A stretch of 64,000 bases of DNA from Chlorobiota bacterium (GCA_044228685.1 JBGAUL010000002.1:206218-270217), one strand, 5' to 3'. Shown: positions 1 to 64,000, counted from the first letter of the stretch. The notes: a model not told the origin generated them from the letters alone. Numbers and translations are program-made.

Positions 1-1
1 A

Positions 2-1273
2 ACCAATGCCGATGCGGGATTGGTCAGTACTCAAACGAAATCACCTGAAGCAGCTCAAGTACGTTCAGTTGACTCTACGATTCGCGTTGACGTCCAGAAG
101 CTCGACATGCTCATGAATCTCGTGGGCGAGCTCGTGCTGGGTCGCAATCGATTTAGTCAGCTGGTACAATCGCTTAGTGCAGAATTCAGTTCTCACCCAA
201 TGGTGAAAGAACTTCTCGATACCAGCACACACATTGACTTTATCACAACAGAGCTGCAAACAGCAGTGATGAAGACGCGCATGGTTTCGATGGCGAAGAT
301 TTACAACAAGCTCCCGCGACTTGTGCGTGACTTGTGCAAGGAAATGAACAAGGAGATCGATTTGGTCTGTTCCGGTGAAGAGACCGAACTCGACAAGACC
401 TTGATTGAGGAACTCAATGATCCATTCATCCACCTGCTGCGCAATGCTGCGGATCATGGTGTTGAGAGTCCGGACGAACGTGAAGCCGCAGGCAAGCCTC
501 GTCGTGGTACAATCACCGTCCGTGCAATACACGCCGGCAATCACATTGCAATTTCCATCAGCGATGACGGCAAAGGCATGGATCCTGAAAAGCTAAAGAG
601 CGTAGCGCTTAGTCGTGGCGTCATTACTGAAGCCGAAGCTGCCAGCATGAGTGATCAAGATGCATTCAAGTTGATATTCATGCCGGGCTTTAGTACGGCA
701 AAGACCATCACCAACGTTTCAGGACGTGGTGTAGGCATGGACGTGGTAAAGACGAACATTTTAAAACTCAAAGGTTCCATCAGCATTGAATCTCATGTTG
801 GTGTTGGAAGCGTGTTCACGATCAAGCTTCCGCTGACTCTGGCAATCATTCAGACACTGCTCGTGCAGGTGAAGTCTGAGATCTACAGCATTCCACTTGA
901 GTCTGTTGTTGAAGTTGTGCGATTGACGCGCAAGGACATTCAGACTATTCAATCAAAAGAGACGACGCTGCTGCGTGGCAATGTGTTGCCGCTGATCAGA
1001 CTGCAAGACGTGATGCAGCATGATGAAGCGGCTGATCGTGAAGCTGAGGTACTGCACACTGTTGTGGTGCATGCAGGAGATCAGAAAGTTGGACTTGTCG
1101 TTGACCAGCTCTTAGGACAACGAGAAATCGTCATCAAGTCTTTGGGTTCTGCATTTGAAAATGTTCGCTGTGTATCCGGTTCAACCATTCTTGGTGACGG
1201 ACGAGTGATCATGATTATAGACGTTGCTGAAGTCATTCACTACTGCACAGAGAAGTCAGGAGAACTCGTATGA
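2..1273 (+). CDS. cheA: Chemotaxis histidine kinase CheA, C-terminal ~420 aa (5' end cut by window edge)
   Basis: The frame is open from the window edge, with no stop between pos 2 and the TTG at 20. The translation shows the P3 dimerisation segment (IRVDVQKLDMLMNLVGELVLGRNR), HATPase boxes (HLLRNAADHG, DDGKGMD, GRGVGMDVV) and a C-terminal CheW-like domain. The Hpt/P1-P2 part is absent, so the N-terminus lies upstream of the window. Confidence 0.9.
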   Translation, partial: TNADAGLVSTQTKSPEAAQVRSVDSTIRVDVQKLDMLMNLVGELVLGRNRFSQLVQSLSAEFSSHPMVKELLDTSTHIDFITTELQTAVMKTRMVSMAKIYNKLPRLVRDLCKEMNKEIDLVCSGEETELDKTLIEELNDPFIHLLRNAADHGVESPDEREAAGKPRRGTITVRAIHAGNHIAISISDDGKGMDPEKLKSVALSRGVITEAEAASMSDQDAFKLIFMPGFSTAKTITNVSGRGVGMDVVKTNILKLKGSISIESHVGVGSVFTIKLPLTLAIIQTLLVQVKSEIYSIPLESVVEVVRLTRKDIQTIQSKETTLLRGNVLPLIRLQDVMQHDEAADREAEVLHTVVVHAGDQKVGLVVDQLLGQREIVIKSLGSAFENVRCVSGSTILGDGRVIMIIDVAEVIHYCTEKSGELV

Positions 1274-2388
1274 GACCAGTCAATGTGATTGTGGTAGACG
1301 ACTCTGCATTCATGCGCAAGTCGCTCGAGACGATGATCGAGGGCGATCCGCGACTGCATGTCATTGCCACAGCACGCAATGGTCAAGAAGCTGTTGATTT
1401 AGTCAAGAAGCACCGTCCGGACGTGGTGACGATGGACATTGAAATGCCCATCATGGATGGTCTCACGGCTCTGTCTATCATCATGAAGGAGTGTCCAACT
1501 CCTGTGATGATGGTCAGTTCACTAACCAGCGAAGGAGCCGACGCAACACTCGACGCCTTGGAGCGTGGTGCGGTTGATTTCATTCCCAAGCAACTCTCCT
1601 TTGTATCGCTGGACATTCTCAAGATCAAAGAAATTCTGCGTGAGAAGCTTCTTACGATTGCCGCGGCTCGTCGTCCGGCATTTCGACGTAGTCTACAAAG
1701 TAGTCCTGCGGCTCTTAGTCCAAGCCTTGCGCGCACTTCAGCTCCAGCGGTTGCCGGGGCATCGGGTCAGGCTCAACCTTTGACAAAATTGGCGTCGCGC
1801 ATGCATCGGGTGAACTACTCGGCGGTTGTACTTGGAATTTCAACCGGTGGACCTCAAGCCTTGATGCGCATTATCCCAAAGCTTCCGCAGCAATTGCCTG
1901 TTGGTATTGCTGTTGTGCAGCACATGCCGCCACGATTCACTGCATCCTTGGCAGATCGATTAAACAGTCAGTCGGAGATTGCGGTTAAAGAAGCCGAAGA
2001 CGGTGAGCTCTTTCGTGCGGGCACGGTGTACATCGCACCGGGAGGAATGCAGATGAATTTCCGAAGTGGTGGAGGTGGCACCTACATCAAGATTGTGGAG
2101 GGTCCGCCTGAGCTTCTATTCAAACCTTGTGTCGATTTCATGGTCAACTCTGCTGTCGAGCAATTCCGTTCGCCCTTGTTGGGAGTAATCATGACCGGTA
2201 TGGGCAAAGATGGTCTGGAGGGTATGAGACATCTGCGTAGCAAAGGTGGAAACGTAATGGCGCAGAGCGAAGACAGCTGTGTGGTTTACGGCATGCCGCG
2301 AGCCACCATTGAGGCGGGCATGGCTGACTACGTTTTTGACATTGATGACATCCCAACTGCTATTAGTCGTTTGTGCATGCACGACTAA
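1270..2388 (+). CDS. cheB: Chemotaxis response regulator / protein-glutamate methylesterase CheB
   Basis: N-terminal receiver (VIVVDDSAFMRK, PDVVTMDIEMPIMDG) plus C-terminal methylesterase motifs (GISTGGPQAL, VQHMPPRFT, TGMGKDG). ATGA overlap with the cheA stop at 1270-1273. Confidence 0.9.
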   Translation: MRPVNVIVVDDSAFMRKSLETMIEGDPRLHVIATARNGQEAVDLVKKHRPDVVTMDIEMPIMDGLTALSIIMKECPTPVMMVSSLTSEGADATLDALERGAVDFIPKQLSFVSLDILKIKEILREKLLTIAAARRPAFRRSLQSSPAALSPSLARTSAPAVAGASGQAQPLTKLASRMHRVNYSAVVLGISTGGPQALMRIIPKLPQQLPVGIAVVQHMPPRFTASLADRLNSQSEIAVKEAEDGELFRAGTVYIAPGGMQMNFRSGGGGTYIKIVEGPPELLFKPCVDFMVNSAVEQFRSPLLGVIMTGMGKDGLEGMRHLRSKGGNVMAQSEDSCVVYGMPRATIEAGMADYVFDIDDIPTAISRLCMHD

Positions 2389-2441
2389 TAAACGCTAAAA
2401 ATTGCCAAAAAACGGCACTCTCAGTGCTATGAAAATTTTTC

Positions 2442-2468
2442 TAAAGTCTCGCAGACCTCTTCCGATAA
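2442..2468 (+). promoter_or_regulatory. Candidate sigma-28 (FliA)-type promoter for the flagellar operon protein / flgE unit
   Basis: TAAA (2442-2445), 15 nt, then TCCGATAA (2461-2468). This gives 4/4 and 7/8 matches to the TAAA-N15-GCCGATAA flagellar class-3 consensus. It lies 49 nt upstream of the 2517 start and directly ahead of flagellar genes. Confidence 0.45.
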
Positions 2469-2516
2469 TCTCTACTGTCGAACTGATATTCCGGTAAAAC
2501 TATACCGAAGTCATGG

Positions 2517-2927
2517 ATGACAGGAGCATCTTCAAGGATTGAACGATCGATGGAACTACAAGGCATACAACTTCCCTTTGTACCGCTAGGCGGGGTTAAC
2601 AAACCCGCCACATCTCCTCTGGTCTCGTCAACACCGAGAACTCCCTTTGCTGACATACTGAACAATGAACTGACGAGCGTCAAGTTCTCAGCTCATGCGC
2701 AGGCACGTCTGAACAGTCGTGATATCAACCTTAATCAGGAAGATTTGACGCGACTCGAGCAAGCGGTCACGAAGGCGGGAGAGAAGGGTGCCAATGATTC
2801 ATTGATCATGCTCCGCGATATGGCTTTTATCGTCAGTGTTCGCAACCGCACGGTGATCACCGCGCTCAAGGGCGAGCAGGCACAAAACAATGTGTTTACG
2901 AATATCGATTCGGCAGTTGTAGCGTAG
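2517..2927 (+). CDS. Small flagellar operon protein (TIGR02530-like family normally found beside flgD/flgE); exact start uncertain
   Basis: 136-aa ORF immediately upstream of flgE. The block KFSAHAQARLNSRDINLNQEDLTRLEQAVTKAGEKGANDSLIMLRDMAFIVSVRNRTVITA matches my recollection of the conserved 'flagellar operon protein' family. No signal peptide. Confidence 0.55.
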   Translation: MTGASSRIERSMELQGIQLPFVPLGGVNKPATSPLVSSTPRTPFADILNNELTSVKFSAHAQARLNSRDINLNQEDLTRLEQAVTKAGEKGANDSLIMLRDMAFIVSVRNRTVITALKGEQAQNNVFTNIDSAVVA

Positions 2928-2972
2928 TCCGAGTGGTTAAGGACATCGCGCAACGATAGGGTTGGACCTCGT

Positions 2973-3000
2973 CCGGCTGTTTGTAGCCGCAAACGGCCGG
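2973..3000 (+). other. Stable stem-loop inside the 240-nt flgE leader
   Basis: CCGGCTGTTTG (2973-2983) pairs with CAAACGGCCGG (2990-3000): an 11-bp stem with one G.T pair and a 6-nt loop. No downstream T-run, so it is not a canonical terminator. Confidence 0.35.
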
Positions 3001-3167
3001 CAGGAGACCCACCAAGAATGAGCAGCATTCCGACTGATTGACGAATGCTCTCGCTAACCACACAGTTCCGTTCAGGTTTCAGCACAGGCGCGTGTAAATG
3101 CGTGTCGATGCGGTTATGCTGCGGAGAGAATTGGTAAAACATTCTTCACTTTCATAAGGGTCTCCCC

Positions 3168-4493
3168 ATGGCTTTAATTCGTTCACTCACGACGGGAACG
3201 ACTTCCCTCAAGGCGCACCAGCAACGTCTGGATGTGATTTCCAACAACATTGCCAACGTTAACACGGTTGGTTACAAAGCAAGCGAAGCAACATTTGTTG
3301 ATCAACTTTCGCAATCCATGTCTTTGGGTGTTGGTCCTTCAAACATCGCATCGGGCGGTACAGGTGGTGTCAATCCACAACAGATTGGTCTTGGTGTACG
3401 CATGGGTGCAGTCAGCACCGACTTCAGTCAGGGCAGTATTCGCACAACGAATCGCTCACTTGACGCTGCCATCACCGGTGACGCTTTCTTCTGTCTGCAA
3501 TCAAACGGCTCAATGCAGTATTCACGTGCAGGCAATTTCTCACTTGACAAAAACGGCAATCTCGTCGATAGCGTTTCCGGCGCTTTCGTTCAAGGTTACA
3601 ATGACAAAGTAGATGCAACCGGCAAAGTTGTTAAGGACAGTTCGGGTGCGAACGTTCTTGATCGCAACATTGCCAACATCTTTATTTCTCCGAATGTGAA
3701 GTCCAGTCCACGTCAGACCCAATCTGTCGAAATGGCCGGCAACCTCAGCGCATCTCTCAAGAGCGGTGAAACAGCACAGACTTCAATTCCGGTTTATGAC
3801 AACATTGGTATCAGTCACGTTCTTGAACTGACCTTTACCAAATCAGCAACACCGAATCAATACTCTCTCGCAGGAACTCTCGACGGCAACGCAATCACAT
3901 TACCTGCAACCGCGTCGAACATCACCTTTAACGCTGATGGTTCAATCAACACACCTTTGAACTTTACTGTCGCTGCATCCAACTTGAACACAGCACTAGG
4001 TGGAACAACATCCTTTGATACTACAAAGGACTTGAACATCGTGCTTGCTCAATCAGGAAATCTTCTCAATGGTATCACCCAATTCGCTGGTCAAAGCTCA
4101 GTGAACTTGGTAAGCCAAGACGGATATGCAGCCGGTAATCTTTCAAGCTTGAGTATCGATCCAACCGGTCGCATTTTTGGTGGCTTCACCAACAGTCAGA
4201 CTGAAGTTCTGGGTCAACTCGCGGTCGCAAAATTCACCAACCCAAGCGGTTTGATGAAGACCGGTGATAGTCACTTTACCGTTTCACCGAACAGCGGTTT
4301 GCCGAACATTGGAACAGCCAGCGACATTTTCGCTTCTGTTAAAGTGGTAGGCGGCGCGCTTGAAGATTCAAACGTTGACTTGACATCACAATTCACCGAT
4401 CTGATTTCCACCCAGCGCGCATTTGAAGCCGCTGCCCGGACAATCACGATCAGCGATCAGTTCCTTAGCGAAATCAATCAATTGAAGCGATAA
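3168..4493 (+). CDS. flgE: Flagellar hook protein FlgE
   Basis: N-terminal rod/hook motif (RLDVISNNIANVNTVGYK) and C-terminal basal-body domain (GALEDSNVDLTSQFTDLISTQRAFEAAARTITISDQ). 441 aa with a central Ser/Thr/Asn/Gly-rich variable region typical of hook proteins. Confidence 0.9.
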   Translation: MALIRSLTTGTTSLKAHQQRLDVISNNIANVNTVGYKASEATFVDQLSQSMSLGVGPSNIASGGTGGVNPQQIGLGVRMGAVSTDFSQGSIRTTNRSLDAAITGDAFFCLQSNGSMQYSRAGNFSLDKNGNLVDSVSGAFVQGYNDKVDATGKVVKDSSGANVLDRNIANIFISPNVKSSPRQTQSVEMAGNLSASLKSGETAQTSIPVYDNIGISHVLELTFTKSATPNQYSLAGTLDGNAITLPATASNITFNADGSINTPLNFTVAASNLNTALGGTTSFDTTKDLNIVLAQSGNLLNGITQFAGQSSVNLVSQDGYAAGNLSSLSIDPTGRIFGGFTNSQTEVLGQLAVAKFTNPSGLMKTGDSHFTVSPNSGLPNIGTASDIFASVKVVGGALEDSNVDLTSQFTDLISTQRAFEAAARTITISDQFLSEINQLKR

Positions 4494-4702
4494 TTCGCTT
4501 GAACTAGGCTGAGGATTCGTCTGACAGGCCTGAGTGAATGGACTCGCTCGCTGCTCAGCACAATTTCCCGGCATAGTCTACGTCGATAGTATCGCACAAC
4601 AGAGAGTGTAGTTTTTAACGTGCGGTAGGATTATAGTTGGAGGGATGCGTTGGAGATTCCCGGCTGCGACTAAGCAGCTGCCAACGCATGGAACACAAAA
4701 GG

Positions 4703-4763
4703 TCTGCCACCCACAGCATTGCATCATGGAGGATGTCTGCTTGCGGGTGGCAGATTTTTTTTT
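4703..4763 (+). terminator. Rho-independent terminator at the end of the long flgE 3' region
   Basis: TCTGCCACCC (4703-4712) pairs with GGGTGGCAGA (4745-4754) and is followed by nine T (4755-4763). Confidence 0.6.
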
Positions 4764-4805
4764 GCGCGGTGGTTGGTAATAGGTGAAATGTCGACTGCGC
4801 TAGGG

Positions 4806-5109
4806 TCTGACACTCGCCTATGCCCGTTCTGTCAGATGCTCACGCAGCGGACATCTGACAGCGCTCGAGGCCTAGACACTCAACACCTGGTGACGTCGCG
4901 TGTAGTGTCTGATGTCCGCTTCGCTAGCATCTGACACGACGGAGAATTTGAGTGTGACCGCTGACGACATCTGACACTCGCCCACAATCGTTCTGTCAGA
5001 TGCTCGCGCAGCGGACATCTGACAGCACTCGAGGCCTGGAAACTCAACACCTGGTGACGTCGCGTGGTGTGTCAGATGTTCGCTGCGCTAGCATCTGACA
5101 CGACGGAGA
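4806..5109 (+). repeat. Tandem pair of a ~140-bp composite palindromic (REP/BIME-like) element, period 164 bp
   Basis: Copy 1 (4806-4945) and copy 2 (4970-5109) align without gaps at roughly 90% identity. Each carries two hairpins with 10-bp arms and 13-nt loops built on the same arm sequence. These are CTGTCAGATG/CATCTGACAG at 4829-4861 and 4993-5025, and GTGTC(A/T)GATG/CATCTGACAC at 4905-4937 and 5069-5101. Confidence 0.85.
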
Positions 5110-5140
5110 TCAGAGACTAAGCTCGAGCGCCTTTGGCGCA

Positions 5141-5569
5141 TTACGGAATCACATCTGCAGGGCTGATGTGTGTTGCCTTTGTTGCGCTTGTAGAGCTTTG
5201 AGTTTTATAATCCCAGTATTCACTGAGACGATAGTTCTTGTTCAACTTAGAGCCACCGATACGTCGGACTTCAATGAACGTTATGGGCCAGAGTGTGTCT
5301 TGGTTGTAATCGGGATCAAAAACTCGATTTGAAATCATGCTGCGGACATAGAGTTGTTCAGTTTGTCCGGCTAACACAAGACGTGTGCTGTCTGGCTGTC
5401 GAATAAATGAGGAGTCCGGTCCTCTGTAGTGCACCACAACGTTGCTGTCAGTGTCGTTAACGACTTGATAGCTTACATATACCCACTGATCACATGAACT
5501 CAGTACCATCGCGACGAGTAGTACTATTGCAAGGCTGAGACTTCGAATTTGGTTCGACCCTATTAGCAT
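5141..5569 (-). CDS. Small hypothetical lipoprotein
   Basis: 142-aa ORF with a signal peptide and a lipobox-like LSSC (Cys26). No recognisable family. Lies between repeat copies 2 and 3. Confidence 0.5.
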   Translation of the reverse strand: MLIGSNQIRSLSLAIVLLVAMVLSSCDQWVYVSYQVVNDTDSNVVVHYRGPDSSFIRQPDSTRLVLAGQTEQLYVRSMISNRVFDPDYNQDTLWPITFIEVRRIGGSKLNKNYRLSEYWDYKTQSSTSATKATHISPADVIP

Positions 5570-5715
5570 GAGCGCTTATCAACGATGACAGTGGTGTTCG
5601 ATTGGGATGCTGTATGTACTTGAGGCACCGAGGCGCAATGGGAATATAGTGTGCTGTTTTGTGAACACCACACTTTGTGTTTGGATATGGTTCAGCTTGG
5701 CGTGTTTTGACAATG

Positions 5716-5793
5716 CTCGAGGACTGGAAACTCAACACCTGATGACGTCGCGTGTCGTGTCAGATGTCCGCTTCGCTAGCATCTGACAGGACG
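5716..5793 (+). repeat. Third, partial copy of the same element (second half only)
   Basis: CTCGAGGACTGGAAACTCAACACCTGATGACGTCGCGTG...CATCTGACAGGACG matches the 3' half of copies 1 and 2 at ~90%, in the same orientation. The hairpin GTGTCAGATG (5757-5766) / CATCTGACA (5780-5788) is retained with a 13-nt loop. Confidence 0.8.
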
Positions 5794-5826
5794 TTTTGTT
5801 TACAGCGCCATCACTCAAGATAAATT

Positions 5827-6702
5827 TCAGCTCAGCTGTACACTTTCATCCATTCTTTGCGCGATGCGGCTTGTGTGTCGTAAACCGAGCCAGATCATGA
5901 GACCCCCGGCGACGCAGAGGACGAGGGCTTGCCAGAGTTGTAGTTCACTATTACCATCTGGTAGATTCATGTGGAAGAGCACGAATGATATCAGATTGTT
6001 GAGCAAGTGCACAAGGATTGATGGAATCAGCGACTGTGTGGATTGGGCAATACTGCTTAGAATATATGACAGCAGAAAAAGCTCGATGCTTTGAGTAACG
6101 TTGAGGTGAAAGGCTGTAAAAAGAATGGCTGTTGTGAACACTGCGCGGGCTGCAGGATAGGCTTGCTCAAGCGAACGTTGCATGACACCACGGAAGAGAG
6201 TTTCTTCGGCGAGCGGTGGGACGATGACGATTGTGAAAAATGAGATTACCATCATCACCGGATCGCTGACTCGAAGATAGTCCGCGACCGCACTTTGATA
6301 GTTTTCCTGTAACTCCAGAAAAGATTTATATGCGTCTGCAGGAAGAAGTAACTTTTCCAATGACGGTAGCGCTAGGCCAATAGCCGTCACACCGACAAAT
6401 GCAAGGAGTATGCTGAGAACTGAAAGCATGCTTGTCTTTGGCCTCGACAAGCGCAGCAAACCTTGCGGTCCCAGCGGTGATGCATAGCATACGATCAAAC
6501 TCGGCAACAACATGAATAACAATTGTCCCGCCATCTGAAACCCAGCCATTCTCGGATCTTTGGCTTCAATTGATAAAATCTGCGAGAGCGAAAACGCGCC
6601 GAGTATGTAGAAGACGTAGATCGCAACTGTTGCACCAAGTCCAAACAAGGCATGAGGAAATGGCTGCTCTTGGTCTGAACCGGAATCCTGTGGTTCAAGC
6701 AT
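5827..6702 (-). CDS. CPBP (CAAX/Abi) family intramembrane glutamic metalloprotease
   Basis: Polytopic membrane protein with the family motifs EETLFRG, FTAFH and HLLNN in successive helices. Confidence 0.75.
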   Translation of the reverse strand: MLEPQDSGSDQEQPFPHALFGLGATVAIYVFYILGAFSLSQILSIEAKDPRMAGFQMAGQLLFMLLPSLIVCYASPLGPQGLLRLSRPKTSMLSVLSILLAFVGVTAIGLALPSLEKLLLPADAYKSFLELQENYQSAVADYLRVSDPVMMVISFFTIVIVPPLAEETLFRGVMQRSLEQAYPAARAVFTTAILFTAFHLNVTQSIELFLLSYILSSIAQSTQSLIPSILVHLLNNLISFVLFHMNLPDGNSELQLWQALVLCVAGGLMIWLGLRHTSRIAQRMDESVQLS

Positions 6703-6731
6703 GCAGGTTCAACAAGTGCTGTTGCATCAGG

Positions 6732-7859
6732 TTAAATCGCTTTTTCATACACGCGATAGGTCTTGTACTTCTGTGCCTGCATGATCTGCGTCAATGCCTT
6801 GTTCATTGCTTCGTTGTTCTCAAGAATCCACGATGCCTCTCCAATGTCACAACCTATGCGGTGTGCAGCATCAGCAGTCTCTGCGTACATGATTGCATCA
6901 ATACCCTTGTTGCGGTATTCGGGAATTAAACCCAATACAAAAATTCGTACCGACTTGATGCTCTTCTTCTTTGTTAGCAATTGCCAAATACCACCAAGCA
7001 ATCCACCCTTCTTGTTGTGGATCAAAACTTCGTTGATGTTGGGAAGCGATAAGGCAAAGCCAATCGGACGTCCAGCATGCTCAGCAATCAACACCAAACT
7101 TGGTTCTGCTATCTGCTTGAGATCGTTCGCTAAATAATCAAACTCTGCATCGGTGATCTTCACAAAACCCCAGTTGCGCTCCCACGCTTCGTTAAAAATG
7201 TTGCGGAGAATTTCGACGTCGCGTTTGAATGCCGCTTTGTTTTTGAAGTCCATGTGACGCACTGTGACGCCGGTACGCTGACGCAGCATGGACACCATGC
7301 GCTTCATTTTGTCGGATTGGTAGGTCTTGTTGTGCAGTATATACGCAAAGAGATCCATCACCTTCGCAAGTCCTGTACTCTCAAGCAGCGCGCCGTAATA
7401 CGGCGGATTGTAGGTCATGAGAATTTGCGGCGGTGAATCAAAGCCGTCTACCAGCAGTCCGCTTTCGTCGTTCATCGAGGGATTCACCGGACCGCGGATA
7501 TGCGTCATGCCTTTTGATTTGACCCATTGCGCCGCGGCATCGACAAGAGCTTTTGCCACCTCTTTATCATTAACGCATTCAAAAAATCCAAAGAAGCCGA
7601 CCTTGTCCTGGTGCTCTTTGTTGTGATTGTCATTGATGATGCCGGCGATTCGTCCAACGATCTTACCATCTGCTTCAGCAACAAAGAGTTGAATCTGTGA
7701 GTGCTGATAAAATGGGTTCTTCTTGGTATCCAAGAGCTTCTTGCGATCCATGATCATCGGCGCAACGAAGTTGGGATCGTTGTGATAGAAGTTCCATTGG
7801 GCGCGAATAAAGGTCATGGCGTCGCGCGTGGTGTCGAGCGGACGAATTGTGCATTTCAT
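6732..7859 (-). CDS. Two-domain GNAT-fold N-acyltransferase-like protein (function unknown)
   Basis: 375-aa cytoplasmic protein. The segments GRIAGIINDNHN...GFFGFFE and RPIGFALSLPN...RIFVLGLIPEYRNKGIDAIMY resemble the acetyl-CoA-binding core of GNAT enzymes. Assignment is from memory of a conserved FCB family. Confidence 0.45.
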   Translation of the reverse strand: MKCTIRPLDTTRDAMTFIRAQWNFYHNDPNFVAPMIMDRKKLLDTKKNPFYQHSQIQLFVAEADGKIVGRIAGIINDNHNKEHQDKVGFFGFFECVNDKEVAKALVDAAAQWVKSKGMTHIRGPVNPSMNDESGLLVDGFDSPPQILMTYNPPYYGALLESTGLAKVMDLFAYILHNKTYQSDKMKRMVSMLRQRTGVTVRHMDFKNKAAFKRDVEILRNIFNEAWERNWGFVKITDAEFDYLANDLKQIAEPSLVLIAEHAGRPIGFALSLPNINEVLIHNKKGGLLGGIWQLLTKKKSIKSVRIFVLGLIPEYRNKGIDAIMYAETADAAHRIGCDIGEASWILENNEAMNKALTQIMQAQKYKTYRVYEKAI

Positions 7860-7963
7860 GGTGATCCCCGTAAATCAAATATTAGTCTGCGAATATAAGC
7901 ATTGATGCAGCCTAGAGTCGTGAATCAACTGCTCAATTCATACACGTGCCGAAGCAACCGGCA

Positions 7964-9145
7964 CTACTCCTGACACAAACTCATCACCGACGCTTGCAGC
8001 TTCTCTCGAAACTCTTCCATTTTGTCTTCTTTGATCAATTCTTGCGCAGTGCGAAGTATGCGATAAGACGCGTTGTTGGTGATTTCACAGAAGTATAACT
8101 TCAATTCAGCGCCGGCTTCGACGCGACGGAGTGTACCGGTGATGTAGTACTTCACTTCAAGACGATATAATGCATCTAACTCCTGACGACTAGGCTCATT
8201 GTCGTTCTCAATCACATACATCTTGTACAGCGCGTAAATACTGTCGCGGGTATCAACATCGTAACACACATAGTTCGGTGAGTCTTTCAATGCATCGAAT
8301 ATGTTCACCACAGCATCATAGGCGTTCACCGTGTGGTTTTTGAACATATCCCAAGCGTCCAATGAAGCATCGTCACTAAACACCAATCCGCCCGGAACTA
8401 CCGTCTCTGCAGGCTTGACCTTGAATGCAGCCGGAGCCTTCTCATACAACGTCGTGTCACCCAGTGCTACGCACAATGCGCGCTGTATTGCCGTCAATAC
8501 CGCAGGATCACTTACCAAACGATTCTTCTTCTCTGTGCGGAATCGAATCAGGGCATATCCTTGTCCACGAGCTATTGTCTTAAACGAATCTCCCTGAGCA
8601 ATCTGGACTTCGGCTCGGAGAATATTTTCAAGACGATCGACGCGGAGAAATACACTGCCTTTGGCTCCAACCAAGGGAGCGAGCTTTAAGGCAGTCGTGG
8701 TGTGAATCGAGTCACCCGTACGCAGATGCTGGAGCTTGGCAACGGAGTCAACTACCCGTGCATTTATGAGCGAATAACGGCTTGTTAGGTCCAGTGCTAG
8801 GGCAAGTCCGGCCTCGAGTTTGCTCTCTTTGAAATTGATCGCCCGACCGCATACCAGCTGACCAATCATAAAGGGAGTTTTGGCAACTGAAGTACCATTC
8901 GCCGATGTGATGTCAGCGCCAGACCCCTGAGCACCCTCGCGAAGGGTTGTGCTCGACTCCTTTGTCTTGACCTTTGACTGCGTGTTTTGCTTGTTTTTCT
9001 TCGAGTTTTGGGCATTTAGCTCTGCTGCGAGACCGAGCTGTAGACCGCAGAGTAGAAGGACAAACAGGCCAAATGAAGCCATGCCGACTTTTGGACTAAA
9101 GCTAGTTCGTATTATGCGGCGTCTGAGGCTCTTTTTTTGTATCAT
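7964..9145 (-). CDS. Hypothetical secreted protein
   Basis: 393-aa ORF with a hydrophobic signal segment (FGLFVLLLCGLQLGLAAELNA|Q) followed by a Lys/Ser/Thr-rich linker. No recognisable domain. Start could be 9145 or the internal Met at MASFG. Confidence 0.5.
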   Translation of the reverse strand: MIQKKSLRRRIIRTSFSPKVGMASFGLFVLLLCGLQLGLAAELNAQNSKKNKQNTQSKVKTKESSTTLREGAQGSGADITSANGTSVAKTPFMIGQLVCGRAINFKESKLEAGLALALDLTSRYSLINARVVDSVAKLQHLRTGDSIHTTTALKLAPLVGAKGSVFLRVDRLENILRAEVQIAQGDSFKTIARGQGYALIRFRTEKKNRLVSDPAVLTAIQRALCVALGDTTLYEKAPAAFKVKPAETVVPGGLVFSDDASLDAWDMFKNHTVNAYDAVVNIFDALKDSPNYVCYDVDTRDSIYALYKMYVIENDNEPSRQELDALYRLEVKYYITGTLRRVEAGAELKLYFCEITNNASYRILRTAQELIKEDKMEEFREKLQASVMSLCQE

Positions 9146-9298
9146 TTTTCTGCTTCAAGTGTTCTTTTTTGGCGTGGAATTCGCTTTGTGTTGAGGCTAA
9201 GAAGATACGATTTTTGAGAGACATACGAGGGTTGAGTCAAAGGCTCAATTCAGCGTAGCTCAGACCTGACCATATCACATCCTAACCCGGGAAGATCT

Positions 9299-12200
9299 AT
9301 GAAGAGTTTTTTAATCCTTCTCATCGCTTTCACGATACTTCCTTTCAGTCAGCTGCAGGCTCAGTTTCCCGCACCATGTGACGCTGACAAAGCATGCGTC
9401 GGCTTGGCATACACCCCAACCGTCAGTAGCGGTAGCGCCCAGAACTACATCGACGTGCAGAAAACAGCCGGTCAGATGCTTGGCACCACTGCTATGAGCG
9501 TTGAATTTTGGATCAACGCTACGAAGCAAGCGGGTTCGAGAGTGTATTTGGGTGGACAATGGGGACCTTACACCGTCAACGACGACAACTTCGACGGAAA
9601 CAACTCCTGGGCCGTGTACATCACCCCCGCCGACGAATTGGTTTTTGAGTTGAATGGAAATGGAAACAATACCGGTTCTACGGATAACACCATTGCTAAA
9701 ACAAGCGCTTCGTCTTTGTACGGCTCTTGGAAGCATCTGTGTTTTGTTTTCGATGGAACAACACACGAGGCTATCATCTATATCAATGCTCACGAAGTCG
9801 CACGCGCATCGAATGCAAGTTCGCCGCTAAACACGCTGCGACGTCCAGCGGATCCGAAATACAATCTGCAGTTGGGCTCCACGAGTGATATCGCGCGCTT
9901 CGGCAACTACCGCACCTTCATTGGCCAGATGGACGAAATCCGTATCTGGAGACGCGTCCTCTCGTCTCTCGAGATCTACTGTAACATGGAGCGCTCGCTT
10001 GCCGGAAATGAAAATGGATTGACGCTCTACTATCGTTGCAACGACAGAACACCTGACCTCTGCGATGCAACCGGTAATGGCTACGTCGGCAAGATGGCTA
10101 ACATGGATGCCTGCAAAGCAAGCAACAGAACGATAACACAGAAGATCAGCACTGACCTCAAGTCTATTGTCGATGACGTCAAGTGCGTGACTGACAAATC
10201 GTGGCAGATCAATGTCACGGATACCTCCTTTCAATCCTGTTCAAACACCTACACCTTCTCAATCACCGGCAAAGACGCTCGCTTCTTCAAAGTCAATCCA
10301 ACATCAGCCGTTCTCGCTGCTAACACGCCGGTGGGTGTCACCATCAGCTTCAGCGGCAACGTCACCGGTGCTATCACTGCTCAACTGCAAATCAAATCCG
10401 CGAATCGTTGCGCTGCTCAGTTGAATGTTGATATCAACCTTACACGCTCTACTGAGATTCAACTGCAAAAGCGTTCTATGACCTTTGATACGCTGTATGC
10501 AAAGTGTCGTTCGACGCCTTACTACGACAGTGCCATCGTCATTTGTAACAATACCGGTCCGACAGGCACAAACACTAATCGCTCTATCACGATTCAAGGT
10601 GGATCGATGCTGCGCTATCCTGCGGTGTTCCAAGTCTTGCCGCCGAAAAACAAGAGCTTCCCCTTTACTCTTGCTCCCGGACAATGCGATACCGTGTGGC
10701 TTCGATTTAATCCAACCATCGATACAACCTTTGCATATGCCGATACCCTGCACATTCTTTCCAACGACGCATGTAATGGTAGCGGCTTGATTGCCGTCAC
10801 CGCAGTTATTCAAGAAGTGTTTTCGATTAGGGATGTGAGTGGTAAAACACGACTGACATCGCTCTCGTTCCCGAGTACTTGTCCGGGAGATATCAGCGAT
10901 TCGCGCGGATGGAATTGGTATAATCTTACAAGAAGAAATTTAATCATCGATAGTATCTACATCCCCAAGACAATTGTGACGGTGGGTATGCCTAAAGTTC
11001 CACCTGCCTATACACTCAGACCATCAGCGACTAACGGAGAACTCCAGAAGTACTTCAGGTTTAAGCCGCTGGTGCCCGGACTCGTCAACAACGACCCTAT
11101 CATTTTCTATGCACACTTGGCGGGATTCAATTGTCAGTTTGTTGATACGCTGAAGTGGCAAGGACGTGGACTCGACAATGATGTGGTGTTCTCAACTCTT
11201 GCAGTTGACTTTGGGAATGTGATTGTCGGTAAAGACTCGACCATTAGCGTCACCTTTACTAACAAGAGCACTACCGATGTGATGAACATTTCCTTCTATT
11301 TGAAGACGGGAGATGTGTTTCTCTTTACAGGTACGAATTCAGCAACACTCACACCCGGACAACAGAAGACAATCAACATTACCTTCCGTCCAACACAACC
11401 GATTCAGTACGCCGATGAGCTCTGTCTCTTTGAACAACGCTGCTATACCACGCAGTGTATCCCGGTTCGTGGTCGAGGTGTGATTGAGAAATTCCGATTT
11501 GATCCCATCGTCATGACAATCAAGAACGTCATTGCGTGTCGCGATTCGATCTCCTACGTCGATATCATAAACGAGTCCACTGTCGCACAAACTCTTAGCA
11601 AGTTCGCGCTGAATAGCGGTCCGCCGCAGATCAGCAGCGTTGATCAAAACGGAGCTCCCTTCAATCTCGCCGGCTATTCTGTCACCTTACAACCCGGACA
11701 AAAGCAGCGCTTCTATTTCCGCTTTAATCCGAACAACTTGACTCAGGACATTGCGATTACGGGATACCTGGAATATTATACTTCGCTAACAGGCGACAAG
11801 TGGATGGTGCGGTTATACGGTACATCGATTGTTCCTCGACTCTATATCACACCGCTAACGATTTACGGAACACTTGAGGTTGGTGATACTAGACGAGATT
11901 CTGTAACGCTCGAAAACGTTTCTCCGGTGCCGATCTACGTTGACACACTCATCGTCCCAGCCGGCTACAAACTGATTTCCATGAATCGCACTCTACCTCG
12001 TGTTCTGCAACCGCGCGATTCCATCACGGCAGTTGTTGATTTTGCGCCAACAGTTAACGGCGTGTACAATAGTCAGATTGTTGCTAAAGGTTCGCAGCCT
12101 TGTCCGCTGATCGAGACAGATGGCGACTTGCAAGGCAAGACCGTCATTGTGCAGCTCGATGCGAGCTTGTCGATTCAGAACTTTTCCTACGTGCGTCCCT

Positions 12201-14380
12201 GCGATTGCATCACGCGCGACATTCCGCTTGTCAACAATTCATTCGTCAACAACATGGTGATTGATTCCATGTGGGTTGACTCAAACAATGTTGCGAACGG
12301 AACTCCGAAACTCTTTAGCTGGACTTCGCACTTCTACGAGGTCAATGGGAAGGTGCTTCCCTTTACCATTCCACCACGTTCAACTGATACAGTGCATTTG
12401 ACTTTCTGTCCTCGTACTCCGGCGGAAAGCAAAAACATCAACTGCGTTGCCCGCTTCAACATCAATGCTCACGGTGCTGGTTGGGGTCCGAACAAATACA
12501 ACTGCTTCCTCGCCGGCAAGCGCAGTCTCATGTTCAAACCAACCGTTACCGTTGTTAACTGCGGCAACATCGGCGTTGATAACAAGAGCTTACCACAACG
12601 CGACACACTTGCTATTCCTGGATTGGTTGATAATCCGGGTCAAGACACAATTCAAATTGACTCCATCACCTATCTCCCCGACGATCGCGTGTTCACGCAC
12701 GCAGATTCCGCGGGAAATGCGATCAACTTCCCTGTCATCATCAAGCCGGGCGGAAAACCATATCCATTCCGCTTCTACTTCAAACCGCGTGCACCGCGTC
12801 AGTACATCGCTCGAGCAGTGTTGCACTATTCGAAGCCGTGTAAAGATGTGGACACCACAATCTTGCTGCGAGGCTTTGGTTTGGCGCCAGCTTATGGTCT
12901 GCAGTTAACCTATGACAGCAAACGCAGCGTTACCGATACCTTTAGGATTGTCAGTTGTGATACACTGCACATACCGGTCTATTCATCACGCGCTATTCCT
13001 GCGCCGACCGTCGACGTGCAATTCGAGGCGGTCTACGACACTACCAAACTGATGTACATTGGCGGCACCTCAGTCTACAATCCCCCAACTGCTAAAGCAT
13101 CGTTGCTCGGTGGTACGCAAGTCACTGTGAAGGACTGTCGCAACGCGGATTCTCTCCGTCCATTCTGCGTCATGAATTTTGTGCCGCGCACGAACACGCG
13201 CTTTACAACACCGATCAACATTGACTCAATCTTCTTCGATACTCAAGAAGTGTTGAATTTCTATTTGAGTGCCGGTGGTGACAATGGCGTGGTGGTGGTT
13301 GATCAAGCAGAGTTGAAGATTCAACGTCCGCTGCTCGACTTTGACAGCGTTCGCGTGTTGGATTGCGTCGTTGATTCCTTCCTCGTTGCCAACACAGGCG
13401 ATGTTGCTATCACGGTTGATTCAATTCTCGTGCTGCCTCGCGACGTCAAGTATATCTCCTCAACGCCTTCACGAACAACACCATTGAATCCCGGCGAGAG
13501 CGCCGTTGTGGTGGTGCAGTATTGTCCGCGCGATTACAGCTCATTCGATTCGCTCGCCTTCGCCTTTGCCTCAATGCCGTGTCGTTTGCATGACTCGCTT
13601 CAGCTTAAAGGACGTGGCTTCGTTCCCATCGTCCCAATTCAGTTCAGTACTGACAATGTGAATTACGCTAGTCCGGCTCCGCGAGGTGGAACCTTAGGTG
13701 ATACCATCACCATTCCTATGTATCTTGATCGAGATTTCAGCACGACCTATCACAACACCACCTACTGGCTGCAAGACATGAACTTCAGCGTTGGTGCGCG
13801 ATGGAATAAGTACATGCTGAAGTATCTTAGTGCATCGTCTGCATTGGGAAGCAGAGTATCGATTACTCAAGAGCGCTACGACTCTGTGACGGTGCATTTC
13901 CAACACGTTGATAGTCTACGCGCAGGCAAACTTGCTGACTTGAAGTTCTTGATACTCGTTCCCGATACCGTACAAGACGATCTCGTCATCGTCCCGGATT
14001 CCGTCTACACAACTGATTCTCTTCTCTTCATCAAACTCTTGCCAACCGGCGCAAAGACATTGGTGCAGACCGGTGCGAAGTGCAACACAACAACTTCACG
14101 TGTCAATGCAAGCTCCGCACTGCTTTATCAAACGATTCCAAATCCATCAACCAATCGTGTGAGTTTCCGCTTTGATATTCAAGAGTATGTGCCGGCGTTG
14201 TTACAGGTCTACAACTCGACCGGTGAACTCGTCGCAACCTTGTTGGATGGCTCAAGGAAACTTGATTCAGGTCAGCACGAAATAGAATGGGACGTCTCGC
14301 ATCTCCCGCCAGGAGTTTATACCTACACTCTATTTGCCGGTATCTTCAGTGATAAAAAGCAAATGGTTGTAGTGAGGTAG
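9299..14380 (+). CDS. Giant (1693 aa) secreted protein: N-terminal LamG/concanavalin-like domain, many Ig-like (ASH / choice-of-anchor-D-like) modules, T9SS C-terminal sorting domain
   Basis: Signal peptide ...SQLQA|QF. LamG-type block (WKHLCFVFDG...FIGQMDEIRIWRRVLS). Recurrent ~100-aa modules of the form DFGNVIVGKDSTISVTFTNKSTTDV...L.F.P. The C-terminus (YQTIPNPSTNRVSFRF...LPPGVYTYTLFAG...KQMVVVR) looks like a type-A T9SS CTD. Confidence 0.8.
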   Translation: MKSFLILLIAFTILPFSQLQAQFPAPCDADKACVGLAYTPTVSSGSAQNYIDVQKTAGQMLGTTAMSVEFWINATKQAGSRVYLGGQWGPYTVNDDNFDGNNSWAVYITPADELVFELNGNGNNTGSTDNTIAKTSASSLYGSWKHLCFVFDGTTHEAIIYINAHEVARASNASSPLNTLRRPADPKYNLQLGSTSDIARFGNYRTFIGQMDEIRIWRRVLSSLEIYCNMERSLAGNENGLTLYYRCNDRTPDLCDATGNGYVGKMANMDACKASNRTITQKISTDLKSIVDDVKCVTDKSWQINVTDTSFQSCSNTYTFSITGKDARFFKVNPTSAVLAANTPVGVTISFSGNVTGAITAQLQIKSANRCAAQLNVDINLTRSTEIQLQKRSMTFDTLYAKCRSTPYYDSAIVICNNTGPTGTNTNRSITIQGGSMLRYPAVFQVLPPKNKSFPFTLAPGQCDTVWLRFNPTIDTTFAYADTLHILSNDACNGSGLIAVTAVIQEVFSIRDVSGKTRLTSLSFPSTCPGDISDSRGWNWYNLTRRNLIIDSIYIPKTIVTVGMPKVPPAYTLRPSATNGELQKYFRFKPLVPGLVNNDPIIFYAHLAGFNCQFVDTLKWQGRGLDNDVVFSTLAVDFGNVIVGKDSTISVTFTNKSTTDVMNISFYLKTGDVFLFTGTNSATLTPGQQKTINITFRPTQPIQYADELCLFEQRCYTTQCIPVRGRGVIEKFRFDPIVMTIKNVIACRDSISYVDIINESTVAQTLSKFALNSGPPQISSVDQNGAPFNLAGYSVTLQPGQKQRFYFRFNPNNLTQDIAITGYLEYYTSLTGDKWMVRLYGTSIVPRLYITPLTIYGTLEVGDTRRDSVTLENVSPVPIYVDTLIVPAGYKLISMNRTLPRVLQPRDSITAVVDFAPTVNGVYNSQIVAKGSQPCPLIETDGDLQGKTVIVQLDASLSIQNFSYVRPCDCITRDIPLVNNSFVNNMVIDSMWVDSNNVANGTPKLFSWTSHFYEVNGKVLPFTIPPRSTDTVHLTFCPRTPAESKNINCVARFNINAHGAGWGPNKYNCFLAGKRSLMFKPTVTVVNCGNIGVDNKSLPQRDTLAIPGLVDNPGQDTIQIDSITYLPDDRVFTHADSAGNAINFPVIIKPGGKPYPFRFYFKPRAPRQYIARAVLHYSKPCKDVDTTILLRGFGLAPAYGLQLTYDSKRSVTDTFRIVSCDTLHIPVYSSRAIPAPTVDVQFEAVYDTTKLMYIGGTSVYNPPTAKASLLGGTQVTVKDCRNADSLRPFCVMNFVPRTNTRFTTPINIDSIFFDTQEVLNFYLSAGGDNGVVVVDQAELKIQRPLLDFDSVRVLDCVVDSFLVANTGDVAITVDSILVLPRDVKYISSTPSRTTPLNPGESAVVVVQYCPRDYSSFDSLAFAFASMPCRLHDSLQLKGRGFVPIVPIQFSTDNVNYASPAPRGGTLGDTITIPMYLDRDFSTTYHNTTYWLQDMNFSVGARWNKYMLKYLSASSALGSRVSITQERYDSVTVHFQHVDSLRAGKLADLKFLILVPDTVQDDLVIVPDSVYTTDSLLFIKLLPTGAKTLVQTGAKCNTTTSRVNASSALLYQTIPNPSTNRVSFRFDIQEYVPALLQVYNSTGELVATLLDGSRKLDSGQHEIEWDVSHLPPGVYTYTLFAGIFSDKKQMVVVR

Positions 14381-14399
14381 GTGAGAAGTTATCAGAAAG

Positions 14400-14436
14400 A
14401 AAAAAGCGATGTGTACATGGTACGCATCGCTTTTTT
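14400..14436. terminator. Bidirectional rho-independent terminator between convergent genes
   Basis: A6, then GCGATGTGTAC (14406-14416), loop ATG, GTACGCATCGC (14420-14430), then T6. The 11-bp stem has one G.T pair. A-run and T-run flanks allow termination in both directions. Confidence 0.65.
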
Positions 14437-14477
14437 CTTTTTAACTGATTCGGGATTCTCTGCGCTATTCTTTGCGC

Positions 14478-16304
14478 TTATGATTTCTTCAACAAACCTT
14501 TACGGAAGCTGACTTGATTTGGCGCCGGATTCTCAAGCACGTCAACGACATTCTTGCGCATTATTGATTTCTCTGTGGGTGCGGCTTTGAGCGTTAGCTC
14601 TTGTCCGTTGCGGTGTACAAGCATCGACACTTCCTTATCATTCTTTGGCTGCCAGATAAACATCTGCAACATTTCAACCTTGTTGTCTGGAGTGACCTGA
14701 ATGTCGTTGATTTTGATGAGCGTATCGCCATCCACAATCTTGAAATCATTCTCACTCTTGACGCTCAGAATTACCGCATCATTCACACGCGGTTTGAAGA
14801 AGATGCGTGATGAAGCGAATTGAAATCCCTTCACCATTGCAGAGTCTTTGTACGAGTATCCAACTGAATTGAGTGCTTGTTGGATTGGTGGAGCTTTTTC
14901 ACCGATAACAAAATCATCGAAGAATGGTCGAAGATCGGGCCCGACAAGATTTACAAACTCATCTACCAAGTCGTCATCTTTGAACGGACGTTCCGGACCA
15001 TAGCGTGAGCTCAGCGCACGAATCACACCAAGCAAATCCAATCGTCCGCCGGTGAGTTCGCGAATGCGCATATCCAAGCAGAACGCTAATACGGCACCTG
15101 TCTCATACACGATTGGATACAGCGCTTGATTTTCATCGGTGAGCACATTACGACTAAAGCGAGTAAATGACATGGTGCGACCGTGCAGCATACCATTACC
15201 GTTACGATACTTCTGAATCAGATGATTAAAAAACTCGCGCTCGCTCATGAGCGTGTCTTGTGCGCGTGAGAGCACCGAGAAGTACTCAGTGCATCCTTCA
15301 TACAACCACAAGTGCTGCGACATTTTCGGCGAGCGAAAATCAAAGTCATGAACTTCTTCGCTATGCAAATTCAACGGCACAAGAATGTGCAAGAACTCGT
15401 GTCCGGCAGTGGAACGTATTGACTCCGCAACGCCACTCATACCGCCACCTTCAGGCAAGAAATAGAAACTAGAATAGGAATGTTCAAGCGCGCCGTAGCT
15501 AAAGCGGTGCGACATGGAAAACATCTCAGGATCGGCGAAGTAGAGAATGAAGGTGTATCGCGTCACGGGCATCACACCAAAGAACTTGCCGAGTGCGGCA
15601 GAGAGTGGCTGAAGTTCGTGAGCGACCATCGCTGCTGTGACTTTCTTGCGCGGCGAATAGATGGCAATGGTCACGTTCATATTGTTCTGCATAAACGACA
15701 TTGTGTCGGGCACGCAGTACATGATTGGATTGTCAACGAGGTGCGGATAGCTGTGAGCCGATAGAATATCTACCGTATCATTTAATTCCAGACGATCCAA
15801 TGACGTTGCACCATAAAAACCGCGCGGCTTGCGCACTTGAATTTCATAGGGCAGGTTTTTGAATCCTTCGAAGAAGCCAAAGTAGCCATGCGTATTGATG
15901 ACGAAGTTAGTGTCTTTTTGAATATTCGTTCCGGTAGGTTGAAAGACCTTAAACGCTTCAGGATCATCCCAGGTGTCGCGCACTCTGTATTCCAATCGCG
16001 TTGGTGCTCCGTAGAGAATCACATCACCATCATCACGTCGAACTTTGGTCTCAGTTCCATCCGCAGCGAAAGCATGTGCTTCCATAATGAATCGACCATA
16101 ATCATCGCGCGAGTAGGTGCCCGGTACCGAGCGTGGAATCACGTAGCGGATTGAATCACCGTCGTGAGCAGGAACTTGAACTGTGACGTTGACCATGTCG
16201 TCATGACAACCTGCAAGGTCAATGCTTGCACTGATAAATGCAGGTCGTGCTTGCAAGACCAAAGGCAAACAGAACACAAGGAGCGAAAGGCGCAAAGATT
16301 TCAT
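14478..16304 (-). CDS. Secreted M61/COG3975-like zinc metallopeptidase with C-terminal PDZ-like domain
   Basis: Signal peptide, HExxH (AGHEFLHIL) with downstream LYEGCTEYF, and a C-terminal PDZ-like segment (KIVDGDTLIKINDIQV). Confidence 0.6.
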   Translation of the reverse strand: MKSLRLSLLVFCLPLVLQARPAFISASIDLAGCHDDMVNVTVQVPAHDGDSIRYVIPRSVPGTYSRDDYGRFIMEAHAFAADGTETKVRRDDGDVILYGAPTRLEYRVRDTWDDPEAFKVFQPTGTNIQKDTNFVINTHGYFGFFEGFKNLPYEIQVRKPRGFYGATSLDRLELNDTVDILSAHSYPHLVDNPIMYCVPDTMSFMQNNMNVTIAIYSPRKKVTAAMVAHELQPLSAALGKFFGVMPVTRYTFILYFADPEMFSMSHRFSYGALEHSYSSFYFLPEGGGMSGVAESIRSTAGHEFLHILVPLNLHSEEVHDFDFRSPKMSQHLWLYEGCTEYFSVLSRAQDTLMSEREFFNHLIQKYRNGNGMLHGRTMSFTRFSRNVLTDENQALYPIVYETGAVLAFCLDMRIRELTGGRLDLLGVIRALSSRYGPERPFKDDDLVDEFVNLVGPDLRPFFDDFVIGEKAPPIQQALNSVGYSYKDSAMVKGFQFASSRIFFKPRVNDAVILSVKSENDFKIVDGDTLIKINDIQVTPDNKVEMLQMFIWQPKNDKEVSMLVHRNGQELTLKAAPTEKSIMRKNVVDVLENPAPNQVSFRKGLLKKS

Positions 16305-16551
16305 ACGCTGAGAAAATCAATAACGGTTACTATTCTGAGAGTTGTAGCGTTGCTCTGACGGCGGATCGTCGAGCAACAATGGACGCGAATATAGGTCAGC
16401 AATAGCTTACAGAACTGTTAAGGGGGCGTGAATGCTGGCTTTTTTCGGATGCGGAGAAGCGTGTCAAGTGAATCATGATGCGAGTAGATACGACAATGCC
16501 TCAGCAGAACGATGAGGCATTGACACATTCTCTTGCTGCTTTCAAGCTTCG

Positions 16552-17019
16552 TTATTCTGCGCTTTGCTTCCACGACAATTGATCAGCAACCGAGTCAATA
16601 GTCCGCTCCAAATCACGCAAGCCCGGAGGCGGTCCAAAGCGATCCGTTACCTTCTTGGTAGAATCGTTCAGGGTATAACGCAAGGTGTAGGTTGGGATGT
16701 CAGTGACGGCATCGTCATACACATCATTCAGACTGAAGAACTTGATTCGATCAAACTCTTTAATCAAATAAGTCAGTGACTCGGTTGAGATCGTTGCAGT
16801 GTAGTGTCCAATCTTCTCCACATTTGACTTGCCATCATAAACAGCCGTTCCATCACCGCGAAGAGTGAGTGTATAAGCCGGACATGTGCCGAAGCATGCG
16901 GTGCGATCCAGCATGATAACGGGATTCTTCGGACCAAAATTCACGATTGGTTTTGAACTGGCGCATGCGCCGATAAAAACCAAGGAACAAACTGCGAGCA
17001 CTCGTGTGCAAAGGGTCAT
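16552..17019 (-). CDS. Small lipoprotein, DUF6438-like
   Basis: Signal peptide with lipobox FIGAC and the conserved-looking CFGTCPAYTLTLRGDGTAVYDG block. Confidence 0.45.
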   Translation of the reverse strand: MTLCTRVLAVCSLVFIGACASSKPIVNFGPKNPVIMLDRTACFGTCPAYTLTLRGDGTAVYDGKSNVEKIGHYTATISTESLTYLIKEFDRIKFFSLNDVYDDAVTDIPTYTLRYTLNDSTKKVTDRFGPPPGLRDLERTIDSVADQLSWKQSAE

Positions 17020-17119
17020 AATGGCTGAGCCGTGAAGCTCCTACAAAGTGGTTGTTGTGATATCTGACACAGATGATTCAAAAAGGGTTCACAGCACTAG
17101 CCTTCGCGTCACGCACTTT

Positions 17120-18895
17120 TTATAGTTCCCGTCGCAAGCGTGCAACCGGAATCTTCAATTGCTCGCGGTACTTTGCTACAGTGCGACGCGCGACATTATA
17201 GCCTTCCTTCTTCAGCTCTTTAGCCAGCTTATCATCACTCCAAGGTTTGGACTTTGATTCCTTGGAAATGATGTCCTTGATTTTGTCTTTGATAATCGTC
17301 GTTGAAACTTCGTCGCCTTCATCATTCGTCAAAGACTCACTGAAGAAGAAGCGGAGTTCGTAGATACCGAATTCGGTTTGTACGTATTTGTTGTTGACGA
17401 CGCGACACACCGTCGAGATATCCATTGCTGATTCTTCAGCAACGTCTTTGTAGATAAGCGGACGCAATCCTGCTGGACCTTCTTCGAAGAATCCTTTTTG
17501 AAGATGCGCGATGGTCGTCATGACTTTCAGCATCGTCGATTTACGTTGCTTGATAGCATTGATCAAAAACTTCGCATCCTCATGCTTCTTGCGCATCCAC
17601 TCGCGTGTTTCCTTGTTGAACTTGCGGTAGCGAGCTTCTCGTTTCAATTTTTCATAAGCCTTGCTCACACGAAGTTGCGGCATTGTCGCATCGTTCAGAG
17701 AGATGAGGAAGTCGCTGTGATCTTCCGTTGGCTCCACAACGAAGTCAGGAATAATTGTCGTTATACCCTGCGTCGATGAACCATAGCCAGGCTTCGGATT
17801 CAATCGACGAATTACATCAATTGCCTCGCGCAAATACTCCTCGCTCACTTCGAGCAAATTGGCAATCTGCTGATAGTGCTTCATGGTGAATTGCGTGTAC
17901 GCTTTGGTGAGAATCTCCCAAGCAAGCTTTTGTCCGGCATTCATTTTGGGCAAAGCACGAAGCTGTGCAATCAAACACTCCTGCACCGTGCGCGAAGCAC
18001 AACCGGTTGGCTCAAATTCTTGGATTGCATGCAAGACATTTTCAGCTTGCGCCAGAGTGAGTCGCTTGAGAATTGTTGGCGATGAATGCGCGTAGGTGAT
18101 GGTGTCCGGATCAACCGAAGCTGCAGCTTTGTCGGAAACTTTCTGACCTTGGGCATTGGCACCGAGTGCGGCCATGCGACGTTCGTGATTGCTTTCATCG
18201 ATGATTGCGTTTGCATCTTCGAGCACTTCCTTCAAATCACGACGCAGGTATCCGTCGTCTTCCAGATTTCCAATAATCTGTTCACCGAGCAATACTTCTT
18301 CTTCGTTGAGATCGGCAAAGTGCAATTGCTCGAGAAGATCTTCTTCAAAAGACTTTACGTCTTTGATTTGGAATGGCTCGTAATCGAGATCGTCTTCACC
18401 GGGTGACGATTCGGTGTTGGATTTCGGACCATTATCCTGCCAGAGCATATTGTAAAAATCAAAGGCATCCGAGTCGTCGGGAATGTCTTGATCATAGCTC
18501 AAATCCTGCTGCTCATTACCACCTTCGTAGCTGGTCATGGCTGGTTCTGTTGGACCTGCAAGACGCGCTGCTTGAGCTGCCTTTTCTTCGGCTTCGCTCA
18601 TTTCATAGATGTCGGGAATATCGTCGGCAGGTGTGGCCGACTGTTTCACGTGCATGTTGGCTTCGTTGGCGAGCTCGGCTGCTTCGTTAGCAACGATTGG
18701 GGCATTGATCTCAATGTCCTCGCTCAGTGAACTTCCATCTTCACCAAGCTCCTCCACCATGGGATTCTGTTCAATCTCCTGCCGAATATGCTGCTCCATT
18801 TGCAGGGCAGGCAACTGCAGCAATTTCAGATACTGAATCTGTTGGGGAGTCAGGGTTTGCTGCAAACCCACGTTCAGTTGTAGTCCAAGTTTCAT
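17120..18895 (-). CDS. rpoN: RNA polymerase sigma-54 factor RpoN (start chosen at MKLGLQL; the ORF is open to 18952)
   Basis: Region I (MKLGLQLNVGLQQTLTPQQIQYLKLLQLPALQMEQHIRQEIEQNPMVEE), core-binding and HTH regions, and a C-terminal RpoN box (ARRTVAKYREQLKIP). The Met at 18895 aligns with canonical RpoN N-termini. Confidence 0.9.
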   Translation of the reverse strand: MKLGLQLNVGLQQTLTPQQIQYLKLLQLPALQMEQHIRQEIEQNPMVEELGEDGSSLSEDIEINAPIVANEAAELANEANMHVKQSATPADDIPDIYEMSEAEEKAAQAARLAGPTEPAMTSYEGGNEQQDLSYDQDIPDDSDAFDFYNMLWQDNGPKSNTESSPGEDDLDYEPFQIKDVKSFEEDLLEQLHFADLNEEEVLLGEQIIGNLEDDGYLRRDLKEVLEDANAIIDESNHERRMAALGANAQGQKVSDKAAASVDPDTITYAHSSPTILKRLTLAQAENVLHAIQEFEPTGCASRTVQECLIAQLRALPKMNAGQKLAWEILTKAYTQFTMKHYQQIANLLEVSEEYLREAIDVIRRLNPKPGYGSSTQGITTIIPDFVVEPTEDHSDFLISLNDATMPQLRVSKAYEKLKREARYRKFNKETREWMRKKHEDAKFLINAIKQRKSTMLKVMTTIAHLQKGFFEEGPAGLRPLIYKDVAEESAMDISTVCRVVNNKYVQTEFGIYELRFFFSESLTNDEGDEVSTTIIKDKIKDIISKESKSKPWSDDKLAKELKKEGYNVARRTVAKYREQLKIPVARLRREL

Positions 18896-18971
18896 GCTGA
18901 GGCTGAAAAGATTGTCTGGTGAATGAAATCCTGCTTCGCGTGAAAGAAGCATCCGCAGCTACATTGGCGCT

Positions 18972-19535
18972 TTAAGTTTTTGACTCGTTGCGGACGGCAT
19001 CGAGTGCTTCAACCCATTCCTCGCCAAATTCCCGGATCAAGGCATCGCGTGTAATGTCTGCGATGTGAAGATTCAGGTCTTTGCCGTGAGCTTTTGCCGG
19101 CTCGCACTCTTCAAAGCGATCGTAGTAGAGATAGGGTCCGCCGAAGTCTGCAATGCGAATCGGAAACAAATGACACGATATCGGCTTGCGGAACTCGTTT
19201 TTACCTTCCATAAACGAACGTTCAAGAGCACAGCGCGCGACGTTTTTCTCAAAAAACACAAAGACGCATTGCTGATTCTCGATGCAGTTCACACTGCGGT
19301 CGCCCGGTTCACCCTCAAGCCAGCCATGCTGCTTGATGTAATCCTTGGAGCGATCGTCCAGATACTCCATTGCGGCCGGAGCGGCGGCTGCCAAATGCTT
19401 GACCTCATCGTCACGCAATGGCGCTCCACTCCCACCATGCAGCGTACAACATGCTCCCTTACACTTGGCAAGGTCGCACGCGAAATGCTGCGTTAGTATC
19501 TGCTCATCGAGGGCAATATCGTTGAGAATGATCAC
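18972..19535 (-). CDS. Cys-rich DUF3109-like protein
   Basis: 187 aa. The N-terminal FACDLAKCKGACCTLHGGSGAPL motif and further conserved Cys residues match my recollection of the DUF3109 family common in the FCB group. Lies directly upstream of rpoN on the same strand. Confidence 0.45.
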   Translation of the reverse strand: MIILNDIALDEQILTQHFACDLAKCKGACCTLHGGSGAPLRDDEVKHLAAAAPAAMEYLDDRSKDYIKQHGWLEGEPGDRSVNCIENQQCVFVFFEKNVARCALERSFMEGKNEFRKPISCHLFPIRIADFGGPYLYYDRFEECEPAKAHGKDLNLHIADITRDALIREFGEEWVEALDAVRNESKT

Positions 19536-20199
19536 GGATGTGTTGGTTCTTGAATCCTTAGATGACCGTGTCTTGTGGTGCTTGGTGCCAAATTAATGAC
19601 CGACCACCTGCCCTCAAAGAACTCTATTGAGCTCCTCTCAAACATCGATGGATACACCCCTAAAAACGACGATTGTTGTTTGGATTTAAGCCTTAGACTG
19701 TCGGCTGCACGACGCTAAAGCTGTGTGTCTTTTTGCAAAAACACGAACAAGAACCTGTGAATACAAGCAGAATTGAGCCTTTTTGACGAATCAATTCCAC
19801 CGAACTCACTTTCTTGTGCCGTTTCCTGAACTGCAAAACAGGTCGAATGTTTTCCAACCGTTAGTACATGATAAACACCTACTAACTCCAGTCTACTTCG
19901 GGTCATGGATCCCGTCGACGACTGACTGTTTGTTTTTCAATGATTCGGCGCTCCAATATAGGTGTTTCTGAGCCTACTTCAAGTGAGAAATCGAAGGGGA
20001 TGTGAGCGGCTAATGGGCGCACGATGCCTCCTTTGGTTAAATGCACATTGATTGATCCGCACTCCAATTCTCCATGACCATGCCTATGTCAGCTTTCAAA
20101 GCGTGAATGAGCGCGAGCAGCAATTCCATGAACTGTGCTGTCCCATAACTTATGAGCGACCCCGAAAGCGGATCTATCGAGCTTTTTTCACAACACGAG

Positions 20200-20226
20200 C
20201 AAAGAAAACGCTCCTGTGGCCGATAA
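20200..20226 (+). promoter_or_regulatory. Second sigma-28-like motif, in the large intergenic gap upstream of the kinase operon
   Basis: CAAA (20200-20203), 15 nt, then GCCGATAA (20219-20226). The -10 element is perfect; the -35 matches 3/4. The 8-mer also occurs by chance inside two genes in this window, so this is weak evidence alone. Confidence 0.25.
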
Positions 20227-20391
20227 TTAGCGAAAGTGCCCGGTGGCTCGTTTACAGAGCATTGTCGGGTACTATACGAGTATCGTTCAGCCACATTCAA
20301 ATTGACAAATAGCCTTTGTCATAGGCGTTGAATAACTGCGTTACCATCCGGTGACAGAACGATAGACAGTCGGTAGACTGAACATTGACAG

Positions 20392-20416
20392 GCATGGGTC
20401 GGTGACCGACACATGC
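20392..20416. promoter_or_regulatory. 25-bp near-perfect palindrome 16 nt upstream of the kinase start codon
   Basis: GCATGGGTCGGT G ACCGACACATGC, with 11 of 12 arm positions complementary. Could be an operator or a translation-modulating hairpin. Confidence 0.25.
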
Positions 20417-20431
20417 TATTGAAAAGGCTTC

Positions 20432-22471
20432 ATGCACAGAGACATTCATCACAGAACAATTGTACGTCCCTCATCGCACAACACAAGCGGTGATGCTTTT
20501 GTTCATGCATTAACTCGTAAGCACTTTGGTGCAGAACCGGAGTGGCCTTTGCACGTCCGCGAGTTCCTAAACGACATCACGCGTAGTCTTCGTTCGCCCT
20601 TGCATAACAGTCGTTATCCTGTCGAACTCAAAGAAGCTATTCAGCTCGACTCCGAAGAATTCTCGACCATCCGACATCTGCAAAATCTGATCGTTCGACT
20701 GCGTCGCAACGAAGACGGTAGCATCGTTTATACTCTTCGTGAAGGTCGTCTTGCCGGTGAGAACACTACCAGTGCAGTGCGCGACAAACCAATCGAAGAA
20801 TTTCTGGATCAGGAATCTCTGCAGGCAATTCTTCCGCACGTACAACAAGCATTTGCCGGCGAGGCAGTGCAGTTTGAGTATGTGGTGGATGGTCGTACTT
20901 ACCTTCGTTTCTTCGCACCAATATTCGACGAGCTCTCGCACGAAGTCACTGAAGTTGTGGGATCGCTCACCGACATCAGCGCGCAAAAGGAAACTGAACG
21001 TCAGTTACGCAGCAGCGAACATTTATTCCGTAAACTCATCGACAGTATTCCCATCGGAATTCTCAAGCAAGAACTTCACGCCGATGGTTTGGTTCATGAT
21101 GAAGTTGCCAACACAGAATTTCAGCGCATCTCCGGTTACAGCGTCGACGAACTCTGGGCTATGACCAATGAAACGCGCATGTCGCTCATCCATCCGGCTG
21201 AGCGTGATGCGGTGATCCGTCGTTGGACGGAGTGGCAATCAAATCCCAATGACGGCACGCTGAATCTCTGTTATCGCTTTCTGCATCGCTCCGGTGAGTA
21301 CAGAACATTTCAGAATTACTTGGTGAAGTTTCATTCGGAAGCGGGAAATCTTGTGTGCGTACAGGCGGTGCTGGACGTCACGACTGATGCTGAAAATGAA
21401 CGTCAGCTACGTCACCTTGCTTCCTATCTCGAACAAAGCGTCACTCCAATCTTCGAAATCACCGAGAGTGGAGAGCTTCGTACAATGAACGGGGCGGCCA
21501 AAGAAGAATTCAACGACTTAGTTGCATTGGGAATGCGACATGCTTTGCTAGCAGACTTTCCCTCAATGGCTTCGCGCATGCACCAAAGTGCAGCGCGTGT
21601 GTTCAAGCGCGTGGTGTCGGTTGGTTCCGATTACTATGAGCAGCACGTGTACTTCATGCCAGAGGCAAAGGTCTACCGCATCTTCTGTCACAACATCACA
21701 ACGCTCAAGCGTGCCGAAGAAGAACTGCGTGAATCACTGGAGAAGGAACGCGCACTGAGCTTGTTGCGTTCAACCTTCATTGACACTATCTCGCATGAGT
21801 TCCGCACACCATTGACTGGTATCAATACTTCTGCTGAATTGCTGCAGCGTTATGACAAGGTCATGAATCACGACGAACGCGTGATGCACCTTGAAGCCAT
21901 CCGCAATAGGGTTCAAGAAATTGTTGAATTGGTTGCGCGTTTCACGACCCAATCGTCCATGCGAAACATGCGCGATTCCTTCACTCCTGCTGACATCGAC
22001 TTGGTGCCGGTGGTGCAGCGAATTCTCGAAGAGACTCGTTCGTTTGCTACCGATCGCAAACAAAAATTGGTATATGAAGTTCCGACTCGCGAGGTCATGA
22101 TTTCAGGCGATGAGCGCTTGCTCCGTCATGCAATTCGCAATATATTGCTGAACGCCATTCAGTATTCAGCCGAAGGTTCGTCCGTCCAACTGCGCATGTG
22201 CGCCGTCAAGGACGCTGTTCAAATCACCGTTATTGACGAAGGCGTTGGTATACCGGAACGCGAATTGGAGTTGCTCTTTACACCGTATTTCCGCGGAACA
22301 AATTCGGGTCGATTGCCCGGTAGCGGACTCGGTATCTCCATCGCAAAGGAATTCATAGAGCTTCACAAAGGAAGCGTTGAAATTCAGAGCAGAGTTGGCA
22401 TAGGTACGACAGTGGTCTTAACGATCCCGATGCTCGACCTCAAGAAGGCACAGGAAGAATCAGCACATTGA
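20432..22471 (+). CDS. Cytoplasmic PAS-domain sensor histidine kinase
   Basis: No TM segments. PAS-like repeats, HisKA (STFIDTISHEFRTPLTGI) and HATPase_c (NILLNAIQYS, DEGVGIP, GSGLGISIAKE). Confidence 0.85.
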   Translation: MHRDIHHRTIVRPSSHNTSGDAFVHALTRKHFGAEPEWPLHVREFLNDITRSLRSPLHNSRYPVELKEAIQLDSEEFSTIRHLQNLIVRLRRNEDGSIVYTLREGRLAGENTTSAVRDKPIEEFLDQESLQAILPHVQQAFAGEAVQFEYVVDGRTYLRFFAPIFDELSHEVTEVVGSLTDISAQKETERQLRSSEHLFRKLIDSIPIGILKQELHADGLVHDEVANTEFQRISGYSVDELWAMTNETRMSLIHPAERDAVIRRWTEWQSNPNDGTLNLCYRFLHRSGEYRTFQNYLVKFHSEAGNLVCVQAVLDVTTDAENERQLRHLASYLEQSVTPIFEITESGELRTMNGAAKEEFNDLVALGMRHALLADFPSMASRMHQSAARVFKRVVSVGSDYYEQHVYFMPEAKVYRIFCHNITTLKRAEEELRESLEKERALSLLRSTFIDTISHEFRTPLTGINTSAELLQRYDKVMNHDERVMHLEAIRNRVQEIVELVARFTTQSSMRNMRDSFTPADIDLVPVVQRILEETRSFATDRKQKLVYEVPTREVMISGDERLLRHAIRNILLNAIQYSAEGSSVQLRMCAVKDAVQITVIDEGVGIPERELELLFTPYFRGTNSGRLPGSGLGISIAKEFIELHKGSVEIQSRVGIGTTVVLTIPMLDLKKAQEESAH

Positions 22472-22483
22472 TGCACGGAAAGC

Positions 22484-23578
22484 ATGAAAAAGATTTTGCT
22501 CATCGACGACTCGGACTATATCGTAGAAGGAACCTCTTCTCTTCTGCGCTTTGAAGGCTATGAAGTTCTTACAGCCAACAATGGTTCTGCCGGCGTTGCT
22601 CTAGCCAAAGCGCATCATCCCGACCTGGTTATTTGCGATATCTCCATGCCTGAAATGGATGGCTTTGCCGTCCTGCGCGAACTACGCACGGATAAAGCCA
22701 CAGAATCACTACGTTTCATGTTCCTCACTGCGCGCGCTGACAAAGGCGATATGCGTACGGGAATGGAATTCGGTGCCGACGACTATCTGCTCAAGCCATT
22801 CACCGTCGAAGAACTTCTCAGTGCAATCGATGCACAATGGAAGAAGCGTGAGTTGATTCAGCGTGGTTACGAAGAAATCAAGATGAACGTGACCTATGCG
22901 CTTCCGCATGAGTTCCGTACAGCACTAAATCAGATCATCGGCTCTGCGAATTTTCTGAAGAATGAATCGAATGCCGATGACCGCGTCTCGACGGCGGAGA
23001 TGGCTGATGATATCATCAGCAGTGCAAAGCGACTGCTTCATATCACCGAGAATTTTCTGGTCTATGCCCAGCTCGAGTCGATTGCCGGCAATCCCCAGGC
23101 TCGCGAAGCGCTGATGAATGAACGCGCCGAAGAAGCTGCTGCGGTAATCTCCGATATCGCGCAATCAAAAGCTCAGCACTACAATCGTCTCAACGATCTC
23201 ATTCTGAATTGCAGCGCGGAAGGATTAGCTCTCACCATCTCCTACGAGAACCTCAACAAGATTGTTGATGAGCTCATGGACAACGCATTTAAATTCTCGC
23301 AAGCTGATACTCGTGTGCAGCTTGATGGCGTTGCTCGCGATGGCTTCTTCCATCTCAGTCTTAGTGATTGCGGACGTGGTATGAGCGCCGCACAACTCGC
23401 ATCTCTTGGTGCTTACAATCAATTCGATCGCATGGTGCATGAACAACAAGGCGTCGGACTCGGACTCGTCATCGCCAAACGCTTGGTCGAACTGCATCAA
23501 GGAAAATTCGCCATCCACTCCGAAGAAGGAATTGGAACTGTGATTACCCTCTCGTTGCCATTGAGTGCTACCGCTTAA
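22484..23578 (+). CDS. Hybrid protein: N-terminal receiver domain fused to a histidine kinase core
   Basis: REC (ILLIDDSDY, DLVICDISMPEMDG, KPF), then an H-box (YALPHEFRTALNQIIGSANFL) and HATPase_c (ELMDNAFKFS, DCGRGM, GVGLGLVIAKR). Lies 12 nt downstream of the preceding kinase gene. Confidence 0.8.
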   Translation: MKKILLIDDSDYIVEGTSSLLRFEGYEVLTANNGSAGVALAKAHHPDLVICDISMPEMDGFAVLRELRTDKATESLRFMFLTARADKGDMRTGMEFGADDYLLKPFTVEELLSAIDAQWKKRELIQRGYEEIKMNVTYALPHEFRTALNQIIGSANFLKNESNADDRVSTAEMADDIISSAKRLLHITENFLVYAQLESIAGNPQAREALMNERAEEAAAVISDIAQSKAQHYNRLNDLILNCSAEGLALTISYENLNKIVDELMDNAFKFSQADTRVQLDGVARDGFFHLSLSDCGRGMSAAQLASLGAYNQFDRMVHEQQGVGLGLVIAKRLVELHQGKFAIHSEEGIGTVITLSLPLSATA

Positions 23579-23709
23579 GAAATCCGCTGAAAAAGAAGTA
23601 GTCGTAAAAGCTAGAATTGATGCGCCTTGCAGGCCATTAACACTGAACCCAACTTGCGTTCAACCCCATCTTCAGTAGTTTTGAACTCCACCCTTTAATC
23701 TACAATCCA

Positions 23710-24063
23710 ATGAGTCTGATAGCCGACACGCAAGGTCAACTTCCGTATTGGGCAGTCATTTTTTCCAATCTCCGAACTGAGAACATCGACGAGTACGAGC
23801 ACACTGCCGATCGTATGATGGAGTTAGCAGCTCAACAACCTGGTTTTCTGGGTGTAGAGTCAGTTCGAAATGGATTGGGAATTACGATTTCCTACTGGAA
23901 GGACGAGCAGAGCATTCGCGCATGGCGATTACATGCAGAGCATCGTCAAGCGCAGGATAATGGTCGCAATCGCTGGTACAGCGAATACTGCACACGAGTG
24001 TGTAAGGTAGAGCGCGAGGTCCGCTATAATGCTGCGGAGCACAAAGACAACGACGAAGCCTAG
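23710..24063 (+). CDS. ABM (antibiotic biosynthesis monooxygenase-like) domain protein
   Basis: 117 aa. YWAVIFSNLRT...PGFLGVESVRN...GITISYWKDEQSIRAW is typical of the ferredoxin-like ABM fold. Confidence 0.55.
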   Translation: MSLIADTQGQLPYWAVIFSNLRTENIDEYEHTADRMMELAAQQPGFLGVESVRNGLGITISYWKDEQSIRAWRLHAEHRQAQDNGRNRWYSEYCTRVCKVEREVRYNAAEHKDNDEA

Positions 24064-24773
24064 AGATTTTCGATGTCGTTTTCCGGTGCTGCGTTGAAAA
24101 TATCGCCGACGTCTTCGCCGGTGAGCTGACGGTGGCGTACGACTTTCGCTTCCGAGAGGAAGATCACGTTTTCAGCAATGTTTGTTGCACGATCGGCAAT
24201 ACGCTCGATGTTGTGCAAACCAATAATCAACTTTGTTCCGCTCTTGATAAGTGATGGTGTTTCTTCCATCATGCGAACGATTTCAGCGGAGATTTCGACT
24301 TCCAATTCATCCACGTTATCGTCCGTTGACAACACGTGATGCGCAAGCTCAGCATCGTTATTGATAAACGAATCCAGACTAGCCTTCACCATCTTGAAAG
24401 TGTTTGTAGTAATGCGGTCGAAGCCGGTTTCATCAACGATATGACGAATAGCTTCATCGAAGCAAAGACGTGCAATTACCAATGAAGCGTCGCCTATGCG
24501 TTCGAGTTCATTGTTGATTTTGATTGCCGCGAGCAACAGACGCAGGTCGCTTGCAACTGGTTGTTGCAAGGCAAAAAGACGTTGAACCTGACGGTCGATC
24601 TTTAGATCAAGTTTGTCAACCTTATCGTCACGCTCAATTACCAGATTCGCCAGTGGTGTATTCGAGGTCAACAGGGCGCGGAAAGCAAACTCCACTTGCT
24701 CTTCAACAAGGCTGCCCATGCGGATGAGACGTGTTCTTAGCTTATCAAAATCATCTTCAAAATGTCGATGCAT
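24060..24773 (-). CDS. phoU: Phosphate signalling complex protein PhoU
   Basis: Two PhoU repeats, each with an E(R)IGD motif (NELERIGDASLVIAR and NIERIADRATNIAE). Located downstream of pstB. Confidence 0.9.
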   Translation of the reverse strand: MHRHFEDDFDKLRTRLIRMGSLVEEQVEFAFRALLTSNTPLANLVIERDDKVDKLDLKIDRQVQRLFALQQPVASDLRLLLAAIKINNELERIGDASLVIARLCFDEAIRHIVDETGFDRITTNTFKMVKASLDSFINNDAELAHHVLSTDDNVDELEVEISAEIVRMMEETPSLIKSGTKLIIGLHNIERIADRATNIAENVIFLSEAKVVRHRQLTGEDVGDIFNAAPENDIENL

Positions 24774-24859
24774 AATCGTCGAATGTGTGTTTGCAATACC
24801 TGACCGTCGTGCAATGATACGCTTTAGACGACGGAAATGACGAACGCGATGACGAACTA

Positions 24860-25711
24860 TTATCCGAAACGACCCGTGATATAGTCTTCAGTCTGCTTCT
24901 TCGTTGGATTCGTAAAGATCGTTCGTGTGCGAGCCGACTCAATCAATTCTCCCATATACATGAAGGCTGTGTAGTCACTCACTCTTGCAGCTTGCTGCAT
25001 GTTGTGTGTAACGATAACGATGGTATAGGAACTCTTGAGGGTGTGAATCAACTCTTCAATTTTTGCTGTTGCGATCGGATCCAACGCGCTGGTTGGTTCG
25101 TCCATGAGCAGTATCTCCGGTTCTACAGCCATAGCGCGTGCAATGCACAGACGCTGCTGTTGTCCACCCGAAAGCGACATAGCCGGTTCTTTCAAACGAT
25201 CCTTCACTTCATCCCACAAAGCAGCCTTCTGCAAAGCATCTTCAGCAACTTCTTTGAGCAAAGCACGCTTGCGAACGCCGTTAAAGCGCAGTCCGGCAAC
25301 CGTGTTTTCAAATATGCTCATGGTTGGAAATGGATTCGGCTTTTGGAAAACCATACCGATGCGACGTCGCACAGCAACCGGATCCATCTTCATTACATCT
25401 TCACCGTCGAGCAAGATTTCGCCAACTACTTTAGCGCCGGGGACGATGTCGTGCATGCGATTCAAGGCGCGAAGCAGCGTTGACTTGCCGCAGCCCGAGG
25501 GACCAATAATCGCCGTTGCGCGATTATCGTGAAAACTCATGTTGATGTTGCGAATAGCAAAAGTGCCATTGAAGACCACGCCTAATCCACGGACACCAAG
25601 ACGTTCAACTTTGCTCTCGTGCTCGGGATGCCCCGCTTCGCCGTGAGCTTCCGGTCGTGTCTCCACCGTAAACGCAACCGGGGAATTGTGTTGTTGTTCA
25701 GACATGGTCAC
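24860..25711 (-). CDS. pstB: Phosphate ABC transporter ATP-binding protein PstB
   Basis: Walker A (GPSGCGKST), ABC signature (LSGGQQQR), Walker B ([11 protein letters not shown]) and the PstB-typical C-terminus ([10 protein letters not shown]). Confidence 0.95.
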
Positions 25712-25783
25712 TCCTTCAATCTTCTATCGTAGGTGGTGATGAATACTCCTGAAACGATCGCCGTTCGATCGTCTCGCCTAATC

Positions 25784-26656
25784 TTACTGCTGCACACTAA
25801 ACTTACCGCCGCTGACGACTCGCACTACAACACTAAGCAGAAAAACCAACACAATGAGAACCGTCGCGCCGGCCCACGCTTGAGCATGCCAATCGTCGTA
25901 GGGCGAGGTCGCATAGGTGTTAATCTGCACAGGCAATGACGCAATGGGATGATCCAATCCGCTATGCCAGAATCTATTGTTGAGCGCCGTAAATAATAAG
26001 GGAGCCGTCTCGCCTGCAGCACGAGCCACAGCAAGCATGACTGCCGTCACAATACCTTTAGCTGCCGCACTGAGAACAATGCGCGTATTCACTATCCATC
26101 GCGGTGCGCCAAGCGCCAGACCGGCCTCACGCAAGGTTAGTGGAACAAGCTTCAACAGTTCTTCAGTTGTCTTTGTAATTGTCGGAATCATCAGCACCGC
26201 CAAAGCCACAGAACCGGCATAGGCACTAAAGCTGTGCATGCGCTTAACGATTAATGCGTAGGCGAATATACCGATCACGATTGATGGCAAACCGCTCATC
26301 ACTTCTGTGAGAAATCGTACGACAGAGGCAAGTCTGTTGGTGCCGTATTCTGCCAGGTAAATACCGCTGAGAATTCCAATAGGAACACCGATAAGCGATG
26401 ACATGCCGAGCATGATCAGCGTTCCCACAATAGCATTGGCCATACCGCCACCTGTCTCGCCAACCGGCTTTGGCAGTTGGGTAAAGAAGTCTAGGTTCAG
26501 TGCGCCAATACCTTCGCGAACAGTATAGAAGAGAATGAGTGCGAGGGGCACGAGAGCAACAATCACACAAGCCGCACATATGCCAATCATGATGCGATTG
26601 AAAATGTTTCGACGAATGATAGTCGATCTTTTGAAATTCAAACGACGTTGACTCAT
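25784..26656 (-). CDS. pstA: Phosphate ABC transporter permease PstA
   Basis: Six-TM permease with the EAA-like loop (REAGLALGAPRW). Position between pstC and pstB; 4-nt overlap with pstC. Confidence 0.9.
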   Translation of the reverse strand: MSQRRLNFKRSTIIRRNIFNRIMIGICAACVIVALVPLALILFYTVREGIGALNLDFFTQLPKPVGETGGGMANAIVGTLIMLGMSSLIGVPIGILSGIYLAEYGTNRLASVVRFLTEVMSGLPSIVIGIFAYALIVKRMHSFSAYAGSVALAVLMIPTITKTTEELLKLVPLTLREAGLALGAPRWIVNTRIVLSAAAKGIVTAVMLAVARAAGETAPLLFTALNNRFWHSGLDHPIASLPVQINTYATSPYDDWHAQAWAGATVLIVLVFLLSVVVRVVSGGKFSVQQ

Positions 26657-27657
26657 TGGCGTCCTCCTGCTATTTTTTTACGGGCCACACTCCACACTAA
26701 GACTCGCGCCAAGGTGTTTACAACAAAAGTTGTAATGAGCAAGACCAAGCCTATTTCAATCAATGCGCTGGTATAGGTTTCGCTGGTTGCTTCCGTGAAT
26801 TCATTTGCAATCACCGATGCCATGGTATAACCGGGTTGGAAGACGCTGGCACTGATTTGCGGTGAATTACCAATCACGAGAGTTACCGCCATGGTTTCGC
26901 CAAGTGCACGACCAAGACCCAAGATGATGGCGCCTAAAATCCCCCAGCGAGCATTGGCCAAAACGATTTTGATGGATTCCCACTTGGTTGAACCAAGGGC
27001 AAGTGCAGCCTCGCGTTGCGACATTGGAATCGCCAACATCACATCACGCGAAATGCTGGTGATGATGGGAAGAATCATGACTACCAAGATGCACGCAGCA
27101 CTAAACATGCTGGGACCAATAGCCGGTCCGCGTAGAAAGGGAATCGCATCTCCAAACTTCTCAGAAAGCGGCACTGCTACATGCAATTGGAGAAAGGGTA
27201 CCATTACGAATATGCCCCATACACCATAGACGATGCTTGGGATAGCTGCCAGTGTCTCGACAAGGAAGGAAAGAATGGTGCGCAGTGTTTGTCCTGATAC
27301 TTCCACCAGAAAAACCGCAATACCAAGACTCAGAGGAAGCGCAAACGCTAGACCGAGAAGCGATGAAGCAAGTGTTCCGTAAATGAATGTTGCCGCACCG
27401 TATTGTTCGTTAACCGGATCCCATGTCTTCGATGTAAGAAAGCTCAGACCAAACTTGGCGATGGTCAGCTGAGATGCCGATACCAACTGCCAAATTAGTC
27501 CGCCGATAATGGACAAAATCAAGAGCGCCGCAGATGCACACAGAACAAAGAAAATTCCGTCACCGATTTGCGTTTGGGCACGCGATACGATAGAACGGAT
27601 TTCTGTAGTGCGACCCTGCAGCGACGCTGTCCCTGACATCGCATTGGGTGTTTCCAT
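26653..27657 (-). CDS. pstC: Phosphate ABC transporter permease PstC
   Basis: Polytopic permease with the EAA loop (QREAALALGSTKWE). First gene of the pstCAB-phoU unit. Confidence 0.9.
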   Translation of the reverse strand: METPNAMSGTASLQGRTTEIRSIVSRAQTQIGDGIFFVLCASAALLILSIIGGLIWQLVSASQLTIAKFGLSFLTSKTWDPVNEQYGAATFIYGTLASSLLGLAFALPLSLGIAVFLVEVSGQTLRTILSFLVETLAAIPSIVYGVWGIFVMVPFLQLHVAVPLSEKFGDAIPFLRGPAIGPSMFSAACILVVMILPIITSISRDVMLAIPMSQREAALALGSTKWESIKIVLANARWGILGAIILGLGRALGETMAVTLVIGNSPQISASVFQPGYTMASVIANEFTEATSETYTSALIEIGLVLLITTFVVNTLARVLVWSVARKKIAGGRQ

Positions 27658-27960
27658 GTCTGCAATTTACTGAATGTTAAGCCACTGCTTATGATGGATC
27701 GAGGTTGTAATCAAATCGTAACGACTTGATGAACTCCATGTGTGTAATCTGCTTAGATGACACCACAAGTTTATATAACTAATGAACTTAGGTCGATTCC
27801 ATGCTCGTGCTAAGCCTGAAATTTGATAGCCGACAATTTTTTGACATCTCTTTGACCGGGTCCTGAATAGGATGCTTGGCTAGGGACGTAGATTTGTACC
27901 GTAGTCATCGAGCCGATACGGCGCGCAAGAATGTTCAACAACTGAAGTGCAAAAAGACTT

Positions 27961-28644
27961 ATGAGTAACATCCTGATTATTGAAGACGATCCGGCCATTC
28001 TCATGGGTCTTGAGGATGCCTTGCGCGAGGAATTGTTCCAAGTGAGCGTAGAAACTGATGGTTCGCGCGGTTATGAGGCGGCCCTGAAGGACAAGAGCGA
28101 TTGCATCATTCTGGATCTCATGCTGCCGTCGATGAACGGACGTGATATCTGTCGTCGTTTACGCAGCGACGGGATTAACACCCCCATCATCATGCTCACC
28201 AGCAAAGGCGAAGAGAGTGATAAAGTGCTGGGTCTGGAACTCGGTGCCGACGACTACGTCACAAAACCTTTTAGCGTGCGTGAACTGATTGCACGCATCA
28301 AAGCGCAATTGCGTCGGACCTCGAGCGGCACTGAGAATGAGATTCATAGTCTGGACTTTGGTCAGGTGCACATCGATTTCGAGCGACAAGAAGTGCGCGT
28401 GGATTCATCCGATGTGAAACTCTCTGCCAAAGAACTCGAAGTCATGAAATACTTCGCACGTCATGAAGGCAAAGTCGTGACTCGAGATATGCTGCTCGAC
28501 GACGTGTGGGGTTATGAGAACTTCCCCACAACCCGCACCGTCGACAACTACATTCTTATGCTGCGCAAAAAGCTGGAGCAAAATCCATCAGAGCCTCGGC
28601 ATATTATTACGCTCCATACTCAAGGCTATAAGTTTGTTCGATAA
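27961..28644 (+). CDS. OmpR/PhoB-family DNA-binding response regulator (no adjacent kinase)
   Basis: REC (ILIIEDDPAI, DCIILDLMLPSMNG, TKPF) plus a winged-helix output domain (LSAKELEVMKYFARH...TRTVDNYILMLRKKLE...GYKF). Divergent from pstC. Confidence 0.85.
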   Translation: MSNILIIEDDPAILMGLEDALREELFQVSVETDGSRGYEAALKDKSDCIILDLMLPSMNGRDICRRLRSDGINTPIIMLTSKGEESDKVLGLELGADDYVTKPFSVRELIARIKAQLRRTSSGTENEIHSLDFGQVHIDFERQEVRVDSSDVKLSAKELEVMKYFARHEGKVVTRDMLLDDVWGYENFPTTRTVDNYILMLRKKLEQNPSEPRHIITLHTQGYKFVR

Positions 28645-28705
28645 TGGAGCTCAAGCAACCTGACACTCACAAGCGAGATGCTACCGTTCGACTCTGCTTA
28701 ATGAG

Positions 28706-29920
28706 TTAGTGAACTATCAGAACCAGTTTTTGCAAAGTGGACTTAGGTGTTCCGCACTTTAGGGTGTACAATCCTGATGGGAGATGTGAAACGTTTAGCT
28801 CAATGCTGCTTCCATCACACTGAGGTTTATTTACTCCGACTGACTGCACAACGTGTCCCATCAAATCACTCAACTCGATCGTTGTCTCAACTCCGGATTT
28901 CTCTAGCTCTACTGTCAAAAAATCCGTGCAAGGATTAGGGTGGACTTGCAGATTGTCGAGTTGCGACTGATCGTTGATACCTGAGGCAGTAACGTGAGCT
29001 AGTGCGGCAATCTCTGCTAAGGGTCTTGTTAAAACGAAACCGGCATCTGTTCCCAGAAACGCATTTGATCCCTTTACGATTCCACTGAGTGTGAATTGAT
29101 AGTATGGATTAGCTTCCAGACCTTGTCCAACATTTACCCAATGCAATCCGTTGTCTGCACTAGCGTAAACGCCATTACTTATGGCAATGACTAAGCTGTC
29201 CAGAACAACGACTTGAGCTCCGCTTTTTAGATGTCCGTCATTCGCCCCAACATTTGTCCAGTTCTTAGCATCAGTTGAACGAAGAAGCGTCCCGCCTTCA
29301 GTATAGATGTTCGACTCGTTGCCACGGAATGCCGTAATGTAGGTTTGAGCTCCCGTGTTTGCTTGCAGGATCCAGTTTTCCGCGTTGTCAGTGGATTTGT
29401 AAATGCCACCATCTTTCGTTGCACAATAGAGAACACTAGCTACTAGACTCACGCCATTCACTTTCTTTGAATCTAAGCCTGAAACTTTGCCTTTCCAGTT
29501 TTGACCTTTGTCATCAGAGCGGAGAATCGATCCATCACTTATAACAAAAACAGAATTCGCGGTTACACAAGAAAGAATGACGACACTGCCACTTGGCGTG
29601 ACATTCTTCCAATTTTTCATGTCAGAAGTGTAGAAGATCCCATCGTGCATAGCCACATATCGGTCAGTACCGTTGCTAACAAAACCATAGGCATCAATAT
29701 TCGTTGTAGGAATATTTACCGTGTTCCATGTGCTTCCTTCATCGTTGGAAACCAGTAGTCCAGCATTGGTGACTACATATAACTTGTCGCCCTCAACACA
29801 AAAACTCCCGTCACTCCCCATCGAATTCGAAGCAAGTTTCCACTGAGATTGAAGTTGACTAATCGAAGTCAGCATGCCGATACAGCAAATGCAGAGAAAT
29901 ACATGTGTAGATATTTTCAT
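28706..29920 (-). CDS. Secreted BNR/Asp-box beta-propeller protein with T9SS C-terminal sorting domain
   Basis: Signal peptide ...SQLQS|Q. Repeated SxDxGxxW boxes (SNDEGSTW, SDDKGQNW, STDNAENW, STDAKNW, SADNGLHW). CTD-like end (LQVHPNPCTDFLTVEL...LPSGLYTLKCG...LVLIVH). Confidence 0.7.
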   Translation of the reverse strand: MKISTHVFLCICCIGMLTSISQLQSQWKLASNSMGSDGSFCVEGDKLYVVTNAGLLVSNDEGSTWNTVNIPTTNIDAYGFVSNGTDRYVAMHDGIFYTSDMKNWKNVTPSGSVVILSCVTANSVFVISDGSILRSDDKGQNWKGKVSGLDSKKVNGVSLVASVLYCATKDGGIYKSTDNAENWILQANTGAQTYITAFRGNESNIYTEGGTLLRSTDAKNWTNVGANDGHLKSGAQVVVLDSLVIAISNGVYASADNGLHWVNVGQGLEANPYYQFTLSGIVKGSNAFLGTDAGFVLTRPLAEIAALAHVTASGINDQSQLDNLQVHPNPCTDFLTVELEKSGVETTIELSDLMGHVVQSVGVNKPQCDGSSIELNVSHLPSGLYTLKCGTPKSTLQKLVLIVH

Positions 29921-30079
29921 AACGAAGAACAGTGTGTGAAACAGAAGCGAATAGCATCATGTGCTTCACAAAAATCTCTGCTGCGGGTGGCGACCCTCTG
30001 GAAAAATAAAGGCGGTTTTAGAACGAGGTGGGAATTGACTACTGTAAAGATGAGAGGCTCATCTCAATACTGTACTCAT

Positions 30080-30739
30080 TCACTTTGACTGCGGGAGTAG
30101 ATACTGACACAATGCCAAGGGCGAGTCTGCAATGGCGCGTGCTCCATGCTCTGACAACTCTTCAATGGATCCATAACCATAGCTCACACCGATGGCCGCC
30201 ATGCCGTGTCGCGCTGCTCCAAGCAGATCGTGTTTGCGATCGCCAATCATGACGCATGTCTGAGGTGCAAGTGTGTGCGTTTCTAGTATCGCAGCAATGA
30301 CTTCTGCTTTGTCTGTTCTGCTGTTGTCAAGATTACTCCCAACGATGTCTTTGAAATATCCTGCTAAGGCGAAGTGTTCTATTATTTGTTGAGAATAGAC
30401 GGTCGGTTTCGATGTTGCTACAAACAACTGCCGATCGGCGGAGCGTAGCTGCATCAACAACTCTTCAATTCCATCATAGACTCGATTTTCGAACAGACCA
30501 CGTTCGGCGAAATACTCCCGATAGAATGCTACTGCCTTGGTGGCATCATCATGACTAAGCGAATAGCGTAGCGCGAATGAGTCTCGCAATGGCGGACCAA
30601 CAAACAACTCCAACTCCTCAGGTCTTAACTCTTCAATTCCCATTCGATCAAGGGCATAGAGTATTGAGCGGACAATCCCCTCACGCGGATCCGTCAAAGT
30701 CCCGTCTAAGTCAAAAAATATGTTCCTTGCATTCGTCAT
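30080..30739 (-). CDS. HAD-superfamily hydrolase (phosphoglycolate phosphatase-like subfamily IA)
   Basis: Motif I FFDLDGTLTD, motif II VATSK, motif IV MIGDRKHD. 219 aa. Confidence 0.75.
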   Translation of the reverse strand: MTNARNIFFDLDGTLTDPREGIVRSILYALDRMGIEELRPEELELFVGPPLRDSFALRYSLSHDDATKAVAFYREYFAERGLFENRVYDGIEELLMQLRSADRQLFVATSKPTVYSQQIIEHFALAGYFKDIVGSNLDNSRTDKAEVIAAILETHTLAPQTCVMIGDRKHDLLGAARHGMAAIGVSYGYGSIEELSEHGARAIADSPLALCQYLLPQSK

Positions 30740-31141
30740 AACTCTCGAGAAAAATCACCGGATCAGCACTCAGCAAACTACGCTCTTGAATCAATTAAAA
30801 CTCAGTTTCGCGAACTATGTGGCGCATAGCTGCGTCAATCACGCACGCTTTGCTGATGAAGATGTGCTGCGCGTTGATTGACAAATCCAGAATGACGAAA
30901 AAATTGAAACATGGACTTAGCATTGTTAGGCATGGTAGCTATACAATGAATTGACATCCCTGAAGACTAGTATTGATGCGGTGTTCAGGACATTGCAGAA
31001 AATTCTGTCCAATAATTTCTGAAAATTCTTGAGTCAAGAAAGTACTGATTTATACAACGCTCGTTAACAAAGATATAACGCAACGCTGCCGCAGACTTCA
31101 CGTTGATTGCCCTCTGTTGTTGAACCAATCACTGATGAATC

Positions 31142-34096
31142 ATGAACTCTGTGCGACTCTTTGCGCGTACCCTTACGCGAACTTCTTTGCAACGAATCTT
31201 TGTTGCTTTAATCTGTACTGTGTTGTCACTGAGCGCTGCTCGAGCGCAAACGCCGTTGGATTTGCCGGATGGTGAACCAATCGTCTCAATATGCACTTAC
31301 AGTGCTCCGGCTGACATACGAATAACAGCTACAAAGACAACCGTGTATATCGCCACTTTGACGAATAAGGTTTGGTCACACAACGAGAATATTTATACCG
31401 CTCCCTTCGGACGTCGCATTGTCGATGCTGCAATGAGAGCGGACGAGGCAACTGCTCTTCGCAGCTACGTTGCTTTGCTCGATGACGGCACTATTGTTCA
31501 GTTGTCAATCAACGCACAAACTCTTTCGCTCGACGGAACTCCAACCATTATTACATCGCCGGCTAATCCTCAGACGAATCTTCAGAATGGTCAAGTTCCG
31601 GAGTACAAGAAGATTCTCTGGGACAGCGATCTGATTGTGCAGCTCGGAACAGTGCTCTATTCACGAGCTATTGTAGCATCGTCATGGAGACTCGATTCAG
31701 TCGGCTTGGGTAAAGCTTTTGTACAGGATGTGCAAAGTGATAATGCAGGCAACATTCTAGCTGCTACCGGACTCGGACTCTTCCGTCGCGCTCGTGGTCA
31801 AAGCATGTGGGCACGTCTTAGTGGTTATGAAAATCAAAGCGGTGCAAATCTTGTGTATGTCACACGCAATGCACAGCGCATTTACGTTGCGACTACAACA
31901 GCGATCTTTTCTTCGGACAATAACGGTCTGAGTTTCACACCCGACAGTGCCGGACTCCAGCAGGCCGTCATTTTGCGCTTTGCAGAAGATGCAAATGGTG
32001 TCGTGTATGCAGTAGGCAATCTCACCGATCGTTCATCACAGCTCTTTCGTCGCGCCGTCGGCGCTAAAGCCTGGAAGCGCTTTGATGCTTCTTTCAACAC
32101 AGCAACTCAATCGACGCTGCGAGTCTTTGACATTGCGGGCGAACATAGTCTTGAGTGCGCTACTGCCGCAGGATGCTTTAGTTCAACCGATACCGGCGAC
32201 TCATGGCTCTACAGCACCAGCGGTATTCAGGCAGAAGATGTGTATGCAATGCAGCTCTTTCCCAATAGCGTGAGAGTAGTGAGCACTGCTGTTGCGATCT
32301 ACAGAAAGCAAGGCAATTGGTCAAAGGTATTTCCAACCACTGGCTTTTCAGGCGCGCGTCCGTTGCTGCGTTCAGGTGGTGCAACACCGACGCTCATCAC
32401 GCAGCTTGGTGTCAATCAAAACAACCCTGCAGCACAGGCGGATATTTATGTGAGTCACGATCAAGGTCAGACTTGGACGCTCGACACTAATGGACTCAGC
32501 GCAGTTCCCGCTGGTTCCGGCTTCGGCGGTTCAGTTTTGGAATGTGACCGGAATGGTAAACAATACGTCATCACCCAAGGCACTCAGGGCGTGCCGCTGC
32601 ATGTGTACTCGCAGCCGTGGAGCATGGACACCAACGGACTAGAACTTCCCGAAGGTCAAGCCGGAACTCAGTTTGGTATTGGATTGTTCTCAGATATTCA
32701 CAACACCATGTATTTAAGCGGAGGTGTGTTTACCACATTTCAGTTTATTCTTCAACGCAGCTTCTTCTACCGTCGCAGTGCCGGTTCAACACAGTGGCAA
32801 GCAGATACAAATGGATTCAACGGATTGCCGGTCAGTGCTTTAACCAGCAATGAACAGGATGTAGTGGTTGGAACGATCGTCGGCTATAACGGCTCATCGT
32901 CGCTGTACAGACGTAACGGAAACGCATGGCAATCCATCCCGGTTCCTGCTTCTGCTGTTTCAGATATTAGTCAATTGTGTTTTGATTCTACGAAGACACT
33001 TTGGGCTTCTGTTGGTAGTCTGCTTAACAACAATGGTTTTCAGCGTGGAGTGTATGCAACGACTGACATGGGACAGCACTGGGACTACGCGGGACTTGAC
33101 GGATACGTGGTTCGTCAGGTAGTTGCAAACAAAGAAGCTGTTTATGCCGTGACCAATCACGGTGTTTTCGAACTCACACGACAACCATATCGTCCTTCAG
33201 TGGCGCAATTCAACAAACATCAAATTGATTTCGGTACGGTGCAATTAGGTCAGTCGCGTGACACAACAGTGTTGCTCAGCAATACAGGTAACGATACTCT
33301 GCGCATAGCTTTTGTACGCACGAACAGTCAGAACTTCGCTGTAAGTCCTGCAAACTTCAATGTTGCTCCGGGAGCATCACAAGCAGTGACTATTCACTTC
33401 GAACCGGTGCAGAGCGGACAACTGAGTGCACGTGCTCAAACTGTGGGAAGCACATTGCCGGACACGATTGCATTGACCGGCAGTGGTCGCGCAGCCGATG
33501 CACACATCGTGTTGCTGAGCAAGTTTGTCATCTTTGGTATTGTTGACATTGGTACAACCAAAGACACCGTTGTTCAAATCAGAAATCAAGGAAGCGAAGA
33601 TCTGATCATCAGTTCTATTCAAAGCAGCAATCCGGTGTTCAGTGCCGATCCGGTTCCACTGACTATCGCCCCGGGTGCTTCTTCAGATTTGAATTTGCAT
33701 TACAGTCCGAAAACCAAAGACAACGTGAATGGCGTCATCAAGCTCATCGCCAACACCCTTCCCGATTCAATCCGTGTGCTCGGAGTTGGAAACATTGTCT
33801 CAGTTGAAGACGAAGACAGCGATAAAGCAAAGTCGCTGGGTTATTCCATTCAACCAAACCCAACAACTCTCGACAAAGCAATGATCCGCTTAGAACTCCG
33901 CAACAGTGGCAAACTCAGCATCCGTGTATCTGATGAACGTGGATTGGATCTTGGTCAACGCTTTGAAACAAGCGTCGAAGCAGGCACCTTCGAGCTTCCG
34001 CTCAGCACATTAGTCACTGAGCCAACAACCGGCGTCGTGCTTGTTCACGTTCGAAGTGCTCAAGGTGTTGGTACGATCAAGTGTATTCTGCAGTAG
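31142..34096 (+). CDS. Large (984 aa) secreted protein: BNR/sortilin-like propeller repeats, two Ig-like ASH-type modules, T9SS-like C-terminal domain
   Basis: Signal ...SAARA|QT. Asp-boxes (SSDNNGLSF, STDTGDSW, SHDQGQTW, TTDMGQHW). Ig-like modules (IDFGTVQLGQSRDTTVLLSNTGNDTLRI; FGIVDIGTTKDTVVQIRNQGSEDLII). C-terminal IQPNPTT...VLVHVRS...IKCILQ. Confidence 0.7.
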   Translation: MNSVRLFARTLTRTSLQRIFVALICTVLSLSAARAQTPLDLPDGEPIVSICTYSAPADIRITATKTTVYIATLTNKVWSHNENIYTAPFGRRIVDAAMRADEATALRSYVALLDDGTIVQLSINAQTLSLDGTPTIITSPANPQTNLQNGQVPEYKKILWDSDLIVQLGTVLYSRAIVASSWRLDSVGLGKAFVQDVQSDNAGNILAATGLGLFRRARGQSMWARLSGYENQSGANLVYVTRNAQRIYVATTTAIFSSDNNGLSFTPDSAGLQQAVILRFAEDANGVVYAVGNLTDRSSQLFRRAVGAKAWKRFDASFNTATQSTLRVFDIAGEHSLECATAAGCFSSTDTGDSWLYSTSGIQAEDVYAMQLFPNSVRVVSTAVAIYRKQGNWSKVFPTTGFSGARPLLRSGGATPTLITQLGVNQNNPAAQADIYVSHDQGQTWTLDTNGLSAVPAGSGFGGSVLECDRNGKQYVITQGTQGVPLHVYSQPWSMDTNGLELPEGQAGTQFGIGLFSDIHNTMYLSGGVFTTFQFILQRSFFYRRSAGSTQWQADTNGFNGLPVSALTSNEQDVVVGTIVGYNGSSSLYRRNGNAWQSIPVPASAVSDISQLCFDSTKTLWASVGSLLNNNGFQRGVYATTDMGQHWDYAGLDGYVVRQVVANKEAVYAVTNHGVFELTRQPYRPSVAQFNKHQIDFGTVQLGQSRDTTVLLSNTGNDTLRIAFVRTNSQNFAVSPANFNVAPGASQAVTIHFEPVQSGQLSARAQTVGSTLPDTIALTGSGRAADAHIVLLSKFVIFGIVDIGTTKDTVVQIRNQGSEDLIISSIQSSNPVFSADPVPLTIAPGASSDLNLHYSPKTKDNVNGVIKLIANTLPDSIRVLGVGNIVSVEDEDSDKAKSLGYSIQPNPTTLDKAMIRLELRNSGKLSIRVSDERGLDLGQRFETSVEAGTFELPLSTLVTEPTTGVVLVHVRSAQGVGTIKCILQ

Positions 34097-34132
34097 AGTA
34101 TTAGCGGATTGCGATAACTCAATTAAAAAGCA

Positions 34133-34161
34133 AACGGCTCAGTGTAATCAACTGAGCCGTT
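34133..34161. terminator. Hairpin between convergent genes (possible bidirectional terminator)
   Basis: AACGGCTCAGT (34133-34143), loop GTAATCA, ACTGAGCCGTT (34151-34161): a perfect 11-bp stem. There is an A-rich 5' flank and only a weakly T-rich 3' flank. Confidence 0.4.
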
Positions 34162-34266
34162 GCTGTTTGCATAATAAAGAATGTACTGTTAATCGCGCTG
34201 TGAGGATCTGACTGTGCAGTAGTGTTCGAGTCACAAATCACTCACTGCCGAGCGCAGTTAAATGTA

Positions 34267-34689
34267 TTAGCCTTCGGTCTTGCGCCACAAAGCCAGGATA
34301 ATTCCACTGACTGTATAGCCCAGCGTAAACTGACCTCCATTGATCCAGCTCAAGGCATAGGGATGGTAGGAGAAAAGATTTACGCTCATCAGAGGCATGA
34401 TGGTAAAGGCGAAGCCGATCGACAGTCCGAGAAGAGCACCGCGCATAGCCGAGGTGACATTCAGGTTGACAAAGAGTCGGGCTAGCATATAAACACCAAT
34501 CAAAGCGCCAACGAAACCACAGATGTATGCCGATGTGGCTCCGTCTTGATGCGACATGACAAACTCATCTGTCAGGTTGTTCAGACTCATCCAGCTCTGA
34601 CGGAAAATGAAACCATACCAAATCATCGGAATGATCTGCATGAGAATGGTACAAACAACAATGGCAATCCAATTAATACGAAGCTTCAT
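34267..34689 (-). CDS. DUF1761-like small integral membrane protein
   Basis: 140 aa with four hydrophobic helices. The N-terminus (INWIAIVVCTILMQIIPMIWYGFIFRQSWM) resembles DUF1761. Confidence 0.45.
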   Translation of the reverse strand: MKLRINWIAIVVCTILMQIIPMIWYGFIFRQSWMSLNNLTDEFVMSHQDGATSAYICGFVGALIGVYMLARLFVNLNVTSAMRGALLGLSIGFAFTIMPLMSVNLFSYHPYALSWINGGQFTLGYTVSGIILALWRKTEG

Positions 34690-34785
34690 AGAATCCCCTA
34701 ATGGTTAGAATGAATGCACTGTTTCATTGCTAAGTTAGCGACGAATCTAAGAGTAAATCAAACAGAAAATCCTTCTAAGACCTTT

Positions 34786-35151
34786 ATGTCCAAATACATA
34801 CAACAACCTACGCGCATCCAGGCTGCGGGCAATAAACCCAAGGAAATCGAGGAGTTCATTGGCTTCGTGAACAGTGGCAACACCGATCTCAGCATTGCGC
34901 GGATGAAGAGTCCGCAGGGCTGGGCAGAACCGGGTCAACGACCTGAATTCGACGAATTTTCCATCGTTTTGCGTGGAACTCTCTGTATTCGAACCAAGGA
35001 TGGAGTCTTTGAAATCAAAGAATCTCAAGCATTTCACGCTCAAGCCGGCGAGTGGCTGCAGTACAGCACTCCCTACGAGGGTGGAGCAGAGTATATCGCG
35101 GTCTGCAAACCCGCCTTTTCCCCCGACTCGGTTAACAGAGATAGTGACTGA
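34786..35151 (+). CDS. Cupin-fold protein (start taken at MSKY; the ORF is open from 34714)
   Basis: 121 aa. The beta-rich core (EFSIVLRGTLCIRTKDGVFEIKESQAFHAQAGEWLQYSTP) is typical of small monocupins. Confidence 0.5.
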   Translation: MSKYIQQPTRIQAAGNKPKEIEEFIGFVNSGNTDLSIARMKSPQGWAEPGQRPEFDEFSIVLRGTLCIRTKDGVFEIKESQAFHAQAGEWLQYSTPYEGGAEYIAVCKPAFSPDSVNRDSD

Positions 35152-35201
35152 TTGTGCATATTGCGAAGTGCCAGTACACTTGATTAACACAGGACAACTA
35201 C

Positions 35202-36398
35202 ATGACGGATATTTTTCAGAAGTGCAGAGAGTTTACACGAGCAGATGAAGTAAAGGCAGCAGGATTATATCCTTACTTCCGACCAATTCAGGAAAACGAG
35301 GGACCGGTCGTACAAATCGAAGGACGTAAGATCGTCATGGCAGGATCGAACAATTATCTCGGTCTTACCGCCCATCCTGAAGTAAAAGCAGCGGCCATTC
35401 GCGCCATCGAGAAGTACGGAACGGGTTGCAGTGGTTCACGCTATCTGACCGGTACCATTGAGCTTCACATCGAGTTGGAACGTCGCTTAGCTGCGTTTTT
35501 AGGCTATGAATCCGTTCTTCTCTTTTCAACCGGATACCAAACCGCATTGGGTGTGATTTCGTCGCTTGTAAGTAAGGGTGATTACGTCATCAGCGACAAG
35601 GAAAACCACGCTTGTATTATTAACGGATGTGTGCTCGCCAAGGGCGGCTTTGCCGAGTTTGTGCGCTACAAACACAACGACATCGAAGACCTCGAGAAGG
35701 TCTTAAAACGTATCCCGGAAAGCGCTGCAAAGCTCATCGTTACTGACGGTGTGTTTTCGGTCAGTGGCGAACTTGTTCACCTTCCGGAACTTCTTGACGT
35801 AGCCGAGAAATACGGCGCGCGTGTGATGGTTGATGATGCACACGCAACAGGTGTTGTGGGTGTTGGTGGACGTGGAACAGCAAGTCGTTATGGCGTTGTT
35901 GATCGCACTGACATGACGATGGGTACCTTCTCAAAGACCTTTGCTTCGCTTGGTGGTTTTGTTGCCGGACCCGAACGCGTCATCAACTACGTCAAGCACC
36001 ACTCTCCTGCTTTGATTTTCTCAGCAAGTCCGACCCCGGCTTCCGTCGCTGCAGCCATCGCTGCACTCGATATTCTCGAAGCACATCCGGAATTGGTTGA
36101 CCAACTCATCAGCAACGCAGATTACATGCGTCGTGGATTCAAAGAGCTTGGCTTCAATGTGTATGAGAGTCCAACCGGTATCGTTCCCGTCATCGTCGGT
36201 GACGCTGAGAAGGCAATGGTCTTCTGGCGCAAACTCTATGATGCCGGCGTTTTCGTCAATGCATTCGTGCCACCGGGCGTTCCTCCGAATATGAGCATGA
36301 TGCGCACCAGTTATATGGCTAGTCATGAAAAAGAACATCTCGACTATATTCTTGATGTGTTCAAGAACGTCGGTCGAGAATTAGGATTCATCGCCTAA
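35202..36398 (+). CDS. PLP-dependent alpha-oxoamine synthase (8-amino-7-oxononanoate synthase / serine palmitoyltransferase-like)
   Basis: The N-terminal LYPYFRPI...[13 protein letters not shown], then [20 protein letters not shown] and the PLP lysine context [12 protein letters not shown] are hallmarks of the AOS family (BioF/Kbl/Spt). Confidence 0.85.
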
Positions 36399-36476
36399 GA
36401 ATCCGATTTGGCCTTCAGAAAGCCGCAAGACCTACATCCTACTCTGCCCCGGGCTGTACATTTATTATTGTTTTTT

Positions 36477-36511
36477 AAGGCGTGATCTGAAACAGACTCA
36501 CGCCTTTCTTT
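36477..36511 (+). terminator. Probable rho-independent terminator after the alpha-oxoamine synthase gene
   Basis: AAGGCGTGA (36477-36485) pairs with TCACGCCTT (36498-36506) and is followed by TCTTT. Confidence 0.45.
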
Positions 36512-36571
36512 GTCATTCAGCCAGGCATCATCGTTGGCAAACATATAGTCAATCAACTATCAGGATCATTC

Positions 36572-37801
36572 ATGCGCTTTTTGTACTTAGTGCTCTTCAT
36601 CATTATTGCTTCTCATACTGTAGCTTTTGCAAGTGGCAGCGATGCAATTCTTCAGCCTCAAGCCGTGCCGACCTTAGTTGAGCCCGAAGACAACGCCGAG
36701 TTCCATTGTCCGAAGTTGATACGCCTTGTTTGCACTGCACCAAAGGGCACGAATTCTTTTCATATCCAACTCTCGCAAGATTCAACCTTTCGCACTCTGC
36801 CCTTGATGTTGGATGATATGATTCTTGGCCTTGATAGTGCAATCGATATTTGTCCGCCTTTTCAAAAAGATCAAAAAGTGTATTGGCGATGCCAGGTGAA
36901 TGGCGGTACTTGGTCAGAGACACGTCGCTTCATGGTTTACGTGGCCTGCGGTCTGGAACTCGTCTCGCCCCCCGACGACTCCACCCTCTGCGGTCATGCA
37001 ACGCTTCGTTGGAATCTTCCTCCCAACACCAAATACATGTTCCTCACAGTTCGCACGGAAGCCGGTGAAATAGTGCGCGAAGACGAGGCAGACGGAACCA
37101 CAATGACGCAGGTTGATATTACTGCAAAAGGCGACTTTGTTTGGCAGGTAATGGTGATGGACAGTAGTGGTCTTGGTAAGCTGAGCTTGTCACGTCACTT
37201 CCACATTATCCAGCCGGAAATCCCAACGCAATTAGCGCCTCCTCAAGACAGTGCCTTCTTGGTCAGCAGCACTCTCAACAAAACAATTCGCCTAAGCTGG
37301 ACGAAATCTCCGTTGGCTGTGTTGTATCGTCTCGACATTCAGTTCCTCGATTCAACTGAGCACCATTACCTCACCGACACCAGTTTTGTGCTGAATGCAA
37401 GCGAACGGAAGAACGGCTTTTATCTGTGGAAAGTAATGGCTCTGTGCGCCGATAGCACGGCTTCAACCTTCTCAACGCCACGATCATTCTCGATTACGCA
37501 TCCCGAAGAAGTATCGGTTAGCGATGCGACATCGTCCGGCTTGATTCTGTATCCAAATCCTGCTATGGATCAACTCACAATTGTACTACCAGATGAATTA
37601 CGCGGCCTACAAAACGATGCGACGATTTCCATTCACTCACTGCTTGGTGAAACAGTGTGGTCGAGTTCGATGACACAAGTCTCGCAAGCTGCTTTGAATA
37701 TTAATCTCAAAACCTTAGGACTTAGCAACGGATTGTACACGCTGCACATTCAAGCAGGCTCGCGGCTCATGACCGCGCGTTTCATGCACGCCGCTCGCTA
37801 G
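36572..37801 (+). CDS. Secreted protein with three ~100-aa 'W...YxWxV' modules and a T9SS C-terminal sorting domain
   Basis: Signal peptide. Modules end in VYWRCQV, FVWQVMV and FYLWKVMA. CTD-like end (LILYPNPAMDQLTIVL...LSNGLYTLHIQAG). Confidence 0.6.
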   Translation: MRFLYLVLFIIIASHTVAFASGSDAILQPQAVPTLVEPEDNAEFHCPKLIRLVCTAPKGTNSFHIQLSQDSTFRTLPLMLDDMILGLDSAIDICPPFQKDQKVYWRCQVNGGTWSETRRFMVYVACGLELVSPPDDSTLCGHATLRWNLPPNTKYMFLTVRTEAGEIVREDEADGTTMTQVDITAKGDFVWQVMVMDSSGLGKLSLSRHFHIIQPEIPTQLAPPQDSAFLVSSTLNKTIRLSWTKSPLAVLYRLDIQFLDSTEHHYLTDTSFVLNASERKNGFYLWKVMALCADSTASTFSTPRSFSITHPEEVSVSDATSSGLILYPNPAMDQLTIVLPDELRGLQNDATISIHSLLGETVWSSSMTQVSQAALNINLKTLGLSNGLYTLHIQAGSRLMTARFMHAAR

Positions 37802-37956
37802 CGAGAAGCCACACGATCAATAAAATTGAACAAGCATATGCGTCGTCGTTGTAAAGCGTCGGCGCATTATTATTTAACACAGCGTATTCAACTATTCATC
37901 ATCCGTGATTTGTCTACAGACGCAATATTGCATCCCAATTTTACTGAGGCGTTGAT

Positions 37957-39885
37957 ATGAAATTGCTGAGCACTTCGTTCTTTCTCTTCGTGACTTGTCT
38001 TGCTGTCTTGCAGGCGCAAAACAACACTCGTTCCGACTATACTGAAGGCACATCGCGCATAGTGCGAGGAATCGTCGAAGAGAAGTTGCGCCTGAGTCCT
38101 GAGCACCTTCAACGCATCATGCAACAACGTGATCCGGCTGAGCAGCGTCGTATGCTGCGTGAGGTACTGAAAGCTGAAGCACCATCTCAAAACAACAAAG
38201 CATCCCTAACGCAAGGCTCGACTTTTGATCGTCGAGTTAGTATCGGCGGTTCCGAGGAATCAGAATTACACGCTGCTGTAAACCCAACTGATTCGAACAA
38301 CATTGTATGCTCGGCAATGTCGCAAGCTGAACTTGGTTTAACCTTTCCCATGTACTACACCAAAGACTTCGGCAAGACCTGGCATGCCAGTAACTTTTCA
38401 CCTGCGCCGAGTGATCTTACTGCGCTTGTGTTAGGCGGTGGCGACCCCATGTTTGCATTCGACGCCAACGGGAAACTGTATTACTCATGGATCGATTTGT
38501 ACCTAAGCTTAGGAGGCGGATTTTCGAATCCTCCGATGGTCATGTTCTGGGCCAGCTCAACAGATGGTGGCGCGAACTTCGATCGTCTGGATGGCAAAGA
38601 CTCGATCACATCGGGTTTTCTTAATCTCGCGAATCAAGAAGCAAGCGTCCTTCCTGACAAACAGTGGATGGTGTGCGATCTGTCATCTTCACCCGGTCGC
38701 AACAATGTCTACACAAGTCTGCTCCAATACTATCCCAGCGATCAACGCGTTGCAATGCGTGTAAAGAATGCGTCGGATCCGACCTTCAACTCCACCGTCT
38801 TACGACCAACTTCAAAAGAATATACTTTCAATCAATTCACGAGCATTGATTGTGATGATGAAGGTGTGCCGCATATGAGTTTTGTCGCGGCGTTGCCACA
38901 GGACTCCATGCCCGAAGGTGAGTTCAGAATTTATCATATGAGTTCGCCGGATCACGGAAAGACGGTTGCGAAGGAAGACTTTGTTAGTTCAATTCGCTTT
39001 CTCAAATCGAGTTCCGGCGATCCTACACCGATTGAGCCCCCAGCCGGTATGTCGCGCATACAAGCTCTACCACAAATCGCGTGCGACAAGTCTTCGGGTA
39101 GCGCGTTTAAAGGCAATGTGTATTTAGTGTGGACGGCAGTAGGTGTGAGCGAGCGACTTAACAACGGCACTGACATTTACTTCAGTCGTTCGACCGATCA
39201 TGGCAAGACCTGGTCGGCGCCTCGCATCGTCAACAACGACGCTCAAGGCAAAGGCACAACCCAAGCCTATGCATCAATGTGTGTTAATCAGGATGGTCGC
39301 ATTGCTGTTTGCTGGTACGACTTCTCATCGAATGCCTCGAACACTCAAGGTGTGTACACCATGGCATATTCATTCGATGGTGGACTAAGCTTCCTTCCAT
39401 CGTTTCCTGTTGCATCTGCCCCAACAGACTTCTCAATATTCGCAAGCGATACAACCAAGGCATTTGGAATGGGCGAATACAACCAAGTGGTTTGTACCCG
39501 CGGTTATGCAATCCCGTTCTGGGGCGATGCACGAAACGGTGTTCGACAGATCTACTGCGCTAAAGTTCCCTTTACGGCAAATCAAGAAGTTTCGGTTCCA
39601 GAGGAAGTTTCTTCGATCAGTGAAGGATTCCGTCTCAAGCTTCCTCAACCAAACCCAAGCAACACCAACCTACATTTCAGCTATGCTTTAAGCACCGCAC
39701 GAACGATTAGTCTTGAGTTGGTTGATAGTCGTGGCGCAATCGTCAAATCGCTTGTACACGCATCTCTTTCCAGCGGAGAATACACTGGCGAGTGCAGTGT
39801 TACAGAGCTCAGTTCCGGGACCTACTTTCTACGCATGCGCGGAGATAATGCGGTTGTGAACCAAAAAGTGGTTGTACGGCATTAG
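37957..39885 (+). CDS. Secreted BNR/sialidase-like beta-propeller protein with T9SS C-terminal sorting domain
   Basis: Signal ...AVLQA|QN. Asp-boxes (TKDFGKTW, SSTDGGANF, SSPDHGKTV, SRSTDHGKTWS, YSFDGGLSF). CTD-like end (LPQPNPSNTNLHFSYAL...LSSGTYFLRMRG...VVVRH). Confidence 0.7.
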   Translation: MKLLSTSFFLFVTCLAVLQAQNNTRSDYTEGTSRIVRGIVEEKLRLSPEHLQRIMQQRDPAEQRRMLREVLKAEAPSQNNKASLTQGSTFDRRVSIGGSEESELHAAVNPTDSNNIVCSAMSQAELGLTFPMYYTKDFGKTWHASNFSPAPSDLTALVLGGGDPMFAFDANGKLYYSWIDLYLSLGGGFSNPPMVMFWASSTDGGANFDRLDGKDSITSGFLNLANQEASVLPDKQWMVCDLSSSPGRNNVYTSLLQYYPSDQRVAMRVKNASDPTFNSTVLRPTSKEYTFNQFTSIDCDDEGVPHMSFVAALPQDSMPEGEFRIYHMSSPDHGKTVAKEDFVSSIRFLKSSSGDPTPIEPPAGMSRIQALPQIACDKSSGSAFKGNVYLVWTAVGVSERLNNGTDIYFSRSTDHGKTWSAPRIVNNDAQGKGTTQAYASMCVNQDGRIAVCWYDFSSNASNTQGVYTMAYSFDGGLSFLPSFPVASAPTDFSIFASDTTKAFGMGEYNQVVCTRGYAIPFWGDARNGVRQIYCAKVPFTANQEVSVPEEVSSISEGFRLKLPQPNPSNTNLHFSYALSTARTISLELVDSRGAIVKSLVHASLSSGEYTGECSVTELSSGTYFLRMRGDNAVVNQKVVVRH

Positions 39886-40046
39886 ACACAAGGTTGCATT
39901 AGGTCGCTGCCCGGATTGGCTTTATGTATTTGGACCTCAGAATACACGACCTGATTGTCTGTACGAGCGCGCGTTGCATCTTTGAACTCCAAAACGAATT
40001 CAATAGTCTTTGAGCTACACTGTTTTTGATATTTCAGGATTGTCCT

Positions 40047-41702
40047 ATGAATAGACTTCTATCTCTCCGATTTTCTCTTCTTCTGCTCTGCAGCCTCGCA
40101 GTTTTCGCGAGTGGCGCACTTCAAGCGCAGAACACAACCATTGTTGGAAAGATTCTCGGCTTCAATTCCAAGCCAATGCCTGCGGCGCATATTCACTTGC
40201 AGGAGTTGACGGCAACCAACGATAAGACCATTTCGCAGGCTGCCGGCAAAGATGGCAGCTACAGCGTCACGGTGCCGAATGGATGGTATCGTCTGACTTT
40301 TAGTGGCGTCAATCACATGGCCGACAACGTACCTCCGGCTATTTATTGCAGCGGTCCGGAGATTCATCTTAATGTCCGTCTTCAGGCAAATGCTATTCCT
40401 GTAGCACCTGATTCAGTACAGATTATTACAGAACTTGACCACTACTCGTTTGTCAAAGCGCAGACGATGACAAAGATGCCCGACGGTCGTTATAGCTTTG
40501 AGGTCAAGGGCGCAGGTGCCACGCTTGGTTACCAGGTCATCGTGTACACCAAAGGCAATTCCGATGCGCATAGCATCAATGGAACTCAAGCAGATGATTA
40601 CGAATACGATGGTGGCGGAGACTATCGCTGCAAGGTCAATACGAACAATGGTGCAGTCACAGTTGTTTTCGATCCAAAACAGTTACCTACCGACTCGAAG
40701 GAGTCAGACGAACAGTTTGTTGATGCTGCTTCAAAGGCGATGTCTGAAGTTGTCTTCGATCAAATGAGCTTGCAGACTGAGTATTACAATGCTATGACCC
40801 ATCAGCAAGAAGGTCAAAAGGTTGACTACGATGCTACATCGCATCGCAAGAAATTCGCTAAACTCTTCAAGGCCGAACGCTCTCCCATTCTCAAGCAGTT
40901 ACTGATGATGTCGTATTTGCGTGTTCAGTCATTGCCCGGTGACAACAGCAAACCGTCTCCAGCTATCGTCGACGAAATCCTCCAAAGCATTGCACCTAGC
41001 AGTGGTATGTGGGAGTACTATTCGGATCTCTTGGGTTTTGCCGTGCAATCAAGCTCAAACCCCAACTCCGACTACGAAGATCGCGTGTTGAAGGAAAATC
41101 CAAATACAACAGTAAAAGCGCAAATTCTCTGCGATCGTTTGGAAAAGGCGCTTAAGAATAAGGACATGGATAATGCAAAGCGTTTGTATGCGACCTTGAC
41201 CACAGACTACAAAGACACGTGGCCGGGTCATCGCGCAAAGACTGAGTTAAATCCCGGTAGCACCGTCAAGTTAGGTGCACGTATCCCTGACTTTGCATTC
41301 GAAGCCATGGAAGATTCCACCAAGAAATACACAGCAAAAGAATTTCGTGGTAAGTGGGTATTGATTGATAATTGGGCTACATGGTGCGGACCCTGCGTCG
41401 GCGAAATGGCATCGCTCCACGCAGCGTGGGATCACTTTAAGTCAAAGAACTTCGTGATTCTCTCCGTCTCGTTTGATCGCACAAAACAAGACGTAGCAAA
41501 GTTCCGTGGAGCCAAGTGGTCAATGCCTTGGACACACTGTTTCTCTGCCGGTGTTTGGAAGAACGAAGCAACAAAGATTTTTGAAATCTCCGGAATTCCA
41601 AAACCAATTCTTGTCGATCCAACCGGTACCATTGTTGCTATGGACGCGGACTTGCGCGGAGGCGCATTGGAGCAAACTCTGAAGAAGTACTTAGCTGATT
41701 AA
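40047..41702 (+). CDS. Secreted TlpA-like thiol:disulfide oxidoreductase with long N-terminal extension (CarboxypepD_reg-like beta-sandwich plus helical region)
   Basis: Signal ...GALQA|QN. N-terminal TIVGKILGFNSKPMPAAHIHL. C-terminal thioredoxin fold with the WATWCGPC active site. Start taken at MNRLL; the ORF is open from 40026. Confidence 0.7.
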   Translation: MNRLLSLRFSLLLLCSLAVFASGALQAQNTTIVGKILGFNSKPMPAAHIHLQELTATNDKTISQAAGKDGSYSVTVPNGWYRLTFSGVNHMADNVPPAIYCSGPEIHLNVRLQANAIPVAPDSVQIITELDHYSFVKAQTMTKMPDGRYSFEVKGAGATLGYQVIVYTKGNSDAHSINGTQADDYEYDGGGDYRCKVNTNNGAVTVVFDPKQLPTDSKESDEQFVDAASKAMSEVVFDQMSLQTEYYNAMTHQQEGQKVDYDATSHRKKFAKLFKAERSPILKQLLMMSYLRVQSLPGDNSKPSPAIVDEILQSIAPSSGMWEYYSDLLGFAVQSSSNPNSDYEDRVLKENPNTTVKAQILCDRLEKALKNKDMDNAKRLYATLTTDYKDTWPGHRAKTELNPGSTVKLGARIPDFAFEAMEDSTKKYTAKEFRGKWVLIDNWATWCGPCVGEMASLHAAWDHFKSKNFVILSVSFDRTKQDVAKFRGAKWSMPWTHCFSAGVWKNEATKIFEISGIPKPILVDPTGTIVAMDADLRGGALEQTLKKYLAD

Positions 41703-41752
41703 GTTGCTCAGCATTAGAGTACTCATCATACTCGAGAATAGACTTTTAATCC

Positions 41753-41790
41753 GAAGTGTACTGTCAACAACAGTGCACTTCTTTTATTTT
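41753..41790 (+). terminator. Strong rho-independent terminator
   Basis: GAAGTGTACTGT (41753-41764), loop CAACA, ACAGTGCACTTC (41770-41781): a 12-bp stem with one G.T pair, followed by TTTTATTTT. This argues that the next gene starts at 41852, not 41756. Confidence 0.7.
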
Positions 41791-41851
41791 AAGCGACTTC
41801 AAGGCTCTTATATTGAGCTGCAGACTCACCTGCGCTATTTGGGGAAAGGCT

Positions 41852-42775
41852 ATGAAAATTCAATCTCTGTTTATTGGGTTCTTTGTTCTCGTGATGCTCA
41901 GCATTAATGTCAGAGCTCACAGCGGAATGTCAGACGTAGAAGGTAAATGGTACCTTATCGTCCAATGGAAACCAATCTCGACGCAAAACATTGTAGCATG
42001 CTGGATGTTGTTTGAGGCCAATCACGAGGTTACAATGGGAATCGATTCAACCCAAAGCAAACTCGGCACCTGGTACGTGGATTCGCTCACACAACGCGTC
42101 GTTGCTTCGTTTGACAAAACGAGTTATCGCTTGATTGTGAGCGATACAAACATGTCAGGTACCGTTTCGACTGGTTCGAGCAGTGGCTACGTAGAAGCAA
42201 CTCGTTTTAAAGGACCATATTGGGATTCACTTTTTCACAGCTCGAAGAGAGATACCAACAAGTTTCATATCCGCATGGGTGTCGATTACTACGAGCAAGA
42301 CGTTAAAGTTGGTAGGATTCATCTTGGCATGGCTTTTAATCCGGGCGGAATTTCTTTCAATACTGAGATGTTGTCCTTGAGTGTGTTGAAGAAAGACGAT
42401 AAAACATACATTTCCTCAAATGCACTATGGCCTTTGTTTAGTGGTGTAGGTTATTTGATTGGAGCATTGAGTAGCAAAGGCGACGCTGAGGTAGGTGCTG
42501 CAACTCCGATGTTAGCACAGATGCTCGGTAACTTCGACGTCAATGTGCCGCTGGGTACTCCACTGTTGTGCGTTGATTTCGGACAGCAAACTGATTTCTA
42601 TTTCTTTTACGACGTCTCGCGCGTATGCACTGCCAGCTACGGCGGTGTCATGCTCAATCTTTTTCCGGCTCACATACCGTTACAAGCGGTAGCATCCTAT
42701 CACATTCCTTGGTATAGAGGATATATGACAACGCGGGAGAATTACTTCAGTGCTCGCATCAATCTCGTGTTCTAA
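41852..42775 (+). CDS. Hypothetical secreted protein (307 aa), possibly partly beta-barrel
   Basis: Signal peptide MKIQSLFIGFFVLVMLSINVRA|H. No recognisable family. The C-terminus (YFSARINLVF) ends in an aromatic residue, as in OMP terminal strands. Confidence 0.45.
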   Translation: MKIQSLFIGFFVLVMLSINVRAHSGMSDVEGKWYLIVQWKPISTQNIVACWMLFEANHEVTMGIDSTQSKLGTWYVDSLTQRVVASFDKTSYRLIVSDTNMSGTVSTGSSSGYVEATRFKGPYWDSLFHSSKRDTNKFHIRMGVDYYEQDVKVGRIHLGMAFNPGGISFNTEMLSLSVLKKDDKTYISSNALWPLFSGVGYLIGALSSKGDAEVGAATPMLAQMLGNFDVNVPLGTPLLCVDFGQQTDFYFFYDVSRVCTASYGGVMLNLFPAHIPLQAVASYHIPWYRGYMTTRENYFSARINLVF

Positions 42776-42787
42776 CACTTTTTATTG

Positions 42788-43642
42788 TCATTCAGTGATC
42801 TGAATTTCAAAAACTCGTGGCCACAATTTTCCTGTAACCAAAAAAGTGTTCTTTGCTGCATCGTAGGCAATGCCGTTCATCTCTGCCGAGCTGTGATGTT
42901 CGTACTGGACTTGTTCTGCAAGCGAGCTTAGGTCAAGGTCACCAACCACCGTGGCATCACTGACGCGAATCTTGACGATGCGGTTGGTTGTCCAAACATT
43001 GGCGTAGATATAACCATCGACATATTCCAACTCATTGAGGTATTGTAAGGGATAGCCGTTTTGCGAGACGCTTAGTGTCTTTGTGACTTTCAGAGTTTTA
43101 GGATCGAGATACTTCAGCAAATTCGTTCCGTCACTCATGATCAGTGAGCTCCCGTCAGTCGTCATTCCCCATCCCTCCGCACTCGGTAAATCAAACTTCC
43201 CAAGCTTCTTGAAGCTCTTCGCATCATATATAAATCCAACCTTTGATTGATAGGTTAGCTGATAGGCTTTGCCATTGAGAAAGCAGATTCCCTCACCGAA
43301 GTAGATTTTGCGATCGAGTTCTGCTTTGACCTCAATGTGACCATTCGCACGGTTCAGTATGCCAAACAAAGAGCGCGTGAATGGCAGCTGCGAAGTGGCA
43401 CCGGTACTTTCGTAAATCTTGCCGTCGTGTATCAACAATCCTTCCGTGAAGGAACTTGTATCATGAGGAAACCAGTCAACCGTCTTATACTTCAACACAC
43501 CCGTCGCAGCCGCAGCAGGTTTTTGCTCAACTTTCAGCAAGGGCTCCGGTGCCTCGCTCTTCTTTGAACATTGCTCCAAGACAAAGACTTGAAGAAGTAG
43601 CACCGCTACCAAGACTCCGCGCATGATATATCGTTTGCTCAC
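42788..43642 (-). CDS. Glutaminyl-peptide cyclotransferase, beta-propeller (plant/bacterial) type, probable lipoprotein
   Basis: The FTEGLLIHDGKIYESTGATS..., LNELEYVDGYIYANVW and NGIAYDAAKNTFLVTGKLWP blocks are typical of the Glu_cyclase_2 family. N-terminal signal with Cys (VLEQC). Confidence 0.8.
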   Translation of the reverse strand: MSKRYIMRGVLVAVLLLQVFVLEQCSKKSEAPEPLLKVEQKPAAAATGVLKYKTVDWFPHDTSSFTEGLLIHDGKIYESTGATSQLPFTRSLFGILNRANGHIEVKAELDRKIYFGEGICFLNGKAYQLTYQSKVGFIYDAKSFKKLGKFDLPSAEGWGMTTDGSSLIMSDGTNLLKYLDPKTLKVTKTLSVSQNGYPLQYLNELEYVDGYIYANVWTTNRIVKIRVSDATVVGDLDLSSLAEQVQYEHHSSAEMNGIAYDAAKNTFLVTGKLWPRVFEIQITE

Positions 43643-43789
43643 TGTGAATCTGATATGAGAGAAAGGCCAATTTAGTCAGTGCACACTTTCTAATGCCAAG
43701 AGTCTCGTCGACGCACCCATCACATTTCTTCACCACTCAGCACCAAAAAGCCCAAAAACATACGCGTTCTTACACAAAGTAAAATTCTT

Positions 43790-43840
43790 CTTGCGCAACC
43801 GAATAGTTGCATATATATTGCAACCGATTGGTTGCGCAAG
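43790..43840. promoter_or_regulatory. Double palindromic operator / promoter of the arsR-family operon
   Basis: The outer 11-bp inverted repeat CTTGCGCAACC (43790-43800) / GGTTGCGCAAG (43830-43840) encloses GTTGCA-TATATAT-TGCAAC (43806-43824). It can equally be read as two tandem 16-bp palindromes, GCAACCGAATAGTTGC (43795-43810) and GCAACCGATTGGTTGC (43820-43835). It lies ~95 bp upstream of the ArsR-family start. Confidence 0.55.
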
Positions 43841-43935
43841 GAAAATAGCGATAAGTGCTGAGCGACTAACTCAATCGACTATTTATTGCAGCATCGCTAC
43901 CAGCATCGGCGGGTATAAACAAGAGTGAGGACACT

Positions 43936-44250
43936 ATGCGCAGAGATGTATTTCAGGCTTTAGCAGACCCTACACGACGTCAGATCGTGCTCTTGATAGC
44001 GCAGCAGAGCATGACGCCGAACACCATTGCCGAGGAATTTCACATGAGTCGTCAGGCTGTATCAAAGCACATTCAGGTTTTACGTGAGTGTGGGTTGATT
44101 ATGGTGGTACAGAAGGGACGCGAGCGTTATTGTGAAATACAGCGACAAAAGCTCAGCGAGGTTGAGGAGTGGCTGAGTCACTTCCGATCGAGCTGGGAAT
44201 CACGCTTTGACAAATTGGATTCTGTTTTACTATCAATGAAGAAGAAATGA
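43936..44250 (+). CDS. ArsR/SmtB-family transcriptional regulator
   Basis: Winged HTH with ALADPTRRQIVLLI...NTIAEEFHMSRQAVSKHIQVLRECGLI. 104 aa. Confidence 0.85.
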   Translation: MRRDVFQALADPTRRQIVLLIAQQSMTPNTIAEEFHMSRQAVSKHIQVLRECGLIMVVQKGRERYCEIQRQKLSEVEEWLSHFRSSWESRFDKLDSVLLSMKKK

Positions 44251-44735
44251 GTGCATATCCTACAACCATTACCGCAGAGCCTGGAAAGCAGGAACTGTTT
44301 ATCACGCGTGAGTTCAACGCTTCACGCGAAGATGTTTACAGAGCCTTTAGCGAACCGGAGTTCATAGTGCAGTGGCTTGGTCCACGTTCCATGACCACAA
44401 AAATTGACTACCTTGACAACCGAAGCGGTGGAAGCTGGCGCTTCTTGCACACAGATCCGCAAGGCAGAACCTACAGCTTCAATGGTGCGATACACGAAGT
44501 GGCAGCGCCGCATCGCATGATCCGGACTTTTGAATTTGAGCAGTTACCTGAACGAGGTCACGTCTCGCTGGAGTTTCTTACAATTGAAGAACTTGGTCCT
44601 GAACATTCACGCATAAGCATTCAAGCAGTGTTTCGTTCTGTTGCAGATCGCGACGGTATTATTGCATCCGGTATGGAAATGGGAGTGAAGGATGGTCATG
44701 AGCGACTCGACGAGCTCTTTGCTTCTTGGAAATAA
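44247..44735 (+). CDS. SRPBCC-superfamily protein (AHSA1 / activator of Hsp90 ATPase homologue-like)
   Basis: 162 aa. The blocks ITREFNASREDVYRAFSEPE...WLGP and GGSWRF...G..Y.F.G...EV..P are typical of the family. ATGA overlap with the arsR-like gene, a common pairing. Confidence 0.7.
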   Translation: MSAYPTTITAEPGKQELFITREFNASREDVYRAFSEPEFIVQWLGPRSMTTKIDYLDNRSGGSWRFLHTDPQGRTYSFNGAIHEVAAPHRMIRTFEFEQLPERGHVSLEFLTIEELGPEHSRISIQAVFRSVADRDGIIASGMEMGVKDGHERLDELFASWK

Positions 44736-44765
44736 CTCAACATTTATCAACTAACACATACAACT

Positions 44766-45164
44766 ATGCCACAAGAATTTTGGCTCGGTATTCCGGTTAA
44801 GAACTTAGAACGCTCGAAGAGCTTCTATACCCATATGGGATTTCACATCTCCGGTGGACCCGGAAACACCCCACAAATGGCGCCATTGAAAATCGGCGAC
44901 CAGAACGTCGTTGTCATGCTTGCTGAAGAGTCAGTCTTCCAAAGTTGGATCAACCACACCGTATCAGATGCCAACAAGTCCAACGAAGTTCTGCTCTGCT
45001 TTGATGCAAAGAGCAAGGAACACGTCGATGAACTAGCTCGTCTGGCAGTCGAAGCCGGCGGACAATGCTCACACGTTCCTTCCGAAATGGATGGTCCGAT
45101 GTACGGCTGTAACTTCACCGACCTCGACGGTCATCGCTGGAATGCGCTCTACTTCCCCCGCTAG
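44766..45164 (+). CDS. VOC-family (glyoxalase/bleomycin-resistance fold) protein
   Basis: 132 aa. N-terminal WLGIPVKNLERSKSFYTHMGF and C-terminal FTDLDGHRWNALY are typical of the VOC beta-alpha-beta-beta-beta fold. Confidence 0.65.
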   Translation: MPQEFWLGIPVKNLERSKSFYTHMGFHISGGPGNTPQMAPLKIGDQNVVVMLAEESVFQSWINHTVSDANKSNEVLLCFDAKSKEHVDELARLAVEAGGQCSHVPSEMDGPMYGCNFTDLDGHRWNALYFPR

Positions 45165-45214
45165 AATGCCGCAAAACAGCTAAAGATCAGCATTTTTCAT
45201 GCTATCTACTTCAG

Positions 45215-45250
45215 CCCGAGGCAGGTCCTTATACCTGCCTCGGGTTTTTT
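45215..45250 (+). terminator. Strong rho-independent terminator of the arsR operon
   Basis: CCCGAGGCAGGT (45215-45226), loop CCTTAT, ACCTGCCTCGGG (45233-45244), then T6 (45245-45250). Perfect 12-bp stem. Confidence 0.8.
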
Positions 45251-45304
45251 ATGACTGCACCCAACCAACTCCCTAAGCGCCCAAAGGAAGATTTCTCAAT
45301 TATG

Positions 45305-45334
45305 AATAAGATAATAAAGTGTTATTATCTTATT
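45305..45334. promoter_or_regulatory. Perfect 13-bp AT-rich inverted repeat upstream of the cytochrome oxidase operon
   Basis: AATAAGATAATAA (45305-45317), AGTG, TTATTATCTTATT (45322-45334). Lies ~260 nt upstream of the cytochrome c start. Candidate operator; no T-run follows, so it is unlikely to be a terminator. Confidence 0.3.
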
Positions 45335-45591
45335 ATTCTCGTATATTCACTTGTTCTGGTTTGACATACGGAAGCAGGGACTCGCTCTGAGTGCCTTTGA
45401 AAAGATTCTCTTCGAGAGAAGCCGTGATGCAGACCGGATGGCAGCGACAGCGCATGGACGTCCTTAGGACACAGTGGGAATGCGCTGAAGTGACAGTCTG
45501 ATGCGCAGCATCATAGAACGGTACCAAACTGTCCGAGGTTTTTCCGGACAGGCACAACACGACAGTCAAGTACAACAAATCAAAAGTACGT

Positions 45592-46149
45592 ATGAGAGTA
45601 CATCAACTTTTGGGAGTGCTCATTGCTATGTGTGGCATATCCCTAACGCTGAGTGCGCAAGGAGGCGAGGCAATCTTCAAAGCCACCTGTTCTCCTTGTC
45701 ACAGCATTGGTAAGGGCAAGCTTGTCGGACCCGATCTAAAGAATGTGTATGACCGACACAGCGAAGAGTGGCTGATGAAGTGGATCACATCATCGCAAGC
45801 CTTGGTAACTGCCGGTGACACATCCGCAGTGCGATTGTTCAAAGAGAACGACAACATGATCATGCCCGATGCCACGATTTCGGCAGATGAGATCAAGGAA
45901 GTCATTGCCTATTTCAAAACCCATCCGGGAGAAACCAAGACCATTGCACATGCGAAGACGGGGATGGGTGAGCATGGTCATTTGGTTGCTAATCCCGAGA
46001 CGCATGCAGACATTCAAGCAAAACAACACACCATGCTTGACGAATTGGGTTTTGGAGGATATCTCTCCGTCATGCTGGGCGGTTTAACTCTGGTAGTTAT
46101 TGGAGCAGTAATTCTCAAGAAGCGCAGTGATGCTGAGAGCGGCTTGTAA
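45592..46149 (+). CDS. Membrane-anchored mono-haem c-type cytochrome
   Basis: Signal ...LTLSA|QG, a single CxxCH (CSPCH), a distal Met candidate (NMIMPD) and a C-terminal TM helix (LSVMLGGLTLVVIGAVIL). First gene of the oxidase cluster. Confidence 0.75.
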   Translation: MRVHQLLGVLIAMCGISLTLSAQGGEAIFKATCSPCHSIGKGKLVGPDLKNVYDRHSEEWLMKWITSSQALVTAGDTSAVRLFKENDNMIMPDATISADEIKEVIAYFKTHPGETKTIAHAKTGMGEHGHLVANPETHADIQAKQHTMLDELGFGGYLSVMLGGLTLVVIGAVILKKRSDAESGL

Positions 46150-46206
46150 CTGCATCGAAATCTCCACTGCAATGAATATGTACAACACGCATTTATCTAT
46201 ATCACG

Positions 46207-46893
46207 ATGAGAATTTTTCCTGAAAACGTTAGCACCTATGGTCAAGGCATTGACCACTTGTTCTGGCTGATCCTCTTCTTTGTAGGAACGGCACTCGTCA
46301 TTTCATTTTTCATTTTGCTTTATCCTCTCTACAAACGTCATCACTCGCGTGTTGACAAAGCAGAGTACATCACCGGTGAGCAATCATCGCACTTCAAGTG
46401 GATTGTCATTCCGCTGCTTTTATTAGCCGGAAGCGACTTCGTGATTCTCTTTGCTGAGCACGATGTATGGGAGGGAATTGAGAATCTGCCGGAGCGTACT
46501 GACATGATGTGCACTGTCACCGGACGACAGTGGAACTGGGTTTTCACCTATCCCGGACCGGATGGAAAGATGGGAACGGAAGACGACGTCACCATCGACG
46601 AAATGAACTCCAGTCTGCACGTGCCGGTGAACAAGAACATCGTCTTTGAACTCAAAGCCAAAGACGTTCTTCACAGTTTCTTTGTCGTCAATACCCGTCT
46701 CAAACAAGACTGCATCCCAGGTCGCACCAACAAGCGTTGGATCAATTTTACCAAAACCGGTACCTACGACATCTCGTGCGCCGAGATCTGCGGCATAGCC
46801 CATTCCAAAATGCGAAACTTCATTGTGGTTGAGTCTGAAGAGGAATTCAACAAGTACATCAACGATCTCTATGCTCAGCACGCTGCTCACTAA
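46207..46893 (+). CDS. coxB: Cytochrome c oxidase subunit II (no fused cytochrome c domain)
   Basis: Two N-terminal TM helices and a CuA site (DVLHSFFV...CAEICGIAHSKM). Confidence 0.9.
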   Translation: MRIFPENVSTYGQGIDHLFWLILFFVGTALVISFFILLYPLYKRHHSRVDKAEYITGEQSSHFKWIVIPLLLLAGSDFVILFAEHDVWEGIENLPERTDMMCTVTGRQWNWVFTYPGPDGKMGTEDDVTIDEMNSSLHVPVNKNIVFELKAKDVLHSFFVVNTRLKQDCIPGRTNKRWINFTKTGTYDISCAEICGIAHSKMRNFIVVESEEEFNKYINDLYAQHAAH

Positions 46894-46908
46894 CTCCACA
46901 CTGAAACT

Positions 46909-48603
46909 ATGACACACTCAAATCATCAACTCAGCTTCGTACAGAAATACATCTTCTCGCAAGATCATAAAGTCATTGGGGCACAATACACACTCACCGG
47001 TCTGCTCATGGCCGTCATTGGTGGATTTCTAGCCTATGTATTTCGATATAATCTCGCGTTTCCGGGAGAGAACATTCCGCTTTTCGGACAGCTCGCAGCG
47101 AACCAATACAACACCTTCATAACCTGTCACGGTATGATCATGGTGTTTTGGGTTGCGATGCCCATTCTTCTCGCGGGCTTCGGAAACTTCTTGATTCCGG
47201 TCATGATTGGCACCGACGACATGGCCTTCCCCAAACTCAACATGCTTTCGTTTTGGTTCTTCTTGGCAAGTGCCATCATCCTCGTCGCATCCTTCTTTGT
47301 TCCCGGCGGAGCATTTGGCGGCGCATGGACGATGTACCCGCCACTCTCAGCGAACGCTTATACAAACACACATCCGCACTTCTTTCAAGCTCTGTTCTCC
47401 GGAGTTTCACTCATGATTCTCGCCGTCGCTGTGGAATTCACCGCGATGCTTATGGGTGGAATCAATTTTGTTGTGACGACGATCAACAAGAGAGCGCACG
47501 GAATGACGGCTTTCCGCATTCCTTTGGTTGTGTGGTTTCTCAATATCGCAACCGTGATTTTTATGTTTTCCGTTGGACCTTTGGTGGCAGGGGCATTCAT
47601 GCTGTTGTTTGACATCACCATTGGAACCGGTTTTTACGATCCTGCCCGCGGCGGTGATCCCATCCTTTTCCAACACCTCTTTTGGTTCTTTGGTCATCCC
47701 GAAGTGTACGTGCTCCTGCTTCCTTCGTTGGGTGTATTAGGTGAGATCATCCCCGTGTTTGCTCGCAAGCCACTCTTTGCCTATCGCAAGGTGATTTATC
47801 TGGCCTTGTTCTCAGCAGTCTTGTCAGTTGTTGTGTGGGCTCACCACCAATTCATTGCCGGCATTGATCCTCGCATGGCGACCTTCTTCAGTATCGGAAC
47901 AATCATCATCTCCATTCCCTTTGCCGGAATCTTTTTGTCGTTCATTGCAACGCTCTGGGGTGGCAAAATCAAGATCAGCCTACCAATGGCTTGGGCGCTG
48001 GGTTTTATTGGATTGTTTTTGATTGGCGGTATGACGGGATTGTTTCTTGGATCGAACGCATTTGACATCTATGCACACGATACCTATTTCGTGGTAGCAC
48101 ACTTCCACTACACGCTCTTCCCCGACATCTTCTTCGGCTTCTTTGCAGCCTTCTGTTATTGGTTCCCGAAGTTTAGCGGACGAGAGTTGAACAAGACGAT
48201 TGGCTACATCCATTTCTGGTTGACCTTTGTGTTCTTCAACATGACGTTCTTCTTGCTGTTTTTCAATGGACTGGGCGGACAGCATCGTCGTATCAACGAC
48301 TACTCCATGTTCAGTAACATCAACATCGAACCGTATATCACCTTCGAGAAGATTGCTACGACAGGTGCCATTCTGCTGATCTGTACACAGATACTCTTCA
48401 TCATCAACATTGTGATAAGCCTGCGAGCCGGCAAAAAAGCTGAGCGCAATCCGTGGCGCGCCAATACTCTTGAGTGGCTTGCCGAGTCACCACCGCCTCA
48501 TGGAAACTTTGCTAGTGTTCCGGAAGTTTTCCGCGGTGCTTATGAGTATAGCGTGCCGGATGCAGAGAGCGACTTCACACCACAATACGCTGAGATGGCT
48601 TAA
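46909..48603 (+). CDS. coxA: Cytochrome c oxidase subunit I
   Basis: 12-TM haem-copper oxidase core: GFGNFLIP, WFFGHPEVY, VWAHHQF, HDTYFVVAHFHY. Confidence 0.95.
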   Translation: MTHSNHQLSFVQKYIFSQDHKVIGAQYTLTGLLMAVIGGFLAYVFRYNLAFPGENIPLFGQLAANQYNTFITCHGMIMVFWVAMPILLAGFGNFLIPVMIGTDDMAFPKLNMLSFWFFLASAIILVASFFVPGGAFGGAWTMYPPLSANAYTNTHPHFFQALFSGVSLMILAVAVEFTAMLMGGINFVVTTINKRAHGMTAFRIPLVVWFLNIATVIFMFSVGPLVAGAFMLLFDITIGTGFYDPARGGDPILFQHLFWFFGHPEVYVLLLPSLGVLGEIIPVFARKPLFAYRKVIYLALFSAVLSVVVWAHHQFIAGIDPRMATFFSIGTIIISIPFAGIFLSFIATLWGGKIKISLPMAWALGFIGLFLIGGMTGLFLGSNAFDIYAHDTYFVVAHFHYTLFPDIFFGFFAAFCYWFPKFSGRELNKTIGYIHFWLTFVFFNMTFFLLFFNGLGGQHRRINDYSMFSNINIEPYITFEKIATTGAILLICTQILFIINIVISLRAGKKAERNPWRANTLEWLAESPPPHGNFASVPEVFRGAYEYSVPDAESDFTPQYAEMA

Positions 48604-48633
48604 ACAATTCAGACACTAACAGAACTCAACACT

Positions 48634-49239
48634 ATGCAACATCAACAATCACTGTCAATGCCTATTGAGCGAGTACCGCAGGGTCGTTTAGCACTCTGGG
48701 TTCTGATTGCAGGCGAGCTCATGATTTTCGGCGGACTTATTTGCTGCTATATCCTGTACCGACTTCGCTACCCGGAGTGGGCAGACCAAGCAGCTCATAC
48801 TTCAACCTTCTTTGGTGCTCTGAACACCGCAGTGCTGCTCACCAGTAGCTTCACTGTTGTGAAAGCTCACGAAGCTGCCAACAAACACGACTTGTCAAAA
48901 GTCACCTTGTGGCTGAGCATGTCCATACTCGGCGGCGTGTGGTTCCTCGTCAACAAGAGCATTGAATACTACCACGAAATCAGCGAAGGATTCACCTTTG
49001 CAAGTCCGGGACTACATGAGTCAGGAGACAGCATCGGATCGTTGTTTTGGTCGTTTTACTATCTCATGACCGGACTCCACGGAGCGCACGTCATTGCCGG
49101 CATGGTCGTCATGTTCTTGGCACTTCTTCAAGCACGCAAGGGCAAGAACCTGCATCGCGTCGAGCTTGCCGGTATGTACTGGCACATGGTCGACTTGATC
49201 TGGATCTTCCTCTTTCCCTTGCTGTATATCGCCAAGTAA
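48634..49239 (+). CDS. coxC: Cytochrome c oxidase subunit III
   Basis: 201 aa, 5 TM. FWSFYYLMTGLHGAHVIAGM and YWHMVDLIWIFLFPLLY are typical of subunit III. Confidence 0.85.
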   Translation: MQHQQSLSMPIERVPQGRLALWVLIAGELMIFGGLICCYILYRLRYPEWADQAAHTSTFFGALNTAVLLTSSFTVVKAHEAANKHDLSKVTLWLSMSILGGVWFLVNKSIEYYHEISEGFTFASPGLHESGDSIGSLFWSFYYLMTGLHGAHVIAGMVVMFLALLQARKGKNLHRVELAGMYWHMVDLIWIFLFPLLYIAK

Positions 49240-49277
49240 TTCTCTTCACTCGAATATCAATCTGAAACATCACAACC

Positions 49278-49613
49278 ATGGAAACTCACTCAACTACAGG
49301 CCTACGTTTTCCGGATCCAGATCACGATTATCATGGTCATCCTAACTACGCAAAAGTTCTCATTACCCTGTTTGTTCTCTTCGGTATCAGTCTGGTCGTG
49401 GGATACCTCGTTTCGCCAATCTACGCCGTCATACTCATCTTCGTCACAGCCGCATGGAAAGCCTCGCTCGTCGTGCGCAACTTCATGCACCTTCGCTTTG
49501 AACCATTGCTGATTTGGATTGCCGTCGCTGCCGTGTTCTTCTGTTTAATCGCCTTCTTCTTTGGCATCTACCCGGATATCACCGCAAGCAGACTTGATGT
49601 TGTTCCACGTTAA
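49278..49613 (+). CDS. Small oxidase subunit IV-like membrane protein
   Basis: 111 aa, three TM helices, with N-terminal HGHPNYAKVLITLFVLFGISL resembling prokaryotic CoxIV-family proteins. Supported by its position after subunit III. Confidence 0.5.
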   Translation: METHSTTGLRFPDPDHDYHGHPNYAKVLITLFVLFGISLVVGYLVSPIYAVILIFVTAAWKASLVVRNFMHLRFEPLLIWIAVAAVFFCLIAFFFGIYPDITASRLDVVPR

Positions 49614-49626
49614 TTGAATTCAAGCA

Positions 49627-50214
49627 ATGCAACCAACAGCTGAACTAAGCTTTCCTCGCACTCGCTCCTCGATTTCCAGTGGTGTGTTGGGAATGATTTT
49701 CTTGCTCACCACTGAGTGTATGCTCTTTGCAGGTTTCATAAGCGCGTACATCGTTAATCGCGCTTCAATACCGGCATGGCAACCTGCTGACCAACCCCGA
49801 CTCCCGGTTGAAATGACGGCAGTCAATACAATCATCTTAATTCTCAGCGGAATACTCGTGTTGCGTGCACAGCGAAAGACAGATTCGTCGCTTGCGTCAA
49901 TGCGACGTTACCTTCAACTCGGATTGGTCTTCGGCAGCACGTTCTTAGCTGTGCAAGGCTATGAATGGATGCGACTGCTCGCATTTGGTCTTAACTCAAA
50001 CACAAGTTTATACGGTGCCTTTTTCTACCTGATCATTGGTGCTCACGCTCTTCACGTCGTTGCAGGCTTGATTGTTCTTGGATGGCTCTTGCGTGTGCTC
50101 AAATCTCAACGTAGCGAGACGGACAAGGTATCCGTCGTTGGTGTTGGTAGTCTCTACTGGTACTTCGTCGTAGCCGTATGGCCCATCTTGTATTTCCTCG
50201 TATATCTAAGCTGA
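49627..50214 (+). CDS. Second haem-copper oxidase subunit III-family protein
   Basis: 195 aa. FFYLIIGAHALHVVAGLIVL and LYWYFVVAVWPILYFLVY are subunit-III signatures, clearly diverged from the 48634 paralogue. Confidence 0.7.
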   Translation: MQPTAELSFPRTRSSISSGVLGMIFLLTTECMLFAGFISAYIVNRASIPAWQPADQPRLPVEMTAVNTIILILSGILVLRAQRKTDSSLASMRRYLQLGLVFGSTFLAVQGYEWMRLLAFGLNSNTSLYGAFFYLIIGAHALHVVAGLIVLGWLLRVLKSQRSETDKVSVVGVGSLYWYFVVAVWPILYFLVYLS

Positions 50215-50215
50215 T

Positions 50216-50464
50216 ATGAAATCTCTCGCACGGCTGTTGACGGTATTTGTTGTAGTGTGTTATGGTATTAGCATGACGGCTTGTCCGCTCTGTCAGGGCG
50301 GACAAGGTCTGTCTGAAAACACAATCTCCGCATACAAAGGCATAACCCTGCTCCTGGCACTCATGCCGCTTGTTGGAAGCGCATCAATCTTCTACTGGAT
50401 TCATCGTCGCCAACGCGCTGCCGCACGTCTACAGAAAGAAGAATTGCAGGGCTCGATCTTCTAA
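50216..50464 (+). CDS. 82-aa two-TM miniprotein with a CPLC motif, translationally coupled to the oxidase operon
   Basis: The ATG lies 1 nt after the preceding stop. The hydrophobic segments LLTVFVVVCYGISMTA and ITLLLALMPLVGSASIFYWI flank CPLCQGG. Followed by the operon terminator. Confidence 0.4.
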   Translation: MKSLARLLTVFVVVCYGISMTACPLCQGGQGLSENTISAYKGITLLLALMPLVGSASIFYWIHRRQRAAARLQKEELQGSIF

Positions 50465-50529
50465 AGAAACTCGGCGCAAGCAGCGTCGAACGTTGATGAG
50501 ATTAGCCCCCACTTTGCTAGCCCAACAAC

Positions 50530-50555
50530 AACGTTCATCACATGAGCGTTTTTTT
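50530..50555 (+). terminator. Rho-independent terminator of the oxidase operon
   Basis: AACGTTCAT (50530-50538), loop CAC, ATGAGCGTT (50542-50550), then T5. The 9-bp stem has one G.T pair. Confidence 0.6.
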
Positions 50556-50895
50556 CAGGTCCTGAGCTTTCTTTAGTTGTTATTTTGAGAGAGCAGCATC
50601 TATCTCTGTTTGCACTGATTGCAGCGTCTGAACTGAGTCACTCACTCTGTCTCAGAATACACCGTCCGCGGCGTCCTGCTTCCATAGCACACAGCATTCA
50701 TCTTTTATTAGCGTCCTCAGATGTCCTTCAAAAAGGGCCTGAGTTTGTCGCAAATGGGTACTTGCCGAGTATTCCTTGATTTGTGCAGCATGAGCTCGTG
50801 CTTTGGCACTATATCTGCGGCATTCTCAACTCTGGTTGAGATTTGGAATAGGCGTATTAGGTGATGAGTTGCTGGCACTGTGATACTTAGGCGAA

Positions 50896-52590
50896 ATGGC
50901 AATGCGACGTACGAGCGTAGTAAAAAGAACACTACACTGTTTTCTTTCTTCAGTTCGGCTGCTCAGGCTTTGCCTATGCATGACCTTCCTTTTGTCCGCA
51001 TCGACCCTTCTTGCCGATGATTCATGGATTCGCGCCTCCGGATCTCTCGGTCTTTCCTCAGACTACTACGACCAAAACGGCTTAGATCAATCTCGTCTTC
51101 CAAGCTTCGTTCATCGTGCGAGTTTTCGTACGACTATTACCCTGTTCAATCAAATTGACTTGCCTTTTGAAGCCTACGTGACTTCCAACAGCATGGGATA
51201 TCGTCAGCCCTTCAATCAATTTGGCGTGAATCCTCGCATTGGCTCGTGGCTCACTCTGCATGCAGGATATTTCTCAACCAGGTTCAGCGACTTGACCTTT
51301 GGCGATGCACGTATCCTTGGTGGTGGCTTTGATCTGACGCCGGGCAATGTCCGTATCTCAGCTTTCTACGGTTTGACTCGAGAAGCACGAAATCCGGATC
51401 CTGTCTATTTCTATACCGGCGAATACGAACGTCGTTGTCTTGGCGTGAAGCTCGGCTATGGTTCCAACGACGGCATCAACTTTGGAATCTCGGTCATGCA
51501 TGCTCAGGATGAAATCGGATCAATTCGCGCCGATAGCACAACACAAAAACCACAAGAGAACCTCGCAACCTCAATGCAATTCAGTGTTGCTGCTTTCGAT
51601 AACTTTCTTCGCATCAACACAGAGGGTGCGATAAGCGTGTTCACAAGCGATCGCACGGCTCCGCTAACTGATAGCACCAATCGCATCCTGGTCGCCGAAC
51701 AAGCAGTCGGTTCAAACATCAGTACCAGTATCGATGGAGCATTCAAAGCCGGTTTGCAAATCACACCTTCGCAGCGCTGGAATGTTCGATTTGATGCGCA
51801 ATGGATCGGACCAGGCTTTGTAACACTCGGTTATGTTCAGATGCCGAATGATGTTCTTGATTTAAGCGTTGCGCCTTCTGCACGACTCTTCGACAATGCG
51901 CTGTTCATTCGACTGAGTTATGGCAAACGCACCAACAACTTGCGCAACACACTCTTCGCTCCAACGACCCGCACAATTGGATCACTTAATCTCAGCGCGA
52001 ATTTCAATGAGCACTTAGGCATGGACCTCATGTATTCGAACTACGGCATGAAGTCAACTCACGTCAATGACACACTCAAAGTCTCGAATATCTCGCAGAT
52101 GTACATGATCTCTCCTCGCGCCTCTTTTGATTGGCTCGGTGGAGTAAATACCGCTAGCATGACGATTATGTATCAAAACAGTGATGATGCAAATCAGTAC
52201 AGTGCAGCGTCGGTAAACAACACCTCTTCATCGGTGTCAGTTGTGCACTCGATTTCGCTGCCCTCGAAACTCTCGTTGACGACCACGGCATTCTACAACG
52301 CCTTCTCAACAGCGGCGATTCAAACGAAGATTACGACAGTTAATGAGACCGCGAGTTATTCTCTGCACGACAACATGATCATGCTGAGTGCTACTCTGGG
52401 TTTCAACATTGTTCACTCTACATCAAATTCAACACAGTTGATGGCGCGAATATCCTCAACACTCAATCTGGAGAAGTGGGGATCATTCACATTGTCGCTC
52501 ATGAATAACAGCTACGATTACAACACGGTTAGCGGCATACCGAGCTACCGTGAATTACAAGCAAGTCTGCAGTACTCGATCTCCTTCTGA
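50896..52590 (+). CDS. Predicted outer-membrane beta-barrel protein, family unknown (first gene of the orphan envelope operon)
   Basis: 564 aa with an N-terminal signal-like segment ending ...STLLA|DD. The sequence is dominated by short alternating hydrophobic/polar stretches with frequent Gly/Tyr/Asn/Ser. The C-terminus (ELQASLQYSISF) ends in Phe, like an OMP beta-signal. No POTRA, TonB-box or OmpA motifs seen. Confidence 0.5.
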   Translation: MAMRRTSVVKRTLHCFLSSVRLLRLCLCMTFLLSASTLLADDSWIRASGSLGLSSDYYDQNGLDQSRLPSFVHRASFRTTITLFNQIDLPFEAYVTSNSMGYRQPFNQFGVNPRIGSWLTLHAGYFSTRFSDLTFGDARILGGGFDLTPGNVRISAFYGLTREARNPDPVYFYTGEYERRCLGVKLGYGSNDGINFGISVMHAQDEIGSIRADSTTQKPQENLATSMQFSVAAFDNFLRINTEGAISVFTSDRTAPLTDSTNRILVAEQAVGSNISTSIDGAFKAGLQITPSQRWNVRFDAQWIGPGFVTLGYVQMPNDVLDLSVAPSARLFDNALFIRLSYGKRTNNLRNTLFAPTTRTIGSLNLSANFNEHLGMDLMYSNYGMKSTHVNDTLKVSNISQMYMISPRASFDWLGGVNTASMTIMYQNSDDANQYSAASVNNTSSSVSVVHSISLPSKLSLTTTAFYNAFSTAAIQTKITTVNETASYSLHDNMIMLSATLGFNIVHSTSNSTQLMARISSTLNLEKWGSFTLSLMNNSYDYNTVSGIPSYRELQASLQYSISF

Positions 52591-52619
52591 TTTGATACAA
52601 CGTCCTTTGGGCTTAGACC

Positions 52620-55600
52620 ATGAAAAAACTCAATAGCCTTTTCCTCCTGCTTCTGCTCAGCATTTTCAGTAACACTGCAATGCATGCTCAAGATGCTGTG
52701 GTCAACGTTAGTGTGCGTCGACCGGTGCCGTTGTCTCTTTCGACATGGCGCACAGATCCATCTGTTGTTACTGTCAGCGTCACCGCTACGCGTGATCTGA
52801 ACAATTTTGTGATTGGCTTTGAGATTCTCAATACCACCACCGGACAGTCCGCCCACACCGATAATGCGCACGCGTGTATGCCGGTGTTTAGCATCCGTCG
52901 CGGAGAAACCCGCGTGATCAATGGTCCGCAGCTTATCTGCAACAACGCCATCAACGCCGATCCCGATCTGCAACGCAGCGTTGCCTCAGCAGGAGCGATT
53001 CCCGAAGGTGATTACAGTTATTGCGTGCATTTGATTGAGAGCGATCGTCGTACGGAAATCAGCACAACCGGACGTCTCTGCGATTACTTCACCATCGTCT
53101 GGCCTAATCCTCCGGTTCTCATCTATCCCGTCAACATCTTCGACCTCAACGTCAACACGGCACAAACCTTTACCTGGCAACCGGCTCTTCCTCTTGCACC
53201 GGGCACGAGTGCGCAGTATAGAATTCGGGTAGTGGGCGTTGTCGACGGACAAGAAGCTCGCACCGCTCTTGATGCCGCAACTGCAAGCGAAACGGTCTTG
53301 GATGAATTCGTCCCTACTACATCAAAAGTCTTTACGCCAAACTTTGCTCCATTCGTTGATCTCATCGGACGCAGCGTCCCACGCTTCACTCGATTCGCGT
53401 GGCAGATTCAAGTTGTAGATCAATATCGCATGCCCATCGCCACTCGTGGCGGCACACAAGGCAAGAGTGAGATTGGTTTGTTTGATTTTACGCGCAGCAG
53501 CTCCGGCGGTGGTGGTGGATCAACGGCGGGCGCATCGTGTGTGAATCCAATGACCTTGACGGCGTACTTTCCGGCTGCGACGGATACTATTCCGTGGTTG
53601 CCGCCACATCTCATTGTGCAATGGGGACCGTGGTGCAGCGAAGTCCGCAACATGCAATACACCTTGCATGTTCGTGAACGCGGTGGATCAGCGTTAACAG
53701 ATAACAGTCGTGATTTGAATTGGCGAAGCGGCATACTATCGGCACAAGGACTGAGCGCCGGACAAGAAGATCGCGCTCGACTGATCATAACCAATTGGCG
53801 CACAGAATCAGGATCAGTTGCACCGCTCAACGCAAGTCTTCGTCGAGGTCCTGCTTATGATTGGAACGTCGACGCACAATTCGTTCGCAGCGAGAACGGA
53901 GCTGAGCAGACGCGCACGGCAAATACGTCGACGCAGAGTTTTTCCATCGGACTCAAGATGCCCGTCAATCCTGAGCCGGCGAACAACGCCACTGTCGATG
54001 ATGGATCAAACCTCAGTTTGCTCTACGACATTCCGGCTCCTGCGCAGAGCATGTACACGCCGAATGATTTGATGAATGTTATGGGACGCGGCAGTGCATC
54101 CATGGACTTCGGAATTGCCTACGAAGTTGTTCGCGTAAAGGTCTCGAGAAATAGAGATATGTCATCGGCTATTGCCTCACAGACGACCGTATCTCCGCGC
54201 TACAACATTGTCACCGGAGATAATCCGGCTGACCTCTTTGGTCGCAAGCGCATGGATCACCTCAATCTCAGTGCAGGCACCTACTACTGGCAAGTTGAGT
54301 ATTGTAATCCCGAAGACACTAATCGTATTTATCGACAGGGTCCGGTATGGCAGTTCAATATCGGCGGCAGTCCAATCGACCCGCGCGAGTGTTTTCGCAT
54401 TCAACCAGTTGCGCCGGAAAATCGAGCAACAATCAGTGGTGGACCACATGTGCGCTTCTCGATTTCGACCAATCCGCCGACGAATTTGAATGCAGTACGA
54501 GGAGGACGCTTACAAATCTGGGAGATGGCATCAGCAAGCGAAGATCCGGCGACGGTGAAGGGTCGTCCGGCACTTGTCGACGAACGCTTCTCCGGTCATG
54601 AAGCCGCTGCAATCGTCGCCTCAAGCGGCATTGGCAGCAGCAGCTCCCGCAGTTACTACAATCTTCCCTTTGTCAATGGCTCTGCTCCATATCGCTTCGA
54701 AGCGCATAACAACACGACTTATCTGTGGGTCTTCACCATGCAAGTGGATGGTGCAACGATTCGCAATGATGGTCAGCGATGCACATTATCCGAGATCAGT
54801 TCTTCAGACGGCATCTTCACTTATCGCGAAGGATGCTCTGATGCTTGTATTGCAGCGGCGCCGTCGAGCACGACGCCCTCATCTCGCACCTTTAACATTG
54901 GTGACGATATCCGCGTCGGACAATTCACTGCACATCTGACTCGCGTTAGCGGTACCGGCTCTTCACTCAGTGGTGCTGCGACGGTGAACATTCCGGTTTT
55001 CCGTGGAGGCGTCCAAGTTGAATTCAACAACATTCAGGTCAATGATGAGGCGCAGATGTTTGAGGGTGAGATGCGCGCTGTGCAAGCACCTTCATCGCCC
55101 ATCAATGCCAGTGTTGCCAACGATCTTGGTACTGCCTTAGGTCTAACGAGCTCGCAAGTAACATCGCTCCATGGCATAGCTTCTGATGCAACACGATTGG
55201 TCAGCAATCTTGCAATGGGCACGCCGGTTAATCTGCCGATTGGATTTGATAGGGTAATCGAAGGACAGCGCGTGGTGATTGGGATCATTGGAATGGTCTT
55301 CAAGCCACGCGAAGCACGACTCAATGCAGCGCTGTCATTTCCAATGCCTGCATTTGGTCCTGGCGAACGCATTGGCTTTGGCGCGCGCAACATCTGCTTC
55401 TACCCCGGAGGCTTTGGTCGCGATTTCGACATTGGTTTGGTCGATGATCTCGGCTACACCGCAAGCGACACCTCGTGGTCATTCCACTTCCTAGCTCCAC
55501 GCGAAGCAAGCGGATCTGTCCGTGCTGATTCCGGAACCTTCGCACGATTCGGTTGCAATGGTTTTGAATTCATTCGCGTGAAAGCTGAAGTCAATTTCCC

Positions 55601-58600
55601 ACGCACCTGGATTAAGAAAGTTGAAACTGACGGCAGCGTCAATGAAACTGATCACGCTAAGGCGACATTTACAACCTTGATCAGAGCGAGCGGTGAGTTC
55701 ATTGCGGAAGCAACCATGGACAAGTTCACGCCGGCAGGTGCGCCGGACTTTGTCATGGAATGTGATACCATCGTTCTAGACTTTTCGGATCACGACAATC
55801 CAAGTACCATTCACTTCCCTGAGCGTTATCGAGGCAGCACAGACAACACCTGGCGTGGCTTCTACATGCATCGTCTCTTCATGCAGCTTCCATCGCAACT
55901 GCGTACCTTCTCTGAAGATCGTCCGATGAAGCTTGGCATTCAAGACATGATCATCGATCGCACCGGATTGTCGCTCAGTGTTCGTCTTGAAAACGTCATT
56001 CAATACCCACGAGGCAACTTCGGCGAATGGGGTGCAAGTATTGACACGATTGGCGTCGACTTGGTCTCATCGTCGCTTGAACGAGGCTTCCTTTCAGGAC
56101 GCTTCCAAATTCCTATCTCCGATTCTGCACTCGATTACTCAGCTGTTATCGCACGAGCTGCGAGCGGCTCGGGAGTTGAATTCCGCTTCAACATTCGTCC
56201 ACGCGACACCATCAATGCCCGACTCTGGGTGGCGCAGTTAACGCTGGATCCAACCTCATACATTCGTTTGACGGCCAACTCTGCTCGCTTCCAAGCTGAG
56301 GCGAACTTCAGTGGAGCACTATCGATTGTTGGAGATGTTGGATCCGTTCACGGTGTACGTTTCGGCGGAATCAGTTTTCAAAACTTCCACATACAATCCG
56401 TCGAACCCTATGTGCGGGTTGAACATTGGTCCTTTGCTTCACCGCAGCACGGCTTCGCGATGTCGCCTTCTCCTGAACCGAGCCCTGACGAAAGCTCCGG
56501 CAGCGCAGGCAGTGGCGGCGGAGTTTCGGGATTTCCTGTGAGTATAGGAAACATCAACATTGTGAGTCGCAGTGCGAGTGGAGGTTTGCCGGGACTTGGC
56601 ATTCAATTCACACTCAGCGTCAATCTTCAACCAGGTAACAACGCCATTAGCGGTGGAGCAACCTTCTCCATTTGGTCCAAGGTGGTCGTCGGCTCTGGTC
56701 CGATGCACATCGACTTCGACGGATTCCAACTCGACTCGGTTGGCATTCACGCTGACTTCGGTGCAGTCATTGTCAACGGTCAACTCCGCATCTACAACCA
56801 AGATCCCACCTTCGGCGATGGCTTCCGCGGCAGTGTACAAGCCAACTTCGTGCACATGGTGGAGATCTCGGCAACGATTCAATTTGGAAGCGTTCACGAC
56901 TACCGTTATTGGTATGTAGATGCTCGCGCAGTTCTTGCGACCGGTATTCCTGTGTTCCCGGGTGTTGGATTCTACGGTTTTGGTGGCGGTGCTTGGTACA
57001 ACATGCGACGTGTGGTGCGATCTGAGGCTGATGCTCGGCGCGGCATTGCGCAAACGGGTTCAAGTGACTCTACGGATCGAGCTTCGTCGGCACCTCCGGG
57101 TGCAACCAATTCGGGCGAACGATACGAACCATTCCATTCCGATGCCGGTGAGTCTTTTGGATTCTACGCAATGGTCACGATGGGTACCATGCCCAAGTCA
57201 GATGCATTCAATTGCGACGTCCGACTGGAGATCAGCTTCATCGGTGGTGCTATCAACGAGATTCGTTTGCGTGGCGATGGATATATGCTTGCGGATGTGA
57301 TGCATCGACCGGACGCGAAGGTGACAATTGTGGCGGATATCTATTACAATTTTCCGGATAGGATTTTCCATGGCGACTTTGACGTGACGATCAACGCGGC
57401 TGTTGTCACAGGACACGGTCATGCCGTCATGCACTTTGCTCCAACAACTTGGTACATCAAAGTCGGCGATCCTGAGCGCGAGAAGATTCACGTCACGATT
57501 GCTGACTTGGTTGAGATTCAAGCTTATCTCATGTGCGGACTCGATCTACCAAACACCATGGTCGTACCGCCTGAAGTAGTCGCCATTTGCGGCATGCCTC
57601 CTGCTGCCCGCGGAATGGAGCAATTGAGTCGAGGCGACGGTTTCGCTTTCGGTGCCAGCGCATCAATGAACGTGGAGGCGCGCTTCCTCATCTTCTACGC
57701 ATCGGTGCAGCTACTCTTCGGCTTCGACGTCTCACTCATGAACTACGGTTCTGCAGCCCGATGCGAAGGAACCGGAGCGCCAATGGGCGTCAATGGATGG
57801 TACGCACGAGGTCAGCTCTACGCCCGACTCGGTTTGGCCGTAGGCATCGATGTTGATCTCGGCTTTGTAAGTGGGCGATACGAAATTCTCAGCGCTGAAA
57901 TCGCCGCCATCTTGCAAGCCGGATTACCTAATCCAACCTGGATGTCGGGAGCGTTTGGTGGACGTTACTCAATTCTTGGAGGACTCATCAGCGGCTCCTT
58001 CAACTTCCAATTCAAAGTTGGGGAAGAATGTCGATTACCGGTCGAGAGTGGTTTGTCCAACATCGATCTCATCAATGAGATCTCACCGGCCAATGGTTCA
58101 ACCGACGTCTCAATCGGCGTTGAGCCGGCAATTGCCAGCAACTTCTTGCTTGAGAGACCATTTGAAATTTTGGAGCTTGATCCAAATGACGGCAACACGT
58201 ACATCCGCACCTATCGCGTGCGTATTCGCGAGTTCCGTCTCAACCAAGAAGTAGCAGGTGCGGCAGTCGCATGCCTACCAGCTCGTGTTGACGCCAATGA
58301 TCGTCATTATGCAATTCTCTCTCCGAGCAATGTCCTACGTCCAAACCGTGCACGGTACACCGCTACAGCTACTGTGTATGGACAACGCTTTGACGATGCG
58401 GCTGCGCTATCGAGCAACGATATCAGTGCTGCTGATTCCAATCGATACCGCTCGCGTATTTCAGCATACATCACCAATGATCGCTATTGGATTAATGCGA
58501 TGCGTCAAGGTGGCTCAAGACGAGGTGAGCCTATTGCACAAACGGTGAGCTCGACATTTACGACAGAGACCTTGCCTGATTCGCTGCGACCAAGCGACGT

Positions 58601-59975
58601 GTACCTTGCCTATCCGCGCAACAGACAACGTCATTACTTGCAAGGTGAGTGTCCGGCTGGATCAATCAACCTCATGGTCGATCGCAGTGATCTCTTCTAC
58701 GCCTCACGTGGTTTGAGCCGTTACGAGTACAAGGTCAGATACGTAAAACTTCCCGGCAACGTTCGCACCGAAGCTTCCGACTGGTCCTACGCTCCGGGTC
58801 CGCCGCCACTCGCTATTGGCGAACGTCCCGTATCTCCGTCGCGTATGAGTGGTGGTTACATTTCCTACACCATTCCGAGCTTGGAGAACAACACCATTTA
58901 TGCTGTGCAGATTATTCGTCGTAAGCTGGAGTTGAGTTCGTCTCTGCGAACCGTCGGACTCGGTGCAGGCAACCGCGGAACTCCAACCATCAACGTTCCC
59001 GCTTCCACATTAGGTGGAAGTGCGATTGCCAATATCGGTCTTACTCGAGCAGTTTTATCAAGCACCATTTATGCTCGTCTTGGCAACACTGTTTCCATCA
59101 ACGCGACGCGTATTTCCGGATTCAATCTCGCACGACAAGTAGCGGATAATGAAAACTTACTCTATCTCTATTTCTTCAAAACCAGTCGTCATAATACACT
59201 CGAACAAAAGGTCAACAGCATCAACAACACCGCAACGAATGCTGTACCGCCATTTCTCAACATGCAGCTCCTCAACGCCTATTTCAGCGGTCCTGAACTT
59301 GTAGATCCTGCAGATGTTGAGGATCAAACGATTGAGGTATCCGGACGACAATACTTGATTCATCCGCTCATCAGCGTCAGTGCACGCACCCGCGGCGACG
59401 AGTGGCACAGCAAGTTCACAGAGCCACAGATTTACAACGAGTTTACATTCATTCGATCACTTCTTGGTTCTAGCTACCGATATCAAACCATGTTTGATCG
59501 CATAGCGCGCACGAGCACGATGGCGACGACTCAGGCAACGGCGAATCCACTGCAGGATTATGAGATTAGTGCAGTGGGTGATCCCAGCATGCAACGTCAA
59601 TTGCAAATGCTCTCACGCATTGCATCGCAACTGCGCTACAACCCTGTTCCGGGCGGTGGAGTAAGCGGAATGGGCTTAGCCACGAGTGCCTACTCTGAAC
59701 CTTCCGGATGGAAAATCACCTACGAACAACCTGTGTTTATCCCATTCGATTTTGGTGAGCTGCGCACACGAGCACTTGCACTTATTAGTATGTACTGCGG
59801 TGGTGGTGACGTTGGCTTCACGCCGCAGGAGTGCGCTCACTTACGTCGCATTGCAAACCAAAGCTATGTTCTTCCACTCCACGGACAATACTCGCTGAGT
59901 TTCAAATACGACTACTACGCTTGTCTTGATCCGGATTCACCAATGCGTTCATTCACAAAACGATTTACCTACTAA
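52620..59975 (+). CDS. Giant 2451-aa secreted protein of unknown function (five N-terminal W...YxWxV modules plus a ~1700-aa non-repetitive beta-rich body; no T9SS CTD)
   Basis: Uninterrupted 7.36-kb ORF 29 nt after the OMP gene. Signal peptide ...NTAMHA|QD. Low-complexity linkers SSSGGGGGSTAG (about 53494-53535) and SPSPEPSPDESSGSAGSGGGVSG (about 56463-56530). I recognise no catalytic or known adhesin motif. Confidence 0.7.
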   Translation: MKKLNSLFLLLLLSIFSNTAMHAQDAVVNVSVRRPVPLSLSTWRTDPSVVTVSVTATRDLNNFVIGFEILNTTTGQSAHTDNAHACMPVFSIRRGETRVINGPQLICNNAINADPDLQRSVASAGAIPEGDYSYCVHLIESDRRTEISTTGRLCDYFTIVWPNPPVLIYPVNIFDLNVNTAQTFTWQPALPLAPGTSAQYRIRVVGVVDGQEARTALDAATASETVLDEFVPTTSKVFTPNFAPFVDLIGRSVPRFTRFAWQIQVVDQYRMPIATRGGTQGKSEIGLFDFTRSSSGGGGGSTAGASCVNPMTLTAYFPAATDTIPWLPPHLIVQWGPWCSEVRNMQYTLHVRERGGSALTDNSRDLNWRSGILSAQGLSAGQEDRARLIITNWRTESGSVAPLNASLRRGPAYDWNVDAQFVRSENGAEQTRTANTSTQSFSIGLKMPVNPEPANNATVDDGSNLSLLYDIPAPAQSMYTPNDLMNVMGRGSASMDFGIAYEVVRVKVSRNRDMSSAIASQTTVSPRYNIVTGDNPADLFGRKRMDHLNLSAGTYYWQVEYCNPEDTNRIYRQGPVWQFNIGGSPIDPRECFRIQPVAPENRATISGGPHVRFSISTNPPTNLNAVRGGRLQIWEMASASEDPATVKGRPALVDERFSGHEAAAIVASSGIGSSSSRSYYNLPFVNGSAPYRFEAHNNTTYLWVFTMQVDGATIRNDGQRCTLSEISSSDGIFTYREGCSDACIAAAPSSTTPSSRTFNIGDDIRVGQFTAHLTRVSGTGSSLSGAATVNIPVFRGGVQVEFNNIQVNDEAQMFEGEMRAVQAPSSPINASVANDLGTALGLTSSQVTSLHGIASDATRLVSNLAMGTPVNLPIGFDRVIEGQRVVIGIIGMVFKPREARLNAALSFPMPAFGPGERIGFGARNICFYPGGFGRDFDIGLVDDLGYTASDTSWSFHFLAPREASGSVRADSGTFARFGCNGFEFIRVKAEVNFPRTWIKKVETDGSVNETDHAKATFTTLIRASGEFIAEATMDKFTPAGAPDFVMECDTIVLDFSDHDNPSTIHFPERYRGSTDNTWRGFYMHRLFMQLPSQLRTFSEDRPMKLGIQDMIIDRTGLSLSVRLENVIQYPRGNFGEWGASIDTIGVDLVSSSLERGFLSGRFQIPISDSALDYSAVIARAASGSGVEFRFNIRPRDTINARLWVAQLTLDPTSYIRLTANSARFQAEANFSGALSIVGDVGSVHGVRFGGISFQNFHIQSVEPYVRVEHWSFASPQHGFAMSPSPEPSPDESSGSAGSGGGVSGFPVSIGNINIVSRSASGGLPGLGIQFTLSVNLQPGNNAISGGATFSIWSKVVVGSGPMHIDFDGFQLDSVGIHADFGAVIVNGQLRIYNQDPTFGDGFRGSVQANFVHMVEISATIQFGSVHDYRYWYVDARAVLATGIPVFPGVGFYGFGGGAWYNMRRVVRSEADARRGIAQTGSSDSTDRASSAPPGATNSGERYEPFHSDAGESFGFYAMVTMGTMPKSDAFNCDVRLEISFIGGAINEIRLRGDGYMLADVMHRPDAKVTIVADIYYNFPDRIFHGDFDVTINAAVVTGHGHAVMHFAPTTWYIKVGDPEREKIHVTIADLVEIQAYLMCGLDLPNTMVVPPEVVAICGMPPAARGMEQLSRGDGFAFGASASMNVEARFLIFYASVQLLFGFDVSLMNYGSAARCEGTGAPMGVNGWYARGQLYARLGLAVGIDVDLGFVSGRYEILSAEIAAILQAGLPNPTWMSGAFGGRYSILGGLISGSFNFQFKVGEECRLPVESGLSNIDLINEISPANGSTDVSIGVEPAIASNFLLERPFEILELDPNDGNTYIRTYRVRIREFRLNQEVAGAAVACLPARVDANDRHYAILSPSNVLRPNRARYTATATVYGQRFDDAAALSSNDISAADSNRYRSRISAYITNDRYWINAMRQGGSRRGEPIAQTVSSTFTTETLPDSLRPSDVYLAYPRNRQRHYLQGECPAGSINLMVDRSDLFYASRGLSRYEYKVRYVKLPGNVRTEASDWSYAPGPPPLAIGERPVSPSRMSGGYISYTIPSLENNTIYAVQIIRRKLELSSSLRTVGLGAGNRGTPTINVPASTLGGSAIANIGLTRAVLSSTIYARLGNTVSINATRISGFNLARQVADNENLLYLYFFKTSRHNTLEQKVNSINNTATNAVPPFLNMQLLNAYFSGPELVDPADVEDQTIEVSGRQYLIHPLISVSARTRGDEWHSKFTEPQIYNEFTFIRSLLGSSYRYQTMFDRIARTSTMATTQATANPLQDYEISAVGDPSMQRQLQMLSRIASQLRYNPVPGGGVSGMGLATSAYSEPSGWKITYEQPVFIPFDFGELRTRALALISMYCGGGDVGFTPQECAHLRRIANQSYVLPLHGQYSLSFKYDYYACLDPDSPMRSFTKRFTY

Positions 59976-59985
59976 GATCACTCTC

Positions 59986-62127
59986 ATGAAAGTTGTATGC
60001 GTTCTTATCGCACTCTGTCTGATTATCCATTCGATGGATGCTCAGAACAAAAAGAGTAGTTCGAAGACCAATAGCGAGCGAAGCGTCGACACTACACAGG
60101 TCGATGATGATCTAGCGCGCACGGCATCCATTCGGGCACTGAGTCGCAATGGTGTTGATTCCATCGTGATTCGCTGGGCTCCAACGAAGGCCGGCGCATG
60201 GTTTACGTACAACACAATTGGTTACGTCGTGGAACGAGGCGACGTCAGCAATGACGAGGCTAAGAACGTCACGCGCTTTCAAGTAATCAACAAACAAACA
60301 ATCAAAGCCTGGACCTTGGACGAGTTCAAGTCGCGCATCAATTCAACACATAAGTATGCGGCAATTGCAGCGCAATGTCTTTATGGCAAAGTCTCAATTC
60401 CTCAGCCCGGTTCAGATGGCAGCGTCAACAGCCTGGCACTAGCTGCGCAAGAGCTCGACAACAAGTTTGCCTTTGCGATGTATGCTGCCGACAACGACAT
60501 CCTCGCTGCCGAAGCACTTGGTTTGCGTTTTGTTGACCGTAACATTCAGCGCGGTCATGAATATGTCTACCGCATACGTTCTGTGCGACAGAGCGAGCGC
60601 TATCTCATCGACACCGCCTATGTGAGTGCCAAAGCAGAAGCTGCCGAAGCACTTATGCCGCCGATGAATCTTAGCGCGACCGAGGAGCACGGTCAGGTCA
60701 CTCTTCGCTGGAAAAACATACCCGTTCTACCCTACTCCGGATTCAACGTCTATCGTCGTGATGCACAAGGCAAGGAGATCTTACTCAACTCCACGCCAAT
60801 CAGTGCAGTTCAAAATCCGAAGTTCAATCAAACTATGGAGCCGTACTATGTTGATACCACTTGTGGGTTCTATGCAAAGCACAGCTACTTCGTTCGAGGC
60901 ATATCAGCATTTGCAGAGTTGAGTCAGGCAAGTAGTGTTGAAGCAATGGGCCGTGACCGCAGCGCACCACCAACGCCGGTGATGAAGAAGCCCTTGATCT
61001 TCAGTAACACAATGGTCCGTCTTGAGTGGGAGATGCGTGCAGAGGCTAAAGACCTTGCAGGTTTTGTTGTTTTACGCAGCGACTCAGTGGCATCGCGGTT
61101 CAAAGCACTGCATGACAAACTAGTTCCGGCCAAGACATTCACTTTCCTGGACACGGCTGCCACAGCGGCTGAGCCCTACTATGCTGTACAAGCAGTTGAC
61201 ACAGCCGGAAATGTTTCCGATTACTTCACCGCCTACGTCGACATCCACGACACGCTCCCGCCGGCAATGCCGCGAGGTCTTCATGGCTCAATAGATACAA
61301 ACGGCGTCGTGCGTCTTGTATGGAATCTCGGAACTGAAAAGGATCTCTTAGGTTATCGTGTTTTGTGGGCCAACGATACAACGCATGAATTCACGCAGCG
61401 CACAAATTTTGTGTTGCAGGACACCATTATGGTGGACACTATTCAGATCAATACTCTGACGCCATACATTTACTACAAAGTTGTGGCAGTTGATACGCGT
61501 TACTTCCATTCGCTGGCTACGCCGATTCTTGCGCTTAAGCGACCAGACGTTGTGCCTCCGCAGGCTCCTCAATTCATCGACGTTCGAGTTAGCGATTCAA
61601 CCGTCATACTTCGTTGGGCACGCTCGCGCAGTCATGATCTCAAGAATCACATCCTCTTCAAACGCGCTCAAGGATCTAAAGAGTGGAAGGAACTCGTGCG
61701 CTTGGGTGCAATGGATCAAATGTATGAGGACAAAACCGTAAACAAACGTAGTACCTATGAGTATCAACTAGTGGCAATAGATAGTACGGGACTTCGTTCG
61801 GAGCCATCAGCGGCAGTGCAGGGGCGTCCTTTCGACACTGGCAAGCGACCAAGTCCCAGCAACATTCGTCTATCCTACGATCCCAAAACCAAGAGCGTCA
61901 CCGTTCAATGGGAATTCAACGCGATGATGTCGGAGAAATACTGGTTCGTGCTGTACAGAGGCTTTGAGGATTTTGATCTGAAGCAAATGCAGGCAATCGA
62001 TGCGCGACAACTATCAGTGACGGATAAAGATCTGGTTGGAAATGGTCGCTATCGCTACGCCGTGAAAGTCATGAGTCCTTATGGAGAATCTCCTTTGAGC
62101 GAGATACAGGAAATCATCGTTCGTTAA
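59986..62127 (+). CDS. Secreted protein with six fibronectin-type-III-like modules (713 aa from MKVVC; the ORF is open from 59926)
   Basis: Starts 10 nt after the giant gene's stop. Signal ...IHSMDA|QN. Recurring FN3 grammar (VTLRWKN...GFNVYRR; VRLEWEM...GFVVLRS...YYAVQAVDTAGN; VRLVWNL...GYRVLWA...YYKVVAVD; ILRWARS...YEYQLVAIDSTG; VTVQWEF...YRYAVKVMSPYGES). No T9SS CTD. Confidence 0.65.
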   Translation: MKVVCVLIALCLIIHSMDAQNKKSSSKTNSERSVDTTQVDDDLARTASIRALSRNGVDSIVIRWAPTKAGAWFTYNTIGYVVERGDVSNDEAKNVTRFQVINKQTIKAWTLDEFKSRINSTHKYAAIAAQCLYGKVSIPQPGSDGSVNSLALAAQELDNKFAFAMYAADNDILAAEALGLRFVDRNIQRGHEYVYRIRSVRQSERYLIDTAYVSAKAEAAEALMPPMNLSATEEHGQVTLRWKNIPVLPYSGFNVYRRDAQGKEILLNSTPISAVQNPKFNQTMEPYYVDTTCGFYAKHSYFVRGISAFAELSQASSVEAMGRDRSAPPTPVMKKPLIFSNTMVRLEWEMRAEAKDLAGFVVLRSDSVASRFKALHDKLVPAKTFTFLDTAATAAEPYYAVQAVDTAGNVSDYFTAYVDIHDTLPPAMPRGLHGSIDTNGVVRLVWNLGTEKDLLGYRVLWANDTTHEFTQRTNFVLQDTIMVDTIQINTLTPYIYYKVVAVDTRYFHSLATPILALKRPDVVPPQAPQFIDVRVSDSTVILRWARSRSHDLKNHILFKRAQGSKEWKELVRLGAMDQMYEDKTVNKRSTYEYQLVAIDSTGLRSEPSAAVQGRPFDTGKRPSPSNIRLSYDPKTKSVTVQWEFNAMMSEKYWFVLYRGFEDFDLKQMQAIDARQLSVTDKDLVGNGRYRYAVKVMSPYGESPLSEIQEIIVR

Positions 62128-62224
62128 AAGCGACGCAGTCCAACTAACAATCAAACAAACTCATACAACAGTTGGCTAAAGTCAGAGCGCTTACTCGTAT
62201 GCGCCTCGCAAAACGATATGTGAC

Positions 62225-63223
62225 CTACTTCGTTTTAAGATCCATTTGTTCCATCATTTCCAGCACGTTCTTTCCGTTGCGACAAACAGCATAGGAAAAA
62301 CCGCTTTGCAGAGCGGCACTGCCAATCTCACCTGCACGATTGAGTGCTAGAAACGCAACTTGAAATTCACGCCAGTCAGGTTGTTTGCGCACGATACGTT
62401 CGATGGCGATATCGCAGGCTTCTTGTGGAGATTTTCCCATGCGCATCAATTCGACGATGATCGCGGAGCCAGCTACGCGAATGACAGACTCGCCTTTACC
62501 GGTTGCACACGCTCCCCCTACTTCATTGTCAACAAACAAACCGGCACCGATGATTGGTGAATCACCAACACGACCGTGGATCTTCCAAGCCAACCCACTT
62601 GTGGTGCACGCTCCCGACAAATTTCCCTTGGCATCTATAGCCAGCATGCCGATAGTATCGTGATTGGATTTGTCGATGTGATTCTTCTTTGAGGGATGAT
62701 ATGCACTCGACTTCAGCCATTTCTTCCACTCTTCGCGTGCGAGGTCGGTGAGGAGATTTTGTTTCTTGAATCCGTTATCCAGAGCGAACTGCAGAGCTCC
62801 GTCACCAACCAACATCACGTGCGGAGTTTTCTCCATGACTTTTCGTGCAACGGAAATTGGGTGCATGATGTGCTCAAGACAAGCCACAGAGCCGGCATTG
62901 CCGTGTTCGTCCATAATACATGCATCGAGTGTGACGCGTCCATCACGATCCGGAAATCCACCATAACCCACGCTTGTCACTTCCGGATCAGCCTCACTCA
63001 CGCGAACTCCTGCTTCAACTGCATCAAGTGCTGAACCTCCTGCGTTCAGGATTTTCCATGCGGCATCGTTTGCTGCCATACCATGAGGCCAAGTGGACAG
63101 TACTATCGGTCCGCTTGTGACAGGTGCGAGACGACTCAGCGCCGGCGTGGCACGCACACCTGTTGTTGACAGTAGCGCAGCACTCGACAAAAGAGATGCA
63201 TTGATAAACTCACGACGTTTCAC
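62225..63223 (-). CDS. Exported Ntn-hydrolase: glycosylasparaginase / isoaspartyl peptidase-L-asparaginase family
   Basis: Twin-arginine-like signal (MKRREFINASLLSSAALL...VRA), an autoproteolytic HDTIG site, and GAGLFVDNEVGGACATGKGE, which is typical of the Asparaginase_2 family. Confidence 0.85.
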   Translation of the reverse strand: MKRREFINASLLSSAALLSTTGVRATPALSRLAPVTSGPIVLSTWPHGMAANDAAWKILNAGGSALDAVEAGVRVSEADPEVTSVGYGGFPDRDGRVTLDACIMDEHGNAGSVACLEHIMHPISVARKVMEKTPHVMLVGDGALQFALDNGFKKQNLLTDLAREEWKKWLKSSAYHPSKKNHIDKSNHDTIGMLAIDAKGNLSGACTTSGLAWKIHGRVGDSPIIGAGLFVDNEVGGACATGKGESVIRVAGSAIIVELMRMGKSPQEACDIAIERIVRKQPDWREFQVAFLALNRAGEIGSAALQSGFSYAVCRNGKNVLEMMEQMDLKTK

Positions 63224-63277
63224 GCTTCATCCTTGATAGTGTGTAAGTAGACCTGGTGCTCATTGTGCACCACTCAC

Positions 63278-64000
63278 TCAACCGCGATTATCGCACTCCC
63301 AATCGAGAACAGCGAGAGTTTTATCATAGAGTGCTTTGGCGCGTTCGTGAGTACTACCGATGCAGACCAGACCGATCTTACCAAATTCAGAAAGTGCGCC
63401 GATGATATGGAACATCACGCCTTCTTGTGCTGCACCATCGTACATGAGACCATGGAGCATTGCGATGTCGATGAGATCATCAGGTGTAAGACCCTTGTAC
63501 TTTTCGCTCATGACATTATCTGAGGCGAAGTACATACGCACATTACCCGAGGCGGTGTAATACTTGCCGCTATCGGCATCATATTGTCCATCGCTTAGAA
63601 ACTGCAACATCAAGTAGGGATGCGTTGTACCACCTTTGCGCAGATTGATTTCGATTGCATAATTCTCCCACGAACCATCGCTTAGTTGAACGGAGATGAA
63701 GTCGATTGCGAAGCGACCGAGAGCGCCTTTGCTGCTGAGAGCTTTGGCGACTTTGCGACCTTCGACAGCGAGTTGCGGACCGTATGCAGGATCTGCGGGA
63801 AAGATCGCGCCGAGGAAGACCTGTCCGTCGTCACCACCCAGCAACTGATCATGCGTACTAGCCACTTCGACGCGACCGTTGGGTCCGATGACGCACTGCA
63901 CTGACGGCGACATCTTCACTTCACCTTCAAGAAACTCCTCAACGATACCACCCATGTCGTGGAACTTGCGATAGAACAATTCCAGTGACACAGTTGAAGC
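63278..64000 (-). CDS. ATP-grasp-type (PGM1-like peptide ligase-related) protein, C-terminal part; N-terminus beyond the window
   Basis: The frame stays open to the window end. The block GRFAIDFISVQLSDGSWENYAIEINLRKGGTTHP resembles the Mg-ATP-binding C-domain of ATP-grasp ligases. The specific PGM1-like call is from memory only. Confidence 0.45.
   Translation of the reverse strand, partial: ASTVSLELFYRKFHDMGGIVEEFLEGEVKMSPSVQCVIGPNGRVEVASTHDQLLGGDDGQVFLGAIFPADPAYGPQLAVEGRKVAKALSSKGALGRFAIDFISVQLSDGSWENYAIEINLRKGGTTHPYLMLQFLSDGQYDADSGKYYTASGNVRMYFASDNVMSEKYKGLTPDDLIDIAMLHGLMYDGAAQEGVMFHIIGALSEFGKIGLVCIGSTHERAKALYDKTLAVLDWECDNRG

Follow-up and report, generated by a model that had tools for sequence, protein, structure and literature searches.

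A conserved, unannotated three-gene envelope module of the Bacteroidota group with gene-context links to giant surface adhesins

Three adjacent genes of a Chlorobiota bacterium, here called A, B, and C, encode a predicted outer-membrane β-barrel, an all-β giant, and an FN3 rod, and in several relatives lie next to, or are fused with, genes for SprB-repeat proteins. We suggest that A-B-C may be an unnamed outer-membrane platform of the Bacteroidota group that anchors or exports large surface adhesin arrays, a reading that we favour tentatively, at somewhat less than even confidence. No description of the module was found in the papers or named families searched. Indeed, as an earlier note on this DNA had supposed in proposing an undescribed system, no searched database names the trio and no HMM places it in a characterised system.

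Positions refer to the window, i.e. the whole 64,000-nucleotide stretch that was analysed, in which the following features were distinguished:

50530-50555, plus strand: terminator-like hairpin with T-run (stem 50530-50550, then TTTTTT)
50556-50895, plus strand: non-coding leader, presumed promoter region of the trio (no ORF of at least 80 aa)
50896-52590, plus strand: gene A, plug-less outer-membrane β-barrel, 564 aa (alternative start 50980, 536 aa), from AlphaFold2 and Foldseek
52620-52688, plus strand: signal peptide of gene B, aa 1-23 (cleavage AMHA/Q; homologues with equivalent A-x-A/Q sites)
52689-53519, plus strand: conserved N-terminal module of B, aa 24-300, present in "long" and absent from "short" B proteins
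53520-54866, plus strand: variable region of B, aa 301-749, opening with a Gly/Ser linker, missing or replaced in many relatives (per-window identity and gaps)
54867-58124, plus strand: conserved core of B, aa 750-1835 (about 1,080 residues), from AlphaFold2, profile search, and motif conservation
58125-59975, plus strand: C-terminal module of B, aa 1836-2451, conserved in the family, neither an OMP β-signal nor a T9SS C-terminal domain
59986-62127, plus strand: gene C, 713 aa, six-FN3 rod exported through Sec, from Pfam fn3, PDB, and a repeat profile

An ORF scan placed A (50896-52590, 564 aa), B (52620-59975, 2451 aa), and C (59986-62127, 713 aa) on the plus strand, with intergenic gaps of 29 nt (A/B) and 10 nt (B/C). 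The third ORF spans 59926-62127 on this strand, and its in-frame ATG at 59986 yields the 713-aa protein C with an N-terminal signal peptide. A public gene call takes the ATG at 50980 as the start of A (536 aa) and places that of B 20 codons later (2431 aa); for B, homologues support the longer, signal-bearing version. The hairpin at 50530-50555 closes the upstream aa3 cytochrome oxidase operon (ORFs COX2/COX1/COX3), which confirms the oxidase terminator reported earlier; it is the upstream boundary and lies outside the trio module. Downstream, the limit is a convergent asparaginase gene (62225-63223, minus strand). These boundaries, the ORFs, and the short gaps bear out the claim that the three same-strand genes form a discrete unit. 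The 340-bp promoter region that had also been claimed stands in part: about 340 bp of non-coding DNA precede gene A, but no consensus sigma-70 promoter was found within 50556-50895, where the promoter presumably lies. Based on their spacing and conserved linkage, A, B, and C are probably co-transcribed.

Family scans and the motif conservation of the B core revealed no enzymatic motif in the trio, and neither internal transmembrane helices nor a CxxCH motif were detected in the three proteins. When they were compared with Pfam, NCBIfam, PADLOC, PHROGs, and PDB sequences, only FN3 in C was recovered. An anti-phage defence or phage structural module was rejected, since PADLOC gave no match for the trio and PHROGs gave only FN3-level matches for C. 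Moreover, profile scans detected none of the POTRA, TonB-plug, OmpA, SprA, TamB/AsmA, RHS, or usher families, in line with the earlier note.

Reading of the translations confirmed the claimed Sec-type signal peptides on all three products. Those of B (MKKLNSLFLLLLLSIFSNTAMHA) and C (MKVVCVLIALCLIIHSMDA) are both followed by Q, and the Gln exposed after cleavage matches the Q-rule, according to which Bacteroidetes signal peptides are cleaved before Gln (PMC5837995). In B and its homologues, the signal peptide is short, ends in an A-x-A/Q site, and is immediately followed by a conserved domain; because this peptide is cleavable and B contains no further hydrophobic 20-mer, a signal anchor of the AsmA/TamB type was rejected. 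The N-terminus of A is hydrophobic, with residues 13-36 modelled as a helix by AlphaFold2. Por_Secre_tail was absent from A, B, and C in a Pfam scan that found it in four other proteins of the window. The T9SS C-terminal domain is thus missing from the trio, as claimed. Lacking a C-terminal sorting domain (Por_Secre_tail or type B CTD), the three proteins were rejected as T9SS cargo.

The AlphaFold2 model of A (pLDDT 87.6, pTM 0.74) comprises about 26 strands (25 long and 1 short), with neither a plug nor an N-terminal soluble domain, and supports the proposal that A is a β-barrel outer-membrane protein. Its sequence ends in YSISF, the terminal Phe being conserved in at least 90% of homologues; the latter number more than 286, every one labelled "hypothetical", and A has no Pfam, NCBIfam, or PDB match. 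The closest folds found by Foldseek were MtrB (6r2q_B; E 1.6e-8, TMq 0.51), the FimD/PapC ushers (TMq about 0.44 for FimD), SlpA, and LptD, with SprA at rank 31 as a generic barrel match. Like A, the barrels of MtrCAB and chaperone-usher systems are wide, and they enclose or let through proteins that are folded, Ig-like, or elongated. The closest folds of A, which sheath or conduct folded protein (MtrB, FimD/PapC), with LptD in addition, and its lack of a plug were counted in favour of a display function. Identity with MtrB/PioB was rejected (no MtrB_PioB family match, no CxxCH haem motif in A, B, or C), as was identity with an usher (no Usher match, no periplasmic chaperone gene; the FimD/PapC likeness is at fold level only). 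Two other candidates for A were also rejected: TamA/BamA/TpsB (Omp85) proteins, with 16 strands versus about 26, POTRA domains that A lacks, and no Pfam match; and a PorP/SprF adhesin carrier, with no PorP_SprF match in Pfam at E ≤ 1.

Protein B, an all-β giant, matched no family at E ≤ 1 in Pfam and NCBIfam, and the same was true of 7 other family members. Its N-terminal module (aa 24-300), probably two β-sandwich domains, is kept even at L005, a distant locus, where 277 aa align at 28% identity (E 2e-17), and gave no significant PDB match, the best being a neogenin FN3 domain (E 0.36). What precedes the core measures between 0 and more than 3,000 aa in relatives, whereas the core is about 30% identical phylum-wide, a contrast that was counted in favour of display. 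In the AlphaFold2 model (pLDDT 77.9, pTM only 0.44), the core consists of about 38 long, amphipathic, antiparallel β-strands, and most hairpins have turns of 2-4 residues at both ends, which is atypical for outer-membrane proteins. Its amphipathicity equals that of the A barrel, with 8% charged residues on the hydrophobic face. Across 202 sequences, the invariant motifs were RYWYVDA (aa 1429-1435), YGFGGGAWYxM (aa 1452-1462), and, at the end of the core, G-x-C-N-F-x-F-x-x-G-E-x-C. Gly, Pro, Asp, and aromatic residues make up nearly all invariant positions, suggesting that the role of these residues is structural.

The core has no Pfam or PDB match. By Foldseek, it matched full-length LptD (E 2.5e-7, yet TM 0.15-0.20), the ApoB100 β-belt, and SlpA, while neither TamB nor SprA was among its best 50 matches. 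Judging from the model, the likeness to LptD and the ApoB100 belt appears to be only generic; nonetheless, these significant matches, as lipid-handling β-structures, were counted against display. The C-terminal module (aa 1836-2451) showed no PDB match and no Por_Secre_tail, and the C-termini of the B family are not consistently aromatic and carry no conserved β-signal. The T9SS translocon SprA/Sov, a 36-strand barrel, was rejected for B (no SprA_N match in Pfam, SprA outside the best 50 folds of the core). The opinion that the giant does not resemble SprA/Sov, TamB (DUF490), or RHS proteins was thus borne out, none being detectable by family scans.

An iterated repeat profile verified the six FN3 domains that had been described in C, at residues 58-201, 224-313, 324-413, 422-509, 521-607, and 620-701, the first unit carrying an insert of about 55 aa. 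C also scored 26.1 bits against Pfam fn3 (cut-off 25) and matched titin and fibronectin FN3 domains in the PDB. Across the phylum, C keeps a constant length, with 690-780 aa at nearly every locus, and it is the best-conserved partner, with a conservation equal to or above that of A and B at every evolutionary distance. This fixed length and high conservation suggest a ruler or strut rather than an adhesin stalk.

To describe the distribution of the module, a profile of the B core was searched against 1.84e9 representative proteins, yielding 3,222 clusters (50% identity), with relatives in at least 304 species genomes. Hosts included Kapabacteria, Ignavibacteria, Kryptonia, Bacteroidales, Flavobacteriales, Chitinophagales, and Saprospiraceae. 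A, B, and C were found together on one strand in 35 of the 38 evaluable loci (those with 4 kb or more to either side of B), and gene order at trio loci was permuted (ABC 34, BAC 14, BCA 10, ACB 1). Even in the distant L005, a locus of 70% GC, homology is recognisable for all three genes, with E-values of 8e-25 for A, 4e-23 and 2e-17 for B, and 5e-44 for C. That the trio is a lineage-restricted orphan operon, or three unrelated secreted proteins that are neighbours by chance, now has a negligible probability. In favour of this framing were a first, word-indexed search, which gave only 13 relatives of B, and flanking genes that are not conserved; against it stand the later exhaustive profile search, the more than 286 homologues of A alone, and the co-occurrence in 35 of 38 loci. 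The label "orphan" was consequently refuted, while the co-occurrence and synteny that the earlier note had proposed to look for were found across the Bacteroidota group. A was absent within 8 kb in the Chitinophaga and Flavobacterium loci and in one fused-type locus (L092), and may thus be dispensable for B-C. Some metagenome-assembled genomes hold two copies of the module, among them cases in which a long form accompanies a short one (L017/L085 and L054/L064). At least 7 loci have a Y_Y_Y/HisKA_3 sensor kinase and a LuxR-type regulator directly upstream. Duplication and this regulatory context would both fit a surface structure whose expression is conditional.

The link to adhesins comes from gene neighbours and fusions. 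Six short-B loci (Perlabentimonas, Flavobacterium, Chitinophaga, Saprospiraceae, and a JGI metagenome) have SprB-repeat genes immediately after C, whose products match Pfam SprB at E 1e-40 to 1e-55; one of these proteins carries Por_Secre_tail. Moreover, five B-family proteins have, ahead of the core, an N-terminal extension homologous to the giant SprB-repeat proteins that follow C; in one of them (P0261), this extension contains eight SprB repeats together with fn3, PKD, and Ig_7 domains. This gene-fusion (Rosetta-stone) link to SprB, read from sequence, is the strongest functional clue. The window itself differs, as its locus has no SprB-repeat neighbour and no adhesin domain, SprB and PKD included, can be recognised in the N-terminus of its B protein, whose first 300 aa are conserved rather than hypervariable. 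Overall, one of the ideas raised earlier, that of a giant adhesin anchored in the outer membrane and served by its own pore, gains support from the fusions and neighbours in relatives.

In the platform that we propose, Sec would carry all three proteins across the inner membrane, with signal peptidase I cutting B and C before Gln. A would then insert into the outer membrane, forming a wide barrel with about 26 strands and no plug, and the amphipathic core of B (about 1,080 residues) would form a conserved base docked at or in this membrane, beside or through A. C, bound to B, would act as a ruler or strut, a rigid rod whose fixed length would come to about 20-25 nm in extended form. The payload would be whatever precedes the B core: in the window, the 750-residue N-terminal region; elsewhere, an SprB/PKD/FN3 array joined to the core at this position, or a separate SprB-repeat protein encoded after C. 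The analysis shows the gene layout, the signal peptides, the predicted fold classes, the co-occurrence throughout the phylum in several gene orders, the lack of a known family, and the SprB-repeat fusions and neighbours; the three-protein complex, the site of each protein, the role of A as a pore or anchor, and the surface-display function are what we infer. It is possible, but doubtful, that barrel A, β-belt B, and FN3 ruler C constitute a T9SS-independent outer-membrane display or secretion pathway, in which arrays would be fused to B or docked onto B after T9SS export.

The closest known parallel is the SprB adhesin with its PorP/SprF-type carrier, a case of T9SS type-B cargo anchoring (PMC12635249, citing PMC9143113). 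Both systems occur in Bacteroidota and associate a giant repetitive surface protein with an adjacent, dedicated outer-membrane barrel, and the genes of SprB-repeat proteins adjoin B-C, or the repeats are part of one protein with the B core. However, A, B, and C lack PorP_SprF, SprB-repeat, and T9SS C-terminal domains, A has about 26 strands, and the SprB system has no counterpart of the B core or the six-FN3 partner. The window organism is flagellated (FlgE, CheA, CheB), so that gliding is not required.

Other readings assign a different role to B. It could form a TamB/AsmA- or Lpt-like conduit, with lipid or another hydrophobic cargo in the groove of B, A as the gate, and C as a spacer, which we consider unlikely. 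The pairing of an outer-membrane barrel with a very large, amphipathic all-β protein does recall TamA/TamL-TamB and AsmA, and the conduit would fit the full-length LptD and ApoB100 lipid-binding belt matches, the strongly amphipathic strands, the tight turns at both strand ends, unlike a classical outer-membrane protein, and the high, machine-like conservation of the core; A likewise resembles LptD, among other barrels, and has a similarly large barrel. However, AsmA, DUF490, OstA, and LptD families are unmatched even at E ≤ 1, B has no inner-membrane anchor, A is not an Omp85 protein, and the LptD matches have very low TM-scores. A continuous β-taco with a hydrophobic groove would be one possible shape of the core, which is all-β with amphipathic strands, is modelled at a pTM of 0.44, and has no TamB among its best 50 Foldseek matches; the analogy with TamA/TamB and AsmA, also raised earlier, failed on every family feature tested, fold shape apart. 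LptD/LptE identity was rejected as well, with no OstA_N or LptD match for A and B and no LptE-like lipoprotein encoded in the unit. In addition, Bacteroidota already possess TamB/TamL (PMC12045153), several copies per genome and two-component regulation would be unusual for housekeeping lipid transport, and the SprB-repeat fusions and neighbours would be left unexplained.

Rather improbable, too, is that B is itself a giant barrel or translocon (SprA-, LptD-, or autotransporter-like) exporting its own N-terminal passenger, with a membrane-embedded core ending in an internal β-signal, A as an accessory barrel, and C as a periplasmic adaptor. Apart from ApoB100, all significant folds of the core are outer-membrane barrels, its about 38 long strands have barrel-like amphipathicity, its last strand bears a conserved, β-signal-like G-x-C/F-N-F-x-F, and a passenger followed by a β core is an autotransporter-like layout. 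A closed barrel is nevertheless not supported by the very low TM-scores and the position of SprA outside the best 50. The short turns at both ends of most hairpins are atypical for outer-membrane proteins, a conserved C-terminal aromatic residue is lacking, and SprA_N, Autotransporter, and IAT_beta are unmatched. The broader likeness to type V secretion (a Sec-exported giant with a variable passenger, a conserved β-rich module, an outer-membrane barrel, and no ATPase encoded in the unit) ends there, since ShlB and POTRA are also unmatched, type V barrels have 12-16 strands, against about 26 in A, and no FN3 third partner, and the B core spans about 1,080 aa without a terminal β-signal; type V secretion was thus rejected. 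A purely structural periplasmic scaffold, a lattice or tether of B and C that would be attached under the outer membrane via A and set envelope spacing or stiffness, seems more improbable still. It would agree with the fixed-length, highly conserved FN3 rod, the absence of enzymatic motifs, and the Sec export of three proteins that carry no surface-sorting signal, but the trio lacks peptidoglycan-binding and OmpA domains, a simple anchor is unlikely to be a wide 26-strand barrel without a plug, some genomes have two copies of the module while it is not universal, and the SprB/PKD adhesin fusions remain unaccounted for.

The platform reading therefore remains the one that we favour, tentatively. 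A module conserved across the Bacteroidota group has so far gone unannotated, and its gene context ties it to the display of giant cell-surface adhesins.

The three genes, which encode an outer-membrane barrel (A), a giant all-beta protein (B) and a rod of six FN3 units (C), were found where the earlier note had placed them, downstream of a cytochrome oxidase cluster:

45592-50464, aa3-type cytochrome c oxidase cluster upstream of A (cytochrome c, COX2, COX1 and two COX3-like ORFs, at 48634-49239 and 49627-50214)
50530-50550, hairpin and T-run after the cytochrome oxidase genes
50896-52590, + strand, gene A, 564 aa (536 aa in the public call, which starts at the second ATG, 50980)
52620-59975, + strand, gene B, 2451 aa (2431 aa in the public call, which starts at 52680)
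59986-62127, + strand, gene C, 713 aa (the mechanical ORF opens at a TTG, 59926)

Small ORFs are present between and after the oxidase genes, and a non-coding stretch of about 340 bp separates the hairpin from A. The intergenic gaps are 29 nt (A-B) and 10 nt (B-C), and an asparaginase gene downstream of the trio is convergent. From this spacing and the conserved linkage of the three genes, we infer that they are co-transcribed. The public gene call opens B 20 codons late and removes its signal peptide, so that automated annotation could overlook the export of this protein.

As read from the sequences, the signal peptides of B and C are classical and end in A-x-A followed by Q; Gln also directly follows the predicted signal-peptidase site in most B homologues. 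In Bacteroidetes, substrates of signal peptidase I as a rule carry Gln at the mature N-terminus (PMC5837995, PMC10653852); the glutaminyl cyclase gene of the window fits this rule, since B and C expose Gln at the predicted cleavage site. The N-terminus of protein A is hydrophobic; its sequence closes with ...YSISF, the last Phe being at least 90% conserved. No internal transmembrane helix or haem motif was found in A, B or C. The T9SS C-terminal domain was likewise absent from all three, as the earlier note had stated and a family scan bore out; among the five other window proteins to which that note had attributed this domain, four were confirmed and the fifth was not. The further genes of the window that matter here are the following:

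20-1273, CheA-like chemotaxis gene
1270-2388, CheB chemotaxis gene
3168-4493, flagellar hook gene FlgE
9299-14380, 28706-29920 (- strand), 36572-37801 and 37957-39885, secreted Por_Secre_tail proteins
17120-18952 (- strand), 20432-23578 and 27961-28644, sigma-54 gene and two-component genes (PAS histidine kinase, hybrid receiver-kinase, OmpR-type regulator)
40026-41702, 558-aa fusion of a CarboxypepD_reg-like N-terminal part and a thioredoxin/AhpC-TSA C-terminal part
42788-43642, - strand, glutaminyl cyclase gene

The Por_Secre_tail proteins included one 1,693-aa LamG/ASH-Ig protein and two BNR/sortilin-like proteins. The 558-aa fusion, predicted to be a secreted redox protein, is of an unusual kind; no Pfam match was obtained for the ORF that follows it (41756-42775, 339 aa). 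The organism is flagellated despite its Bacteroidota/Kapabacteria placement and its T9SS cargo.

Searches of Pfam, NCBIfam, PADLOC and PHROGs with A, B and C returned no family except FN3 in C, and Pfam gave no match for seven other members of the B family, the longest of 4,237 aa. PDB sequence searches with full-length B and with profiles of A, the B core (aa 750-1835) and the N- and C-terminal modules of B found nothing significant. All source names recovered for relatives were "hypothetical protein", no A-B or B-C fusion protein was found, and the literature searched yielded no account of the trio or of systems related to it.

A word-indexed search with B retrieved 13 relatives, a figure that reflects the limits of the method and that, taken alone, would have wrongly confirmed the description of the operon as an orphan in the earlier note. 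This description was contradicted by an exhaustive search of 1.84 billion representative proteins with the B-core profile, which matched 3,222 clusters at E<=1e-3 (1,892 at E<=1e-30), by the B relatives found with two short core peptide patterns in 304 GTDB species genomes, and by more than 286 homologues of A. B-family proteins, that is, those matched by the B-core profile, ranged from about 1,400 to 5,500 aa. According to the labels of the deposited MAGs, carriers include Kapabacteria, "Chlorobiota", Ignavibacteria, Melioribacter and Candidatus Kryptonium, as well as Bacteroidales including Prolixibacteraceae, Flavobacteriales, Saprospiraceae, Cytophagaceae and Flammeovirgaceae; the labels "Alphaproteobacteria" and "Armatimonadota" (loci L049 and L055) may be binning errors. 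Three carriers are cultured: Perlabentimonas gracilis, Flavobacterium sp. JAS and Chitinophaga sp. GbtcB8.

We retrieved 80 of the 304 genome loci and searched the six-frame ORFs of all fetched loci with HMMs built for A, for the core of B and for C, a locus being evaluable when at least 4 kb was available on both sides of B. Synteny across related genomes, which the earlier note had named as a check, proved to be kept: A, B and C lay on one strand in 35 of the 38 evaluable loci. The gene orders observed were ABC (34), BAC (14), BCA (10) and ACB (1), and the flanking genes were not conserved. The three loci lacking a nearby A were of the short type, from Chitinophaga and Flavobacterium; A was also not nearby in the fused-type locus L092. 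Constant co-location together with a shuffled gene order is strong evidence that the trio is a functional unit, and the three proteins probably form a physical complex. The three proteins remained recognisably homologous to those of the window even in a soil contig of 70% GC (L005, order B-C-A), where the gene for a 1,985-aa Tricorn/PD40 repeat protein (4047-10004) overlaps the start of the B homologue by 4 nt and MacB/FtsX permease genes lie on either side of the trio. Moreover, some MAGs carried two B loci (JAJUGM01, L017/L085; JAEUSP01, L054/L064; JAEUSO01, L037/L051), which indicates paralogous systems; JAJUGM01 combined a longer B (at least 1,761 aa, cut by the contig end) with a short B of 1,501 aa.

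The AlphaFold2 model of A, built with 76 homologues (pLDDT 87.6, pTM 0.74; 25 long strands and one short), confidently predicts a plug-less barrel of about 26 strands, in which the periplasmic turns are short and the external loops of modest size. Foldseek matched this model to large outer-membrane barrels only: MtrB (E 1.6e-8, TMq 0.51), the FimD/PapC usher pores, SlpA and LptD. The best-conserved stretch of A, residues 104-144 (QPFNQFG.SP...W.TLHAGYFS.R.SDLTFGD.R.LGGG), maps in the model to strands and loops adjoining the barrel seam. One Ignavibacteria MAG carried an A homologue (L007, 9065-11632) that had neither B nor C within 10 kb; ahead of it lay a 242-aa Por_Secre_tail protein and 3.6 kb of sequence in which no gene was called (5448-9065).

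Protein B could be divided, from the N- to the C-terminus, into the following parts:

signal peptide
aa 24-300, conserved N-terminal module
aa 301-749, variable region
aa 750-1835, conserved core
aa 1836-2451, C-terminal module

The core, modelled from 23 sequences (pLDDT 77.9, pTM 0.44), was predicted to consist of about 38 long antiparallel strands, most of them with turns of 2-4 residues at both ends. Across 202 non-redundant homologues its amphipathicity equalled that of the A barrel, with charged residues making up 8% of the hydrophobic face and 24% of the polar face. The Foldseek matches of the modelled core, led by full-length LptD (E 2.5e-7, TM 0.15-0.20) and followed by the ApoB100 beta-belt and SlpA, are significant yet geometrically poor; TamB, RHS proteins and SprA were outside the top 50, and a comparison with viral structures gave one weak match only, to an unnamed protein. 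Invariant positions were mainly Gly, Pro, Asp and aromatic residues, including RYWYVDA, YGFGGGAWYxM and a terminal G-x-C-N-F-x-F-x-x-G-E-x-C, a pattern that suggests a structural role and not catalysis. With hhalign, the flanking modules of B showed no relationship to the FN3 domains of C or to each other. In three Saprospiraceae-type proteins (P0148, 5511 aa; P0194, 4237 aa; P0206, 3698 aa), the first half of the core (profile positions ~1-484) was present 6-7 times per protein, so the core comprises a repeatable module and a single-copy second half.

Protein C, with an insert of about 55 residues in the first of its six FN3 units, measured 690-780 aa across loci and was at least as conserved as A and B at every evolutionary distance. 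In L092 (12544-17352), where the neighbouring B is fused to SprB repeats, the C homologue has expanded to 1,602 aa and has acquired domains of the Big_7 and MopE-like copper-binding types.

Clustering of the neighbours of the trio loci revealed two recurrent associations. In at least seven loci from three lineages (L008, 5655-9331; L023, L052, L068, L074, L075 and L078), the trio is directly preceded on its own strand by a Reg_prop/Y_Y_Y and HisKA_3 sensor kinase with a LuxR(GerE)-type response regulator, which suggests that expression of the trio may be ligand-controlled. This pair is absent from the window locus, and none of the two-component genes of the window corresponds to it; a 984-aa ORF (31142-34096) considered as a Y_Y_Y kinase was rejected, being an ASH/HYDIN Ig-like protein. 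The association with SprB repeats is more informative. Directly after C, SprB-repeat genes were present at every locus with a short B (about 1,450-1,570 aa, the core lying near the N-terminus) and enough downstream DNA (L076, L086, L088, L089, L090 and L091); Pfam SprB matches of their products had E values of 1e-40 to 1e-55, and one product carried a T9SS sorting domain. In five other B-family proteins (P0261, P0259, P0012, P0150 and P0270), the long extension ahead of the core was homologous to these separately encoded giant proteins; that of P0261, whose gene is followed by an enlarged C homologue, contained eight SprB repeats with fn3, PKD and Ig_7 domains. The same adhesin-type module is thus joined to the core at its N-terminus in some lineages, whereas others encode it next to B-C. 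This classical Rosetta-stone link connects the B core with how giant arrays at the cell surface are handled.

We tentatively favour an outer-membrane display platform, a reading that is plausible without being probable. In such a platform, A would provide a wide pore or an anchor. The conserved core of B, with its amphipathic strands, would form the base, in the outer membrane or at it, and C, rigid and constant in length, would act as a strut or ruler; the payload would be the region N-terminal to the core, which in the window is the 750-residue N-terminus of B. The fold matches to LptD and ApoB100 and the amphipathic strands would also suit a TamB/Lpt-like hydrophobic conduit, but every testable feature of these families is missing and the adhesin link speaks against it; we consider it unlikely. 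We give slightly less credence to B itself being a giant barrel or translocon whose beta-signal is internal. The C-termini of B-family members showed no conserved aromatic residue, hence no canonical OMP beta-signal. In MI-APC covariation for barrel closure (202 sequences), phylogenetic and gap signal from the N-terminal part dominated. A periplasmic scaffold appears improbable.

In its working, the putative display platform would most resemble the adhesin-plus-carrier pair SprB-SprF/PorP or type V secretion; none of the testable defining features of these two, or of TamAB/AsmA, LptDE, SprA, the usher or MtrB, was found in the trio. B and C were also considered as the gliding proteins SprC and SprD and rejected from published data, in which sprC fits into a 2.1-kb fragment and the best BLAST match of SprD in Saprospira grandis is a protein also matched by SprF (PMC9870892). 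Moreover, the organism of the window is flagellated and chemotactic, so the trio is not tied to gliding motility. Given that no relationship was detectable, we rated the trio as belonging to no named kind of system; comparing full-length models with AFDB could still reveal remote structural kinship, for example with bridge-like lipid-transfer proteins.

Bacteroidota dominate gut, soil and aquatic communities, and their envelope machines, such as the T9SS, the gliding apparatus, Sus and an unusual BAM, have repeatedly been phylum-specific inventions. The trio adds a further conserved envelope module with thousands of members and one protein that spans 1,500 to over 5,000 residues, which has no representative in Pfam, NCBIfam or PDB and no name in the sources queried. 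Its function is directly testable in the three cultured carriers. As a lipid conduit or giant translocon, the trio would be relevant to how the outer membrane is built; as a platform for surface display or export, it would be an added route for giant adhesins on Bacteroidota cells and might help account for how giant proteins lacking the T9SS C-terminal domain arrive at the surface.
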